The notes beneath the pieces were generated by a model. That model saw nothing but the letters and a program-made list of their open reading frames with translations, was not told where the DNA came from and ran no database searches. Positions 1-64,000 of a stretch of DNA of 64,000 nt are shown piece after piece. Source of the DNA: Naegleria gruberi (taxonomy: Eukaryota). The stretch lies in NCBI GenBank assembly GCA_000004985.1, contig GG738872.1, one strand, 5' to 3'. Position 1 is the stretch's first letter; the number at the start of each line of letters is the position of its first letter. The position numbers were made by a program, and so were the translations under genes.

Positions 1-476
1 GAGTTTCCAAATACTTGTGAATAGTCATACTTTGTTCTCAAATCTTTGTCACGAAGATGTCTCAATTCTACCTCACCCTTCCTATCTCGAATAAGCACAA
101 ATGTTTCCTTCTGTGAATCTTGGGTGAGAAAAGGTGAGTCAAAAGTCCACATCCTCTCCTCCTTTCCCTCACCTAGAAAGACTTGAATTTTATCAATGTA
201 ATATCTGGATTCTTCCTTTTCAGCTTCTTCATCATTCATTTGATTATCTGTAGAAGAAGCAGATGATGATGACGGTTGTAGAGGAGGTGATACAGTACTA
301 TTCGATTGTAATTCATTCACCTCTTCAATTTTTTCAAACAAGTGAGCATGATTGATTTTTACTTGAAATTCTTCATAGATTGGAAGAGTTTCGTTTGGCT
401 TGGCATAAAACACCCGAATAGCAACAACACCTTCTAATTCATTGATGATTCGAACACTGAATAATTTGGGAAACAT
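1..476 (-). CDS. Hypothetical protein, 5' portion (gene continues beyond window start). N-terminus MFPKLFSVRIINELEGVVAIRVFYAKPNE... looks like a ubiquitin-like/beta-grasp start followed by an acidic S-rich linker
   Basis: Manual translation of the minus strand from the ATG at 474-476 runs open to position 1 (about 158 aa). An in-frame TGA lies just upstream of the ATG. The ORF track omits it because the ORF runs off the window edge. Confidence 0.45.
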   Translation of the reverse strand, partial: MFPKLFSVRIINELEGVVAIRVFYAKPNETLPIYEEFQVKINHAHLFEKIEEVNELQSNSTVSPPLQPSSSSASSTDNQMNDEEAEKEESRYYIDKIQVFLGEGKEERMWTFDSPFLTQDSQKETFVLIRDRKGEVELRHLRDKDLRTKYDYSQVFGN

Positions 477-711
477 TTCAAGCTTTGAGTTGATTCACTT
501 TTTTAAAGATGTTATAAAATCATGATGATCAATTATTAGATTTGGAGAGTTTCCAATTTTGAAAATAAACCTTCATCATTATTAATTATTATTTTAAGGA
601 AAATTGTAATTATTAATCAATACTCAACCAGAAATTAATCGGACACAATTTACAATCTCCTTGTCCTTCGTCGAAACTTTCAAAGGACGCACAAAACCCA
701 ACACAATAAAA

Positions 712-1425
712 ATGTCTGCACGAAAGTGTTATTGTCAGAGATGTGGTACCGAGATGAATGAAAAGACAATCCCAAAGATTGCTTCTTCTTCATCTAGTTT
801 AGAAAATGAGGAATTAAACAAGTTAATTGAAAAGTTGCCAAATCACCAACAACCATCCTCTCCTAGAGGTAGTAAACCATCGGAAGTGTTTAAAAGAATG
901 GTTTGTCCATCATGTGGCTACACTTTCTATAATAATCCAATTCCAGTGGTGGCAGCTATTGTCGAGTGGAGAGATCATGAACATGTTGTTTTAATTCAGA
1001 ATAAGACTTGGCCTGAAAATTGGTATGGCTTGGTTTCTGGTTTTATTGAAGCTAAGGAGGCTCCACTTGATGCTTGTAAGAGAGAAATTAAAGAAGAATT
1101 GGGTTTGTCAAATATTGAAGTATCTGAAAAGGATTTGATTGGAGTTTACAATTTTCCATTGAGAAATGAGCTAATTATTGTTTATCATGTTCAAGTGCTT
1201 TCTAATGGAACAGATAAAGATGAGCAAATTTGTATTGATAAGGATGAATTGAGTGATTATCAAATGGTTAAAATTGATAAATTACGACCATGGAAGGCAG
1301 CTACAGGCTATGGACTTAGAGATTGGTTGATAAAAATTGGAGTGACACATAATGCTGATAACTTTGTAGATCCATTCAAGAAGGGAGAAAGTGTTGTTGA
1401 TAAAGCAACAGCAAGTAAACTCTAA
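712..1425 (+). CDS. Nudix hydrolase of the NudC/NUDT12 (NADH pyrophosphatase-like) type with an N-terminal zinc ribbon
   Basis: CxxCG...CPSCG zinc ribbon followed by a Nudix box (GLVSGFIEAKEAPLDACKREIKEELGL), collinear with E. coli NudC ([20 protein letters not shown]...[25 protein letters not shown]). The first true ATG is at 712; the track's 661 start is a TTG. Confidence 0.8.
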   Translation: MSARKCYCQRCGTEMNEKTIPKIASSSSSLENEELNKLIEKLPNHQQPSSPRGSKPSEVFKRMVCPSCGYTFYNNPIPVVAAIVEWRDHEHVVLIQNKTWPENWYGLVSGFIEAKEAPLDACKREIKEELGLSNIEVSEKDLIGVYNFPLRNELIIVYHVQVLSNGTDKDEQICIDKDELSDYQMVKIDKLRPWKAATGYGLRDWLIKIGVTHNADNFVDPFKKGESVVDKATASKL

Positions 1426-1475
1426 AATATATAGCTCAGGAAAGATTTAGCTATTTAAATAAATAAATTAATAAT

Positions 1476-4222
1476 TTAATCAGAATCTAAGTTTCTATAT
1501 TCCTCATCAGAAAGTGGTTGACTATGGATTGGAGAACTTTCATTATTCGCATTTCCTTTTCCAACTGAAAAAACACGTCTTGATCTAGGTCCAGGTTTTG
1601 GCATCTTAGGTTGAGCTGCAACTTCTTGTTCCTCATTGTGGTTAGAGTCCTCTTCAGCGTTTTTTTGACCTCCAATCTTAAAAACCCTCTTGCTCTTCTT
1701 AGAAGCAGAAGGAGGTCCTTCTTCTTGATTAGATCTGCTGGATGATTTTGGTTCTTCAAATTCTTCCTCTAGCGAAGGCTTCAGCTTCCTCCTTCTTCTT
1801 ATTGGAGCAGCTTCTGGTTCTTTCTTTGGAATGACAGCCTCATCATGATCTGAACGTTCTTCTTGCTCAACTTTCTTTGGTTTTCTTCGAATAGGTCTTT
1901 CTTCGATTGAAACTTCTTTTTCAAGAGTAACAGGTTTTACTGGGTTTGAGAGGCTTCTTGATCTTGCACTCACAGGCTCTGGTTTATCATCTTCCTGTGA
2001 ATTACTCGAAATATTAAGGGAAGGAACCTGAGGGTGTAGTTGTGGTGTTTGTTGAAACTGTTGAAATTGAGCTTGTTGAGGAGGAACCATGCCATTATTT
2101 TGTTGCATTAATTGAGTCAATAAATAGGAAATGAGATTCTTATCTAACCTTGCATCTATCATAGATTGCATATTTGCCATTTGATATTGAAACATCATAT
2201 CTGTTTGTTTCATCTGATTCATCATTTGAGCTACCATAGGATTGCTATTATCCATCATTTGCATTTGACTCATCTGAGGACTTTGGTAGATATTAGGAAG
2301 CATACCACCTCCCATATGGTTATTGAAATTATTTAAATTAGGCATGTTTGGAAGGGGAGGTTCAGCTATTGCAGAATTCACCTCAACTGGATTGAGTGGT
2401 GGAGGGACACTATCTTCTATAACAATTGTATCCCTTTGTCTTCTGGATCTTCTGGCTTCAGATGGGTTTCCAAATAAATCATTTTTAACATCTGGTACAA
2501 TCGGCATTGGTACTGGATCTATTACTGCACTTCTATTGGACGTCACATCACCTACAGCAACTGGAGGATTATTTTTTGACTCTTTCTCTCTTCGCTCCTT
2601 TTCCACTTGCAATCTTTCTTTTTCTGCATTAATCCTGATATTTTCTTCAATTTTTCTATCCATTTCCTCTTCTTTTCTCTTTCTTTCCTCTTCAGCCCTT
2701 TTCTTTGCTTCTAACTGTTTTTGAAGCTCTGCTTGGTATTCCATCTGTTTTTGTAGCTTTTGCTTAGATACATCTGTACTACCAATGTTTGATATGGCTG
2801 AAGCAGGCTTATTTGGAGATATTGGTTTTCCATCACCAGAACCAAAAGGAAGATTACTTTCTAATTGGTGGAAATGTTGATTGGAGAATTTTGATGAGGG
2901 AGATCTCATTTCATCTTCTTGTGATTTTTGAGACGGCAGCAAGACATCCTCTTGAAACTCTTTCTTTTTACTATTTGAATTTCCTCGTTGTTCCATTTGT
3001 TGCACTGTTACAATATTAGGTATCTTGAATCGAAAAAATACTTACTTAGTTGCATTCTATATTCAGCTTGTTGCTGCTGTTTCTTTGAATTCTCATCTTT
3101 TCCATACAGCTCACTTTTAAACACTTGTTTTCTGGTGTGTGAAATAGGAGAGCTGCTATAGGTAGAGTTTGATGAAGATCCAATATAAAAATCATTTTCT
3201 GGACTTTTAGCAACAGCAGTTTGGTGTCTAGAGCTATTATTCGATACCGATCGATGGTAATTATCATCATAGGACCTAGGTGTTTGTAAAGCATTATTGT
3301 TATATCCGCTCTGTGATTGGGGAGGTAATTGTTGGAATGGTGTTGAGTTTTGAGAAACTTGACTATTGTTACTAGGGGAAGGTGGGTAATCATTATAAAG
3401 CCTATTGAGTCCTCTCCTTCTTGGAATTGGAGGATCATTTGATCCCATTTTATCAAAAATGTTACCACCCTTAGATGCAAAATCATAATCTCTACTAGTG
3501 TTATTCGAATTAGCCCTTTTTGATTCATTTTTTGGTGTTACGACTGTGCTTGCTGGTTGGGAATGAGATATTCCTCCATTTCTTGAGAGTCTTTTTGGAT
3601 CCATATGAGATCCTCCTTGGAATTGATACTTATCTTGTTCGTTTTCATAATCAGATTCAGGATCGTGAGTTACTTCATTCTTCTTTATCCTTAAAGGTCT
3701 TGGTTTTCCTTGAATTTGATTTCTGTTTTGCTCTGTATATTTTTCTTGTTCGTGTTCATAATCTGATTCAGGGTCATGAGTAATATCTTGATTCTTTTTC
3801 CTCGTTGGTTTAGCATAGTTAGGCTTATTATTATCCACATATTTCATTTGGTCATTCTCATAATCTGACTCGGGATCATTGGTAATTTCCTGAGGCTTTC
3901 TTCTTTGAATTATTGGGTTTTTCTCTCGTAATGCCTGTCTTTTTTGTTCGTAAACTAAATCTCGTTGACTAATGTTTTTAGGAGTACTTTTAGATCTAGG
4001 TTCAGATCCAAATAAATTTTGTTGTTGTTGATTGGAAGATGTTGAACTAACGTCATCATCAAACAAGCCAACATCTCCATTCTTCTTCATCATTCTCATC
4101 ATTTTCTTCTTTTCATAAGCTTCCTCTCTTTTTCCTTTTGGTTGAGATCCTTGTGAAAGTTTACTCGAGAGTTGAGACATACCATCCTCCTCAATAATAT
4201 TCTTATTATTTAATTGTTCCAA
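1476..4222 (-). CDS. Large low-complexity protein (S/N/Q/K-rich) with three tandem ~35-aa (I/V)T(N/H)DPESDYE(N/H)(D/E)Q.KY repeats, a K/E-rich coiled-coil segment and a Met/Gln-rich tract. Two exons: 3046..4222 and 1476..3004
   Basis: Track ORFs 3008..4222 and 1476..3005 are only 3 nt apart in different frames. A 41-nt GT..AG intron (3005..3045, gtaagtatttttt...gtaacag), typical for this window, joins them in frame (...AEYRMQL|MQQMEQRGNS...). The first in-frame ATG is at 4180, but the frame stays open upstream to an AG at about 4313, so additional 5' exon(s) are possible. Confidence 0.6.
3620..3900 (-). repeat. Three tandem coding repeats (~105 nt / 35 aa each) with a DPESDYE-N/H-D/E-Q-x-KY core
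   Basis: Three near-identical peptide units are visible in the translation (ITNDPESDYENDQMKY / ITHDPESDYEHEQEKY / VTHDPESDYENEQDKY). Confidence 0.7.
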
Positions 4223-4503
4223 ACGTCTTGGTCTATGCCTGTTAAAACTATATGATTCTTGAGCCTCATTAGTTTTTCCTCCAAATCTGTTTTCGGTTAC
4301 AACATTAAAAGACTATTCCACAACAACAACTTACAAATCCTCACGTATTGTGTTTGTATTTACAGCTGTATGGGTTGGTTCTTTGTACAATTCCGCTTCA
4401 TCTTCCTCGTTCCATAAATCCTTCGACCTTTCCCTATTATATTTTCATCATACAACATAAAACATTAATTCCAACATATTTCAATAATCCGAACATTTGA
4501 ATA

Positions 4504-4746
4504 TTAAACATACGATGTACCTAAAGAATAATTCTTATAGTGTTGGAAAATTTCCTCCTTATCTCTTCTTGCATCCTCCTCTTGTTGCTTCCGCTTTTCC
4601 TTTGCTTGTTGTGCTAATTCATCCAAATATTCTTGATCATTTGTAACTGGAATAGGTCCAGCTCCTCTGCCCCATTTCCTAACTTTTCTCTGTTGTTGGG
4701 CATTGATTTTCTTCGATAGTGAATTATTATCGCTACCAAACATCAT
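4504..4746 (-). CDS. Small basic K/E-rich ORF (80 aa; MMFGSDNNSLSKKINAQQQRKVRKWGRG...). Either a stand-alone small protein or a 5' exon of the downstream low-complexity gene
   Basis: True ATG at 4744-4746, charged low-complexity composition, no recognisable family. A phase-0 join to the upstream-open reading frame of gene 1476..4222 is possible (donor tat|gtttaa at 4509, acceptor aatag|tct at 4313), but the donor is weak. Confidence 0.3.
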   Translation of the reverse strand: MMFGSDNNSLSKKINAQQQRKVRKWGRGAGPIPVTNDQEYLDELAQQAKEKRKQQEEDARRDKEEIFQHYKNYSLGTSYV

Positions 4747-4968
4747 TTTTTAAGGGTAATAACCCGTCCCTTCACTTTCTTGTTTTTTATTTTAAGAACA
4801 AAAACTGTAAGAGGATTTTTCAAAATTTGCGCGCCAACATACAACCGCTTTGAACTTGACCTCAGTTCACCAAAGTGCCGATTCTTGAAGAGAGATTAAA
4901 TAGTGAATTATTTTTCTTTTCTCAATATATTCATCATCGGTATTGAAAACAATTGAATGGAAAAAACA

Positions 4969-6270
4969 TTATTTGTTTGCCTTGTTCATGGCCGATTCCA
5001 TTGCCTCTTGTTTCATTAATTTCCAATTTTCTTCATGTTTGGAAATAATCTCTTGTTGTTCTTTGATTTTCTTTTTAAGCAATTCTATTTCTTTGTCTTT
5101 TTTGCTAACAGAGTTAGTAAGGCGAGTAACCTTATCGGCATTGAGACTGTAGCTTAATGAGAGCAACTTTTTAGAAATATCAGTATGCATAGCTGTACTG
5201 CTGGCCATAGGATGAAGAGGTGAAGACATTCCACTCATACTACCAAATTGTGAATTAGCCATATCAGTCTCATCTGCAGATTGAGTTTTCTGCATGACCT
5301 GGTTCAGCTTTTGTTGAGTGGAAAGAAGAGTCTTATTGAAGAGCTTTCTCAATTGTTCATTTTCGGTTGCCTCTTCCAAATTTTTCTGGTATTGAATCCA
5401 AGGATATATAAACAAATTATACAATTCTGAATAGAGTGTAACTCCTGGGGTTGTTGGAGTTGATTGTGAAGGAGTATCACCTCCATTATGACCTATTGGA
5501 GATAGGCATTGTCCATTAAAATCATTCATAGTCAATAAATTATGATTATTAGTTGATTGAGTTGCTGAAAGTCCAATCATAGATTCACTAAGATCATATT
5601 GTTTTGGCATAATCATCTCTCTGTCTCCGTATTGTTCCATCACAATTGGTCCATTATTAATTCTCGATCTATTATTCAGTATTGTCGATCCATTCATATT
5701 ATTTGTAATTGTGGTTGCTTCATCCAAATTTCTTTGGAATCTATATTCAGATTTATAATGAGAAATCAAATGATTAATTGAGTCAAGAGCACTCTTGTCA
5801 CAAGTTAAGTTTTTTGATCTTTCCAATATTGACATTCCCTTTCTGTTCAATTGTGCTGCTTTTCCATGATCTCCAATTGAATGTAAATATTCAGATTGTC
5901 TATTTAAACGGTTAGATTTTTGAATAGGATGATTTAAAACTTGTTGAGTAATAACAATTTGTTTGCTATTATTATTACTAGAAGATTTATGTGTTGCCTT
6001 GTGAATGCCATTATTTGTGCTCAGAAGATTTGTATTTTGTTTTTCCAAAGTTAATGAGTTTGTACTGGCAACTTGTGTTGTTACATGATTGTCATTGGTT
6101 TTAATGGGAGGAGTGATGATGGTAGTTATGGATACATTGTTATTGGTGGGAGTTGAAAGAGGAGTGAGATGTTTTCTAGGTGTGGTTACGATATTACTAT
6201 TACTAGAGGTTGATGTTGTAGATGATGGAGAAGAGGCCGGAGAAGATAAATTTGATATTGTGGAGGCCAT
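4969..6270 (-). CDS. Hypothetical S/T/N-rich protein with a C-terminal coiled coil (433 aa). Possibly a transcription-factor-like protein
   Basis: Long ORF with an A-rich context before the ATG at 6268-6270, homopolymeric S/T/N tracts, C-terminal heptad-like K/E-rich segment. No family recognised. Confidence 0.5.
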   Translation of the reverse strand: MASTISNLSSPASSPSSTTSTSSNSNIVTTPRKHLTPLSTPTNNNVSITTIITPPIKTNDNHVTTQVASTNSLTLEKQNTNLLSTNNGIHKATHKSSSNNNSKQIVITQQVLNHPIQKSNRLNRQSEYLHSIGDHGKAAQLNRKGMSILERSKNLTCDKSALDSINHLISHYKSEYRFQRNLDEATTITNNMNGSTILNNRSRINNGPIVMEQYGDREMIMPKQYDLSESMIGLSATQSTNNHNLLTMNDFNGQCLSPIGHNGGDTPSQSTPTTPGVTLYSELYNLFIYPWIQYQKNLEEATENEQLRKLFNKTLLSTQQKLNQVMQKTQSADETDMANSQFGSMSGMSSPLHPMASSTAMHTDISKKLLSLSYSLNADKVTRLTNSVSKKDKEIELLKKKIKEQQEIISKHEENWKLMKQEAMESAMNKANK

Positions 6271-6434
6271 TAGCAAATGATCGTTTTTTTGTTGTTCTTT
6301 TTAAATTTAGAAAAGAGAGATGAAGAAGAAAAACGTGACTGAATTCATTAACGGAGAAGATTAATAAGATTATGTAAATCATACAATTGAATAAATAATA
6401 CATTTTAATAATGGTAATGTAATTAATACTACTA

Positions 6435-7072
6435 CTACCATTCTGATTGTCCAAATCCACCATAATCTCCTATTTCAAGTAAACCTAAAAAGAATAAATA
6501 ATTTAAATCTTGATATTGAAATCTTACCTCTATTTCTTAAATGTAATTGTTTCAATTTGGATCTTTCTTCTTCTTTTTCTTGTTCTAATTTACTTAACAT
6601 TAAAATTTCATCAACTGGAACTTGTTTTAAAGATAAGTCTCGTGATTCATCAACTTCTCCCATTAATACTACATTTTCACCTCTAACGATATATAAACCA
6701 ACATCCAAATCACCATATTTATCTTCTACTACTATCCGTTCAACAGTTTTCTCTAGAGTCATATTTACAAATTGGTCATAACAACGAAGAATTCCGATTA
6801 GTTTTTTACCATCTCTCAAAATTACCATCACTTTTTCTATTTAATTTGATGAAATGTTATTTAAAATTAATTAAGTGATATTTACTATCTAATTGATCCG
6901 AAAGACTGGCTGCTCCTGGAAAGTAAAAATCCACTTTTAATTCATCATTTTCTTCGTCGTCTTCTTGAGGAGACATTGCAAAAGATCTAGATATTGGAGT
7001 GTTTGCTGATGGTGAAGCGGAATAAAAGTGATGACTACCTCCTCCTCCTATCGATGCATGTTGATTTGGCAT
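6435..7072 (-). CDS. LSM1: U6 snRNA-associated Sm-like protein LSm1, three exons (6886..7072, 6528..6836, 6435..6484)
   Basis: Exon 2 translates to ILRDGKKLIGILRCYDQFVNMTLEKTVERI...YIVRGENVVLMGEVD, close to human LSM1 ([31 protein letters not shown]...FVVRGENVVLLGEID). Exon 1 ends ...FYFPGAASLSDQLD (human YMPGTASLIEDID) and joins via a 49-nt intron (6837..6885). A 43-nt intron (6485..6527) joins the C-terminal tail. There is an N-terminal Ser/Gly-rich extension. Confidence 0.8.
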
Positions 7073-7332
7073 TGTTCAATATTATGTGAGTAGCAACAAG
7101 GAGCTTGTTGATGTGCTCTCAATTTTTTAGAGTTTTTATTAAATTTTATTGTTTTATTTTGGATTTTTGTTTTTATTAAAGTTCAAGTAATAATATTTAT
7201 TGTATTACTATTATTAATAATATAAATATTACTAATAATATTATTAGTAAAATCATAAATTTTGTATATTTTTTAATATTTTATTGAAAATTTGGTTAGA
7301 AAATTGGTGTGAAATCACTTGATATTATGATT

Positions 7333-7861
7333 CTATTCAGAACTACTAATGTCATCTCTCATTGCACAACCTCGTACATCTGTAATTTGATCTGTCAAAA
7401 TCATAATCCAATCTATTAACCACCAAATTAAACATCCTCCTAATGTTAACAATTTAATAACACCCATCTATTTCAGAAATACTTAATTGAATTCTATTAT
7501 TAAAATTAATACTAACCAAATAAAAACCAAGATAAAATCTGTCAACTCCAATAATACCTAAAAAGAAAGATAATAAGAAGGCGGTCAATTTTGATTTTCT
7601 AGCTTCACTTTGATAAGGTGCAGGACAACAATATTGAGTATTGTTAGTTATTGATTCAAGACAGGTTGTACTACTATCTTGTGCCATCACAAATAAATAA
7701 TTTTCTGATAATATTTGATGATCGGAATGATGAGAGAAGGATGTGATCGTTTGTTCTTGATGATATTCACTAATGAATAAATACAATTGATAGCCAAGTG
7801 CTGCTATCCATGTTATGTAAAGAAGATAATGTAAAATTTTCTTGGGCAGACTTTGAGACAT
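7333..7861 (-). CDS. TM2 domain-containing membrane protein, two exons (7517..7861, 7333..7467)
   Basis: Exon 1 ends ...FLGIIGVDRFYLGFYL. A 49-nt intron (7468..7516, gttagt...aaatag) joins MGVIKLLTLGGCLIWWLIDWIMIL..., which together give the TM2-domain signature (G..G.DRFYLG....KL.T.GG.GIW.L.D). Confidence 0.7.
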
Positions 7862-7964
7862 TTTTTGACAAGTGAAGTTGATGGATCATCTATGGTTCAG
7901 TGATAGAGAAATACTTTAATTGTATGCCGAAAACAATTTCATGTGATGAAACTTTAGTATGAAT

Positions 7965-10900
7965 TTATTCGGATAAGAAGTGTGAAATTTCTTCACCAGT
8001 CTTTTGTTCAATAGTCAAGACAATGTTACGAGTATCCTTCAAAACTTCTTCATCTTCGCTTTCTAATAATTCAGCAACGTATGGCATCATTTCAGGTAAC
8101 ATGATAATAAATTCCTTTCCTACGTATTCATAGAATGAAGCAATGCAACCAATTGCAGTTCTCTTACAAATAGTTGATTCATTCTTAGTTTTTTGTAAAA
8201 CTTGGTATTGGAGTGGTTTCCATTGTTGTTGAGTAACAACACTAGCAAGGGAACCAAATGTCTTGGTAATGAGTTCATAATTGTGTTCACAGACTTCTTC
8301 AACTCCAAGAATCTTGGCAAGTGGTTCAACTAATTGTTCAAATCTATCATTTGAACTAACAAATGATTCTCTATCATTGAGGAAACAGAGTGTTAAGGCG
8401 TTGAGAATCAAATAGGCAAGTTGATTTCTTTCTTCAGATGACGAAATAATACAGAGCTTTGGTTGCTTCTTGGTTGTTAATTCCTTCAACTTTCTCTTCT
8501 TTGAATTTTCCTTTGTTTCTTCTTCTTCGTCAGATTCTTCATCTTCTTCACCACAAACAGCCTTGATATCTCTAATAATATTTTGCCATAAATATCCAAA
8601 GTATGGAATGAAAAGGAAACCCAATTTGATGTTCATACTAATAACAATCTTATAGAAAGCAATCAATCTAGCAGCATCTGGTGGTGCAAACTTGTGATCA
8701 CCATAATCCAAATAGTTACTGGCAGAGTCTTCCTTTGCAGAGACAGGTTCTCTTGCCCAATCAAGCATCTTCTTAATGGATGGCTTGAGTAAATCTTCAT
8801 TAAGCTTCAAAACGAATGCTTCGAATGAAGAACAAATTGCCTTTTCAACTGTTTCAAGAGCCTTTCCTTCGAACTTGCCCTTTCTTCTCAAGTCCAAAGC
8901 TTCCAAGAAGAAATCAATAATATTCAAATGGAATGATTCAACTGATTTGGCATCCATAACATTGACAATTTCATAAACAACAGTCATGAGTTTAACCACT
9001 GATTCGTGACCAAAAGCAACTGAAGCTTCCAAAGAGGCAAATACTGGTTCAAGGATATGTCTGGTTTCAGCATTGGTGGCCAAGAAGAATAAAATGTCAG
9101 AAGCCTTTTGAGCAATCTTCTTAGAAGTAGAATGGATAATTCTAGTGCTCAACAAGATATTCATGATGCTCTTCAAGTATGGACTCATAAACTTGAGATG
9201 AACTCTAGAAATTAATTCCAAAGCAGAGAGAATACCAAAAACTAAGAGTTGCTTAGAATCAGCATCATCCTTTTCATCTTCGTCTTCCAAAATGTCTTCT
9301 TCCTTGGCAATAACAGCAGAAATGTGTTCAGTGAAAGTTGGACAGATTTGTGGTAAGAATTCCAATGAATCACTACCCAATTCAAAACATAAAGTTGAAA
9401 GGCATAAAGCAGCAGAAGAGATAATAGCAGCAGACTTGTGTTGCAAATGAGCAATGACAGCTGGTGTGATAGCTACGAAACGTTTTGGTTTGTTCTTAGC
9501 AAATCTTCTGGCCATAAGTTCAACTGAAATGATTGATCCTTGGACGAGGAAGTTGCTTGATTTGGCATCACTAAGAATAGCCTTCAATCTCTTGAGAAGT
9601 GTAATGAAAACATCTTCGTCTTCAATCAACTTGGAGACCATTCTAGATGCTTCATCTGTAAGTCTAGTGTTTAAAATGAAGAGAGCTCTTTCTCTCATAG
9701 TAACAGAACTACTGTCTAAGAGAGCCTTAATCATAGCAACAAAGCTTTGAGAGCTCAACAATTGTTGACTCTTAGCATAAACTTCATCAACCAAATCAAC
9801 AACAGTTGGTTCCTTGATGTTGTCTCTGATTTGATTCAAGTTTTCAGCAACAGTTAACAAATAACTTTGAGATGATTCCTTATCCTTTTCTTCTTCCAAA
9901 ATGAGCATTCTCAAGAATTCCATTGATGATAAGTGTTCAGAAATGAATTCGAGAATAAAGACGAGCAAAGCAAGACGTTCTTCATCAGAATATTCTGAAG
10001 GAGTATAGAAAGAGTTCTTTGGATCATCATCCTTTGAGATTGATAAACCAATGTTGACCAACTTAACCAAAGCAACAAGTTGCTTGCTAACTTGGAAATA
10101 TTCGACGAGTTCGTGGCAGAAAGCAGTAATCATTGCACTGTCTTCTTGATCACCATTTTTAACACATTGGGTCAACATGAGAAGTACGAAACCATAAATG
10201 TTCTTTCTTGATGTTCCCTTAACAAGTGATGAGAAGAATGAAAGACGTTTTTCCTTTGGAATATACTTCATAGAGTTGACAAATACGTTGACAATAAACT
10301 TAATGTCCATATTTTGTTCAACGAGCTTTGGAACAATTTGAAGGACGGTCTTTTGAATGGCATCAAAAGCAAAACCTTCCTTTTCCTTCAAACTTCCTTC
10401 AACAGCCTTCATAACAGCCAAAATTTGTTCAATAATTTGAAGAGGGAAGATTGAGGCAAGTTCACCCAACAAAAGAATAGCATGATTTCTGATTTGAGAT
10501 GAATCACTTTCAGTAAGACACTTGAGAATGAGATCAACATCGAAAGTCTTTTCAACCTTCTTGGCGAGGACGTTTCTTTCTTCTCCTTCTTCATCAAGCT
10601 TGGTACTAATTGAATACAACACGGATAAGATCATAGTAATTGGGTATTCAACTCTGTACTTGTTGGTATCCAACTCTACTCTCAATTCCTTCAAAAGAGA
10701 GAATAAGCGTGGAGCCAATGATTCTCTCTTTGGAACAGATTTCATGATTTGAACAAGTTCAAGAATATTTGATAATTCTGACAAGTTATCAGTTGAATCA
10801 TCACTGGTATCCATTCCCTTTGTGGTGGTAGGAATATAATTCTTAAGGATTTCTGGATTCAATGGCAATTGTTTGAGAATTTGTTGATAAACTTGAGTCA

Positions 10901-13900
10901 ACTTGGTGTTAGTGGATGAGCGCAAAACTTTTGCAATAGTATCAAAGAGAGCCTTTTGGTTCTTTTCACTAATATTCTTCAAGAGATGGCTTGTGATATT
11001 GTTGACAACTTCAATAGATGGGATGAAAGTAATGGCAGAAGTTGTTGTGGCTGGCTTAGCAATAGAAATAGCTTTAAGTAAACCTTCTTCAAAGTACTTT
11101 TGTGGATTTTGGCTAGTGAGAAGATCAATATCTACGAGCTTGATCAATTTTGAAACCAATAAAATTTCCAATCTTGACAATGTTTCTCCAGATTCAATCT
11201 TCTTGAGGTAGGTTGTGAAGAGAGAGAACAATGAAGACATAACCTTAGTAGATGGAAGTTGAGAAAGCGATGAAAGTAATGAAACCTTTTCAAAAGTTGT
11301 TTCGCTAACTGTAATGACTTTCAAAATCATATCAGCAACTTCAGTTGGTAATTCAGTAATAATTTGTTGGATATGGGAACTATCTGCAGACAAATCAAAA
11401 CTTCTTGATTCGATTGTAGTGGCAATCTTTTTCAAGGTATCCTTAGATAATGGCTTGAGATGACTCTTCAAATCGTGTTCATAAAGCTTGGCTCCTGGAA
11501 CTCTCTTGATGCAAGAAATAATTGCAGAGCACATATCCTTTGACAAATTATTTTGCAAAGCAATAAAGAGACCTGGAAGTAAGAATTGGTAGTCAACATC
11601 ATCTTCCATCATCATAACACCAATCAACAAGCTTCTCATCTTTGGCTTATATGAAACAAATTCAGAATCAGAAGCCCAGAATACTGATAAGAATTGCAAG
11701 GATTGTTTCTTCAAATGCTTTTCAATCAAAACCTTAATATGAGAAGTGAATTGGTCGAAGAGTCTTGATTCAGAGATTGTAAGGAAGAATTCAGCCAAGA
11801 GAGTGGTATATTCAAACTTGGATTCACTCTTTCCATTGAAGTGGTTAATCATTTGCTTAACATTCAATGATTCGGCTTCCAAGTTTTCGAGCATTGAGTA
11901 GGCAGCATAGAACATTAAATTAATAACTGATAGGCCAGTGTCAACATTAGCTGATTGATTTGGATGGAAAACGTCCTTAGCAGAAATAGCAAGACCAGAC
12001 TTTAAGCTGAACTTCTTGACCAATCTGAGAATGGAGGAAGCAATCAAAAGTTTGGCATCCTTTTTGGTGGCTTGCTTCATTGCAGAAGCCAACAAGAGTA
12101 AAACTGCCTTGGTTCCCAAACCTTCCTTAACAGCAGTATTTTCACAAATTAATGCGAGGTCTGGTTGAGATCCAATATTCTTAGCTATAGCGTTGATAAT
12201 TTGAGTATTTGTTGAGGCAGCATCCTTGATGGTGACACTAGAAAGATTCTTGAACAATGGATGGCTCAATTTTTGCAAAGATTTGATAACCTTAACATTG
12301 GTTTCTTTGAAATCAGCAGTGAGTAAGAGGAATCTGAAAACAAAGGTTAACATCTTTTCAACACTTCCAGCAGAGAATATCTTGTCAATCAAAAACTTTT
12401 CAGCAATAGTTTGAGAAAGAACCTTTGATGACTCATCTGCCTTATTATCTTCAATTTGTTTGACAATGTGGGCAATCTTATCAACAATCTTTTCAGGTGT
12501 AAGATAAATCAAAACTTCTGGTAAATTGAGGACAAAATTCAAAATTGTTGGATCTTCATCATTAAGTCTTTCCAACAAAGACTCTGTAATAAATGACTTA
12601 GTTTGTTCATCAACTGTTGTCTTGGCAATCTTTCCTAAATGTTTCAACCCAAGAATACGAACTGTCTTTTCGTGATGTTGAAGAGAGAGGTAGAGGGTAG
12701 TACTAATTTCTGGAATAATTTCATGTTGAGATCCCTTAAAAACAGATGAATAAAATTCAAGAGCTTTTCCATGTTGTTCTTCATCAAGAGTACGAAGTCC
12801 CAACTCTAACCCTCTATCAGTTTCCGAGCTATATCTTCTTTCGAATGTAAGCAATACCTTCTTGATAATTTCTGAGAATGAAGCATCAGAAATAAATAAA
12901 TTAAGTAAAACGGCAATAACCTTTGGTACAGTATTTGTGAAATCAATCTTAGTAACCATTTCTTCGAGAAGGGTAACACTATTTTGTTCGAAACTGTATT
13001 CAAGGAGAGTATTCAAAAAGGCATTCAAAAAGTTATCAATATTGTTAAGAGCAACCAATCTATTGACAGAATCCACAAAACCTTCAATTTCTGATAATGA
13101 TTTAACAAATGAAGTTCTCATCTTTGAAATAGGTTGACTTTGGAACAAGAAAACTAAACACATCAAAACACTATCCGTATCACTCTTTGTCATTACTGGA
13201 ATTAAAACTTCAATGAGGGCATCCACAACAGAAACAGAAAGAGTAACACTTGAGGAAATTTGAGTTGTAATCATCAATGAACCTGCAACCAAATCTGGAT
13301 CAAAAGACTTTAAACCATAGAATACATATGATAAAATTCTCTTCAAAGCAATTTCTTGTAATTTGTTTCCAGAAACATATTCAACAGTGAGAACAACATA
13401 AAAGTTGATGAATGACTTGTTATCAATAGATCTTTCAATATAAGCCTTCATAGCATCACAAATGAAAATGAATACTGAAAAATCTGTATAACAACGTTGT
13501 AACAAAGTAGATCTACTCATAACAACACCACTACTTTGAATAGGTTCCAAAAAGTGCCATTTAGTTGGAGTAATATTTAAAAGTTGGACAAAACGAGCAA
13601 AGAAAGTTGTTTCATGATAAGGTATAATCGAAGCCATAATAGCATCAACGTTATATATATGAATCTTGTATCTTCTGACTAAATATTCAATAGCCTTGTG
13701 TGATGCTTTTAATAAAAAGTATGGTGACAAAAGTAACATGAAAGTTTCAACTTGCTTATCCAATTTCTCGTTTTCAGACTTGGTTTCCATCTCTCTATTT
13801 CTATCCACAGAAGAAGGGTGAAAGAGTGATTCTTGGAAAGGTCCGAATCTTTGATCCAAACGAATTAATTCCTTCAACCCGTCAGCACCAATAACATGAA

Positions 13901-14033
13901 CATCCTCATAGGTTAATCTAGCAGCCTTCTCAGCAGTGAATAAGAAGGATTCCTTTCCCTTCTTTAATTTGGTGGCAGTAGTCTGAGGAAAGACTGTCTG
14001 CAAAAAGGAAAGTTGTCTTTGCAATTCGGTCAT
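7965..14033 (-). CDS. HEATR1: HEAT repeat-containing protein 1 / U3 snoRNP protein UTP10 (2,022 aa, single exon)
   Basis: N-terminus MTELQRQLSFLQ...LLLSPYFLLKASHKAIEYLVRRYKIHIYNVDAIMASIIPYHET matches the human HEATR1 N-terminus (LIHLSPYFLLKPAQKCLEWLIHRFHIHLYNQDSLIACVLPYHET). The C-terminus is a BP28CT-like acidic end (LPEMMPYVAELLESEDEEV). Confidence 0.85.
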   Translation of the reverse strand: MTELQRQLSFLQTVFPQTTATKLKKGKESFLFTAEKAARLTYEDVHVIGADGLKELIRLDQRFGPFQESLFHPSSVDRNREMETKSENEKLDKQVETFMLLLSPYFLLKASHKAIEYLVRRYKIHIYNVDAIMASIIPYHETTFFARFVQLLNITPTKWHFLEPIQSSGVVMSRSTLLQRCYTDFSVFIFICDAMKAYIERSIDNKSFINFYVVLTVEYVSGNKLQEIALKRILSYVFYGLKSFDPDLVAGSLMITTQISSSVTLSVSVVDALIEVLIPVMTKSDTDSVLMCLVFLFQSQPISKMRTSFVKSLSEIEGFVDSVNRLVALNNIDNFLNAFLNTLLEYSFEQNSVTLLEEMVTKIDFTNTVPKVIAVLLNLFISDASFSEIIKKVLLTFERRYSSETDRGLELGLRTLDEEQHGKALEFYSSVFKGSQHEIIPEISTTLYLSLQHHEKTVRILGLKHLGKIAKTTVDEQTKSFITESLLERLNDEDPTILNFVLNLPEVLIYLTPEKIVDKIAHIVKQIEDNKADESSKVLSQTIAEKFLIDKIFSAGSVEKMLTFVFRFLLLTADFKETNVKVIKSLQKLSHPLFKNLSSVTIKDAASTNTQIINAIAKNIGSQPDLALICENTAVKEGLGTKAVLLLLASAMKQATKKDAKLLIASSILRLVKKFSLKSGLAISAKDVFHPNQSANVDTGLSVINLMFYAAYSMLENLEAESLNVKQMINHFNGKSESKFEYTTLLAEFFLTISESRLFDQFTSHIKVLIEKHLKKQSLQFLSVFWASDSEFVSYKPKMRSLLIGVMMMEDDVDYQFLLPGLFIALQNNLSKDMCSAIISCIKRVPGAKLYEHDLKSHLKPLSKDTLKKIATTIESRSFDLSADSSHIQQIITELPTEVADMILKVITVSETTFEKVSLLSSLSQLPSTKVMSSLFSLFTTYLKKIESGETLSRLEILLVSKLIKLVDIDLLTSQNPQKYFEEGLLKAISIAKPATTTSAITFIPSIEVVNNITSHLLKNISEKNQKALFDTIAKVLRSSTNTKLTQVYQQILKQLPLNPEILKNYIPTTTKGMDTSDDSTDNLSELSNILELVQIMKSVPKRESLAPRLFSLLKELRVELDTNKYRVEYPITMILSVLYSISTKLDEEGEERNVLAKKVEKTFDVDLILKCLTESDSSQIRNHAILLLGELASIFPLQIIEQILAVMKAVEGSLKEKEGFAFDAIQKTVLQIVPKLVEQNMDIKFIVNVFVNSMKYIPKEKRLSFFSSLVKGTSRKNIYGFVLLMLTQCVKNGDQEDSAMITAFCHELVEYFQVSKQLVALVKLVNIGLSISKDDDPKNSFYTPSEYSDEERLALLVFILEFISEHLSSMEFLRMLILEEEKDKESSQSYLLTVAENLNQIRDNIKEPTVVDLVDEVYAKSQQLLSSQSFVAMIKALLDSSSVTMRERALFILNTRLTDEASRMVSKLIEDEDVFITLLKRLKAILSDAKSSNFLVQGSIISVELMARRFAKNKPKRFVAITPAVIAHLQHKSAAIISSAALCLSTLCFELGSDSLEFLPQICPTFTEHISAVIAKEEDILEDEDEKDDADSKQLLVFGILSALELISRVHLKFMSPYLKSIMNILLSTRIIHSTSKKIAQKASDILFFLATNAETRHILEPVFASLEASVAFGHESVVKLMTVVYEIVNVMDAKSVESFHLNIIDFFLEALDLRRKGKFEGKALETVEKAICSSFEAFVLKLNEDLLKPSIKKMLDWAREPVSAKEDSASNYLDYGDHKFAPPDAARLIAFYKIVISMNIKLGFLFIPYFGYLWQNIIRDIKAVCGEEDEESDEEEETKENSKKRKLKELTTKKQPKLCIISSSEERNQLAYLILNALTLCFLNDRESFVSSNDRFEQLVEPLAKILGVEEVCEHNYELITKTFGSLASVVTQQQWKPLQYQVLQKTKNESTICKRTAIGCIASFYEYVGKEFIIMLPEMMPYVAELLESEDEEVLKDTRNIVLTIEQKTGEEISHFLSE

Positions 14034-14233
14034 TTTTTATCTTCAAATTTTTTTAATTTCAGCAGAATTTTTGAATCATCTTTTTGAAAGGTTTTTCATG
14101 ATGATAAATAAACGGTGAGGAATAATTTTTCCATTAACATGAAGATATAATTGTTGTAATTCAGTGGGTGCCTTTTTGAAAATCCATAGATCTGTTTTGC
14201 AATACACAACAAGGTAATTAAATAATTAAAAAA

Positions 14234-15814
14234 ATGAAAAGACTCGGAACTATGAAATGGCTCAAGCCTTCCTCTTCTCCATCATGGATCAAGAGTAGAA
14301 ACGCTCAAACTCCTTTGAAAAACGTATCGGATTGTTGGAGAAATTATTCTTCATTGATTGAAAAGATGAGGTAAATTTTCATCATCATCAAAATTTAATA
14401 TAAAATTGTGTAGTGTTAAACAAGCTCGTTTGGAACAAAATATTGATAAGAAAGTACTTGTAGAAGGATGGGTTCGTACATCAAGAATTCAAAAGGATGT
14501 TTGCTTTGTGGAAGTCAATGACGGATCTTGCAATCCAAATTTACAAATTGTTTTTGATAAGAATTCAATGTAAGTGGAATAACACACAAATGATTTACAC
14601 AATCAAGTCCTGCTGAAGAACTTTCTAAAATTCAAAATGGTGCCAGTGTTAGAATTACTGGTCAATTAATTAAATCACCTGGTAAGGGACAAACTACTGA
14701 ACTCGCCAACCCAACTGAAGTTACAGTTCTTGGTGCTTGTCCTCAAGATGTTTATCCATTACAAAAGAAGGGTCACTCTGTGGAATTTTTGAGAGAAATC
14801 TCACATTTGAGAAGTAGAACCAATACTGGTGCTGCTGTTCTCAGAGTTAGAAATGCTGCCATGATGGCCATTCATGAATATTTCCAAAACCTTGATTTTA
14901 TACAAATTCATACCCCAATTTTGACCAGTAGTGACTGTGAAGGAGCTGGTGAGCAATTCAAAGTAATTTCCGAACAACACAAAGATTTCTTTGGAGAAAA
15001 TGTCAATGCTTATTTGACGGTCAGTGGTCAATTAGAAGCTGAAATTTTTGCCTCCTCAATGTCAAAGGTTTATACTTTCGGACCAACATTCAGAGCTGAA
15101 GATTCTAGAACATCTAGACATCTTGCTGAATTCTGGATGGTTGAGATGGAACAAGCATTTATTGGTTTACCTCAAATTGTAGAACACTCTGAAAATATGG
15201 TTAGACATGCTGTTTCAAGAGTTTTGGAAAGATGCGAAGAGGATATTCACTTCTTCAATAAGTGGTACAAGAATACGCTCATGGAAGATTTGACTAAGGT
15301 TGCTGATAAGCGAACAAAGTTTGTTTCTCTCACATATACAGATGCTGTTGAATTATTACAAAAGGATGCTATCCAAAAGAATGGAATTAAATTTGAATAT
15401 CCAGTTGAGTGGGGTGTTAATTTACATAGTGAACATGAAGTTTATTTGTGCAAATACTTTAATAGTCCAGTATTTGTAACAAATTATCCAAAAGAAATCA
15501 AGCCATTCTATGCTAGAGTTGATGATAATGGAAAGACCATGTCTGCCGTTGATTTGCTCGTTCCTGATTTGGGTGAATTGATTGGCGGCTCAGTAAGAGA
15601 AGAAAGATACGATATTTTAATACAAAACATGAAGGACAAGGGAATGAAGGATACTAAAGATTATGAATGGTATTTAGATTTGAGAAAGTATGGTACTGTT
15701 CCTCATGGTGGATTTGGTCTTGGCTTTGAAAGATTAATTCTCTTCTTGACAGGTATTCCAAATATTAGAGAAACCATTCCAATTTATCGTGCTCCTGGTT
15801 TTTGTAAATTTTAA
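14234..15814 (+). CDS. Asparaginyl-tRNA synthetase, three exons (14234..14370, 14414..14569, 14608..15814)
   Basis: Class II aaRS motifs: FRAEDSRTSRHLAEFWMVE (motif 2) and GGFGLGFERLILFLTGIPNIRETIPIYRAPG (motif 3). The N-terminal anticodon-binding OB fold (VLVEGWVRTSRIQKDVCFVEVNDGSC) lies in the upstream exons. Introns are 43 nt (14371..14413) and 38 nt (14570..14607), both GT..AG. The track ORF 14780..15814 is only the 3' part. Confidence 0.9.
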
Positions 15815-15941
15815 ATTATTTCATTATCTTCTTCTTTTTGAATTTAATATTAAATCTTATTTTTTAAATTAATTTTTAATTCATTTTACAGAGAATTATC
15901 AAATCATCCATCAAATTCTAGCATCACACAACAATAAAAAA

Positions 15942-18900
15942 ATGAGCGTCAAATCACCCAAGCTTACACCAGAGCAAATCAAGGGCTTGGATCCAACAGC
16001 ACCACCTATTGTTGATGTACTGAACAATGGTCAGGCATTCTTCTCTTCAATGAAGGTACACTATTGCGATGTACATCCGGTAAAATCGTGGGTTGTTTTT
16101 GCTGATAAGAGAGGATCTGTTTATTTATTTGATTATATTCAAAATGACTTGTTACATACCTTCTCATTAAATTCAATGTTTGAAAGTAAGAAGGAAGAAA
16201 CAAATTTGTATAAAACACTTGATAAGAATTTTAAGAATGTTCAACTTCCGTACTGGTATGATGAAGAATTATTATCATCAAAGAATGAAAAGTTTGGAGA
16301 TTTAAAATCTGTTAAATTCTATGATGAACATGTTCAATATTGGAAACTTAGGCAATTAAATAACATGAGTGGATCGGATCAAATTCAAAATGTTCAATCT
16401 CCAGTCATGAGAGTTGGAGGTGTTGATAATGATGATGAATCAAGATCGAGAATGGTAGGAGTGAATGGTGCTGTTGGTTTTGCAAATGCTGACAGACCAC
16501 CAAAATGTATTGTATTACATACTGAGAGTAGAATTATCATGTTGAGATATGATGAAGTTAGTTCCCTTCTCTTCTTTTTCGATGATGTTAAATCAAGTCA
16601 ATTGGATGGAAAGTCTATTGTTTGTTTCGATTTCCTTTACAAACAACCAATTGTAGCACTTGGATGTAGTGATGGATCTATTAGATTCTGGGACTTCCAA
16701 CAACGTAAAGTTCTCAATAAGATTATCCCTAATGTTCACTCAAAAGGTATTTCACAATTATTAACAGTTCCGAGGGATGATCCTCTGAGTAGATATCCAG
16801 GAATTGTCACCACATCATCTGATGGTAGTTTAGCATTATGGAATTTGGATACTGAAAAAGCTGAATATACAGAAGCTAAATGCCAAGGTGGAGGTATTTC
16901 AAGCATGTTCATAGATACAAATTCTGGATACTTGATCACAGCAGGTATTGATAAAAGTATTGCAGTGAGAAGTCTCAACTCAGGAAGAATAATCAAACAA
17001 ACTAAAACAAAGGTACCAATGAAAAGTTTATCTATGGTGACAACTTGCAATTGTTCACCATCCTGGCTACTAATGCTTGAAAATAAGAAACAAAAGAGAC
17101 AAATCTTTAGAATGCCATCCCATTTAAACTTTGAACCAGCATTTGTTGACAATAATATTATTGATGTTACCAGTTATGCTCCTCCAAATAACAAAGATCC
17201 AAAGTTTTATACTATCCACCAACATCCACTTCAACAAGATTTAATATTTATTGGTACAAGCTTTGGTTTAATGTTAGCCAAGATGACTTACAATAGAAAA
17301 CCAGCAATTTGTTCTGGATTTTTAAGAGCTGATGCTCTCTTAGGTCAATCAAGTGAACCTGAAATGCCTTCATTTGATACACCAATCGATCCAAAGGTTT
17401 CACAAGGTAGTAACGATCAAGAAAAGAAAAAATATTGTATATATGTAAGAGAGAAGAACGTTTATCAAAGATTTGTAGAAACCAATTCAGAAGGAAAGAA
17501 AGAATTTTCATCAGAAAAAGTTGTCTATAATATGGGTAAACTTTCTAATGTGAAACTGGACGTAAGCTATAGTGGTAGATATGTTTCTATTTTATGGGAA
17601 AGCGAGAGAGAATATTTTGTGTTTGATATTTCTAAAGATACATGGAGAAATATTGCCTCTGAAAGAGAATGCTCAAATATTGTGTGGAGTTCTTCTAGTG
17701 ATACCTTTGCCATTCTCAAGGGCAATTTTACTTCCAAAAAGGTGTCTGTTAAAAAGATTGAAAATTCAAGTGTAAAGTTAGTATGTGAAAATGTATCTAT
17801 CAATGGAGGAAGTATCGATGATATTTATGGAGGAGTTTTACTTGGTGTAAAGTACTCTAATTTTACTGATGAAAGTGGATTCCAACTTTATAATTGGAGT
17901 GGTGTTGATGCATTTGGTTCCTCAACGGAACCATACCTTCCAAAACCTCAATTCGTTGTTTGGGATAATTTGAGTGGAAAGTGTTTGATGGCCTATCAGG
18001 ATTCATATGCTATCTTTAATTCAAAACCATCATTCAAAATGGAGTACTATGTAGAAGAAAAGATTCAATCAGCTTTCTGGTGGAATTCAACCCTCCTCAT
18101 CTCTACCGAGACTGAAATCAAATGTGTTTTCGTTACAACTGGAAAAATATTCTCAACTGTACTGGCCAGTACTGATGTTGCATTCTATTCACAAATATCT
18201 CAAAAGACACCATTGGATGAACAAAGTAGTTTAGACCCTATTCCATTACCTAAACCTAAAGGTGACATTTCTTTCATGGATGTTGTTGGTGATAATTTGT
18301 ATGTCATTGATGGTTTGTCACAAATCCATACTATCAATAATATTTCAATTACTCCAAGTATCAAGTTTAGAATGCTTGTTGCTGCAGGGCTAACTAAGAA
18401 AGCCATGGAATGGATCCCTTTCATTGCTCAAGAAATTCATGATTACTTGGCTGACTTTTTGTGCGCCTTTGGATACACCAGAGAAGCATGTTCTATTGAT
18501 TCCCTTTCCTCATATAAGAGATTACAATTATGTTTCGAACATGAACACATCAAGTATGGTATTGATGCTCTAACTTATTTGGATGAAAATAGATATTTCT
18601 ACAAACAAGATAATTCTCGATCTTCAAACAAGAAAGAAGAGGATAATTTAGAATTGAGTCGTTTGTTTGTACGTTTGGGATCTGTTGGAGAAAAGAAGTT
18701 GAACAAAATTGCTTCTCATAAGGTAGCTGTATCCCCTCGTTCTAACAATCATTTCATTACTCAATCAGAGAATACTAATGGAATTGAAGGAGAGTTATCT
18801 ACAGAAGAGATTTTACAAATTATTGAACAAAGCTACAGAAGAGCAGCTGAACTCGAGCCAAGTACCTATTCTCACCTCATTATATTTTGTGCTAAACACT

Positions 18901-19157
18901 TCCCAGAAAAGTTGCAAGATATTAGATCAGACATTTATACTAAAATGGAAACCTCTTGTGAAGACGATCATGTAATGTTCAACCAATCATTGACTATGCT
19001 TGCTCTCGTTTCTAAGGACTTTGCTCTTGCTTCAACACTTTTCCAACAAGCCAACAAATGGAGTCAAGCTGCTACATTGGATAACTCTAAAGTTGATTCT
19101 TGGAATGGTTTCCTCAACTCTAAACCAAACTCTTTACCTGTAAACATTGGAAATTAA
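15942..19157 (+). CDS. Coatomer-like beta-propeller + alpha-solenoid protein (1,071 aa). Divergent beta'-COP/alpha-COP architecture; candidate TSET TTRAY-type subunit
   Basis: N-terminal WD40 pattern collinear with beta'-COP (HP..W......G.V.....Q..TF). Internal IYGGVLLGVKYSNFTDESGFQLYNW corresponds to beta'-COP IYGGFLLGVRSVNGLAFYDWDN, with an alpha-solenoid tail. Too divergent to be canonical beta'-COP. Confidence 0.55.
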   Translation: MSVKSPKLTPEQIKGLDPTAPPIVDVLNNGQAFFSSMKVHYCDVHPVKSWVVFADKRGSVYLFDYIQNDLLHTFSLNSMFESKKEETNLYKTLDKNFKNVQLPYWYDEELLSSKNEKFGDLKSVKFYDEHVQYWKLRQLNNMSGSDQIQNVQSPVMRVGGVDNDDESRSRMVGVNGAVGFANADRPPKCIVLHTESRIIMLRYDEVSSLLFFFDDVKSSQLDGKSIVCFDFLYKQPIVALGCSDGSIRFWDFQQRKVLNKIIPNVHSKGISQLLTVPRDDPLSRYPGIVTTSSDGSLALWNLDTEKAEYTEAKCQGGGISSMFIDTNSGYLITAGIDKSIAVRSLNSGRIIKQTKTKVPMKSLSMVTTCNCSPSWLLMLENKKQKRQIFRMPSHLNFEPAFVDNNIIDVTSYAPPNNKDPKFYTIHQHPLQQDLIFIGTSFGLMLAKMTYNRKPAICSGFLRADALLGQSSEPEMPSFDTPIDPKVSQGSNDQEKKKYCIYVREKNVYQRFVETNSEGKKEFSSEKVVYNMGKLSNVKLDVSYSGRYVSILWESEREYFVFDISKDTWRNIASERECSNIVWSSSSDTFAILKGNFTSKKVSVKKIENSSVKLVCENVSINGGSIDDIYGGVLLGVKYSNFTDESGFQLYNWSGVDAFGSSTEPYLPKPQFVVWDNLSGKCLMAYQDSYAIFNSKPSFKMEYYVEEKIQSAFWWNSTLLISTETEIKCVFVTTGKIFSTVLASTDVAFYSQISQKTPLDEQSSLDPIPLPKPKGDISFMDVVGDNLYVIDGLSQIHTINNISITPSIKFRMLVAAGLTKKAMEWIPFIAQEIHDYLADFLCAFGYTREACSIDSLSSYKRLQLCFEHEHIKYGIDALTYLDENRYFYKQDNSRSSNKKEEDNLELSRLFVRLGSVGEKKLNKIASHKVAVSPRSNNHFITQSENTNGIEGELSTEEILQIIEQSYRRAAELEPSTYSHLIIFCAKHFPEKLQDIRSDIYTKMETSCEDDHVMFNQSLTMLALVSKDFALASTLFQQANKWSQAATLDNSKVDSWNGFLNSKPNSLPVNIGN

Positions 19158-19407
19158 AAGCAGTGCTAATTTATTAACAAAATAAAGTGTATAAAAGACC
19201 TCATTCTTATTGGTATGCTTTTATTAATCAATCAACATATTCCTTAATATTGAAGACAGATCCAATTTTCTTTATTTGATCTTGGAGGTGGATAACCTTA
19301 TCGATTCAAACTTAAAATGGGCAAAATACGGTCTTATCCTGGCAATATACTAGGTGCCCCTTAACACCTCGATGCAAAAACAAAAGAGGAAATCAATGAA
19401 TGAAAAT

Positions 19408-21321
19408 TTAATTGAATGACACATTTGGTAATTTCAAATCCTTTCCTTCTACGCTATGGTTTTGATTAGTTGTGTAAATGAAGAAGGCACGAGTTTGCAA
19501 GTGTTCTTCATTTGGAATGACAAAGTAAGGATTTGGAGTCATCTTGTCACCATATTTTTGAATTAGCTCTGGAGCTTTCAAAATTTCACACAATGCCAAA
19601 CATCCAATTTGATTGGATTTGAAGGTGATGGAATTGTTCCAACCTGATTGATATCTCATATAACCAAAGGAAACATTTGCATTTCCTGCCAAATATACTC
19701 CTGCTCCATAAGCTGCTCCATTAACCATCCCACCTGTATTTGACAAGTTCAACAATCCTTTTCTCATGATTGAGTGCCAGTTACCCAAGGCAGAGCCATG
19801 GAATGCAAGAATTGACCCATATTTCTTCTTCAATTCTTGGAATCTTCTTTCCTTGTCAGGAGTACTGCTCAACAAGATGTATTGATGGTCTGTTTTCATT
19901 TCAGAAAGTTGTTCCTTGCCTACAAGTTTCTTCATGTGAACACGAGCAGAAGCCAAAATCCAACGCAAAAGTGGGTAAACCAATGGATGCTTTTCATCAC
20001 ATCTTTCTTTAAGTTTACCTTCGTCAACCCATTCTTCTAAAATTTTAAGGTTTGGTACCTTGTCAAGAACTTCTCTAACCTTTGCATTGTCATCTTTACC
20101 ATCATTTGTCAAAAAGTTATATGTCTTCACTTGTCCAGAGGTCTTATCTCTGAGTTTGATTTCCAAATTGCTTGGGAATGGTTGGAATGGATTGAATCCT
20201 CTATTCACATATGATACAGAAGCAGCATAACACACGCTAACGAATAAATCTACAACATCTGGATTCTTCTTAATAGCTGATTCCAGATCGATACCCAAAC
20301 CATATTGTTCATGAGAAAATATACAAAGAGGACTTTCACAACACATTGGTTTGATACCTTCAAGTGGTAACTTATTTCCACAAATCAAACATTTTGAAGG
20401 ACTTGTTTTGATTATAGATTCAGTATACTCTAACAAGTATTCCATATAATTCTTTCCAGTCTTTGGTTGAAGAGTGTTTCTGTATTGTTCAATTGGCCAA
20501 TAAATTGCAAAGAAATCTCTTTCAAGTCTTTGTTGAACTGTCCAATAAAGACCAAATTTAACCTTTCCATTATCGATCAAAGAATATGCGTCCCTAATTG
20601 AAACATCACCACATTGGAATGCTTCAACAACTGGTTTAGTTGCAGATTCAGTGTAATAATTTGAAAAAGTAATAGTAATACAAATCCACTTTTCCAAATC
20701 AAGTTGCCAAGCTTCAGCAAGAAGTGGAGTAATATTCAAACGATTTGGATTTGTAAATAAATATACTTTGATTTGATCCATTCCTGATGCACCTCTACAA
20801 CCGAGCCATCCTTTTGTTTTTCTAACAACGGTCAAATCATGTTCAATAGACTCAAATCTCTTACGTTTTTCATCATCTTCCATTGATGAGTCATCAATAA
20901 ATACTGCCTCTTCATCGGCCATATCATCATCTCCACCAAATATATGATCACCATGACCATGTGATGTTCCTGGTGTAGGAGTAGGAATCTCTTCCAAAAA
21001 CTTTTCTCTCTGCACTTTCATCATGTGGAATACTTGAGAGAGAACCTCTTGAATATTTTCTCCAGGAATATCATGACTCTCCTCTGCAACTATACAAATA
21101 TGTTCACCTGTTGGATATGATTTTGGAATTGTGATGGAAACCTTTGTTTCATAACTTTCAGAATAGTCGAGATCAGCCTGGCAAGTAACAATCCACTCAT
21201 CATCAGATTTAAAATTAAATCTTCTCACCCACGGATCATCTAGATTGAAATAATCATCTTGGAAAGCTTCCTTCCACTCATTAATTTCTCTCTGAATCTT
21301 GTTTGCCAATTCGGATGACAT
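19408..21321 (-). CDS. PARP6/PARP8-like mono-ADP-ribosyltransferase (637 aa, single exon)
   Basis: Cys-rich region (CLICGNKLPLEGIKPMCCESPLCIFSHEQYGLGI, cf. human PARP6 CVVCDEQHVFQNGSMLKPAVCTRELCVFSFYTLGV) and a C-terminal PARP catalytic fold (YGSILAFHGSALGNWHSIMRKGLLN...GAAYGAGVYLAGNANVSFGY, cf. PARP6 YGSTFAFHGSHIENWHSILRNGLVN...GAAYGKGIYLSPISSISFGY). Confidence 0.8.
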   Translation of the reverse strand: MSSELANKIQREINEWKEAFQDDYFNLDDPWVRRFNFKSDDEWIVTCQADLDYSESYETKVSITIPKSYPTGEHICIVAEESHDIPGENIQEVLSQVFHMMKVQREKFLEEIPTPTPGTSHGHGDHIFGGDDDMADEEAVFIDDSSMEDDEKRKRFESIEHDLTVVRKTKGWLGCRGASGMDQIKVYLFTNPNRLNITPLLAEAWQLDLEKWICITITFSNYYTESATKPVVEAFQCGDVSIRDAYSLIDNGKVKFGLYWTVQQRLERDFFAIYWPIEQYRNTLQPKTGKNYMEYLLEYTESIIKTSPSKCLICGNKLPLEGIKPMCCESPLCIFSHEQYGLGIDLESAIKKNPDVVDLFVSVCYAASVSYVNRGFNPFQPFPSNLEIKLRDKTSGQVKTYNFLTNDGKDDNAKVREVLDKVPNLKILEEWVDEGKLKERCDEKHPLVYPLLRWILASARVHMKKLVGKEQLSEMKTDHQYILLSSTPDKERRFQELKKKYGSILAFHGSALGNWHSIMRKGLLNLSNTGGMVNGAAYGAGVYLAGNANVSFGYMRYQSGWNNSITFKSNQIGCLALCEILKAPELIQKYGDKMTPNPYFVIPNEEHLQTRAFFIYTTNQNHSVEGKDLKLPNVSFN

Positions 21322-21568
21322 GATGATGAAGGGTAATGAATTTGTTTTTTTTGATTTTGAAAAATCAGTGATATTAATAGCACTAACTGAGAAGAACTCC
21401 AGGTTACCAGTTTGTTATTATCGCTCTGTAGTTCAATTAATTTATTGTAACAGGTTAGTATCTTCATTGTTCCACCAATAGGATCAGGACGTGCTAATGT
21501 GGAATTAACACATATTTAAAATAATATTAATAATATATTAGTTTGATTTGATTCAACGAAGAGAAAAA

Positions 21569-22057
21569 ATGTTCAAATCATCATCGTTGAAATGTTGTGT
21601 TTTATCCTCATCACACTTTGCAAAAAGACAACAACTTTTTAAAATAATTCAAAATCGAGTAGTATCACACGAAAACTTTTCTACGTCATGTCTGAATAGA
21701 AATGAAAAGGATGAACAACCACCATCATCATACTCGGAACAAATAACAAAATTAGTATTGGAAAAGTATCAAGAAATGATTAAAAGTGGAGATCCAAGAG
21801 CATTTGACCAAATAAAAGAAGAATTAGATAAGGAGGAAAACGAACAAAGTATTCAAACAATAATTAGAAATGTTAGAATGGGATTAATTTCAGAACCATC
21901 GGAGGAAATTAAACAAAAACAAGAGGAAAAATTGGATGAGAGACGTAAAAAACAATTTGAATTGAGAAAACAACAAGAAATTGAAAGGAGAAAGAATGCA
22001 GGAAAGGAAGAGCCAAAGAGAGGAGGAATTGAATATCGAGTTGTAGAAAGAAGTTAA
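21569..22057 (+). CDS. Hypothetical protein (162 aa) with an N-terminal presequence-like region and a K/E-rich coiled-coil C-terminus. Possibly mitochondrial
   Basis: First true ATG at 21569 in an A-rich context (the track start 21548 is TTG). MFKSSSLKCCVLSSSHFAKRQQLFK looks like an amphipathic targeting peptide. No family recognised. Confidence 0.4.
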   Translation: MFKSSSLKCCVLSSSHFAKRQQLFKIIQNRVVSHENFSTSCLNRNEKDEQPPSSYSEQITKLVLEKYQEMIKSGDPRAFDQIKEELDKEENEQSIQTIIRNVRMGLISEPSEEIKQKQEEKLDERRKKQFELRKQQEIERRKNAGKEEPKRGGIEYRVVERS

Positions 22058-22062
22058 TAAAT

Positions 22063-23289
22063 TTATTTTGGTGAAGGACTTCGTCTTGAGGGAAGAAGAG
22101 GATTGAGTTGGAAGTTATTACCTCCTTTTGGGGAACATGGACGAGCTCTCTTGAGTGGTGTGTACAATAGCTTTTGAGCTTCATTTCTATTGAATAAAAA
22201 TCCACTAGCTCCACTTGGTCTTTGATTTGATGATGCTGAGGAATTATTATTACTAGTTGAGTTGCCTAGAATACCATTTCTTTGGATATTGTTATGAGAT
22301 TGAGTAAGGGTAAATAATGGTGATCCTAAACATACATTTAGAGAAATGAAATCAATTTGAATACTTACTTGAAGGAACAGAGTTTGATTTACCCAACAAA
22401 TTGCTACCTATTGTTGTTCTATTTTCCTTACTATTGTTACTGTTGTTGGTAGGTGATTTGGACAATCTGAAATCCAAAACATTGGAAGGTCTTCCTGCAG
22501 AACTCTCCTTTCTGAACAATAAAGATACAGGTGGATTTTCTTGATTCTCTTTGAATGAAGGAGAAACTGAAGGATCTAAATCAACTGGAGAAGGTGCTCT
22601 TCCTGATGAATCCCGAGTTTGATCATATCTTCGTTTAAGGGAATTGTACAATTCTTGGAGTTTGTTTCTTTCTCTGACCTTTTCAGAGTACTTTTCTTGA
22701 ATGGTTTGAAATTCCCTCTTGGTAATTTCTTGTTGTTCCTCACTGTGTTGTAGCTTTTCGGCAATTGATTGATACTTTTGCTTGGTTTCATTCAGTTTAT
22801 CAGAGTAAGATCTTGATCATCAATTATATGTTGAAAGAGTTGAAATCATTTATACCTACTTTTCCATTTGTGATGCTTTGGATATTGTTTCCTTGTGAAG
22901 ATACTCTTGGTATTTAATTTCAACTTGTCGTTGGTTGTCCCAGAATTTTAAGGCTGATTGTGCAGCCTCAAGAACAACTTCAGGTGGGAATCCACAAAGG
23001 CACATCTAGATGAATTTAAATTATTCCTCAAATGATGAAGATGATTTAACTTACAGTTTTTTCTTCAATATTAGCCTTACTCAACTCCACTTGCCGAATG
23101 TCCCTTGAAGAAAGGGGTTTCTCGCAAGCAGGACAACTCATATCCTTTGAGAAATGTTTGATAGCATCATCCTTACCTTCATTAATCAAGGTTAAATCTT
23201 CATCAATGAAACAACTTACAAAATACATGATTACAACTGGTGATAAAGTAAACCTCCTCAACAGATTTCCAGCAAGCATTGCATTTCAT
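22063..23289 (-). CDS. HEI10/CCNB1IP1-like RING E3 ligase (meiotic crossover / cyclin B1-interacting protein family), five exons, with an apparent 1-nt frame break inside the RING exon
   Basis: Exon 1 MKCNACWKSVEEVYFITSCNHVFC...SCPACE, cf. human CCNB1IP1 LLCNYRKCRIKLSGYAWVTACSHIFC...ICPACN. Exon 2 MCLCGFPPEVVLEAAQSALKFWDNQRQVEIKYQEYLHKETISKASQMEK, cf. human MVLAGLRPEIVLDISSRALAFWTYQVHQERLYQEYNFSKAEGHLKQMEK. Exon 4 contains LYNSLKRRYDQ, cf. human LYDSLRLRN. Introns at 23006..23054, 22812..22859 and 22326..22368, all GT..AG and 43-49 nt. The RING exon needs a one-nucleotide correction near 23203..23215. Confidence 0.75.
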
Positions 23290-23687
23290 TTTTTTTGGCG
23301 GTTTTTAAAAATTGTTCAAACCATAACAAAGCGTTTTATTTGCTCACATTAATTACCTGGCCCTACTATTAACACCATTAATGTTTCGTAGCACTGGTCA
23401 GTGTTATCCAATAGAAGCAAACATACGAGAGAGTACAAGCTCTCTTCCAACTAAATACAAGCTTCTGGGAAAGTCTCTGGATACTACAGATTTACATCTG
23501 TGCAGGTAGAAAGTACCGACTCGAATGAGTGCACGCCAAGAGGAAACTCGGACTTTGGTCTCACTGGTTTCTATCAATTCTATATAGGCATGAAAACACA
23601 ATGTCATTGGCATTGAACCAAATAGAGCTTACTGACCTGTGTTACTTTTTCTATTATTTGGCCAAAGTGACAAAATTAAATGGAATG

Positions 23688-26600
23688 TTATTGAGATTCC
23701 ATTTTTGTGCAATTTCCATGTAATACACTTTCCCAGAACTTTCTTACTAGGTTCTTGTCCTCTGTTCTCTCACTGAAATAGTAACATCTGTACTTGAGAT
23801 TTTTCATATCTTGTGATTGACAAAGCTCTTCGTCCAGTTTCATATCTTCCTCATCACCAAATATACAACATAGTTTTTTTGACATGGCATTTGATTTCAA
23901 CCTGATAGTGGCTGGTTGATTGAACTCTCTTCTATCCATTCTTTCAACAAAGAGTACAATCTTGTCTGTATAAGTTAGAATTTCCTGAATGAATCTAGAA
24001 TAAACTCCATTCTCTCCAGTGATGAGTATTCTGCCAGATAACTCCAAACAAAGAACTACTACGTCACCCTTTTGTATAGGATAGCATGATGTCTTCTTTT
24101 CATTATTTACGTTTTGTTTCAGATTAATATCTTCTGGCTTTTTATCCTCCTCTTCCGAATCATTCTTCACAAGGACAATTGCATTTTCATCAAATTCATC
24201 ATCACTGCTCTCAAGGTTTTGAGTAAATGAGGCTGAAGTGTTGCTTATTGTACTAGTCTCTGTATCTGATTCACTGTCATCATTATTTTGAATTTCAAAT
24301 ATTCCCTTATCATTGGGTAATGGCAATAGTTGAGGAGCCTCTACTGATGTTCTGAAAATTTTCAATTTTTTAGCCCTTTCTTTCCTTCTACAATTGTAAA
24401 ATGTAAAAAACTAGCCAATAAGAATCGATTACTTACGATAAAGATTGAAGGGTTCCATAGCTCTGGGACTTTTTCATAGATGATTGATTGCTATCTGTGC
24501 TTCTTCTTCTTTTTGTTGGAGCATTCATTCCTGTCCAAAGATCTGTGATGGTCCTTCTGACTACAACATAATTGTTAACGGATTGAATTTTCTTTTCTGG
24601 TATAATATCTTTTCCATTCATGAATTGCTCTCTATTTCTCACACAAATTAGAATATTGTTGGTTTGTTTTTGATTCTTTTTGGCCTTCGACTCTAGATAT
24701 GACTTGGCAGAATAAAAGCTATTGACTGCAACTGATACTGTTTCTCTTTCGTTATCCAAACCAAAGAACCAAATATTTCTTTTTTGTTCATACTCCTGAA
24801 GATCCTTAATTTCAATCTTGACTTCAGAATTGGAAAAAAGTTTCATTACAGTATTAATAGAGGTCGACGAATCTTGTTTTGGATGTTGGACTGTAACCCG
24901 TTCTAAAGCCACATCAATGACCTCTCTAAAGAATTGAGAAAGTATAAGTTCTGTGGAAGCTGTTTGAGATTTTGTCATTCCTGATTTGTGTTGAACTATG
25001 AATGGTTTAGAGTTTGAGTAGAGGCTTGAAATTTCTATTTCAGCATCTTCTTTTCGTTTGATGGCATCATAAATATCGGTGCATTTATCAAGACCATGCA
25101 AAACAAAGAGTGTTGGAAAACCTTCCAAAAGCTTTAGCTTGTCCTTCAATCCTTTTTCCATCTTGTTACCAACAGTGGATAAAACTATTACCCCATCTAC
25201 ATTTGAGTGAGGTTCTATCGTTTGTTTTAATAACTCTTCATCTTCTTCATTCTTGAAAAAGTCTTCTGTTTCGGTACTAGTTTCTTTGAATTTATACATG
25301 CTGAAAGATCGGCAGCATACATCATCTCTTCTGAATAAAACATATCTATTTTCTTCATCCACTCGCTCAATATTATATCCTATCAATTTCACACAAGATT
25401 GAAACCATTGAATAAGATATCCTTTTTGACTTTCTGTGTGAGCAATAGTAGTTGAACCAATGAGGAATTTCATAAGATATTCCATCAAATTTCCTCCCAA
25501 GTACTGATCATTTTGTTCTATTTCAGAAATATCCAGCAACAGTAAAATGTTCAATCTTTCGTCCAACTTTCTTAAAAAAAGGAAGAAGAATAAAATACTT
25601 TCACGGAGTGTGTTTGTTGATTCGTCTTCATACATTTGAAGACCATGAAATTGGAGGGCATTTCTCGAACTTGCCTCACTAACCTTTTTCTTGTGGCCCT
25701 TCCTAATGGATATTTCTCTAATTTCATCATAATAAATATTGTTCGAAAGTTTGATAGCATCAATTGATGTGTTTTCGCATGGTCTATAATTTGGGAAAAA
25801 TCTGTAAGTAATTGGTTCCAATGTAAATGTAGAATAATCACTAAAAAGAAAGAGTGACTTGTTTACATTAGCTCCGAGAATAACATCCTTATTGTGAAAA
25901 TGCTCAATAAAATAGGCCTTACAGTGAAATGGTGATTGTTTCCTTTTTGTTGTCTTGTCTTGTTTTTCCTTATTTTTATCAGAAGATTCCTCATTCTCGT
26001 CAAACAGTTCCACTGAAGTTTGTGTTTTGGGTAAATTATTTCCATTGTATGAATTTCTTGCATTTCCAAAATATTTAGAGAATATAGTCTCTTGTTTGTC
26101 ATTTGTAGGAGGTGTAGTATTTGTAGAAGAGTTCATTTCTGAATCATACAACCCAACAACTAGAATAAAGTAGTCTGAATATGTATGAAAAGGAAATCGT
26201 CCCAAACAAAATGTGTTTGGTTCTATTTTGTACTTGATAATATTATTCCAATCAGGGAGACCTTCATTTGTTAGGTCAACCGTGTGACATGAGGAAAAGC
26301 AAAAGTGTCTATGACTTTTAAATTTCGAGTTTTGTGATTGTTTTTCAGTAGGTTGATTATAGAAATAGTAGGCAGGAGGGTAATCACATGGAGCACTAGT
26401 TTTGCTATTCAAAATAAGCGGGCTATTTTCCTTTTTCCAGTGAATGTGAAGACCTTTAACACCCCAATAAATTGGTTTATCGGTTTTGTTTTCCATACAG
26501 AATATTCCCCATTCTCTTTCCTTCTCAAAACTATTCAAAACAGAGGATGCTACCTTCTCTGGACCATTCTTGTTTTTGTTTTCGTTCCTTCCAGCTGAAA

Positions 26601-26820
26601 ACATGGAAGAGAAGAACCTGCTACTACTGCCTGTTCTTGTTGATGATGATGCAGTATTGTTGTCAACACCTTCTACTATTTCCTCCTCCTTCTCATCAAA
26701 TACAAAATTCGCATCAACATCCTCGCTCGATTTACTTTTCATGTGTTTTGTTTGTCTCTCGGAAGTAATATCAGACGTGTTGATCAACAAGTTTAAATTA
26801 TTGTTGTCTGAATTATCCAT
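23688..26820 (-). CDS. Large hypothetical protein (~1,030 aa), two exons (24437..26820, 23688..24387). Family not assigned
   Basis: Track ORFs 24433..26820 and 23688..24365 are joined in frame by a 49-nt GT..AG intron (24388..24436): ...LQSLS|RKERAKKLKIFRTSVEAPQ. True ATG at 26818-26820. N/S-rich low complexity. No confident homolog recognised. Confidence 0.5.
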
Positions 26821-27216
26821 ATTTACAAAAATATGATAGGTTAGTACTAGTTGTACACAATTTGATCCGATATATTAACTTGTATTTTCCTTCACGCAGT
26901 GGTCATACCTCCACACACAATAAACTATGATGAAGAAGAACAAGTTTGCTGGTGATGATTTCAACTAACAGTTGAGATAAGCGATTGTTGCTATTTTTTT
27001 ATGGTTTGTGAAGCTTCACATGACTTGCCAATAAGCCATTCAGAGTTTTATTCATAGAGCAATTGTTCTCATGTTTTTCAAAGCTAATAGTACGAATACA
27101 ACAATGAACCACATTAAAATCATCAAACAAGGAAAAAACTGTAAATTGCCAATTTTAATATTTTGAACGAAGGCAAAAAAGCGCTCCATTATTAAATAAA
27201 AATCAAATAGAAAAAA

Positions 27217-27972
27217 ATGAGTAGAATTGTTAAGGCTATCGGAGATGCTGTTTTATCGCCATCGATAAGCAAACCTCTTTATTCAACTCATTATCCAACA
27301 TCATTTCTTGAAAAAACCTTCATCACTGCTGGATCAACATTAATTTCAGCATTTTATCCATTGAGAACAGACATGGTTGGAGCTTTGGGAGAAACAACAG
27401 GAACACCAGCATTGGAATATGTTAGAAGCCAAATGGTTTTAACAAAGGAAGGAAATGAAATTCTTAAAGAAAGACCAAATATTGATGAAAGAGTAAATCC
27501 AAAATTTTGGGAATATATTAGCACACTTCCACCAGATACTTTCGGAGGAGCCTATTACAAGTTCATGTCAACTAATGGATTTGTTGCTAGTGAAAGACCT
27601 CCAGTTAGATTTATTGATGACGAAGAATTGGCCTTTATTATGTTCCGATACAGACAATGTCACGACTATTTCCATGTGTTGGCTGATTTACCACCATCTG
27701 TTTATGCTGAAATTATTGTGAAATGGATTGAATTTTTCCAAACTAGATTACCGATGACTTTATTGTCAGGTGCTGCTGCACCTCTCACTCAACTAACTTT
27801 TGAACAACAAAAAGAGTTAGCTACTGTATTTTTGCCATGGGCTTTGGATGCTGGAAGAAATTGCAAATTCTTGATGGGAGTTTATTTTGAAAAGTATCAT
27901 TTGGAAAAACCTGTAGAACAAGTTAGAAAGGAACTCAATTTTAGAATTGCTCCTAGAAGTAACCTTGTGTAA
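27217..27972 (+). CDS. COQ4: Ubiquinone biosynthesis protein COQ4
   Basis: Conserved COQ4 zinc-ligand motif HDxxH-x(n)-E (RYRQCHDYFHVLADLPPSVYAEIIVKWIE) and a C-terminal region collinear with human COQ4 ([21 protein letters not shown]...LIPWAVQNGRRA...YYERRWEQ). Confidence 0.85.
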   Translation: MSRIVKAIGDAVLSPSISKPLYSTHYPTSFLEKTFITAGSTLISAFYPLRTDMVGALGETTGTPALEYVRSQMVLTKEGNEILKERPNIDERVNPKFWEYISTLPPDTFGGAYYKFMSTNGFVASERPPVRFIDDEELAFIMFRYRQCHDYFHVLADLPPSVYAEIIVKWIEFFQTRLPMTLLSGAAAPLTQLTFEQQKELATVFLPWALDAGRNCKFLMGVYFEKYHLEKPVEQVRKELNFRIAPRSNLV

Positions 27973-28128
27973 AATTGAAAAAGTTTCTGTAAATTGTTTT
28001 CAGAACATGAATGATTGTTCATTTACAAAAAATCGGAATGTTGCATGAATTGACCAAATAAATGCTGATGTAATCACATTCAGAATGATGATTGGTCGAG
28101 TACACAATGGATTTCTCACAACAAAAAA

Positions 28129-30496
28129 ATGAAACTCTACATCCATGATGAAATCTCGGAAGATACCAGAGTCATTATCTATGATTCTGCAGCCTCCGAT
28201 TTTAATGCTCTTATCAACTTGATTCAAGAAGAGTTTGGTTTGAAAAACAAGGGTAAAAAGGTGGAACAAATACGTGATGAAAGGAATAAAACAATCACAA
28301 AGAAGGAACAATTAAAGGAAAAGATGGATCTTTACATTCAAATCTCTGAGCAACAAAAACAACAACCACAAACAGAGAAGGCAATAGAAAAGCCTAATAC
28401 CATTGCTACCAGTAGTAGCATCAATGCTAATAGTAATAATAGCACAAAGCCTTCAGAAGTTCCATCTGCTACTATGCAAAAAGAGTTGAATGCTCTTGCT
28501 GATAGTGCTGTTAAACATTTTCAGGCTAGAGAATATAGAGTAAGTTATTTTGTTCATGATGTGAATTTTAACATTGTTATCAGAAAGCTGTAAAGGCTTA
28601 CAAATTATTACAAGCATCAAATGTTGATTCCATGGGATGTATGTCAAATATTGCCACCGTTTACATTGCAGCTTCAAAGTTTGATAGAGCTCTCAAATAC
28701 CTATTGAAATGTCTTGAAATGGACAAGTATAATCAGAATATTTACAAATTACTTGGAAAGTGTTATTTTGGATTGAAGAATTACAAAGAGTCTCTTCAAA
28801 ACTTTTATCATCAAGTGACAATCTTGGAGAAATATCAAAAGGAGATTAAGGACGAAAGTAAATTGAAGGATATCACTGAATTGATTCAAGATGGATATGT
28901 GGATATGGCCAAGTGTTTAACACTTATAGGTGAGAAACAACAAGGTTTTTCCTTTATTGCCAGTGTTTTAAAGAAAAACGATGCTCATAAGGTTGCTTTA
29001 TTGGAATACGCCAAATATGTATTGTATGAGACAAAGGATGCTTCAGATAGTATTACGGCAACTTTGAGAATTCTTGTTGCTGATCAAAATAATGTTGATG
29101 CAAAGGATATTTTGTCTGAAATTGTTGAAACCTTTGGTGTTGAACCTCTCCTAAACCATATTTCTCAAGGTTCTGAAAAGTTAGATACTTCTGCTGCTCC
29201 TGGTCTTGCTTGGATGGCTCTCATTTTGAAAGAACATTCTTGTATTAATGAGGCTGTAGTACTCTACAAAACAGCTTTAAAGTTGGCTCCAAGTAACTTT
29301 GCTTATTTGCTTAATTTGGTTCACACTTTAGAAATTGATGTAAGATTCAAGGATGCACTCTGTGAAATCAAAGAATTCTGTAAGAATAACCCAACAGTTG
29401 CAAGTGGAACATTCACCACAAAAGTTTTACTTGAGGTTAGTAATTTTGCATTTAGTTTTCTAACATAGTTTAGTTCTTGGAAAAACTTGACCTTGATAGT
29501 TTATCCGATCCAATCCAAAATACTTGTGCATATTCTCAAAATTACTATGTTGGAGAGCATGCAGCTGAGTTTTCAAGAACAATGGACGCTGAACGACTTG
29601 AAGATGGTACAATATTCTACAGAAAAGGAGAGAAGTATGATGTAGATGAACTTATGAGAAGAATAGAAAAGCGAAAGTCAAAGGATGATAATTCTACACT
29701 TGATTTCTTGGCTATTGGATTCACAGTTGTCAAGATTTGTTATGTTAGTGGATTTTTAACATTTTTACCTGAATTAATTCAAGCATTAGAATTTGAGAGA
29801 ATGGGAAGAGATTTACATAGCACCCAAATTAGAAATGAGAATGCTTACTTTTGTACTATTAGTCAACTTTTATCTCAATTTATCTACAAAACCTTACCTA
29901 TTGAAAATGTAGATGTGGAGAAGAATCATATTTATCTTGTTGGTGAGTCTCACTCAATGACATCATCCTATCAAGCTATCAATTGGAGACAAAGTAGATA
30001 TGTCCTCCTTCCTAAACTTGTAACAGGATGTAAATGTTTCCACTTGAGAGACAATACCAAGTTTTACCCAAAGAGAAACTATTTCAGTGTTTTGAATTCA
30101 ATTCCAAAAGGATCAACTGTTATCTTTATGTTTGGTGAAATTGACTGCAGGGAAGGTATTTGGGTTTCTGTTGAAAGATTCAGATACAAGAATATTCAAG
30201 AAGGAATTGAAACAACAATTTCTTATTATATGAAGGAATTACTTAAGGTAAATAAGGAGTATGACTTGTTCATCCATCCTGCACCACCTGTATTAGACTT
30301 TACAAGAGAAACTGTAAAGTTATTTAACATTCACCTCAAGAAGGAATGTATCAAGAATGGACTCAGATATTTGGACTTTATGGATGAAATGTTAACTGAT
30401 AATGGTAAGAACCTTAAAAAAGAATTGGTATTAGATGGTACTCATTGCTCTCCAAATGTTACTAAATATTTAGAAAAGGAATTGAATAAATATTAA
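28129..30496 (+). CDS. TPR-repeat protein (~761 aa), three exons (28129..28539, 28584..29435, 29474..30496), with an N-terminal ubiquitin-like/PB1-like region
   Basis: Track ORFs 28129.., 28632.. and 29477.. join in frame through a 44-nt intron (28540..28583, gtaagt...atcag) and a 38-nt intron (29436..29473, gttagt...tttag). The middle exon shows TPR-like helical repeats (KAVKAYKLLQASNVDSMGCMSNIATVYIAASKFDRALKYLLKCLEMD...). C-terminal third unassigned. Confidence 0.6.
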
Positions 30497-30510
30497 TCAA
30501 TTGAAATGAT

Positions 30511-33500
30511 TTAATTAAGTTGTGTGCCTACTTGATTTTGGTCTGCTTCGATTTCATTCACGAAATATTTGAATGGTGGTTCATAAGCTCTATTCATTCT
30601 TTCAATAACTTCTTGAGAATTTGGACCTTCTACTTTGAATGATGACATAACGTTGCTACTAGTTCCGTAATAAATAGCCTCAGATTTACCAAACTCTTGG
30701 TATTCTTCTGCCTCTTTTTCCTCTTCTCTTGAGATAATTCTATCTCTATTGGTTTTTGAAATGAACAGGTTCTTGATTGGTTTGAAAATTCTTTGTTTGA
30801 TGAAAGTCTTGGCAGTAGTATTCTTTGTAAAGTACATAAACCATACACCCATAATTCCCATAAATGCCAATCCACTAAATACAGTGTGCATTATAAACCA
30901 TGCATTAGCTTTGATTCTAATACCAAAGAATAAGGTCATACTTCCATGATAAATTGCCATGATTGACATTACAAGGGAACAAATAAGAGTAACAAGTTTT
31001 CTGTGAGATTTGAAATTACTAGTTAGCACTCCCTTACAAGCTCCTTCTGAAACATGTCCATAGATATACATAATAACGTATCTATCAACAAGATGTTTGA
31101 AAATCATGTAAAATAAGCAACACAATAGAATCAATGGTGAAAACAAAGAGTTTGTGATACAAATGGCTAGAATGGTTAACATGTATGAATACTCATATTC
31201 AAAGTAAAAAAGAGATAATTCACAAGCTTTCAACTTTTCCAATGGACTTGTCTTTGGAAGACTCTTAGTTCCCCACAAGTAATAGATCAAGTTGTAAATT
31301 CTTAAAATATCTTCACAGTTTTTGAGAATTGCTGTTTGTAAAACAAAGTTAAAAAAGTAAGAACCAGCACCTGGTAAAAACATATTACTCAACATTTGTG
31401 AAATATTGCCCTGTTGTTGAATCAAGTTAATGAAGGCATCGAAACTGGTAAGAGATAACATTGGCATAATTAATGTTGATAGTACGAGATACATGAACAA
31501 TCTAGCAATAATCTTTCTCATATATCTGGATTTGGATCTGAATTTGGAAAAATCTTGAGCATACCAAACACCATACGGAAGGAAAATAGAGAACAAGTGA
31601 AGGGCTAAAGTTGGAGCATATTGGAAAACAATTGAACCAAATTCACCAGCACTTTCTAATGGAATTGTTAATAAAATAAATAAATGAATAACAACGTACC
31701 CTTAATTCTAAACAATGAGATGTGAACTATTGGAATTCTTGTAAGTGATTCAAGAGATGAGAACAAAGCCATAGGAGTTGTCAAGAAAACAAATATTAAA
31801 ATGACAATGAATTGCATCAAAATATTTCTAAATGAATCGAAAAAGCCAGTATATGTTAACATATTTTCCCAGTTGATATCATCAGGTTCATATGCCTGCT
31901 TGATTTGGAATGTAATATTTCTAACAGTTGAGACAGATAAAACATCTCCTTCACTTTGAATATCACTTAATGTGGAAACTTTGATTGGCATTTTGATGTC
32001 ACCTCTCTTGTAGTACATATCCAAACATTGTTCTGCATCTTTGGCTGCTTCAAAAACAATAAATCCATATCTTAAACATGGAATGATATCATGTTCAGCT
32101 CCATACTCATCTTTCTTTACACTAGCATAAATTTTATCCCAGTGTTGCATATCAAGTCTTAACTCTCGTTTTCTTTCTTTCAACTGACCGATTTTGCTTG
32201 TGTGATCTCTGTAAACACGTCTCCAAAAAGCGTGCTTTTCTTTGAGATGAATTTCTTGCAGAAACTCATAATGTTCAAGTTGATCACAAATGGATTGGTA
32301 ATCATTTTGCATTTGAATTCTATCATAAACATCATAGATAAGAACAGCTTTGTGTACTTTCAATCCTGGACACAATTCTTCCTTCACCATTTTTTCAAAT
32401 TGAGGTTCACTCTTGAAATCACTTGGAATATTCTGAACTAGAACACTTCTAGAACTGAGTAGAATACTTTCTTGTTTTTCAGTTTTGGCTTTTCCATAAT
32501 TTTCTTTAGAGACAATATCGTGTCTTGAAAACTTAAATAAGAACAAGCCAAATATGAATGAAACACCAAATGAGAGAAATACGTGGACCAAGAGCAGGAA
32601 TGGACTATCTAAGACCATTGAAATTGTAGTTCTCAAGAGAGGATAATCACTAGGAGCAACTGTATATCCGTTAAAGTCAAACTTCATGTCATTAATATCT
32701 GTGCTTTGTGTCATGTGAAGAGGAAGGAGAACAATAGAACACAACAGAGCAATTAAAAACATGGCGGAAATGAATTCTTTTTGAAAGAGCAAATAAACAG
32801 CAACATCTCTTGAATATCTGTTTAAAAGTCTTTCCATATCTTCATGATTATGTGTCTTTGAAACAAAAGAAAGCAAAACATCAATTGCAAAGTTTGTAAA
32901 TTCGACAAGGAATTCATACTTTTCCTTGGCAAAGGCAATAAACTTTTCTTTGAATGTTCCTAATTTTGCTACAGTTTGTTGATAAGGAATATATGGAATA
33001 GCCATTGATATTTTCCTTGTTGGAGATCTAGAAAATATATTTTCTGATCTTTGATATGTTGATTGACTGCTTTGAGTATTTGTAATATTTGATTCTTGAT
33101 CTATATCATCATCTTCACTTTCTGAGTCTTCATCTTTCAAATCCAATAAATTAATAAATTTTGAATCTAATCTGACTCTATTAATGATTGAGGAATTTTC
33201 TAAAAAGTCCTCGTCAACTGTTGGATAAATATCACCACCCTTATCCTTATAGTTAATATAATTATTTCTAGATCTGATGTTTTCCTTTACATTTTTCAAT
33301 AATTTCTTCTTTTCTTTCAAATTAAAAAGTGGTAAGAAAGGTCTGAAAAGGAAGAATATAATCAAGAATATTAATCCAATAGACAAGTTTGTTACAATTG
33401 TAAAAGTTACACCGCCTTGCGACATATCAATCACAATAGTTCCATTATTTACATTAGAATCATTTGGCTTATCATCAATTGATTTGTTTGTTTCCAATGT

Positions 33501-33818
33501 TCTAGTCAAATCAATTACATAATCATTTACTCTATCATCAAATGATGAAATATCTACAAAATAATTCCTTCTCGAATTCATACTAAATTGTATCGGTGGC
33601 GTTGTTATTCTGCTACTAATTGTATTATCAAGCCTATCATTATTATTATTACTATTATAACTATCACTCATCACACCACAGTATCCTCCACCTACAAAAA
33701 TCATTAAAATAATCAGGAGGAACCCTAGCCTGCAACGAGCAGCAGCACCACTACTCTGCACATTCCTTCTCCGAGAAGTAGAATCATCACCGATGGAGGG
33801 AATTGCTAACAGAGACAT
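30511..33818 (-). CDS. OSCA/TMEM63/CSC1-family mechanosensitive cation channel (~1,088 aa), two exons (31700..33818, 30511..31655), with a long N/S-rich N-terminal extension
   Basis: Cytosolic RRM-like domain between TM helices (KVHKAVLIYDVYDRIQMQ...YGFIVFEAAKDAEQCL) followed by the multi-pass 7TM region (FLPGAGSYFFNFVLQTA...). A 44-nt GT..AG intron (31656..31699) joins the two track ORFs in frame (...SLFRIK|ESAGEFGSIVFQYAP...). Confidence 0.75.
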
Positions 33819-34026
33819 TTTTTTACTTGGTGTTGATCGGAGTGAGAATTGAAGCTTGTTACATCAATGTTCTTCTTCTCCTGAGGAGAATCAAAGAAAA
33901 ACAGATTTCATTTGCAGTTTAATAGGAGGAAACAGAGGTTAGATTAGAGGGAGTTTCCCAATAGTTGGATTTATTCTTTGATGAGAGGAATTATGATGGT
34001 TTTGGATAGCATAACTGATTTCAAGT

Positions 34027-35184
34027 TTACAATGAAAAGTGATAGAATTCTCTTCTGAATTTTAAATCACCATAATCACAATAGAATCTACAGGGTGATT
34101 TCAATTCAAATTTGTAATAACCAGTATCTATTATACCTCCATAGTAAGAGTGATCGTAATAGAAATAATCGAACGTTGTTGTGTGCTCTGCAATCATTTC
34201 AAAAGTGCTAGTTGTTTTTTTAGTGTCCACAATATCTGGACTAAAGGTGGATGATTCGATTACTCGAAGTTTTTCTCTTTTGGTGTAGATTCCAGCTAAT
34301 GTATCTGTCATGCAAACAAAGAAACATCCAATTAAGACTCTGTACACTCCAATTTCTTTACAATCGTGGAAAGTACTAGGATTTCCCTTATTGTAAATTC
34401 TACCTTTCAGTTTTTTAGGTGTAAAATGTCTGTAAATTTGGTCAATTGTGAGGAGATTGTAAGAATGTTTGAGGTTTGTTAAATCCAACATGAAACATGA
34501 ATTGCTGCCATCAATTTTCCCCATCAGTAGGTAACTAGTCAAGTTTGTGGTTTTACAAGAATCAAACGTTTTGAGCTTGATATAAACTTGCTTTTTTTCT
34601 GGATCAACATCAAGAACATCGACCAATCTTGAAAGTATTTCATTCTCTAACATAACCTTCGAACTGGATAAATTCAAATATTTGACAATTTCTGTGATGG
34701 AATTGAATTTCAAATCAAATTCAATACGTATCATGTTAGCATTCTTTCTATCTGTCTTTACAATCTTTTTGAAAATATCCCCCCTCGTACTCTTATTTGC
34801 CTTGTTGAAACTCTGTTTTTCAATTCTATTTAAATGATCAAAATCACATTTGAATCGAATAATTATCTTGGATTGTTTAGTATAAATGTTATTATCATTA
34901 TAAATTGTTGAATATAAACTGCCATTATAGAGCTCATTCTCTAGCCTAAAGTCTTCATTTGTTCCTTCGATAATTGGTTCATAATTTTGTTTATCCATAA
35001 AGCATTCTTTTAGTTGATGTTCAAAATCCTGTTTTCGTCCACAAAAATTGACTTTTGTCTTGACAATTATTCCAAAACTTTTCAAAATTTCCAAAAGAGA
35101 AGATGAATCAACAACTGACAATGCCTCTCTATGTTTCTTATCTTTAGGTATTTTTATTGGATGGTTGAATTGACTTGAAGACAT
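34027..35184 (-). CDS. Hypothetical protein (385 aa, single exon). Contains a K-I-D-G element but no convincing nucleotidyltransferase motif set
   Basis: Clean ORF with ATG at 35182-35184 in an A-rich context. No confident family recognised. Confidence 0.45.
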   Translation of the reverse strand: MSSSQFNHPIKIPKDKKHREALSVVDSSSLLEILKSFGIIVKTKVNFCGRKQDFEHQLKECFMDKQNYEPIIEGTNEDFRLENELYNGSLYSTIYNDNNIYTKQSKIIIRFKCDFDHLNRIEKQSFNKANKSTRGDIFKKIVKTDRKNANMIRIEFDLKFNSITEIVKYLNLSSSKVMLENEILSRLVDVLDVDPEKKQVYIKLKTFDSCKTTNLTSYLLMGKIDGSNSCFMLDLTNLKHSYNLLTIDQIYRHFTPKKLKGRIYNKGNPSTFHDCKEIGVYRVLIGCFFVCMTDTLAGIYTKREKLRVIESSTFSPDIVDTKKTTSTFEMIAEHTTTFDYFYYDHSYYGGIIDTGYYKFELKSPCRFYCDYGDLKFRREFYHFSL

Positions 35185-35259
35185 TTTTTTGTTTAGAGAG
35201 TATGAACTTCAATTCCACAAGTTCACTTCTTAATAAACATATAAAAATAACTTTAAAAA
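35185..35259. promoter_or_regulatory. 75-bp AT-rich head-to-head intergenic region shared by divergent genes 34027..35184 (-) and 35260..36600 (+). Putative bidirectional promoter
   Basis: Start codons of the two divergent genes are only 75 bp apart. Inference only. Confidence 0.3.
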
Positions 35260-36600
35260 ATGCAAACACAATCTTGTCCGGTAACAGGTGATTCTGATTC
35301 TACAATATTACCACTTGTAGCCATGATCGGAAGCAAAATGTCTTCTTTTCAATCGTTCTTCATGCTCAAGGCCAGAATGTTGTATCATTGTAAAGGGTTG
35401 GATAAAAGGTATTTTGAAAAATGTCAAAAGATTGCCTATGAATCGAGAGGACATTTCAGAATTACTGCCTTTGATATAATGTGGAATGAGAGTGGATACA
35501 GGGATAAGACATTTGATTTAAGATATGACAAAATGAATGATGAATTTAAAATGGGAATATTATATGAAAATAATAGAAAATTAAAGAGTTTGATGAAGAT
35601 TTCATTAATGGCTGATGGACATATTGTGGCCATTGATTTGGAGGAGTATCAATATTCAACTAACTCCAAAAAATACATTGAAACAATGAGAGAGCATTTT
35701 CTTATTGCAAAAATGAGTGGAAAACATTGTATGATAATTGTAAATATTTCAGAATTTGATAGAACATTTGAAAAACTTAATGATTTGATGGAAGAAATTC
35801 AGAAAATTTTGAAGGAATTTTCCATGTCAAATATTCACATTGTTGGTATTCAAGGTAATTCCAATTTCTCCAAATTGGATCCATTTGAAAGGATGCCTCA
35901 TCCATTGTTTTCCAAATTAACTTGTACCGAAGCAATAATTGAATTCAGAAAGGAAATTGTGAAAGAAATTGAAAATACTCAGATTACCCAAAATAATGAA
36001 GGAGACAGTTTAGTGTATGCAGTTATGGGAAAGGAGAAAATAGGAGGGATTGGAACTACAGTGATTGGAAGAGTAATTTCTGGTTCTATTCAATTTGATC
36101 AAGAGGTAAAAATTACAGAAACAATTCTCTCAAATGTGAAAAGCTTAGAAATATTTCACGAGAATCAAACCAAAGTGAATAGAGGAGATTTTTGTGGGGT
36201 GGCATTGAAAAATGTTAGAATGGTTGACATTACAAGAGGTAGTTTGATTGGAATAGATCCAAGTCATACATTTGAGGCCATAGTTTACATAACACACTCA
36301 CCAAAGAAAGGATGGAAAGTTGGAGTGACACCCATAGTATTTTCAACTTGTGTGGGGGAGGCCTGTAGAGTTATTGAAATAGTGGAAAGGTTGAACAAAA
36401 AGACAAAGACCCCTCTTGTTTCCAAACCAAGCAATTGTAAAGAAAACGAATTAGTTAGATTGAGATTTAGTTGTCATAAGGGCATTCAACTATTCAGTGA
36501 GGAACGATGGAGAAGAATCATTTTAATTCACAATAACAAAGTCATGGGAGGTGGTTTTATTACCTTGGTTGGTGGTACTCATTACAATGAGAATAAATAA
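35260..36600 (+). CDS. eEF1A-like translational-GTPase paralog with degenerate GTP-binding motifs (predicted pseudo-GTPase), 446 aa
   Basis: Collinear with eEF1A over its whole length: N-terminus ...IGSKMSSFQSFFMLKARMLYHCKGLDKRYFEKCQKIAYESRGHFRITAFDIMWNE vs eEF1A [49 protein letters not shown]. Domain II KIGGIGTTVIGRVISGSIQFDQEV vs eEF1A [24 protein letters not shown]. The P-loop GHVDSGKS is replaced by GSKMSSFQ, there is no DxxG, and NKxD is replaced by NISEFD. Confidence 0.7.
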   Translation: MQTQSCPVTGDSDSTILPLVAMIGSKMSSFQSFFMLKARMLYHCKGLDKRYFEKCQKIAYESRGHFRITAFDIMWNESGYRDKTFDLRYDKMNDEFKMGILYENNRKLKSLMKISLMADGHIVAIDLEEYQYSTNSKKYIETMREHFLIAKMSGKHCMIIVNISEFDRTFEKLNDLMEEIQKILKEFSMSNIHIVGIQGNSNFSKLDPFERMPHPLFSKLTCTEAIIEFRKEIVKEIENTQITQNNEGDSLVYAVMGKEKIGGIGTTVIGRVISGSIQFDQEVKITETILSNVKSLEIFHENQTKVNRGDFCGVALKNVRMVDITRGSLIGIDPSHTFEAIVYITHSPKKGWKVGVTPIVFSTCVGEACRVIEIVERLNKKTKTPLVSKPSNCKENELVRLRFSCHKGIQLFSEERWRRIILIHNNKVMGGGFITLVGGTHYNENK

Positions 36601-36776
36601 AAATCATCGATAATAATTAATTTACCTCATGATTTTAAAATCAATTTTCAAGCTTTAACCTGGATAACACCAAATGAACAAAAAAGTTCCTCAAGATAAC
36701 TTTTATGAATATCAAATAGAAGCAAAAATCTCCTCACAATAAAAAAAAATAGAACGATCAATAAGGAGAAGACAAC

Positions 36777-37900
36777 ATGACAAAAGGATCCATCAGATTG
36801 GCATTAGATAAACCATATTATATTGCCGGAGAGGTAATTACTGGTAATTGTGAGGTGAATATTTCTCAACCTGTACAAGCTGCTGCCCTCACTATTAAAT
36901 GGAAAGGAATGGAAAGAACCAAGTTTGTTATTTCTAGAATGGAGACTTATGATGCTGGTGGTGGTAGAACAGAAACTAGAACAGTCCATGATAAGTTTGA
37001 ACAAGAAAAGACCTTCTTCAAGACTCAAATGGTTTTAGGTTAGTTTTTATTAATGATCAAAAATTGTTAATGAGCAAAATATTAATATGTGTGATGATGA
37101 TTTAATTATATTTGCAATGAATTAATTATTTAAAATTAATAGGAAGTTTTAATGGAGGAATGGCAATGCCAGGTACTTATTCATTCCCTTTCCAATTCCA
37201 ATTACCAGCTGATTTGCCAGGTGGATGCAACATTCATCGTACTGAATTCGGAAATGAATATAGAGCAGCTATTATTTACAAAGTTAAATCCAATTTGGAT
37301 AATGTTAATGAAAAGGATATTAAGGATAAGAGATACTTGTCAATTGTTCCTAGATCTTTGACTGTTCCTCAACCAGTTAGTTGTCACAATGAAAAGAGTT
37401 TCCTCTTTGGTGGTTCAGGAAAGCTTTTCATGGATGCTACCATTCCAAAGAATGTTTTCATTCCAGGTGAAACAGTTCCTGTCCGAGTTATTATTGACAA
37501 TCAATCAAAGAAGAATGTTGACAAATTGAAAGTTAAACTTATGCGTGATGTTAAACTCAATTGTAAGGGAAGAACAATTCAATATTCAGAAGAAGTCAAT
37601 CGTAATGTTTTCAATGGAGTTGACAAGAAATCAAAACATGATAATGTATTGAATTATGGTTTACCAGCAAACATTTTCCCAAGTACTGAAGGTTCAATGA
37701 TTTCCCATATTTATCACTTGGATATTGAATGTGATGTTGCGTAAGTTTTATATTAATTTTCATCATGTTATTAATTCAATATTACACTTAGAATGGCATT
37801 CGATTTGGAAGTTCACCCACGTATTGAAATTATCTTCATGCCAGCCATGAATCAAGCTTTCTATTTCTATGATAATATGCCAAAAGGGTGTTGGAAGTAA
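36777..37900 (+). CDS. Arrestin-domain-containing protein (ARRDC/Aly-like; N and C arrestin lobes), three exons (36777..37038, 37143..37740, 37792..37900)
   Basis: Arrestin-N-like start (SIRLALDKPYYIAGEVITGNCEVNISQPVQAAALTIKWKGMERTKF) and an arrestin-C-like second lobe. Introns of 104 nt (37039..37142) and 51 nt (37741..37791), both GT..AG and AT-rich. Confidence 0.65.
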
Positions 37901-38057
37901 ATGTTACTAATAAATTTTGTATCAAAACTGAAACCCATACAAATTCTGGATAAAGGAAAATAATTTCTCTTCTTTAATTGTCGCTGATTACTCCCTAAAA
38001 TGTAAAATGATGTACCTCATATTAACATATCTCTAAGAATTACATCAATCAACCTCA

Positions 38058-39278
38058 ATGGTCATCTTGACATCATTAAACATTGAGGCATCGTTGAATT
38101 TCACCAAAACAGAAAAAAGAATGCCACACCACAAACCTCGCTCTGTAATTATTGATGTTGGCTCATTGCACACAAAAGCAGGCTTTGATGGAGAGTCAAC
38201 TCCTCGAGTAATTGCAACACTACTTGCCAAACAAAAGATTACACATTCCAGTACTAGAAATGTTCTAATGCATTTACAGAATCCACTTGTTTCACCCAAG
38301 AAGGAATACATGATTGGAAAGGAAATTAAGAATCAAAGTGCAATGAATATGGCTCTTTTTCATCCAGTGGAAAGAGGAAAATTCAAAGATTTGAAACAAT
38401 TGGAGAAATTGTGGGATTACATGTATGAAACTGAATTGAAAGTTTCAACTAGTGATTGTAATTTGTTAATTGCTGATAATATTTTCAATCCTGAAGAGAA
38501 TAGACAGAGAGAGCATTGTGCTCAAATATTATTCGAATCTCTAAAAGTGCCCAGTCTCTTTTTCGAGCATCAATCTGTTCTGTCAATGTTTGGGGCAGGA
38601 AAATTGACAGGCGTTTTAATTGATTCAGGATATGGAATCACCCATACTATTCCATTCTTTGAAGGAATTCCTTTAAGAGATGCAATTGAAGTTTCTAATT
38701 TTGGAAGTCAAGATTTGGATCAATTTTTAATGAATTGTTTAATTAATCTTTCGGATAATTTGAAAATTAATCAAATTAAACAATGCATAAAAAATATTAA
38801 GGAAGAATTATGTTTCATTAAGGCAGATCCACTTGCTCACAGTGATTGTAAACCTTATGAACTGCCAGATGGAACAATGGTAGCTCTGAGAAATGAACTA
38901 TTCGAAGGCGGTGAACTATTCTTCAAACATCAATTAGCAGATAAGAGTTTCCATGGTATTCATCAAATGGCACATCGATCCATTCTCAAATGTGAACCAG
39001 AAATTAGAAAAGATCTCTATTCTAATGTTGTACTAACAGGTGGAAATTGTAAATTATTTGGAATAGAACATCGATTAAAGAGAGAAATGAAATCACTCAC
39101 AGGAAAACAAATTAAAATTCACTCGACTCATTACCATGATAAGGAATGTTTGAGTTTTATTGGTGGTTCAATAATAACTTCAATATCGACGATGGATGAG
39201 GCATGGATAACAAAGAAGGAATGGGATGAAATTGGACCTGATGCATTCATAAGAAAGGGAACAATTATTATTGATTAA
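38058..39278 (+). CDS. Divergent actin-related protein, most similar to Arp10/Arp11 (dynactin ACTR10)
   Basis: SVIIDVGSLHTKAGFDGESTPRVIATLLAKQ vs human ACTR10 [31 protein letters not shown]. The actin-fold core is conserved (GVLIDSGYGITHTIPFFEGIPL). The start may instead be the internal MPHHKPRS at 38121. Confidence 0.6.
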   Translation: MVILTSLNIEASLNFTKTEKRMPHHKPRSVIIDVGSLHTKAGFDGESTPRVIATLLAKQKITHSSTRNVLMHLQNPLVSPKKEYMIGKEIKNQSAMNMALFHPVERGKFKDLKQLEKLWDYMYETELKVSTSDCNLLIADNIFNPEENRQREHCAQILFESLKVPSLFFEHQSVLSMFGAGKLTGVLIDSGYGITHTIPFFEGIPLRDAIEVSNFGSQDLDQFLMNCLINLSDNLKINQIKQCIKNIKEELCFIKADPLAHSDCKPYELPDGTMVALRNELFEGGELFFKHQLADKSFHGIHQMAHRSILKCEPEIRKDLYSNVVLTGGNCKLFGIEHRLKREMKSLTGKQIKIHSTHYHDKECLSFIGGSIITSISTMDEAWITKKEWDEIGPDAFIRKGTIIID

Positions 39279-39688
39279 TTATTCCCCAATAAAAATTAGT
39301 TAAAAAGTTGCTAAATTTGTTAATAAAAACTAGAGTTTTTGAGTTATTATTTCTGGCCAATTAACACGTTTCATAAAAGATCAGGACTATTATTACTCTA
39401 ATGTCATTCTATCTATGAAATTTTGTTCTCGATTCCAATTAGAAGAAATTTTTTGTAAATGACGTCAAACATTCTCCAACCAACGATTACTAATCCTATC
39501 ACCTCTGAATACCAAACAACCAATACAGTGCTACAACAAAATATCAACCCACACAAACATCTCTATGATGAGCTTCTTCAATGTACAATGAACTCTGAAG
39601 AGAGGGAAAATGAATAGAACTTTAATTCCTCTTTCATCTGCGTTCTGATAAAACATCAGCAAACCAATCAAACAATTATTTTAAAAAA

Positions 39689-40498
39689 ATGGGACAAAAA
39701 GGATCAAGCAATTCATCTTCATCATCATCGACAACAACCAATAGTACCTACAACAATCACTCTAATACATCGAACCAAACCAAGACAACTCAATCATCAA
39801 ATAATAGTGGTAATAATAATACATCTAATAATACTACGGCTGCTGCTTCTACTACAACAACAAATAATACATCTTCTACAACAAATAGTGTCAAGAGTGG
39901 AGACGAAATGGAAAAATTATATGCTAAATATGCTGCAATGGACGTTAAAGATCCAGATTCTGAAGATGATGTTGATTACATAGGAACTGAAGGTTTACTT
40001 AAATTAGCTGAGGATATAGGAATTAATCCGGAGCAAAGAATCATGTTGATTATGCTCTATAAAATTGGAGCAACTGAACAATACAAAGTTAAACATAAAG
40101 AATTCGTTGATGGATTTAAGAGAAATAACTGTCAATCATTGAGTGATATGAAGAGCAAAGTTAGTAGTTGGGAACAACCAATTACTAGCAACAATACTGA
40201 ATTTAAAAAGTTTTACGTTTGGTGTTACAACTACTCAAAAGAACCAGGTGCAAAGTCAATGTCTTGCGAAATGGCCTCTGCTACATGGCGTTTACTTTTA
40301 AGTGACAGATATAAGAAGATTAACGAATGGTGTGATTATATTGAAAATACTTACAAGAGAGCAATTCAAAAGGACTCTTGGGATCTTTTCATTGATTTTG
40401 TTCATAATGTTGGTGATGATCTTTCTAGATATGATTCAAATGATGCTTGGCCCGTAATTGTTGACGATTGGTGCACTCTTCTTCAAAAGAAACAATAA
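39689..40498 (+). CDS. DCN1-like protein (defective in cullin neddylation 1; PONY domain) with an N/S/T-rich N-terminus
   Basis: C-terminal 200 aa carry the PONY/DCUN1 domain (...YKVKHKEFVDGFKRNNCQSLSDMK...FKKFYVWCYNYSKEPGAKSMSCEMASATWRLLL...DAWPVIVDDWCTLLQ). Confidence 0.85.
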   Translation: MGQKGSSNSSSSSSTTTNSTYNNHSNTSNQTKTTQSSNNSGNNNTSNNTTAAASTTTTNNTSSTTNSVKSGDEMEKLYAKYAAMDVKDPDSEDDVDYIGTEGLLKLAEDIGINPEQRIMLIMLYKIGATEQYKVKHKEFVDGFKRNNCQSLSDMKSKVSSWEQPITSNNTEFKKFYVWCYNYSKEPGAKSMSCEMASATWRLLLSDRYKKINEWCDYIENTYKRAIQKDSWDLFIDFVHNVGDDLSRYDSNDAWPVIVDDWCTLLQKKQ

Positions 40499-40744
40499 TT
40501 CTTGAAGAGAAAGGAGCTAGTTAATAAGTGTCACTAATCATATGTAAATATATAATAATTAATTTATACAATTTCACAAATAAATGATCCGATCCAATTG
40601 ATAAATAATAGAGAATTTAATTATTACTAGTATTTCTTTGATTTTACATTCTCGTTTCACGTTTTACATTCGGATCTCAAACTCTTTCCAATCACTTAAT
40701 CAATTTAAACATCATATGGAAGTATAATTGAGATTGCAACAGTT

Positions 40745-42025
40745 TCATTCATATAACAAATCTCGTGCATAAATGAGTACACTGTACTTGTTTAAGAATT
40801 GAGAAGCATGAGTTTGTTCAACGTAGACATGACCCCATTCACTCATATCTTGATCTTCTTTTTTGCTCATAACAACTTTAAATTCTTTTGTAAGCCATGA
40901 ACTAACATTGACCATATGTAAACGTAATGGAGCTGAGGAAACTTCATCATTTCTCTTTGCATTCTTGGATATGTGTTCCTCAATTCTGTCATACAAGAGT
41001 GAAAATCCACAATTACAAGTCTCTCTAAAAACGTTACCATATTCAGGAGATTCAATCAAATCCGACAATTCAAAGAGTAATTTTTGAACCTTATCATTTT
41101 CTTCACCCTTGTCTTTGGCTAATTGTGAAAGATCAGGTAAGATTAAGTTTGGTAATTTAAATTCACTAGTAGATTCTTCGTTATTATCCAATTTTTGATC
41201 TATTTGCTTTCTAATAGATTCTACAAGCTCCTTAAAATCATTAGTGGCAAATTGATGTTTTAACGATAAATCTAAAACGTGAGCTTTAACAACATTTTCT
41301 ACAAGAGAAATTAATTTTGGCAACCCAACATCATTGAAATAAGCTGCATAACCTAAAAATCTATGTTGTGAAACTCTATCGGAAGAAAGTGACAAATGGT
41401 TTTTCAATTTTTCATCTTCAAATCCTTCTTCTATTTTCTTATTGTTAAAAGTATGCTCCATATATAAATGTCTTCCGATCATTGATATTTGAATTGAAAT
41501 AATTGTATCCATTAAACAAAGAGCATAGATAGATGAAATTGTCCTTGCCAAAGAATCAATTTTAATCTTTTCCCAAACTTGTTTCTTTCTTGATGCCGAA
41601 ATGTCTTTTTGTGTTTTTAATTCCTCCACAAGTGATTCAATTGGATATTGTTCATTTAAATGATTAAAAATCTGTAGCAATGATCAGCAATATTATCAAT
41701 AAAAACCACATACATTTGGTAAAACAGAAATCAAGGCTAACTTGGCAGCATTACTATTCTCTGAAAATAAATATTTCATTTGTTGTTCTCTTTTAGCCTT
41801 TTCCTTTGTTTCATCCTTTCGTTTCTTGTACCAATAGTAAGTTAACCCTCCACCAATTCCTAGCACAGATGCAATAGCACCAGTCCAAATCAATTTTTGT
41901 TTGTGTTTCTTAAAGAATCCATTGAACATTTTTTTATCAAGTTGTTTTTTTATTCCGATCGCAAGCTTTTGGCGCAAAGATTGTTTATTTAGCTTCAAGG
42001 AAGGAGAGACAAGGAGAAATTTCAT
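40745..42025 (-). CDS. PEX3: Peroxisomal biogenesis factor 3 (peroxin-3), two exons (41714..42025, 40745..41671)
   Basis: N-terminal exon FNGFFKKHKQKLIWTGAIASVLGIGGGLTYYWYKK, cf. human PEX3 [30 protein letters not shown]. Second exon ...ISSIYALCLMDTIISIQISMIGRHLY (human [25 protein letters not shown]) and VFRETCNCGFSLLYDRIEEH (human [20 protein letters not shown]). A 42-nt intron (41672..41713, gtatgt...ctacag). Translation may initiate at the internal Met at 41929. Confidence 0.8.
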
Positions 42026-42231
42026 CTAGAAGAAGGATCAACAAATTCAAGCAAATTATTGTTGTTATTGTTACTAGATAGTTAGACAATTTTCATTTTG
42101 TGGGGCAATTTTATCATAGGTTAGAAATGGATTAGAAAAAGAGCAACAATAACAACGACTATTTATTTGACGCTAGGAGATGACGAAGGAGTTGAAAAAT
42201 CTTTTTCAAATTTATTAAAATATTTAAAAAA

Positions 42232-45109
42232 ATGTTCGAAAAGAGTCTTCAAGATATGGTAAAAGGCATTCGTGCCAATAAAGCCACCGAAGATGCTTAT
42301 ATTCGATCATGTGTTTCTGAAATTAAAGATGAACTCAGAGCCAATGATATTAAAAAGAAGGCTGTTGCTGTACAAAAATTAACTTATGTAGGTGTTATTT
42401 GTTGATGATCGTAGGATTAAATTTTATTAGTTACATATGTTGGGATATGACATGAATTGGGCAGCTTTTCATATTTTGGAAGTTATGAGTAGTCCAATCT
42501 TTACTTACAAGAGAATTGGTTATCTTGCTGCTTCTCTTGGTTTTACACCACAAACTGATGTTATTTTACTTACTCATCAATTGTTTAGAAAGGAATTGAA
42601 GAGTGCTAATCAATATGATACAGGTCTTGCTGTTTCTGCTATTGCTAATATTGCTACTCCAGACTTGGCAAAGGATTTGGCATCGGAAATTTTGGGACTT
42701 TTCAACTCATCTAGACAATATATTAGAAAGAAGTCTGTCTTGTGTATGTACAAGATTTTCCTTCAATATCCAGATGCATTGAGACCATCCTTCCCTAAAC
42801 TTAAGGAAAAGTTGAGTGATTCTCATCCTTGTAGGTATTAGATATTTCATATTATCTAATTAACATTATTGAATAGCTGTTATTTCTTCTGCTGTCAATG
42901 TTATTTGTGAATTGGCTAGAAAGAATCCAAAGAATTACCTTGGTATGGCTCCAATCTTCTACAAGTTGTTGACCAATGTAACTAACAATTGGACCCTAAT
43001 CAAGATTGTCAAGTTGATGGGCTCATTGGCTCCTCATGAACCAAGATTGGCCAAGAAGCTCGTTGAACCAATTGCTAATATTATTTCAACCACTCCAGCA
43101 AAGAGTTTGCTCTATGAATGTCTTATTACTGTTACTATCGGTATGCAAGAACATATGACAGTTGTCAAATTGGCTGTTGACAAACTCAAGTCATTTGTTG
43201 AAGATAAGGATCAAAATCTCAAGTACCTCGGTCTTGCTGGTTTGAATAACTTGTTATCTAAATATCCAAAAGTTATTTCTGATATGAAGGATACTATTAT
43301 GGAGTGTTTGGAAGATCAAGATGTCACCATTAGATATAGAGCTTTGGACTTGTTATGTGGCGTTGTAAACCAAAAGAATATTAAGGGTATTGTTAGCAAG
43401 TTGTTGAAGCAATTGGAAAAGGCTGAAGGTGATTACAGAGATTTCCTCATTGAAAGAATTATTACTTCATGCTCAAAGGACAATTATAAGGCTATTGCCA
43501 ACTTTAAGTGGTATTTGGACATTTTAATCCAATTGACCAACATTAAGTCTGCTCAACATGGTAAATTGATTGCTCAACACATTATGGATGTCTTGATTAG
43601 AGTTAAGAGTCTCAGACAACATGGTGTCAATGAAATGATCTCCTTGTTGACTTCTCCTCACTTGCTCACTGAAAGCTCTGAAACTTCAAGCGTTTTTGAT
43701 GTATTGTATGCTGCTTCTTGGACTATTGGTGAATTATTACATCTTCAGAATTCTCATTGGACACTGAAAAGGAATCTGAAGTTTATCAAGATCCTAATGC
43801 TCCAGTTAGTAACTATCAACGACAAAGAGATGTCTTTATCATCAAGGGAACTGCCAAGAAGAAACCTGTTGCTACTACTGGTGAACCAAAGAAAGTTAAG
43901 AAGACTACCACAAAGAAGGTCAAGAAGACTAAGAAGTATGATGATGAAAATGAAGAGCCAATGCAAGTCAGTACTGAATTTGAACAAGTTGAAGGTTATG
44001 TTCCACCAAAAGCTAAGGCTGTCGAAACTGAAGATGCTCTCAGTAAGATTGATCTTACTGCTCCAATTGGTGCTGATGAAATATTGCCAACAATCAAGGC
44101 TTATCCAGTTGGATCATCTCCAATTATTCCAAAGAAGGAAAAGGAAGTTCCAGTCAAGAAAACCAAGGAAGCAAAGTCAGAAACCACCACAAAGAAGAAG
44201 GTTAAGAAGACCAAAGAAGGTGCTACTGAAGGAGAAGTCAAGAAAAAGAAGAAGGTTGTCAAGAAGGCTCCAGAATCAAGCAAGCAATTGATTGACTTCT
44301 TTGACACTCCTGAAGCTTCCGAACCAAAGGTTGAAAAGAAGACTACCAAGAAGAAGGCTTCTTCTGAACCAAAGTCTGAAAAGAAGGCCAGTGCAGGAAA
44401 GAAAGGTTTGAAACTCTTGTGTAGAGACGAACATGTTAAGGTATATTACAATACTAAGGCCTTCCCATTGGATGGTACCACTTTATCAATTCCAATTTCA
44501 TTGGAAAATGTTTCTGATGAAGATGTTAACGCTATTGCCTACAATATTGACAGTACTATGAATCTCAAATTCATTAGACCTGGAATGCAACAAACTGGTG
44601 TAGTTCGTTGTGGATTCTCTCTTGCCCCAGAGTCAACCAACACACTCAATCCATCCTTCACATTCCAATCATTTGTCAGACAACAACAAGTTACAGGTTT
44701 TGTAGAATATACTCTTGGTACTGAAGACAAACGTAGATTGGACTTTACTATGAAGATTCCATCTTCAATGTTCTTTGTACAAAAACGTGTAACTACTGAA
44801 GAATTTGCCAACTTGATCAAGACTGGTCAATTACCTCACCTTTCTTCAACCAACTGTACCCTTAACGAAAAGATTACCAATGTAAATGATGCTGCTAAGG
44901 AAATTGCCAGACAACTTCGTTTAACTGTTGTTGATTATGTTGCTGACACTGTTTATCAAATGTATGGTAACTCGTGTCAAAATCATCATTTGGCTGTTTT
45001 AGTTAAAGCCAAATCAGCAACCTCTGTTTCTGTTGAACTCAGAACAACTGATGACAACCTGAGCACTTCTCTCATCCAAGAAGTTGCTATGCTCTTCAAG
45101 GAAAAGTAA
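42232..45109 (+). CDS. AP-3 adaptor complex delta subunit, three exons (42232..42387, 42431..42830, 42877..45109), with an apparent 1-nt frame break near 43767
   Basis: Near-collinear with human AP3D1 from MFEKSLQDMVKGIRANK through the trunk and the C-terminal ear. Introns of 43 nt (42388..42430) and 46 nt (42831..42876). Conservation follows one frame through ...HLQNSHWTLK (human HLQEPHHTLE), then continues in the -1 frame (ESEVYQDPNAP...DVFIIKGTAKKK, cf. human NPFYIKSSPSPQK) up to the stop at 45109. Confidence 0.8.
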
Positions 45110-45261
45110 ATAAAACAATCTCTTGAGACATGTTAATTATTCTTTACAGTTACATCCTTCATGAATTTCTGTCAATCAACAAATTCATTTTCATTCATAT
45201 TAATTTTTTAATTAAAAAGTAAATTGATTCTATTTTTAATTACATCATAATTATTAAAAAA

Positions 45262-46185
45262 ATGCCATCAAACCTTCTGGAAAAATTCGCTGATCTCGAA
45301 CCAATCCCTGCACAAGAAGGACCAAATCCAGTTGTACAAATTGCCTACTCGGATGATTTTAAAGAAGTGATGGGATACTTCAGAGCAGTTATACAAAATA
45401 ATGAAATTTCTGAACGTGCTTTGGAACTTACTGCTGAAGCTATTGAATTAAATCCTGCAAATTATACAGCATGGCATTATAGACGTATTGTACTTGATGG
45501 ATTGAATGCGGATTTATCGAAAGAAATAGAATATTTAAATCAAGTTTCCGAAGACAACCCTAAAAACTATCAAATTTGGTATCATCGTCAATCGTTGATT
45601 GAAAAACTTAGAGTTGTTGATGGTGAAAAGGATTTTGTTGAGAAAATGTTTGGTGATGATTCAAAGAATTATCATGTTTGGACTTATAGACAATGGCTTG
45701 TCAAGGAGTTTAATTTATGGGAAGGTGAATTAGATTTTACTATCCGTCTATTTAATCAAGATTTGAGAAACAATAGTGCATGGAATTATCGTTTCTATTT
45801 AATTCAACATACTACACCAAATTTTGAAACAAATATCCAAGTAAGAAAACAAGAAATTGATGTTGCTTTCGAATACATTCTCAAAGCACCAAACAATGAA
45901 AGTCCTTGGAATTATGCAAAGGGAATGGCTAGCCACTTGATGAAAGAAACATCTCCTGAATATCAAGAAATTGTTGGATATTTAGAAGAAAAGACAAGAT
46001 CTGTATTGGAAAGGGTTTCTATTAATCCACATGCTAACTATTTACTCTTTGTTTGTTTGATGAGAAGAGGTCAATTGGAAGAAGCTCTTACAGTTTGTCA
46101 TAATTTGCAAAAGTTTGATGGTATTAGAAAGAAATATTGGGAATTCAGAGCTAAACAAGTGGAAGGTTTGATTTCTCAACTTTAA
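45262..46185 (+). CDS. Protein farnesyltransferase / geranylgeranyltransferase type-I alpha subunit
   Basis: Five prenyltransferase alpha repeats with the N-Y-x-x-W-x-Y/H-R motif (NYTAWHYRR, NYQIWYHRQ, NYHVWTYRQW, NNSAWNYRFY, NESPWNYAKG). Single exon. Confidence 0.85.
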   Translation: MPSNLLEKFADLEPIPAQEGPNPVVQIAYSDDFKEVMGYFRAVIQNNEISERALELTAEAIELNPANYTAWHYRRIVLDGLNADLSKEIEYLNQVSEDNPKNYQIWYHRQSLIEKLRVVDGEKDFVEKMFGDDSKNYHVWTYRQWLVKEFNLWEGELDFTIRLFNQDLRNNSAWNYRFYLIQHTTPNFETNIQVRKQEIDVAFEYILKAPNNESPWNYAKGMASHLMKETSPEYQEIVGYLEEKTRSVLERVSINPHANYLLFVCLMRRGQLEEALTVCHNLQKFDGIRKKYWEFRAKQVEGLISQL

Positions 46186-46283
46186 ATAAAATTGTAATTT
46201 ATTAATTGACCATACCATGCCACCTTAATTCTGCATTATTGTAAACCAATAGTTTAAACTCAATTTCAAAATAGAACAAAAAA

Positions 46284-48379
46284 ATGTCTGAAATGCTAAA
46301 GAGTCTCATAGGAGATGATGATTATGATAGCTATGATGAAGATGACGATGAAGATGATCATCAATTATCGGGTGATGATGTCAATGATGAGGAAGAATTA
46401 CCAAACAATGAATCTAGTTATATAGAAAATAAGGAAGAAATTGAAAAGAATATAACATTGAAGGTTCTCTCGGAAAAGAACAAGACAAGAAAGAAAAAGT
46501 TTAAACTTTCCTCATCTTCATCAACAGGAGAAGATAGATCGAAGATGAATCAAGTTCAGATCATGACGATGACTGAGGAAGAGATACAAGACTATCAAAA
46601 TTTGAAACTCTATGGCATTGAAGGACCAAAATTGAAAAAACAAGAGGAAGTGAATGAGGAAGTTAATTTCAAGTTGGACGTGTTGCAATCTTCTAAAATG
46701 TTCTTTGAAGATGTAGATCCAAGTGTTGTTACAATTTATACTGGATCAAAGGCTCATGAAACACAATTTCATTATGTGACTTGCAAATGGTATGACTTGA
46801 TGCTTGAAAAGGGGATATAAAACTTCGTGAAGATGTGCTCAGAATTGAAGTAACAGAACCAAAATATGTCACTGAGGAATATTCACATACCAAGTCCTTT
46901 AATATTGTACAACAATTATTGAATAGAACAGATCATATGACATGTCTTTCGAGTGATCACAAATATCTATTCATTGCTGGTGGAATAACAGCAAATACTC
47001 AACATGATGACTTGATTGTTTATGACCTTACTAAAGGAAGATTAAATATTTATAGAGATATTATGAGAGTTAGTAATGAGATGAATGCAAATTCTAATCC
47101 TATCTTGGCTGGTCAATTTATGATTGAAATGAATGGAGATATTTATATTTTTGGGGATTCTGTTTACAAAATTCAGAAAATATTCAAACCACAGGAAATT
47201 TGTTTTACTCCTGGAATGTTAAATTCATGGTATGGAGGATTTTACTTGTACTCACGAAGAACTCATTTCTCATTTAATAGTACCATTGCTGAGGGTGGTA
47301 TTGATGTTTTTGTTTTTGGTGGGAAAACTTTAGCAAATTCAATCTTGGATGATTTATACATTATTCATATTCCTAATAATGTAAATAATCAAATTCCAAT
47401 GGCATATGCTAAAGTAGAAAAGCCAAGAAGAGGAGAAAGAGATTGGCCATCAGCTAGATTTGGACATTCATCGTGTATTATTGCTAACTTGATGTTTGTT
47501 TATGGTGGAATGAGTGCTAAAAATCAATTGTTAAATGACTTGTACGTATTTGACACATCTACTCGTGTTTGGACTGAAATCAACGTTGAATCAATGCTTC
47601 CCCCATACACAGGCACAATAATCTTGAGTAACTCGAAAGAGGTAAATCAATTTTTGGAATTTGTCAAGTTAGTGTCTGAAGTAAAGCATTTTCCATACAT
47701 TCAAAAGATTTGTAGTATGGATTTGAGAAAGGATTTGAGTTTAACACGAGAAATTTTGGAAGTTATGCACAAAGATTTTACAAGTTTGATCGATGATAAG
47801 ACCTACAGCGATTTAGTGATTGTATTGGACCATGATGGCTCTAACCAACCTCCTCCAATGGAAGAAATCTCAATGGAAGACGAGTTGCTTTCACCTCTTT
47901 CAGACAGTAAGATTCCTTCTTCTGGAATTTTTGTACACAAATTGATTGTCTCACGATCTCCATTCTTTGCAAGAATGTTTGTTACAAGTGGTATGTTGGA
48001 AAGCAAAGAGAAGGTTGTGCACTTGACAGACTATTCAAAGGAGATCATGATGGACTTGTTAAAATATTTGTACACTGACATTATTCAACTAAGTCCAAGA
48101 AACTGTTTAGGTATTTTGGTTTATTGCTTAATGTTAGATTTGGGTGACTTGGCCAGTTGTTGCAGAAGAATGGTTTCATCTCTAGTAGACAATAATAATG
48201 TGTGGACAATACATGAGATAGCAGTTCTTTACAATGAAAAGACACTGGAATGTTCATGTGAACAATATATTGCCAATAACTATGCAACACTAAGCACCAA
48301 CTCTTTCTTTTTGGAATTACCTGATATGAGCAGAATTAAGATTAAGCAAATCTATGACAGGAAGAATAAGAAGAAGTAA
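46284..48379 (+). CDS. Kelch-repeat + BTB/POZ domain protein with an acidic N-terminal region. Apparent 1-nt frame break at a GGGG run (46811..46814)
   Basis: Track ORFs 46284..46820 and 46835..48379 overlap in open frames across 46808..46820. Adding one G to the gggg run fuses them (...LEKGDIKLREDVLRIEV...). The downstream part has Kelch-like beta-propeller repeats and a C-terminal BTB domain. Confidence 0.55.
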
Positions 48380-48465
48380 CTTCTACAGAAACAATTAAAG
48401 TGGATTTAAATAATTTAAATAATTTATTATGATCAAACAAGGTTGAAAAGGTCTTTTGATTGAAA

Positions 48466-51400
48466 TTACAATTGGCAAGTATATTTGTAAACTACACCAT
48501 CCTCACCACCACAGTATAATTTTTTACCATCACTAGTTAAATAAAGACAGGTAACAGCAGATTTGAGATCTTTGAGAGTAACAGACTTGGTCAAAGTGAG
48601 CTCGTTCTTGTTTGTTTCACTTGAAACAGTGTAATTCATATCAAATATACTAATTTCACCATTTGAATGACCAACAAGCAAGTGTTCTCTACCGTCATAA
48701 GGATTGATAACTTTAAGAGCTGTTGTAGCTGGTGTTCTTCCTAAACTCTTTGAAGCCAAGATGTCACCATTCATAGCATAAACAGTTACTCTGGTCCATT
48801 GACAAACAATAATTTGTCCAGTGGATGGACATACAGAAATAAATGAAATTGGTTTGTCTTCAACATCTGATGGAATTGACAATTCACGAACATACTTCAA
48901 TCTACTTAGATCCCATACAATACATGTTGCATCATAACTTCCACTAACAATGATGTTGAATTCAGAGCTAGCTGTAACGTAAGAGATTTTATCAGTGTGA
49001 CCACACAATCTCTTTTGAATTTCCAAAATTTCAGTCTTCTTATGTTTCTTAATCTTGAAAACACTGACAACACTATCTTCACCACCACAAACAAGCACTT
49101 GATGATCTTTAGTGATAGTAGCATGACTAATTTGAGAGGTATGAAGTCTTTCATGAACTACTATTGGTGTTTCACTGTTACTGTCTCTGAATAATCTTAA
49201 TGAGTAATCAGGATGTCCATAAGAATAGTACTTTGAACTCTTAGCATCTGCAAAGAAGCAATTCTTGTTCACAGCAACAATACCATTAACTAATTGTTTT
49301 TGAGTTAAAGAAATTTGACCAACAGCTAATGGACCCCATAATTGAGGAGTAACAGGTTCAAAAGTGTTGACACCAGAGAAAGGTGTTGTAACTACAACAC
49401 CTGTGTCTGAGACAGTACTACTTTCCTTGTATGTGAGTACCTTGTTGATCTTACCTGTTAATTTTCCAAGGGTTGCAGTAAATGAAGGAGCAACAATACC
49501 TCCTTGTAAATCGGCAACAATTGTACTTCCTGCGTCATTGGCATATGTTACATCATCTGCAACAATACCCTTGAGCTTGTTGAAAGAAACACAAATAACA
49601 TTTGGATCAAGAACCTTCTTAAAACTTGGTAATACGACTGGTTGTGTGTTAACAGCAAGTACAAGATTACTAATAAGTCCTGAGCTACCAACAAGTGCAC
49701 CAACATTGCCATCGGATGCTTCACCACCTGTAGTTTGTGTACCAACAGTTGGTAATTGATCAGCAGCAGTAATATTTTCAGGAGTTGGACTAATAGTAGG
49801 TTGCTTTTCAATTAATTGATTGGTATTTCTCTTTGGATGTGGTTTTGTGAACAATTGTTGTGGAGTATTACCAAAGTTACTGATTTGAGAAATGATAGCT
49901 CTCTTTTCGATTTCATTCGAAATATTATCAATATCAACAGATCCTTCATATGTTAAATAGAAGAAAACATTCAATGCTTTTTCTGCTTCTGGACCTTTTT
50001 GCTTGAAACCAAATATTAAATCTACCCATTCATGCAAATGTTCAGAAACATAATCACTTTCCAATGCTTTTCTCATCATCTTTACAAAATATTCAGGATT
50101 ACCGTGAGCCCAAGGTGGTAACTCTACTTCATTGACTGGATTACCATTTTGCTTCAAGCCAAACTGTACGTTATTCTTGTTGATCAAAAATTCAGGAAGA
50201 ACGTAGAATTCAGGAATCAATTCCTTAACATCTGATAAAGAGAAATCAGTTGATGCAGATTCCCAAGTTTCCTTGATTGAGTGGAACATACGATCAGCAA
50301 TATCAAACTTGCCTCCTTGTAATTCAACACATTGAGATGTATAAGGTTCAATTCTCAACATGTAGTAAAGTACAATACCTGCACTTGAATAGTGAGAACC
50401 ATAGTGGAATTTTGGAATATAAGGATCACACCAACTGTGATATCTTTCACGGAAAAGTTTAGCTCTACCATCATCAATAGCACCCATTGGTTTAGATAAA
50501 TCACGATAAATCTTTGGATCATTAAAGTTCAATTCTTCACTACTATAATCTTGTAAGACCCATGGGAAGATTGGATATTGTGTTAAATCGTTAAAAGATC
50601 TTCCAGCTAAAGTGTTCAAGTACATTAAATATTCAAAGTTATCAACTTCTCCCTTTTGCCACTTTGATTGCATAGTCTTGAGTGAAGGGAAGGCCTTCTT
50701 GTGATGTTTGTCTGAAGATTTGAGTTTTTCATACACTTTGTTCATGTCAACCTTCTCAAGTACTAAGAAGAAGTTTCTACCATCACTACAGAATATTTCA
50801 ACTGCAGTTTCTCTCAATAAATATCTTCTCTTGAGAATGTCATTAATATCAGTTAGTGGAATCTTGATTGTTTCATGAGAAATATCAGAAAGTTCATTTT
50901 CACTGACTGCCTGTTGTGCGCTTGATTCAATCAATGTGGAGTGGTCTCCCTTAACTTCTATTAATTTATCATCATCAGTAAGTACATAGTTGTCGATAAT
51001 GTAGGCATTATTCTTACAAATCAAGAATAGAGACTTTTGTCCATCGAGACCATTAATTCTCAAACTGTTATAACTGAACAAAATCATATCACCAGGTTCG
51101 ATAAGTTTTCTAATCTTGAAATCTTCACCCATTTCTTCTTCATACATTGTAAGTAAATCGTCATCATCAACTTCATCAGCAGTAGCATTTTCCAGAGTTG
51201 TTCCTTCATGAGTATTATCACTTTCCATACTTTCATCCAATGATTCCAAATCACCTCTAGATCTGTTAATTTCAAGTGGTCTTGGACTTCCTTCAAGAGA
51301 AATATCTGTTGTATCAAGAGTAATGGATGGAGGAGCAAGTGCTTCAAGATCCTTGTCATCAAGTTCCTTCTTTGGTTGTAACATTTCACGAGGCTTTGCA

Positions 51401-54400
51401 GGTGACAAATAGCTCCATTCTTGGAACTTTTCAAGGTTTTCAATGGCTGGTTTTTCAGGTTGCTTAGGAGAAGAGTCCATGTCAATTAAATTGACAGTGG
51501 ACTTTACAGTAGTATTTCTTTCCTTCTTAGATGCGTGGACACTATTTTGTTCTCTGTTTGGATCGGATTGAATAGCAACTTCATAAGCCTTTTCAAGATG
51601 GAATTTTTCTAACTTGATTCTCATTCTCTTAGGACCTTCAGTTGAATCCAATCTCCATGCCAATGTATTGTCTTCTTTAGCTCTATGAGACCATGTTCCT
51701 CTTTCCATGAACAATAATTCGTAAAGATTGTTCCATGTCTCTCCAGCAAATTTTAATCTAATAATTGATTCTTCAACCAAAACTTGGGTTCTTTCTTCTT
51801 CCATTTCAATAATGTGTTTTAATTGGGATTTGGCATTTCCAAGCAAGAAACCATAATTTTCTCCTAATTTTCTTTCACTTCTTGAGGCAGATCTGTTTCT
51901 CATTAAATCTCCTTCTAACATGTTCAATGCATTATGAGTATGCTTATTTTCACCTTCAATATATCCAGTGAGAGTGGATGCCAAGTTATTATTAAAGAAA
52001 TTGGAGACTTTTTCGTTATTTTCATTAAACCACTTTGTGAAAATAGATACATCAGAATCTAACAAAGATCTGAATCCTTGAACAATACTATTACCCAAGT
52101 CATAGGCAGCTTGAAGAGTTTCATTTGTAATTTTCTCTTTTGGAACCAAGAAAATTGTTGGAAGTAAATTTGTATCGTGATGGGCAGCAACAATCAACTT
52201 CCAGATTTTAACTGCTGTATCCTTAATTGAAACTTCGGAATCATCTGTCATTAGTGTAAACAAAAGGAAGAAAATACAATTAAAATATTCAAAATCAAGA
52301 TTGTTAGGATCTAGTGAAGTTATAAAAGCTTGAGTATCCAACATTGAATTGAGAACTTTCTCTGTAAAATCGCTAGATGATACTTGAACAAATGAATATA
52401 AAATCATTCTGTTAAGGGATCTAAATGGATATGCTGAAGATTCCTTCTTCATACCAACTCCAGTTGTAAAAAGATTTGTTACGGAAAACTTGGATGATAC
52501 GTCCAACTGTTTGGTTGTTGAAATTACTTGGATTATGAAATTCAAAGTATCAATGTAGTGAGTTTTTGGTAAAATAGAAGCATAGTGCATATCAACTACA
52601 TAAGAACAGAAAACTGAAAGGTTTGCTCCAAGTTTGCTATCTTTTGCTTGAACCCAAGCAACCATCTTCTCGCTGGAATAAACCTTGATTAATGACATTA
52701 AGAATGAAGATCTAAATGCCAAGGTTGAAGTTTCACTAGCTTGAGTTGGAGGAGATTTCAATATATCTTCAACAATTTGAACACCTTTGCTTGAGTTGGA
52801 GAGTTCATAGGTTGTGATAGCTCTCAGAATGGAAAGAACTGATGAAGCAATAGAATTAGTTAAGAAGGCATCTGTATCTACCTTTGGTTTTTTGTTCAAC
52901 TCTAGAGAAAATAGCATAATTGATAATGCTTGAAGCGTTTCAGGCTTTCTAAATTGAGTTTTAACATCACTAGATAATCTCCATATTCTCTTGAATACAG
53001 ATAATATTTCTTTAGTAATAGCATTTTCTCTTGGTCTTTCTTCCAATTTAATTGAGTTCAAATCTATTGTAGTAACTGGGCTTGCTTCTTCTTGTTCAAT
53101 ACCTGCTTTAAAAGATCCAACAGAAGAAACAACGTTTCTCAATAAACTCCATCTACGGTTGGCTTGTGATGATTTTTCTTCTGATCTAAAAGATGCAAAA
53201 TAAGAAACAGCTGAAACCTCACCATATAATGCACTCTCAGAATCAGGAGCATAGTTATGAGAAATGAGTTCGATGAGTATTGGAATAACTTCCTTGCAGA
53301 AAATAATATCTGTCATACCCTTTTCATTAAACATTCCTGAAACTTGATCCAAAGAATTCTTCAAATCAGCCTCTGAGACAACGTTCAATGAAGGATAAGC
53401 GAAAATTGTTCTAGTCATCAACAATAATAAGGTGTAATAAACATCTGGTTGATTACAATATGGTATTAAACCTCGTTTTAAACTTGGTAAAATATTATCT
53501 GGCTTTATCTTTCCTTGTAAAAGAAGAAGACAAAGTAATTGGAGAGATAATATCAATGAAATAGGATGAGATTTCTCTCCAACAAATTGATAGAACCAAA
53601 CTTCATCAACATGTTTTGAAAATAATTCAAGGTAATTAACATCTGAACTAGCTAAATCGTATAACATTTTCAATAATAAATTTCTTGCTGCTACATTACT
53701 CAATGAAAGGGTAGTAGCACTTTGACGTCTTAACTTCTTGGAACTTGATGAGGAAACATCAGACAGAGAAGGTGTTTGAGTAAGTGAGAAGGAAGAGTTG
53801 TTTGACTTGGTGTTAACCATAACCCAACTTCCTGCCTTTTGTATCTTTCTATTTCCTGATATGAGAGCAGAATCATCAAGAGAACTCAGCAAAAAGTTAC
53901 AAATAGATATCATATCATTATCTGACATTCTATGCTTGAATAAGTGAGCTAATATACCAGAAATAACTTCAATAATTTGAATGGATGGAGATTCACTCAA
54001 AATATGCAACAATTTGGTAACAATGCCTGTTGTCTTGAGTCTAATAACATTCCAATGAGTATAATAACTTTGCGAAACAAGATTGTCAATTTTTTGGAAT
54101 AATTCAAGTTGAATAGCTGTATCTGTCTTTCTCCAAATATCATAATCAATGATCAAGCAAATAAATGCTTTCAGATTGGTTACAATTTCCTTTTGTTCAC
54201 CACTACCCATAAGTACAAAATCGAATAAAAGTTGAAGAATCTTGCTATCCAACAAAGATGTCTTTTTTCTAATGAAACTTGCAATAATGTCGTATCCCAA
54301 AATTCTTTCTACTTCATCAATTTGTAATGGAGAGTCCATCATCAAATTGTACAAGAGCATTAATGAATCATAAAGAGCTTGAGTAGTTTCAGCTCTATCA

Positions 54401-57400
54401 ATGAGGGCAAGAACAACTACAATACCATCAGAGTTAAGAATATTGTCAGAGAGTGATGTTGGGCAACAAACAAAACTCTTGTCTAATTGTGGTAAGAGTA
54501 CTTTTGGTGACTTTCTATCGCCGTGTAAACTTTCTAAAACCAGTGAATTGTTTCTGTTATCTTGGTCCAATGACTTTAGGGAATGGTTATGAGCGTTGAA
54601 TGCGAATACCAATCTCTCAGGAGATAATTTAGAGGCAGAAATTGATACAATGCTTTCTTTTGCTTCGGTTTCAGTTGAAATCTCTCTAGATGTTGCAACT
54701 CTTTGCAATAATTTAATATAGTTTGGATAGAGATGATATGTAAGAAGATCCATGTGTGGAGTATAGGATCCTTGGAAATAACCTGTGTAAGTATTGTTAG
54801 CAACGAAAATAGATGCAACCGTCTCTGGATAAAGAACATCTTCATAAAGGAAAGAAGGTCCCATTCTCCAAACATCAATACTATCAGCACTATTTTTACC
54901 CAAAATACCAGTAACTTTGGATCCTGCAGCATACGGATTAACAAAACCAACTTTTTGTGATTCTTCCAATTTACCATCAACATAAATCGACATTACACTG
55001 CTCGATAATCTGTTTCTTTGATGGGTTACAACCAAGTGATGCCACTTGTCAGATTCAAATTGAACCTTAGAGAATAAAATTCTCTTTGATTTTGGTCCAT
55101 TTTGGAATTCAAGAAAACCATCTGGTCTGACGTGGAATTGAAGGAATGATTTGCCATCATCTGATTGAATGTTAAGAAGAATAAAAACATTGAGATCACC
55201 AAAGGTTGTTGCTGATAATCTCTTGCTTGCGTTGGATTGTGTTCTTTGATGAGAGTGAGTTCTTCTTTTCTTTTGGGCTGTAGCAGAGACATCTGTTGTA
55301 TTGTAGAACCAACATGAGAAAGTATATCCAGCTGTCATTGAACTATTCCAAGTTCTGTCTGTTAGATTAATAATTGGGCATTCAGATCCCGGCCTATATT
55401 CTACAAATGGAGTGCTAATACCTTTCTTGGCAGCATTCATCAATAATTTCATCATACATTGTGGGTGATCCTTGTCTGCAAAGATTGATAATAATCTTCT
55501 CCACTCCAATTGTGATAATCTGTAACATGCAACTTTTTCGCAAATGTTTAGTAATGTAGCACTAAACTTGTGATTAGTGTCAACCATTTGTCCATATAAA
55601 TTATCCAAAATAAAATCAACAACCTTGATATTGGATAAACCCTCTAGGTTCAATGGACCAACTTTTAACATTAACTCGGTAACTTTCAAAATGGACAATT
55701 GTAAATCCTCACTAGCATGATTGATGAGTTTTAAACAAAACAAAAGACCAAATGGATTATGAAGAATTGGGCATTTTGAAACTGTGAGACCGCCAATATT
55801 CAGATAGAGGTCGTTATCTCGTGATCTAAGGGGAATAGGTGTAACTGGGCTAACAGCCAGAGAAGAAATATTGCCAGAGGAAATGCTATTATAGCTTAAA
55901 TTACCAGAAGAGTTATTTTGATCAAACTCTTCAATACATTTCTCAGTTGCAAAATCAATCAAACATTGGAAAACTTCTTTCTTGTACTCAGTGTTCATTA
56001 TGCCATTTACATTTAAAGCGTCAATTATGGCATTATCACCAATCTTAGGTAAGAATGATAACTTATTCCTTGGATGATTCTGAAGAGATGTAGCCAAAGC
56101 AGTAAACATGGATTGCATTAATCTGATTACGTCCATTTGTTCGTAAAGCTCCTCAGTGTCAGTATTATCATTCTCAGAGTTTGAATCCTCTAAAAGCTTA
56201 TTCAATTGCTTTGAAAGAACTGAACCTGTTGGGCATGGAGTATTAATCAAGATAGAAACACTAGCAACAAAACCGGCGTCTCTAAATGACTCTTTTGCTC
56301 TATCATTACTCTTAAACATTTTAGTAAGAGCATTGAAAATAGCAATCTTGAGTCCAATATTAGATCTCTTTGATGTTTGTAAAATTTCAATCAATACATT
56401 GACATCGATACTTTGTTGGACTGTATCTTGAACAATAATAGTGTGGAACACTTTCAAAGCATACCCTCTAAACATGTCATTAAGTAACATTGTTTGAAGG
56501 ACTGACACACCTCCAACTTCTCTGAATGTACGTACATTATCGTTTGTCTTTTGAAGCATGGAAATTAAAACTTGAATAGTTAAATCTAAGAGTTTCAAAA
56601 TAACCATATTCTTTTCATCATTGTTTTTGAATTGCCCCAACTTGATAATGCTTTCGAATTCATCACAAAGCATACCAACAATTTTTTCAAACAAGTAGGC
56701 TTCCTTGAACCTAATACTAAATCTGGAATCAAAGTTTAACAGTTTGTTAATAAGAGAGAGAACGTTCAAAACTAATTTAGGAGCTGCTTCTCTACTGGTT
56801 AATAACTCTCCAAGCATCTTCAACTCTTCGATTGGTGAAAAATTCAAACCTGCAAATATGAATTCAACTAGTTTTAAAACTGATTGTTGCATTTTCTCTG
56901 AGAGGTCAGGTAAATTTCTTATCAAAATAGCCATATTATGTAAGTGATGTACTGATGGATAATTTAGAGAATTATCTGCAAAGACTACAAGAAGTATTTC
57001 TATAATTTCTTGTTTTAAAATATCCTTGTTTGTTTTCAAGAATATATTAATTAATGATTGATAAATTGCAATATTCTTAATTCTTCTTTCCAAACTAGTA
57101 TTTGCTGAGGAGAAGTTCATTTGTTGAATATAATCTTGTGGAGGCTCTGTTGGTTTTTCTCCAACACAAAGAAGATCGCTAAAGTTTTTAAGTGCTACTT
57201 TCATAACTTCCATATCAGTTTCAAATTGAGTTTCACATTCTATGAGGGCCTCTTGAAGTATTTGATGGCCATTTGAATCATTAAAATCTCTGTACAGGTA
57301 AGGACTTGTTGAAATAGTTTGTTTTAAAATTGAAACAATAGTTTCTATTACTGATGAAACCATTTTGTAATCTGTTGATTTGATATTCTTGAAAGAATCT

Positions 57401-58466
57401 AATAATAAATAAATAATTTTCTTTTTGTGTAAACTGTCAACCAATACAAGATCAGTCTTGATTAGAAGAGCTGAAAGTATATCAAGAGCTAACTTTTGAG
57501 AGAAACTAAACCCTTCTTCACATTGGAAGTTAGTGAGAATTCTTACCAAAGTGAGAACATCCTCGCTCTTTTTTACAGTTTCAGTCAACTCTCTATTGTT
57601 TAAACAGATGTGTATGAAAGATACTAATTGTTGACAAACAACTTCAATAGATTCTCTTGTTGTCAATTCATGTTTTTTTTGTAAAGGTTGATCATCAACT
57701 GTGATAAGTAGAGAACTGGTTTTATCTGAAGGATCAAAATCTTGTACGTATTGTTGACAGTAAAGTTCAATATCCTTTGATGTCATCTTTGAAACTATAT
57801 CTAATATATTTATAATCAATGTGATAATTTTAAAATCCATAATAAATGGAGCTGAAACTTCCTCGAAATTAGAAACCAACATGTTCAAAGTATTTACAAT
57901 ATCAGAGCAATGTTTTTCCTTTGAAATTAAATAATGTATAATAGATAATTTAACACTGTTGAGATTATTTGGTAGTGATGATGAGCTTGGATCGAAACTA
58001 GTATCAATTTGAGTGGTGTTGAAAGGTGAAGGTGGAGGGACATTACTAGTTTCTTTCAAAGCGTTTTCCATATCCTTTTTCATTCTATGTGTCACTGTTG
58101 ATGTAAAAGTTTGTGTGTTTTTGAATCTATCATTAAAAATTTAGAACATTGAATATTTGTAAATTTCACTTACATTTGATGAAAATGTTGTTGAAACATT
58201 GTTTGACTATAAAATACTTCTTGAAATAGGGTTATAATATTATAAAGTGAAGTATCCGTCTCGGAATATAGATTAGACTCGTTTAAAAACACCTCCCATT
58301 TTGTCTTCAAATCAATAAATGTTTGAAAGATCTCTTCACTATTAAAATCCTCTCTAGATATTGGTTTAGCTTCTACTCTTGGTGTATTGTTAGATGTACT
58401 TTCCGTGCCTTTCATTCCAAATACACTTCCAATATACCCAAGCACTGATTTTCGTTTGTTGGTCAT
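48466..58466 (-). CDS. BEACH-domain protein of the LvsA/neurobeachin/LYST family (~3,300 aa), two exons (58174..58466, 48466..58126)
   Basis: BEACH core (...LTQYPIFPWVLQDYSSEELNFNDPKIYRDLSKPMGAIDDGRAKLFRERY...) followed by C-terminal WD40 repeats. A 47-nt GT..AG intron (58127..58173) joins the 98-aa 5' exon (MTNKRKSVLGYIG...) in frame to the 9.6-kb main exon. Confidence 0.85.
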
Positions 58467-59016
58467 TTTCTTTTAAAGATGATCCAAATAGATAAATAGA
58501 TGATGATGTAAGTGATGTAAATAATTGGTAGTTTAGAAGTCTTTAAAAGCCTTCAATATTGATTGTTGGGAAGAGAGAAATATTCGCTAGCCTAAAAATT
58601 GGAGGTGAGATGTTGTTGGGAGGGAGAATTTTTTTGTGATTTATTTTACTTGGCGCTTTTTAGATGGTGGTCACTTGATGAATGTCTGAGACAGCACTCT
58701 GCTGAGTTTGTTCTTTTATCTGGAATTGGAAGGCTTCGATCATCCATTGACTGAAGACTTTCCGACAGTATTTTTAATTAGTAGTGATTGGTGCTATTTG
58801 AAATTTAAATAAATTTAAAATTTTGAAATCTTGTAATTTGTGTTGATTCAGAAGAAAGATTACCAACATTTAAACAAACTCAATAAAAAAGAAAGATCAG
58901 TGAACAAAAAAAGAAGAATCTTGAAAAACTGAAAGCAAAAATTATTTCAAGATTCTGCATGACAAATCCAAATTTGTTTTTATTAAACATTTCATAAATT
59001 ATAAACTTGTGAGGAT

Positions 59017-62000
59017 TTAAAAGTACAATCTTGTTAATAACTTTGGTCTTACTTTTGCTTTACAAGTAGGGCATTCCAACTTGTATGATAACCATTGCTG
59101 CCAACAACTGTAACAATTAACATGTCCACATTTGGCTGCTGTTGGTTCTTTACAATTTTCCTTACAGATACTGCACAGAGTAGCAGAAACAACTGGTGGT
59201 GTTTCTTCTATTATTTGAGGTGGAGGTGCTGATTTTTCTTGTTGTTGAACTACTGGTGTAGGAATGCTGGTTGATTGACCAATAAGGCTCGTCTCTAAGG
59301 TGAGAGGAATATCAGAGAAGGTTTGATTAACAACAGTAACTGGTTCTGGATCATCAAGAAGAATTGGTCTGGAAATTGAATTAGAAGATGCTACTGTCTT
59401 TGTCTTTTTTACCACAGCACCTGTAACGAGATCGAATTGTACCTGCTCTTGTTTCCTCTTTTTAGAGTTGGATTCCAATAACTCTTCCTCTTGTAGGATA
59501 ATTTGTTTCTTTACAATTTCATCAAACAGGTCTGTCATTTTTGGTGCAATAAAATTCTTGAATTTTTGAATGGCATCCAAATTATTCACTCCAAACAGTT
59601 TAACAAGTTTCACAACCAATATACTGAATGAATTAGTACTTGTTGAATCTTTAGAGGTATTTTGCTTTTTAAATTCAATTAACAGCTTTTTAAATTCTTG
59701 ATATTTTTCGGAAGGTAACATTTTCTTCACCAATTCAAGATATTCAGCAGATTGTTTCCTACTTGCAGATGGTGGAGGAGTTTCTGTTTCAACTCTAGCT
59801 GGAGGAGTATTCACCAAATTCTTATTTTCAATCGATTGAGGATTAATATAGGTATTCAGCACAACATTTCGTTTTGGTGTTGAATTATCATTGATAGCAC
59901 TGCTACCAAAGTTACTAGATGAGGAAGCAGTTGAAGATGAATTTGAACCCTTATCATAAACTACTTGTTTTGAAATATATCTTCTTGGTTCACTCGATTC
60001 AACAGGTTTTTTGTAATGTTGTAGTGAGGTAGAATTTGGTGGCTGTGCTTGTACATCAACTTCTTTCATCTTAGTGTCATTCTCGCTTACCATTTCATTT
60101 CTATATTCCTCAATATCCTCATGATAAATATTTCTATATTGCATTGGGGCTTGAGAAATATAGAGCTGATTTAGATCCAGATTAAATCTAGGTATTTTCT
60201 TAATTGGTGGAGGAGGTGGAGGTTTGACTTTTTCACTTTCAATACCAAATTTTTGGAATGCATTCTTATAAAATAAAGAGAGAGCATTATTAACTTCTGA
60301 GAATTGCCCAGCTACTTTAAGATGAGGTTGTAACCATCTGGAAAGCTGCTGTCTTTGATTTTGGGTTGCATATCTTTCATCACATAGAACAACAGCTCCA
60401 TAATCATATCTGTGTCTGATAATTCTACCAATGGCTTGGTTGACAGCTCTAGAAGACTCTTGAGTATACCACTGACTACCAGTTATTGGTTTAGCGTTTG
60501 GATTTTCTGTTGTAATCCTTTTAGCTGTTTCATCAAGATAATCTCTCTTTAATTTTACTTTCAAATCAAAAAGTGGAGGAAATGGTAATCCAACAATCAT
60601 ACAACAACGACCATTTCTATTGATAAAATCTAAACCTTCACTCACTCTACCTCTACAAACAGCAAAGAAACATGCACCTGTTGTGTTTCCTTTCCTATTT
60701 TTAATACTATCCTCATATTCTCGAATAACTTGATTTAGTTTGGAAGACTCTTTCGGTTCAGTAATTATCGTCTTATTTTGAGTTACACTGTCCCATGTTG
60801 ATTTAGCTCCTCCATTAGATTTCTTCCAAATTTCAATACATTGATCCATCAGCGTATATGAGGGGAAGAAAACCAATAAACCATCAGGTACTACTTTTGA
60901 AAGATTTAAAAGTGTTGTTCCTACTTCTCTAAGATATGGTTCAGAAGCTCTATTTGTAAAACTTGAATTGAGTTTGGTTCCACCAGGGCCACACTGAGCA
61001 GCCATTACACAAATTTGTTCTCTATTTACAACGTGTGGATTTTCCAATCTGATAGGAAAACTCAAACCAAGTTCATAAGCAAAGGATTCCATTGGCGAGA
61101 GAGTACCAGATGTTAATATGAAAGAAAGTGGACCTTCCTTTGCTAAATTTTGCATTGAAAGACCAGGATTGAAACACCAAAAGGAAAGAGTTTTTGATTT
61201 TCTAAAATCTTTCTTCTTATCTCTAGTAGCCAAAGCATCAGTATAGAATTGCAAATGTTCTGAAGATAGATTGGTATTCATAACTCCTGGTTGTTTCTTT
61301 GAGTAGTAAATATACACTTTGTAAAAGTTTTTAAATACTTCTTCACAATTTGCCTCATTGAATACTCTTTCAACAGCTTCTTTAACACGTTCCAGTCCAG
61401 AGCATGATTGTTTCTTATTTTGTAAAAATGTGATGATACTTCTAATTTTTTCATTAAATGTTTCCCAAGTCGATGGATGAATGGAGGCATATGAGAAAAC
61501 TTCATAAATAGAATCACCAGTTGATGTACTTCCTTCTTCTGGTATTTCCATTTCATCTATATGTATATCCAAATCTAAAAGAGCAGATGAAACGTCAAAA
61601 CAATCAGATCTCAATTCTGTTGATTTCTGAATATCGGATGGATCTATTGTAAGTTTATCCATTTCAGCTCTACATTTTTCAATTTCTGCAATGGCCTTGC
61701 TTATATTAATTGTAGAAAAATCGAATGAACTTGCTTCAGCACATAGTTTTTGTACATTGTGAGCTTCGTCAAAAATTATAATGGAATTTGAAATATCAAC
61801 ATTGACTTTCTTTCTCAATAATGGATCAATTAAATAATTGTATGGCATGAATATAATTTCAGCAACTTTTTGTTTTTCTCTAGAATAAAAGAAAGGGCAA
61901 AAACATCTTTTCAATCCCTTTTCCAATAAATCCTCAATATCCTCAATTTCATCTTCCTTTTCATGTGTGAATAATTCTCCAGATTTTTTCAAGCTTGTGA

Positions 62001-62663
62001 AATTTGTATAATATTTACAACCTCCAGATCTTACAAGTGATGTACATTTTGAAATTTGTTGAAATCCTTTTAAAGATATAACATCTGGATTGATACATGA
62101 TTGTTCTCTAGATCCCATAACAACAATTTCTGGAGTATATGCTGATTTTTTAAGTTCCTTGATAGCGTGAGTCAATTGAGAGTGAGTTCTAGATGTAAAA
62201 ATAATTTTTGGAATTGGTCCAACATGTTGTCCATTCATTTCTGTAAAATGTCACAAATAATTCCAATAAATTTTAATTGCAATTAAAACATACTCTTTTT
62301 ATAATCCAATAACCATGCGTATGAAGAACATAATAAACACACTATCAATAAATTATTATTATAACAATATTAAATTATCATTTAACATACTTGTTTTACC
62401 AGTACCAGTTGGTGATTCTAATAAAGCATTTCTAGACTAATGCAGAAATGGAATCAATAAATTATTAATTTTAAAAAACTTACACAAATAACTGTCGGAT
62501 TATCTTTTCTTTCTTGCATTGATTCCTGTAGACATTGAATAACTTTTTCCATATACATTTCCTGACAAGGATAGGCTTGATACGGAAAATGTACAGGAAC
62601 TCCTATTATTTTGATATTATCAATTGATGCAATAATAATATTATAGTATGGTCCGATCATCAT
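59017..62663 (-). CDS. RTEL1: Regulator of telomere elongation helicase 1 (RTEL1; Rad3/XPD-family FeS helicase with C-terminal C4C4 RING), four exons (62484..62663, 62391..62436, 62294..62341, 59017..62240)
   Basis: Exon 1 GVPVHFPYQAYPCQEMYMEKVIQCLQ vs human [26 protein letters not shown]. A 46-nt micro-exon encodes LESPTGTGKT (Walker A). A 48-nt micro-exon encodes CLLCSSYAWLLDYKK (human LCLLCTTLAWREHLRD). The main exon [43 protein letters not shown] matches human [43 protein letters not shown], with DEAH and FeS cysteines and a C-terminal RING (CSICKENC...CGHVNCYSCWQQWL...CPTCK). Introns of 47, 49 and 53 nt. Confidence 0.85.
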
Positions 62664-63139
62664 CACAATTATCAATATTTATGAATTTAAAAATCATCAT
62701 GATGGGGTGAATAAAACTCACCTCTAATATTGTATTCTGGCATTTTTTTCCAAAGAGAATTGGAATTTTTTATCAGATGTAGAAGAGAAAACTTGTGCTA
62801 AGAGTTCTTTTATTTGTTGGAAGAAAGCAACAACTTGGTTGAAAGAGGAGTATTGAAGTTACGATCAGAAGAATTGTGCTATCAAGTGTGGTTATTACTT
62901 TTTTTAGATTAGTTAACGGTAAATTGTTGCATCATCTTTTGTAACGAATAGTCACGTTGGCAATTAGTAATAATAGACTCTCAGTGGGTGATGATGCTGA
63001 ACATTGATATCACCAAGCCTTTGATATTTAAAAAACCAACAAGAAAAAATTATCTACACACTATCAACCAGACTGTTGTAGTTTAGTAGATTCTCAACCT
63101 CATCACCCGACAAAAACTAGGATAATAATAATCAACAAA
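62664..63139. promoter_or_regulatory. Divergent intergenic region between the RTEL1 (-) and NSF (+) start codons. Putative bidirectional promoter
   Basis: 476-bp non-coding gap between two divergently oriented, confidently identified genes. Inference only. Confidence 0.3.
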
Positions 63140-64000
63140 ATGATTGGCGAACCAGCTGGCGTTAAAAGACTTAAAGTAACCAATACTCCTGGTAAGAATT
63201 TGGTTGCTACTAATTATGCCTATGTCAATGAAAAGGAATTTCCTGAATTTCCAATTTATATTAGAGTGAAGGATATTGTTCTTATTGCTCAATCACATCC
63301 TAGTATTGAATTTGGATCTATTGCTTTGAACAAAATTCAAAGACAAAGTGCTCACTTACCAAACAATGCCGATGCTGAATGTGAGGTTTTCCATGTACCA
63401 AAACATAACTTTGAACTTTCCTTTGTACTTTTCGGTAAGTATATGTGATTTATTATTTGATATATTAATTGATTTATTGAAAATTTTAAACCGATCATTT
63501 TGATGATGAATTATTTGATCATCACAATTTTAAATTATCTTTTAATAATTAATATTTATTACTCTAATGACGATAATTTTATACAATAGAAATTGATTTT
63601 ATTAGTCCAAATACTGTTACAGATAATGAAGTTGACGGAAAGAGATTAATTCAATCGTTCAAGGAAAATTATAATAGACACATCTTTATTGATAGACAAA
63701 AGTTTGTCATTGATTTTGAAGGAAATATGATTCTTGTTACATTGAAGGAAATGGAAGTTTTTGATACTAAAACATTGCAAACAAATTCAGGAGAACTTAA
63801 AGAAGTTGCTACTATGGGTATTTTAACAAAGAATACCAGTATTCGTGTTGTTAAACCAAAGACATCAACTGTAAAACTTACAAATTTACCATCTGAATCA
63901 GCTGGTACAACTGATATTTTCAATACTCAAGTTACATTTGAAAAATTAGGTATTGGTGGTTTGGATAAGCAATTGAATAATGTTTTCAGAAGAGCTTTTG
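63140..64000 (+). CDS. NSF: N-ethylmaleimide-sensitive factor (vesicle-fusing ATPase NSF), N-domain. Partial; the gene continues beyond the window. Exons 63140..63434 and 63623..>64000
   Basis: NLVATNYAYVNEKEF...HPSIEFGSIAL vs human NSF ELSLTNCAVVNEKDF...HPSVVPGSIAF. Second exon ends FEKLGIGGLDKQLNNVFRRAF vs human [21 protein letters not shown]. A 188-nt AT-rich GT..AG intron (63435..63622). Confidence 0.85.

What the first reader, a model, noticed from the sequence alone, without database searches (positions are those of the whole stretch)
22063..23289. HEI10/CCNB1IP1-family RING E3 (meiotic crossover designation factor) homolog, multi-exon, with a frame break inside the RING
Three separate exons match human CCNB1IP1/HEI10 residue-for-residue in the RING, the post-RING helix (MCLCGFPPEVVLEAAQSALKFW...QMEK) and the coiled-coil (LYNSLKRRYDQ). 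HEI10/Zip3-class ligases mark class I crossovers. Finding one here implies ZMM-type crossover control in this lineage. The first exon, however, switches frame after the C-x-H-x2-C element. Either one base is wrong in a TTT run (about 23203..23215) or the gene is inactivated. Its stop codon (22063) lies 5 bp from the stop of the convergent gene ending at 22057, so the two 3' UTRs must overlap.
Basis: partly seen in the sequence, partly recalled or inferred. Interest (0 to 1): 0.65.

Follow-up and report, generated by a model that had tools for sequence, protein, structure and literature searches.

The report
Intact, unannotated HEI10 gene in Naegleria
The window comes from the amoeba Naegleria gruberi and carries a complete five-exon gene for HEI10, a ligase that marks meiotic crossovers in plants, fungi and animals. 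The supposed frame break is a 43-base intron, not an error or a dead gene.

Summary
On the minus strand, 23289..22063 encodes a HEI10/CCNB1IP1 orthologue. Spliced at four GT..AG introns of 43, 49, 48 and 43 nt, it gives an uninterrupted 347-aa protein with an N-terminal RING, a linker, a long coiled coil and a Ser-rich tail.

- **Family.** It matches human CCNB1IP1 (PDB 9ges) at E=3e-24 across the RING, linker and coiled coil. Every named hit in the wider searches is CCNB1IP1/HEI10; none is RNF212 or Zip3.
- **Frame break.** It is intron 1 (23219..23177, phase 1, inside the Cys24 codon). The same intron sits at the same codon position in N. lovaniensis (47 nt), N. fowleri (51 nt) and Willaertia magna (33 nt), and the first three exons are 70/122/146 nt in all four species. 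Purifying selection is strong (N. lovaniensis versus N. fowleri core: dN 0.02, dS 0.82).
- **Annotation.** The window is N. gruberi. No N. gruberi protein for this gene turned up in the protein collection. The three related database models all start at internal methionines and lose part or all of the RING.
- **3' end.** The 5-bp gap between the two convergent stop codons is confirmed.
- **Function.** A role in crossover designation is inferred only. Meiosis has never been observed in Naegleria.

This is a solid but unsurprising new member of a known family.

The parts
23220..23289 (-). Exon 1 (70 nt). It starts at the ATG and encodes MKCNACWKSVEEVYFITSCNHVF plus the first base of the Cys24 codon. 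This is the first half of the RING (C3, C6, C19, H21).
   Evidence: The 70-nt exon is conserved in N. lovaniensis, N. fowleri and Willaertia. The N-terminus MKCNACW is identical to residue 1 onward of the fern HEI10 homologue P0042.
23177..23219 (-). Intron 1, 43 nt, GTAAGT...AG, phase 1.
   Evidence: Orthologous introns of 47, 51 and 33 nt lie at the identical codon position. If the intron is retained, an in-frame stop follows in all four species.
23055..23176 (-). Exon 2 (122 nt). It encodes the second half of the RING (C24, D27, C38, C41) and the start of the linker: CKDDAIKHFSKDMSCPACEKPLSSRDIRQVELSKANIEEKT.
23006..23054 (-). Intron 2, 49 nt, GTAAGT...AG, phase 0.
   Evidence: The position is conserved in the three relatives.
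22860..23005 (-). Exon 3 (146 nt). It encodes the linker (MCLCG), the helix-capping proline, and the start of the coiled coil and head-to-head bundle (PPEVVLEAAQSALKFWDNQ...QMEK).
   Evidence: The residues that match human L77, P82, L86, L93, F95 and W96 are conserved.
22812..22859 (-). Intron 3, 48 nt, GTAGGT...AG, phase 2.
   Evidence: The position is conserved.
22369..22811 (-). Exon 4 (443 nt). It encodes the rest of the coiled coil (to about aa 178, including EKYSEKVRERNKLQELYNSLKRRY) and the first part of the Ser/Asn-rich tail.
   Evidence: An AlphaFold model of the N. lovaniensis orthologue shows one continuous helix over the equivalent of aa 72-178, with block-mean pLDDT of 90-98 over most of its length.
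22326..22368 (-). Intron 4, 43 nt, GTAAGT...AG, phase 1.
22063..22325 (-). Exon 5 (263 nt including the TAA stop at 22065..22063). It encodes the end of the tail, with the conserved motifs SGFLFNRNEAxKLLYTPLKRxRPxSP and LPSRRSPSPK.
   Evidence: A C-terminal [KR]RPx[ST]P motif recurs across the family.
21569..22057 (+). Convergent neighbour gene (162 aa, XP_002676399 / D2VHV1, function unknown). Its stop lies 5 bp from the HEI10 stop.
23290..23687 (-). Upstream intergenic region, the presumed promoter and 5' UTR. It is bounded by the end of the upstream minus-strand ORF at 23688. An A-run lies immediately before the ATG.
   Evidence: Only the A-run and a TTTT stretch are conserved among the four species.

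Best explanation
Window 23289..22063 (minus strand) is the intact HEI10/CCNB1IP1 orthologue of Naegleria gruberi. It has not been annotated so far.

**Gene and protein.** It has five exons and four short GT..AG introns and encodes 347 aa. The protein has an N-terminal RING (C3, C6, C19, H21, C24, D27, C38, C41). A short linker follows, then a proline-capped helix of about 105 residues that forms the coiled coil, and then a disordered Ser/Asn-rich tail that ends in conserved F-containing and RPxSP motifs.

**Frame break.** The apparent frame break is intron 1.

**Mechanism (inferred from the family, not shown here).** The coiled coils would assemble the protein into a rod-like tetramer that clusters four RINGs. 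The tail would drive higher-order accumulation at recombination sites. The RINGs would recruit an E2 to build ubiquitin (possibly SUMO) chains. Those chains would stabilise MutS-gamma (MSH4-MSH5) intermediates at a subset of sites, so that they mature into class I crossovers. On this reading the gene belongs to a cryptic meiotic programme in Naegleria.
For: **Gene model.** Splicing at four GT..AG introns gives an open 1044-nt CDS.

**Intron 1 is real.**
- Exon sizes of 70/122/146 nt and the phase-1 split of the Cys codon are identical in N. lovaniensis, N. fowleri and Willaertia.
- The intron lengths (43/47/51/33 nt) and sequences differ.
- Intron retention gives an in-frame stop in all four species.

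**Selection.** For N. lovaniensis versus N. fowleri, the core has dN 0.021 and dS 0.82. Exon 1 alone has dN 0 and dS 0.95.

**Family.**
- Pfam zf-RING_5 scores 32 bits against a cut-off of 27.9.
- Human CCNB1IP1 (9ges) matches at E=3.1e-24 over aa 10-175. The next PDB hit, BRCA1, matches only the RING at E=1.7e-4.
- Identity to human HEI10 is 36%.
- Identity to a fern homologue is 34% over aa 1-186, starting at residue 1 of both proteins.
- A full HMMER scan gives 396 relatives. Among the ten best hits outside Naegleria and Willaertia that were looked up, all six clusters that carry a name are CCNB1IP1 or 'E3 ubiquitin-protein ligase'.
- A profile search returns CCNB1IP1/HEI10 homologues of land plants and streptophyte algae, and no RNF212 or Zip3.

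**Structure-critical residues.** Six of the nine residues named in the human crystal structure paper are conserved: L77, P82, L86, L93, F95 and W96.

**Coiled coil.** An AlphaFold model of the N. lovaniensis orthologue gives one helix over the equivalent of aa 72-178, with block-mean pLDDT of 90-98 over most of it.

**Orthology by synteny.** The upstream gene, the convergent neighbour and the PARP gene are shared with N. lovaniensis and N. fowleri.

**Pathway partners.** Published inventories report MSH4, MSH5 and MLH1 in Naegleria. MER3 is found in one inventory and not in the other.
Against: - No transcript evidence was available, so the four splice junctions rest on comparative genomics only.
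- Meiosis and synaptonemal complexes have never been observed in Naegleria. One inventory reports HOP1, PCH2, ZIP4 and MLH3 as 'not found', so the pathway context is incomplete.
- Three of the nine human interface residues differ: Y72 is E, V76 is C and Y98 is N.
- The sixth zinc-ligand position is Asp rather than Cys or His. This C-x2-D form is shared by about half of the family members aligned.
- HEI10 also has reported cell-cycle roles in mammals, so presence of the gene does not prove a meiotic function.
Confidence: 0.85

Rival explanations
1. One reading: either the assembly has a one-base error in the T run around 23203..23215, or the gene is a frameshifted pseudogene.
For: Read as contiguous DNA, the first ORF stops after ...HVFCKLFH* and the RING continues in another frame.
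Against: - A canonical 43-nt GTAAGT..AG intron restores the frame and rebuilds the Cys24 codon.
- The same interruption occurs at the same nucleotide in three independently sequenced genomes, with intron lengths of 47, 51 and 33 nt. The 33- and 51-nt introns do not shift the frame at all, yet they still carry in-frame stops.
- The exons on both sides are under strong purifying selection.
- The T run lies inside the intron.
Confidence: 0.02
2. A genuine HEI10-family ligase that in Naegleria does not act in meiosis. It might instead act in cell-cycle control through cyclin B, or in mitotic recombination, DNA repair or ploidy control.
For: - HEI10 was first described as a cyclin B1-interacting protein with cell-cycle roles in mammals (PMC3405992).
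- Naegleria has no observed meiosis, and several synapsis genes were reported as not found.
- The tail carries conserved S/T-P sites, including TPLK, which are compatible with CDK regulation (this is inference).
Against: - Where HEI10 has been tested genetically (Arabidopsis, Sordaria, mouse), the studies found in the literature search report a role in meiotic crossover formation.
- Its pathway partners MSH4-MSH5 are retained in Naegleria.
- This reading does not exclude a meiotic role as well.
Confidence: 0.3
3. A member of the sister Zip3/RNF212/ZHP-3 group (SUMO-ligase type) rather than HEI10 proper.
For: The two groups share the same RING, coiled-coil and tail layout, and both hit Pfam zf-RING_5 (PMC3405992).
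Against: - Similarity between the two groups is only borderline (HMM E of about 2e-4 in PMC3405992). This protein matches human HEI10 at 3e-24 through the linker and coiled coil.
- Every named hit in two wide searches is CCNB1IP1/HEI10; none is RNF212 or Zip3.
Confidence: 0.03

Closest known systems
Human CCNB1IP1/HEI10 (PDB 9ges; structure described in PMC13174674)
   Same: - The layout is the same: an N-terminal RING, a linker, a Pro-capped helix and a coiled coil of about 100 residues.
- Identity is 36% over 162 aa, E=3e-24.
- The interface residues L77, P82, L86, L93, F95 and W96 are conserved.
- The tail is disordered and carries Phe-containing motifs.
   Different: - Zinc-ligand position 6 is Asp here (CKDD). 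In human it is His (CDQH).
- Y72, V76 and Y98 are not conserved.
- The tail sequence is unrelated apart from its composition.
- Tetramer formation and K63-chain activity were not tested here.
Plant HEI10 (Arabidopsis and rice HEI10; here represented by fern, bryophyte and streptophyte-alga CCNB1IP1 homologues P0042, P0173, P0176, P0182)
   Same: - The N-terminus MKCNACW is the same, and so is the C-x2-D form of the RING (CTDDA versus CKDDA).
- The two proteins are collinear from residue 1 through the coiled coil (34% identity over 186 aa).
- A terminal [KR]RPx[ST] motif is shared.
   Different: - Plant HEI10 is shown genetically to be needed for class I crossovers (PMC3405992). No function has been tested in Naegleria.
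[quoted passage not shown] Whether Naegleria also has only one is unknown.
Zip3 / RNF212 / ZHP-3 group, including the Tetrahymena Zip3-like protein (PMC5349789)
   Same: The overall layout of RING, coiled coil and variable tail is shared, and both groups act as pro-crossover factors.
   Different: These are a separate sequence group. No member appeared among the hits. The budding-yeast Zip3 RING was associated with SUMO E3 ligase activity (PMC3405992).

Membership tests
HEI10/CCNB1IP1 | An N-terminal RING finger with a complete set of zinc-ligand positions | tested here: met
   - Pfam PF14634 zf-RING_5 scores 32.0 bits against a cut-off of 27.9 over aa 2-43.
- The ligand positions are C3, C6, C19, H21, C24, D27, C38 and C41.
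- In a 20-member family alignment, position 27 is Cys or Asp, so Asp is a family-typical variant.
- This holds only once intron 1 is spliced out.
HEI10/CCNB1IP1 | Significant similarity to an experimentally characterised HEI10 that extends beyond the RING into the linker and coiled coil | tested here: met
   phmmer against the PDB gives 9ges_A CCNB1IP1 at E=3.1e-24 and 89 bits over aa 10-175. The next hit, BRCA1, covers the RING region only, at 24.5 bits. BLASTP gives 36% identity.
HEI10/CCNB1IP1 | Best database relatives are HEI10/CCNB1IP1, not RNF212/Zip3 (a reciprocal-style check) | tested here: met
   Named hits:
- Balamuthia 'cyclin B1 interacting protein 1'.
- Streblomastix and Paratrimastix 'CCNB1IP1'.
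- Selaginella and Physcomitrium 'CCNB1IP1 homolog', and the same product name, printed 'CCNP1IP1', for Marchantia.

No RNF212 or Zip3 appeared. A true reciprocal search into the N. gruberi proteome was not possible.
HEI10/CCNB1IP1 | Conserved linker and head-to-head four-helix-bundle residues of the tetrameric core (human Y72, V76, L77, P82, L86, L93, F95, W96, Y98) | tested here: met
   Six of the nine are identical (L77, P82, L86, L93, F95, W96). The three that differ are Y72 to E, V76 to C and Y98 to N. This comes from the alignment read against the residues named in PMC13174674. The residue number is the PDB chain index minus 2.
HEI10/CCNB1IP1 | A long coiled-coil helix following the RING | tested here: met
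   The AlphaFold model of the N. lovaniensis orthologue (82% identical in the core) has a single helix at P0002 residues 37-143, equal to full-length aa 72-178. Its block-mean pLDDT is 90-98 over most of its length. The N. gruberi protein itself could not be submitted.
HEI10/CCNB1IP1 | A variable, disordered Ser-rich C-terminal tail needed for focus formation | tested here: inconclusive
   The tail (aa ~179-347) is Ser/Asn-rich and has pLDDT below 50 in the orthologue model. It carries motifs conserved in Heterolobosea, and a [KR]RPx[ST]P motif recurs across the family. Its role in assembly cannot be tested computationally.
HEI10/CCNB1IP1 | E3 ubiquitin-ligase activity and tetramer or higher-order assembly | not testable with these tools
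   This needs recombinant protein, SEC-MALS and ubiquitylation assays, as in PMC13174674.
ZMM pro-crossover factors (functional class) | Required for class I crossovers, and localises to recombination sites in meiotic prophase | not testable with these tools
   No meiotic stage is known for Naegleria. Only the presence of partners is reported: MSH4, MSH5, MLH1 and, in one study, MER3.
Zip3/RNF212 | Closest sequence relatives are Zip3, RNF212 or ZHP-3 | tested here: not met
   No such protein appeared among the named hits.
Pseudogene | A reading-frame disruption that splicing does not remove, together with relaxed selection | tested here: not met
   The frame is restored by a conserved intron. 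The dN/dS ratio is about 0.03 in the core, and exon 1 has dN=0 between N. lovaniensis and N. fowleri.

The most novel reading that the evidence does not exclude
Naegleria and other Heterolobosea run a HEI10-based, plant-like crossover-designation system with a single RING ligase. They do this without an observed sexual cycle, and with most synaptonemal-complex and axis genes undetected. That would place HEI10-type crossover control in the last common ancestor of eukaryotes. It would also give the long-suspected cryptic sex of Naegleria a specific marker gene. The marker has been overlooked because every public gene model loses the RING or, in N. gruberi, the whole gene.
Probability: 0.45. Interest if true: 0.55.

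Novelty: new member of a known kind. Interest (0 to 1): 0.3.

Why it matters
**Meiotic toolkit.** The gene adds the RING-ligase component to the meiotic crossover toolkit of Naegleria. The two published Naegleria inventories I checked list MSH4, MSH5, MLH1 and MER3 but have no entry for HEI10 or Zip3. No paper in the searchable library links HEI10 or CCNB1IP1 with Naegleria.

**Evolution.** Homologues also occur in Acrasis (a heterolobosean), in metamonads and in the amoebozoan Balamuthia. This supports an ancient origin of HEI10.

**A marker for cryptic sex.** The gene gives a concrete marker, by expression or tagging, for finding a hidden sexual stage. That includes the pathogen N. fowleri.

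**Annotation.** Gene predictors miss the 33-51-nt first intron. The N. lovaniensis and Willaertia models start at Met36, the N. fowleri model starts at Met65, and N. gruberi has no model. Domain-based surveys therefore cannot see the RING.

Tried and rejected
- **Full HMMER scan with the spliced protein.** I used a profile of the N. lovaniensis and Willaertia database models instead. For the same reason, AlphaFold was run on the N. lovaniensis model with a two-sequence alignment. It gave mean pLDDT 58.6, with only the helix confident. No fold search was run, because a single long helix is uninformative.
- **N. gruberi gene calls.** I tried to list the gene calls around the locus with the look-up of encoding contigs for P0005 and P0006. 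Neither is on record.
- **Exact look-ups.** Three plausible N. gruberi models (347, 312 and 283 aa) and single-exon ORFs are not in the collection.
- **Literature.** The N. gruberi genome paper (Cell 2010) is not held.
- **dN/dS.** Synonymous sites are saturated for N. gruberi against every other species (dS undefined). Only the N. lovaniensis - N. fowleri pair is informative.
- **Alternative acceptor.** An AG at 23199..23198 would give a 22-nt intron. It keeps the frame but replaces Cys24 and inserts seven residues. I rejected it because the orthologues all read C-K-D-D and the intron would be implausibly short.
- **Promoter motif.** An alignment of the upstream regions shows only the A-run before the ATG and a TTTT stretch as conserved.

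Full report
**Source of the window.** Four long ORFs from the window were looked up by exact sequence. Three are identical to Naegleria gruberi proteins: XP_002676484 (a PARP protein, D2VHV0), XP_002676398 (D2VHU9) and XP_002676487 (D2VHV6). All lie on a 413,107-bp scaffold. The window is 29-36% G+C throughout.

**Gene model.** On the minus strand an ATG lies at 23289 and a TAA at 22065..22063. Read as contiguous DNA, the region breaks into short ORFs in different frames. Removing four GT..AG introns gives an open 1044-nt coding sequence and a 347-aa protein.

| Feature | Coordinates (minus strand) | Length |
|---|---|---|
| Exon 1 | 23289..23220 | 70 nt |
| Intron 1 | 23219..23177 | 43 nt |
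| Exon 2 | 23176..23055 | 122 nt |
| Intron 2 | 23054..23006 | 49 nt |
| Exon 3 | 23005..22860 | 146 nt |
| Intron 3 | 22859..22812 | 48 nt |
| Exon 4 | 22811..22369 | 443 nt |
| Intron 4 | 22368..22326 | 43 nt |
| Exon 5 | 22325..22063 | 263 nt |

Three of the donors are GTAAGT and one is GTAGGT.

**The 'frame break inside the RING'.** Exon 1 ends ...CAT GTA TTT T. It is followed by GTAAGTTGTTTCATTGATGAAGATTTAACCTTGATTAATGAAG, and then GT AAG GAT GAT.... Splicing joins T|GT into Cys24 and reads ...SCNHVFCKDDAIKHFSKDMSCPACEKPL.

The decisive test was comparative. I fetched the orthologous loci of N. lovaniensis (L001), Willaertia magna (L002) and N. fowleri (L003). I read upstream of their annotated starts and mapped full-length models onto the DNA with a splice-aware search.

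- All three carry the same 70-nt first exon, which begins MKCN.
- All three have the same phase-1 split of the Cys codon, and the same 122-nt and 146-nt second and third exons.
- Intron 1 is 47, 33 and 51 nt long in those loci, and its sequence is unrelated apart from the splice sites.
- If intron 1 is retained, an in-frame stop follows in all four species. That includes the two whose intron length is a multiple of three.

One shared, position-conserved interruption of differing length cannot be a sequencing error in one assembly. Selection also rules out decay. Between N. lovaniensis and N. fowleri, the structured core (codons 1-176) has dN 0.021 and dS 0.82. Exon 1 alone has dN 0 and dS 0.95. 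Comparisons that include N. gruberi are saturated at synonymous sites.

**What the protein is.**
- Pfam places aa 2-43 in zf-RING_5, at 32 bits against a cut-off of 27.9.
- Against all PDB sequences, the best hit is human CCNB1IP1/HEI10 (9ges), at E=3.1e-24 over aa 10-175. That covers the RING, the linker and the coiled coil.
- The next PDB hits are generic RINGs such as BRCA1, at E=1.7e-4, and they align over the RING region only.
- Pairwise identity to the human core is 36% over 162 aa.

A full HMMER scan of 1.84 billion representative proteins used a profile of the two related database models. It found 396 relatives at E<=1e-3 and 124 at E<=1e-10. Most are 250-330 aa long, with the match starting around residue 40. 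I looked up ten of the best hits outside Naegleria and Willaertia. All six that carry a name are called CCNB1IP1, 'cyclin B1 interacting protein 1' or 'E3 ubiquitin-protein ligase':
- Acrasis kona, another heterolobosean.
- The amoebozoan Balamuthia.
- The metamonads Streblomastix and Paratrimastix.
- An unplaced JGI/IMG metagenome protein.

A second named search used a 20-sequence family profile. It returned CCNB1IP1/HEI10 homologues of ferns, bryophytes, Selaginella and streptophyte algae at E down to 5e-81. It returned no RNF212 or Zip3 protein. The fern protein aligns from residue 1 of both sequences (MKCNACW...). This independently supports the start codon and exon 1.

**Structural detail.** The recent HEI10 core structure paper (PMC13174674) names the residues that build the tetramer. 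P82 caps the helix and packs on W96. L86 and L93 form the core of the four-helix bundle. Y72, V76 and L77 form the interlocked linker. F95 and Y98 form the contact between the RING and the coil.

In the alignment (PDB chain index minus 2), N. gruberi keeps L77, P82, L86, L93, F95 and W96. It differs at Y72 (E), V76 (C) and Y98 (N).

In a 20-member family alignment the invariant or near-invariant positions include C3, C6, C19, H21, C24, C38, C41, G69, P72, F85 and Q89. The sixth zinc-ligand position is Cys or Asp across the family, so the Naegleria C-K-D-D form is normal for the family.

AlphaFold2 on the N. lovaniensis model predicts one uninterrupted helix that corresponds to full-length aa 72-178. 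Its block-mean pLDDT is 90-98 over most of its length, and the tail is disordered. The tail carries motifs conserved among the four heteroloboseans: SGFLFNRNEAxKLLYTPxKRxRPxSP and LPSRRSPSPK. A terminal [KR]RPx[ST]P motif recurs across the family.

**Annotation status.** Neither wide search returned any N. gruberi protein, although the collection does hold the N. gruberi proteome. Exact look-ups of three plausible N. gruberi models also failed. The flanking genes D2VHV1 (21569..22054, +) and D2VHV3 (COQ4, 27217..27969, +) are annotated. I infer that the gene is missing from the reference annotation.

The related models are all damaged at the 5' end. Those of N. lovaniensis and Willaertia begin at the internal Met36 (MSCPACE...), and that of N. 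fowleri begins at Met65 (MCLCG...). All three carry no precomputed Pfam domain, whereas most of the full-length plant proteins carry PF14634. The N. fowleri model also contains a 187-aa duplication that brackets a 10-N gap at L003 5485..5494. This is most likely an assembly artefact. Reading the first copy through gives a 347-aa protein collinear with N. gruberi.

**Surroundings.** Orthology is backed by synteny. The upstream minus-strand gene (24436..26820) matches the gene upstream of HEI10 in N. lovaniensis and N. fowleri at 68-74% identity. The convergent 162-aa gene and the PARP gene follow in the same order.

The convergent gene ends ...IEYRVVERS* in both N. gruberi and N. lovaniensis, so its stop at 22057 is genuine. 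The two stops are 5 bp apart in N. gruberi, against 92 bp in N. lovaniensis and 88 bp in N. fowleri. Any 3' UTR must therefore run into the other gene's coding exon. This is an inference, because no transcript data were available.

**How it most likely works (inferred).** I take the mechanism by analogy with human and Arabidopsis HEI10 (PMC13174674, PMC3405992).
1. Parallel coiled-coil dimers join head to head into a rod-like tetramer that clusters four RINGs.
2. The tail drives accumulation into foci.
3. The clustered RINGs build ubiquitin chains that stabilise a subset of MSH4-MSH5-bound intermediates, which become class I crossovers.

Published Naegleria inventories list SPO11, DMC1, HOP2, MND1, MSH4, MSH5 and MLH1. 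MER3 is found in one study and not in the other. HOP1, PCH2, ZIP4 and MLH3 were reported as not found. Neither inventory has an entry for HEI10 or Zip3. No paper in the library links HEI10 or CCNB1IP1 with Naegleria except through a reference list.

A non-meiotic role, in the cell cycle or in repair, cannot be excluded and may coexist with a meiotic one.

**Verdict.** The family assignment is confirmed. The frameshift or pseudogene reading is rejected in favour of a conserved 43-nt intron. The functional claim remains an inference. This is a new, unannotated member of a well-known and widely distributed family, and its interest is modest.

Noticed in passing
L003 4264..6348 (N. fowleri GCA_008403515.1, VFQX01000029.1): The N. 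fowleri HEI10 model (P0001, 470 aa) contains an exact 187-aa duplication. Exon 4 and part of exon 5 occur twice around a 10-N gap at 5485..5494. Its '674-nt intron' actually contains the true end of the gene. This is probably an assembly or scaffolding artefact. The corrected protein is 347 aa.
   Followed up: yes
L001 4001, L002 4001, L003 4001 (annotated starts): All three public heterolobosean HEI10 models start at internal methionines (Met36 or Met65), because the 33-51-nt first intron was missed. As a result they carry no Pfam RING annotation.
   Followed up: yes
window 21322..21568, compared with L001 5797..6344 and L003 6967..7395: N. lovaniensis and N. fowleri have a small DnaJ-domain gene between the convergent 160-aa gene and the PARP gene. 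N. gruberi has only 247 bp there. tblastn with pieces of the N. lovaniensis DnaJ gene finds nothing anywhere in the 64-kb window.
   Followed up: partly
window 21569..22057 (+): The convergent neighbour (D2VHV1, 162 aa) is conserved in Naegleria. It has only a sub-threshold Pfam hit (DUF4125, 22.7 bits against a cut-off of 25) and a charged, Lys/Glu-rich C-terminal half. Its function is unknown.
   Followed up: partly
window 23688..26820 (-): Two adjacent minus-strand ORFs (24433..26820 and 23688..24365) can be joined by a short GTAAGT intron with its donor at 24436 (candidate lengths 49-85 nt). The 795-aa ORF alone is not in the protein collection and has no Pfam domain. It is conserved at 68-74% identity in N. 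lovaniensis and N. fowleri.
   Followed up: partly
L002 3863..5085 (Willaertia magna): The Willaertia orthologue has six introns (33-49 nt), against four in the three Naegleria species. The two extra introns lie in the region that encodes the tail, which indicates intron gain or loss within Heterolobosea.
   Followed up: no

Follow-up and report, generated by a model that had tools for sequence, protein, structure and literature searches.

The window analysed here is a stretch of 64,000 nucleotides of Naegleria gruberi contig GG738872.1 (assembly GCA_000004985.1). On its plus strand, at 35260..36600, it carries the complete coding sequence of an eEF1A-like putative pseudo-GTPase (446 aa plus stop), matching exactly the stand-alone gene described in the earlier note. 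The gene corresponds to NAEGRDRAFT_49665 (XP_002676402.1, D2VHV7; P0001), annotated so far only as "predicted protein", and residues 22-446 of the ORF product are identical to the database entry. The start codon is most likely M1 (35260) rather than M22 of the NCBI model, because residues 17-24 (LPLVAMIG) align with strand beta1 of eEF1A (INVVVIG), where the AF2 model displays a strand at residues 19-24, and because the gene call of the counterpart in the sister strain is likewise of 446 aa. No further contigs were recovered when the 446-aa product and its relative P0064 were looked up by exact sequence.

A head-to-head neighbour, encoding a 385-aa orphan protein with no Pfam or PDB match, lies on the minus strand at 34027..35184, and the spacer between the two genes (35185..35259) measures 75 bp, as had been claimed. 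No head-to-head spacer in the window is shorter, the others ranging from 226 to 1231 bp, and 8 of its 75 positions differ from the sister strain, including a 5-bp indel. Both core promoters and 5' UTRs must therefore fit in these 75 bp and the two genes probably share their promoter region. In the sister strain the neighbour is still present, differing by an in-frame 9-bp indel and with a dN/dS of 0.21. It shows no homology to the gene standing head-to-head with the distantly related P0211 (locus L001), and conserved synteny of this neighbour was rejected as no counterpart lies beside P0211.

Comparison of the product with PDB sequences by phmmer gave eEF1A2 (6ra9) as the top match (E=5e-19), collinear across query residues 38-398, followed by yeast and archaeal EF1A and, much lower, by EF-Tu (72 bits for eEF1A, 32 or less for EF-Tu). 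HBS1 and eRF3 were absent among the best 60 PDB matches. The previously proposed collinearity with eEF1A over all three domains is borne out by alignment, while Pfam recognised only GTP_EFTU_D2 at residues 265-330 (E=8e-10) and GTP-eEF1A_C at residues 338-435 (E=1e-6). From the N-terminus, the plus-strand feature comprises a degenerate G domain of predicted alpha/beta fold (residues 15-250, 35302..36009), a domain II beta-barrel (residues 251-335, 36010..36264, pLDDT 86-93) and a domain III (residues 336-446, 36265..36597, pLDDT mostly 84-96). Compared with canonical eEF1A, domain II is 36-38% identical, the G domain 20-23% and domain III 18-19%. Domain II is the part nearest canonical eEF1A and has KIGGIGT..GRVISG and SLEIFHE, with a family-specific GDFCG where canonical eEF1A has GDNVG; its description as strongly conserved holds relative to the other domains but not for its absolute identity. 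Domain III bears the signatures TFEAIVYITHSPKKGWKVG and RRIILIHNNKVMGGG, common to the family members P0063, P0064, P0067 and P0211.

The G domain, on the other hand, was not detected by its Pfam profile PF00009 (GTP_EFTU) even at E<=1, and the precomputed Pfam list of the database protein is likewise devoid of it. Alignments revealed GSKMSSFQ (residues 24-31, 35329..35352, plus strand as for the following motifs) in place of the canonical G1/P-loop GHVDSGKS, with no GK[ST]; ILYENNRK (residues 100-107, 35557..35580) in place of the G3/switch II sequence IDAPGHRD, with the Asp, the Gly and the catalytic His all gone; and NISEFD (residues 162-167, 35743..35760) in place of the G4 sequence NKMD, with the Lys gone and two residues inserted. 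G5 reads VGIQG instead of ISG, and the sole G-motif residue kept is the Thr of G2 (RDKTFD). The claimed destruction of the GTP-binding elements was consequently confirmed by both the alignments and the profile search. Within the G domain, conservation is highest over LYHCKGLDKRYFEKCQKIAYESRGHFR (35380..35460, plus strand), which covers helix alpha1 and the beginning of switch I and shows about 46% identical positions with its canonical counterpart by hand count on the alignment. With the P-loop, switch II and its catalytic His, and NKxD all lost from the sequence, the protein would most likely be unable to bind or hydrolyse GTP, or to run the ribosomal delivery cycle of eEF1A.

The AF2 model of the protein displays the three-domain fold of eEF1A with a pTM of 0.78, and Foldseek matches it best to ribosome-bound eEF1A (8g60_EF, TM 0.74). 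Residues 100-200 form alternating strands and helices with a pLDDT of 70-91, and the switch-I equivalent (residues 64-85) has a pLDDT below 50. The G domain is thereby predicted to keep its alpha/beta fold despite the loss of the nucleotide-binding motifs, and the combination of a predicted GTPase fold with motifs incompatible with nucleotide binding is that of a putative pseudo-GTPase. The closed, GTP-like shape of the model may reflect an AlphaFold bias.

Changes also extend to the aminoacyl pocket of domain II, the residues of which are known from the EF-Tu/aa-tRNA structure reportedly described by Nissen in 1995. The pocket residues D227, F229, H273 and N285 are replaced by G257, E259, F299 and F311, and the Glu that stacks on A76 is retained as E297. 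The N-to-F change is invariant across the Naegleria-centred family. Because this pocket is remodelled, the ligand of domain II is probably something other than an ordinary aminoacyl-tRNA 3' end.

Rather than standing alone, NAEGRDRAFT_49665 forms a small multi-copy family, centred on Naegleria and evolving fast, together with P0064 (N. gruberi NAEGRDRAFT_71823), P0150 (N. lovaniensis) and P0063, P0067 and P0211, the last three found in one sample of a metagenomic eukaryote. If these contigs from a single sample represent one organism, it probably has three or more paralogues. The full signature of the family consists of GDFxG (N to F), FEAx[VI]xI...PKxG with a one-residue insertion, a C-terminal RIILxHNN and the absence of DxxGH; the derived motifs GDFxG, FEA..PKxG and RIILxHNN are common to NAEGRDRAFT_49665, P0063, P0064, P0067 and P0211. 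The corresponding sequences in NAEGRDRAFT_49665 are RGDFCG, TFEAIVYITHSPKKG, RRIILIHNN and ILYENNRK, and VFS stands in place of the family LYC. The switch-II DxxGH is missing in all members and the decay of G1 and G4 is graded, for which the best explanation would be a switch II already dead in the family ancestor.

Membership is argued from these shared motifs and from HMM scores. P0150, which was outside the training set, scored 181 bits with the family HMM and 83 bits with the canonical eEF1A HMM; it is 30% identical to P0064, which comes from another Naegleria species, orthology of the two being unproven. Within a reference set of eEF1A, aEF1A, eRF3, HBS1L and EF-Tu, the family profile gave 211 bits for yeast eEF1A, 197 for aEF1A, 139 for eRF3, 122 for HBS1L and about 85 for EF-Tu, which places the descent of the family, as far as sequence comparison goes, with e/aEF1A rather than with eRF3, HBS1 or EF-Tu. 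The six members clustered in an NJ tree with a bootstrap of 85% for P0064 and P0150 and a weak 24-36% for monophyly of the family, the low value of 24% being due to the intrusion of the long-branch sequences P0181 and P0196. Word-indexed searches, whether started from the query, from the family alignment (A2) or from P0150, brought up little but canonical eEF1A or fish HBS1L; known family members were missed, so that these searches are uninformative on family breadth. Of the metagenome scans, one had no confirmed matches and one was dominated by canonical eEF1A at 25-29% identity. A giant-virus origin was also considered and rejected because a scan of viral contigs gave no family relatives.

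Comparison with the sister strain made it possible to evaluate constraint on the gene. At the local composition, stop codons are expected at a frequency of 0.079 per codon, giving a probability of about 1e-16 for 446 open codons, and an unconstrained ORF at such divergence would be expected to hold about 35 stops. The sister-strain contig (L002) is 97.7% identical and carries the same ORF with zero indels in the coding sequence. The 20 substitutions between the strains in the coding sequence, 9 synonymous and 11 non-synonymous, correspond to a dN/dS of 0.29 (binomial P=0.009 against neutrality, from only 20 substitutions); domain II alone has 3 non-synonymous and 0 synonymous changes. Divergence was 1.5% in the coding sequence and about 7-fold higher, 10.7%, in the adjacent spacer, with indels and 5-11% divergence in the flanking spacers. 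Since the ORF is open against chance, indel-free in two strains and has a dN/dS of 0.29, NAEGRDRAFT_49665 is kept intact by selection and is not a dead gene, and the decay proposed as a possible refutation in the earlier note is not what was found.

Taken together, these results are probably best read as those of a selectively maintained eEF1A paralogue which has kept the three-domain fold, lost the GTP motifs and works as a pseudo-GTPase, binding its partner independently of nucleotide. The protein would stand outside the elongation cycle, leaving translation to the canonical eEF1A of Naegleria, and its constrained surfaces would be the beta-barrels of domains II and III together with the helix alpha1/switch-I stretch. 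Candidate partners are proteins that interact with eEF1A (eEF1B, for example), cytoskeletal proteins and RNA.

A more specific version of this role, which we hold to be unlikely, would make the proteins an undescribed heterolobosean family of eEF1A-derived pseudo-GTPases, closed-shape mimics that titrate an eEF1A partner (eEF1B, for a life-stage tuning of translation) or serve as decoys for pathogen factors. Nucleotide-free GTPases bind GEFs most tightly, and dominant-negative small GTPases sequester them; a nucleotide-free look-alike could in the same way hold eEF1B, and it is consistent with this that no part of the G domain is better conserved than the helix alpha1/switch-I stretch. The multi-copy, lineage-specific and fast-evolving character of the family (30% identity between P0064 and P0150) is typical of conflict genes, and amoebae host Legionella, the Lgt toxins of which glucosylate Ser53 of eEF1A. 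Sequestration of eEF1B or decoying of eEF1A-targeting effectors in amoebae, taken as the role of NAEGRDRAFT_49665 itself, nevertheless seems improbable. The proposal is pure inference, and the equivalent of Ser53 is His65, so that the protein would not be a substrate decoy for Lgt. The domain II pocket, also used by eEF1Balpha, is remodelled, and the scan of viral contigs found no relatives.

Participation in mRNA surveillance in the manner of HBS1 or Ski7, whereby a GTPase-dead factor would act on stalled ribosomes or with Pelota/eRF1-like partners replacing the tRNA, appears very doubtful. That a member of this GTPase branch can do without hydrolysis does have a precedent in Ski7 (PMC4933942). 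The predicted model resembles the closed aEF1A-Pelota complex (3wxm, TM 0.75) and the Hbs1l and eRF3 complexes (TM 0.71-0.73), and P0150 scores human HBS1L at 81 bits, nearly the 89 bits of archaeal EF1A. However, eEF1A outscores eRF3 and HBS1 with both the query and the family profile, and bootstraps joining the family to HBS1 were 0/200 in the NJ tree. Furthermore, NAEGRDRAFT_49665 begins 16 residues ahead of strand beta1 and has no N-terminal extension of the HBS1/Ski7/eRF3 type, nor could it have one, because the start codon of the neighbour lies 75 bp upstream. Ski7 also still binds GTP, while the P-loop Lys and NKxD are lacking here. The distinction from HBS1 and Ski7 drawn in the earlier note is sustained by these results.

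That the gene is a decaying, unexpressed eEF1A pseudogene with an ORF open by accident is considered highly improbable, although several observations would fit it. Identity to eEF1A is only about 24% overall. Below E=1e-30, an exhaustive phmmer search returned nothing but NAEGRDRAFT_49665 itself, with no orthologue detected for N. lovaniensis or N. fowleri; because of this lack in other Naegleria the gene may be of recent origin, change very rapidly or be dispensable. A search of the full-text literature by the identifiers of the gene and its protein, including that of UniProt, yielded no expression evidence, the supplements of the Naegleria omics papers PMC8296547, PMC11589745, PMC9036621 and PMC10802493 contain no entry for the gene, and the locus of P0067 (L083) is frameshifted between the G domain and domain II, either as a pseudogene or through an assembly error. 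Against this reading stand the improbably open frame and its conservation between the two strains next to far more changed non-coding DNA, as well as the fold predicted with confidence and the family-specific motifs kept across species. A still-working nucleotide-binding elongation factor with non-canonical motifs is hardly credible: the Thr of G2 and a G domain predicted to persist would suit it, but GK[ST], DxxG with the catalytic His, NKxD and any GTP_EFTU match are missing, disorder is predicted for the switch-I equivalent and the aminoacyl pocket residues are replaced.

The preferred reading, a maintained eEF1A-derived pseudo-GTPase, is of interest as eEF1A is among the most conserved and abundant eukaryotic proteins. 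A full-length copy without the nucleotide-binding elements and under selection amounts to a natural separation-of-function allele, which isolates the GTP-independent capacities of the eEF1A fold. Identification of a partner could throw light on the moonlighting roles of eEF1A, which have long been debated. The finding carries limited practical weight, the fast-evolving family being so far found only in Naegleria and one relative. As for novelty, a literature search for an eEF1A pseudo-GTPase found none and no paper on NAEGRDRAFT_49665 was found, in line with the earlier suggestion of an undescribed family, but divergent N. gruberi copies of eEF1A had already been surveyed. The relevant passages of Atkinson 2015 (PMC4342817) report "several highly divergent versions of eEF1A" in N. 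gruberi and indicate canonical copies as well, and a second survey (bioRxiv 10.64898/2026.02.23.705090) also mentions highly divergent copies in this species.

Among known systems, canonical eEF1A is the closest to NAEGRDRAFT_49665 in length, in collinear three-domain architecture and in best sequence and fold match, and its domain II core motifs KIGGIGT, GR..SG and S.E are kept. It differs by possessing G1, G3, G4, G5, a PF00009 match and the aminoacyl-pocket residues replaced here, and by an identity of more than 70% among canonical eEF1As compared with about 24% for NAEGRDRAFT_49665. The divergent EF-1alpha paralogues of protists are similar in being long-branch copies of eEF1A beside another factor presumed to translate, and the passages of Kamikawa 2013 (PMC3699394) on the "re-modelled" EF-1alpha of EFL-containing lineages propose auxiliary, non-translational roles only. 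On the other hand, these passages and those of PMC4342817 carry no mention of GTP-binding motif loss, the word "motif" being absent from PMC3699394, and, going by the relevant parts of this literature, the translating partner in Naegleria would be canonical eEF1A rather than EFL. Ski7, HBS1 and eRF3 are likewise eEF1A-like GTPase relatives, with Ski7 as a non-hydrolysing adaptor, but they have N-terminal extensions, still bind GTP and score far below eEF1A here. Known pseudo-GTPases include CENP-M and the pG domains of p190RhoGAP, in which, as presumably in NAEGRDRAFT_49665, the GTPase fold is kept, the G motifs are destroyed and a scaffolding or binding role is presumed. These, however, are derived from small GTPases, and NAEGRDRAFT_49665, were its partner identified, would add to them a class derived from translational GTPases.

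An uninterrupted ORF of 446 codons is present at window 35260..36600 (+), in a gene-dense region of ~31-33% GC, and residues 22-446 of its product are identical to the "predicted protein" NAEGRDRAFT_49665 / XP_002676402.1 / D2VHV7 of Naegleria gruberi, which places the window in the nuclear DNA of that species. In phmmer searches against all PDB chains, eEF1A ranked first (6ra9, E=5e-19) and was collinear from residue 38 to 398, as the earlier note had proposed, followed by yeast eEF1A and archaeal EF1A, with bacterial EF-Tu far lower. Only two Pfam matches were obtained, GTP_EFTU_D2 (domain II, E=8e-10) and the eEF1A C-terminal domain (E=1e-6), and the G-domain model PF00009 had no match in the Pfam search even at E<=1. 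Motif states read from three independent alignments were GHVDSGKS to GSKMSSFQ (G1), IDAPGHRD to ILYENNRK (G3), NKMD to NISEFD (G4) and ISG to VGIQG (G5), the G2 Thr alone being retained; the loss claimed for G1, G3 and G4 is therefore confirmed. Domain II shares 36-38% of its residues with canonical eEF1A, against 20-23% for the G domain and 18-19% for domain III; its strong conservation, as first described, therefore holds relative to the other domains but not in absolute terms. The best-conserved G-domain stretch is residues 41-67 (helix alpha1 and the start of switch I), ~46% identical to eEF1A. The equivalent of eEF1A Ser53, the glucosylation site of Legionella Lgt toxins, is a His (residues 63-67, RGHFR, window 35446..35460), a change also found in a less degenerate paralogue, P0077.

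The NCBI model of the gene starts at M22. M1 at 35260 appears to be the better start because residues 17-24 (LPLVAMIG) align to eEF1A strand beta1 (INVVVIG), are also a strand in the AlphaFold model, and an independent gene call on a sister-strain metagenome contig (L002) gives 446 aa too. The public model thus looks truncated (window 35260..35325), its start cutting strand beta1. An N-terminal extension is impossible since the ATG of the divergent neighbour lies 75 bp upstream; its absence, the ORF length and the 75-bp spacer all stand as first described.

The AlphaFold2 model (40-sequence alignment) has a mean pLDDT of 77 and a pTM of 0.78, with confident domains II and III (pLDDT mostly 84-96), a folded G domain of alternating strands and helices, and low confidence in the switch-I equivalent (residues 64-85). 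Its best Foldseek matches in the PDB were ribosome-bound or GTP-form e/aEF1A (8g60_EF, 3wxm, 9bdp) with TM of 0.73-0.75, whereas GDP-form open structures gave about 0.41, which is suggestive of a closed shape, with possible prediction bias. As modelled, the eEF1A fold is retained while the motifs are lost.

Because the P-loop Lys/Ser, the switch-II Asp/Gly/His and NKxD are missing, the protein would be unable to cycle as a translational GTPase and would most likely serve as a nucleotide-independent binding module. The aminoacyl pocket of T. aquaticus EF-Tu is reportedly (Nissen et al. 1995) formed by D227, F229, H273 and N285; transferred through conserved motifs, these positions correspond to G257, E259, F299 and F311. 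All the relatives described below share the Asn-to-Phe change, and the A76-stacking Glu is kept as E297. These pocket changes argue against ordinary aminoacyl-tRNA delivery and for an altered ligand, and residues 41-67 may be a retained interaction surface. Candidate partners are eEF1B, the cytoskeleton, Pelota/eRF1-like proteins and RNA. Among the possible roles, that of a general scaffold or binding protein outside translation is ranked first, ahead of the more specific models of a decoy or GEF sequestration and of a surveillance adaptor.

When 1.84 billion representatives were searched exhaustively with phmmer, only the query itself fell below E=1e-30, and weaker matches included further eEF1A-like proteins whose G motifs are degenerate. 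Five of these share derived characters absent from canonical eEF1A: in domain II, GDNVG is replaced by GDFxG, GEFxG or GHFxG; domain III opens with FEAx[VI]xI...PKxG, which carries one inserted residue; LDCH is replaced by LYC (VFS in the query); and the C-terminus has RIILxHNNxxxxxG instead of RFAVRDMRQTVAVG. They are P0064 (N. gruberi NAEGRDRAFT_71823), P0150 (N. lovaniensis C9374_011189) and the metagenomic P0063, P0067 and P0211/P0069. The stand-alone paralog with destroyed GTP-binding motifs of the earlier note is confirmed but is not a singleton. P0150, excluded from building of the family HMM, scored 181 bits with it and 83 with a canonical eEF1A HMM. P0063, P0067 and P0211 come from one sample, ERZ27315067; should these contigs represent one organism, it probably carries at least three paralogues. 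No gene from this source grouped with a named protein in clustering. In a crude NJ tree the six members group together, but strict monophyly has a bootstrap of 24%, with two other long-branch sequences inside the group; support for the family accordingly comes from signatures and HMM scores and not from a robust tree.

DxxGH is missing in every member and the loss of G1 and G4 is graded: P0150 retains GSARVGKS and NKCD, P0211 shows GPSLSGKG with TKID and the P0067 locus GTPSSGRS with NKIL, and in P0063 and the query both are lost entirely. The simplest reading would be a family ancestor that had already lost hydrolysis, followed by independent decay of nucleotide binding. Similar graded decay of G1, G3 or G4, apparently independent, was seen in many other eEF1A-like proteins of protists and metagenomes (P0181, P0196, P0212, P0077, P0177, P0178, P0179, P0163), and degenerate eEF1A paralogues may arise recurrently in microbial eukaryotes. 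Two member models deserve mention: P0064 (337 aa) looks truncated, without ~125 N-terminal residues present in P0150, and P0067 (L083 219..1492 (+)) was called as domains II-III only, its degenerate G domain being an upstream 185-aa ORF separated by one frameshift within an A-rich run near L083 760-790, which reflects either genuine pseudogenisation or a mistake of the assembly.

Scored against PDB chains, the family profile gave 211 bits with yeast eEF1A, 198 with mammalian eEF1A and 182-197 with archaeal EF1A, compared with 109-140 for eRF3, 122 for human HBS1L, 87-91 for yeast Hbs1 and about 85 for EF-Tu. HBS1 and eRF3 were absent from the best 60 PDB matches of the query alone (phmmer), and the NJ tree never joined the family to HBS1. 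P0150 is less clear-cut (aEF1A 89 bits, HBS1L 81, yeast eEF1A 63). Overall, among these references the profiles point to descent from eEF1A and not from HBS1, eRF3 or Ski7.

The same gene pair occurs on the L002 contig (ENA ERZ929261, 2953 bp) at 97.7% nucleotide identity. Across the query CDS there are 20 substitutions, 9 of them synonymous and 11 non-synonymous, and no indels, with dN/dS of 0.29 and a synonymous excess of binomial P=0.009, a small sample in which separate values per domain have no individual meaning. This CDS has diverged by 1.5% and that of the neighbour, whose sole indel is an in-frame 9 bp, by 1.9%. The spacer, counting its 5-bp indel, has diverged by 10.7% and the DNA downstream of the neighbour by 5.4%, so that the pattern in both genes is that of coding sequence under constraint. 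The local base composition gives each random codon a 0.079 chance of being a stop, and hence 446 open codons P~1e-16, and unconstrained drift to ~24% identity would have filled the copy with stops. The gene is under purifying selection and is maintained, and a decayed pseudogene, a reading by which the earlier note would have fallen, is rejected.

The neighbour (window 34027..35184 (-)) is a constrained orphan (dN/dS 0.21) without matches in Pfam or PDB searches. The spacer is the shortest head-to-head interval in the window (others 226-1231 bp), so the two genes must share a promoter region, and the pair is kept in the sister strain. A gene likewise lies head-to-head with P0211, at a distance of 33 bp, and is unrelated to the orphan. 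Co-regulation is physically plausible but unsupported by conservation. The surroundings are an ordinary eukaryotic housekeeping context of Coq4, a TPR protein, a CSC1/OSCA-type channel, the orphan, an intron-bearing arrestin-domain gene, an actin-family protein, a DCN1-like cullin-binding protein, peroxin-3 and adaptin. The channel gene spans two ORFs, 30511..31596 and 31668..33818 (-) (RSN1_7TM, then RSN1_TM and PHM7_cyt), probably split by a 71-bp intron; L002 indels of 6 bp at 33737 and 8 bp at 33816 fall at the extreme 5' end of the ORF, so ATG 33818 may not be the true start. Directly downstream of the query gene lies the arrestin-domain gene (Arrestin_N and Arrestin_C; 36777..37043 and 37160..37744 (+)), its two parts separated by an intron of ~116 bp, and 1.4 kb downstream the actin-family protein (38058..39278 (+), Pfam Actin E=1.5e-79), of a family expanded in N. 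gruberi. Very long ORFs occur at 7965..14033 (-) (2022 aa) and 48466..58095 (-) (3209 aa).

Taken together, these sequence comparisons indicate a complete pseudo-GTPase derivative of eEF1A in a small, previously undescribed family. Among the papers searched, none mentioned the locus tag NAEGRDRAFT_49665 and none combined "eEF1A" with "pseudoGTPase", in agreement with the view that it belongs to no described family. The significance is moderate because the lineage range is narrow and evolution fast. Atkinson (2015, PMC4342817) had remarked on "several versions of eEF1A ... in Naegleria gruberi", many of them "highly divergent", and a 2026 preprint lists the EF-1alpha orthogroup among those expanded in N. 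gruberi (bioRxiv 10.64898/2026.02.23.705090). Kamikawa et al. 2013 (PMC3699394) proposed that divergent EF-1alpha in EFL-containing lineages is auxiliary-only. Ski7 offers a precedent for a relative without hydrolysis (PMC4933942).
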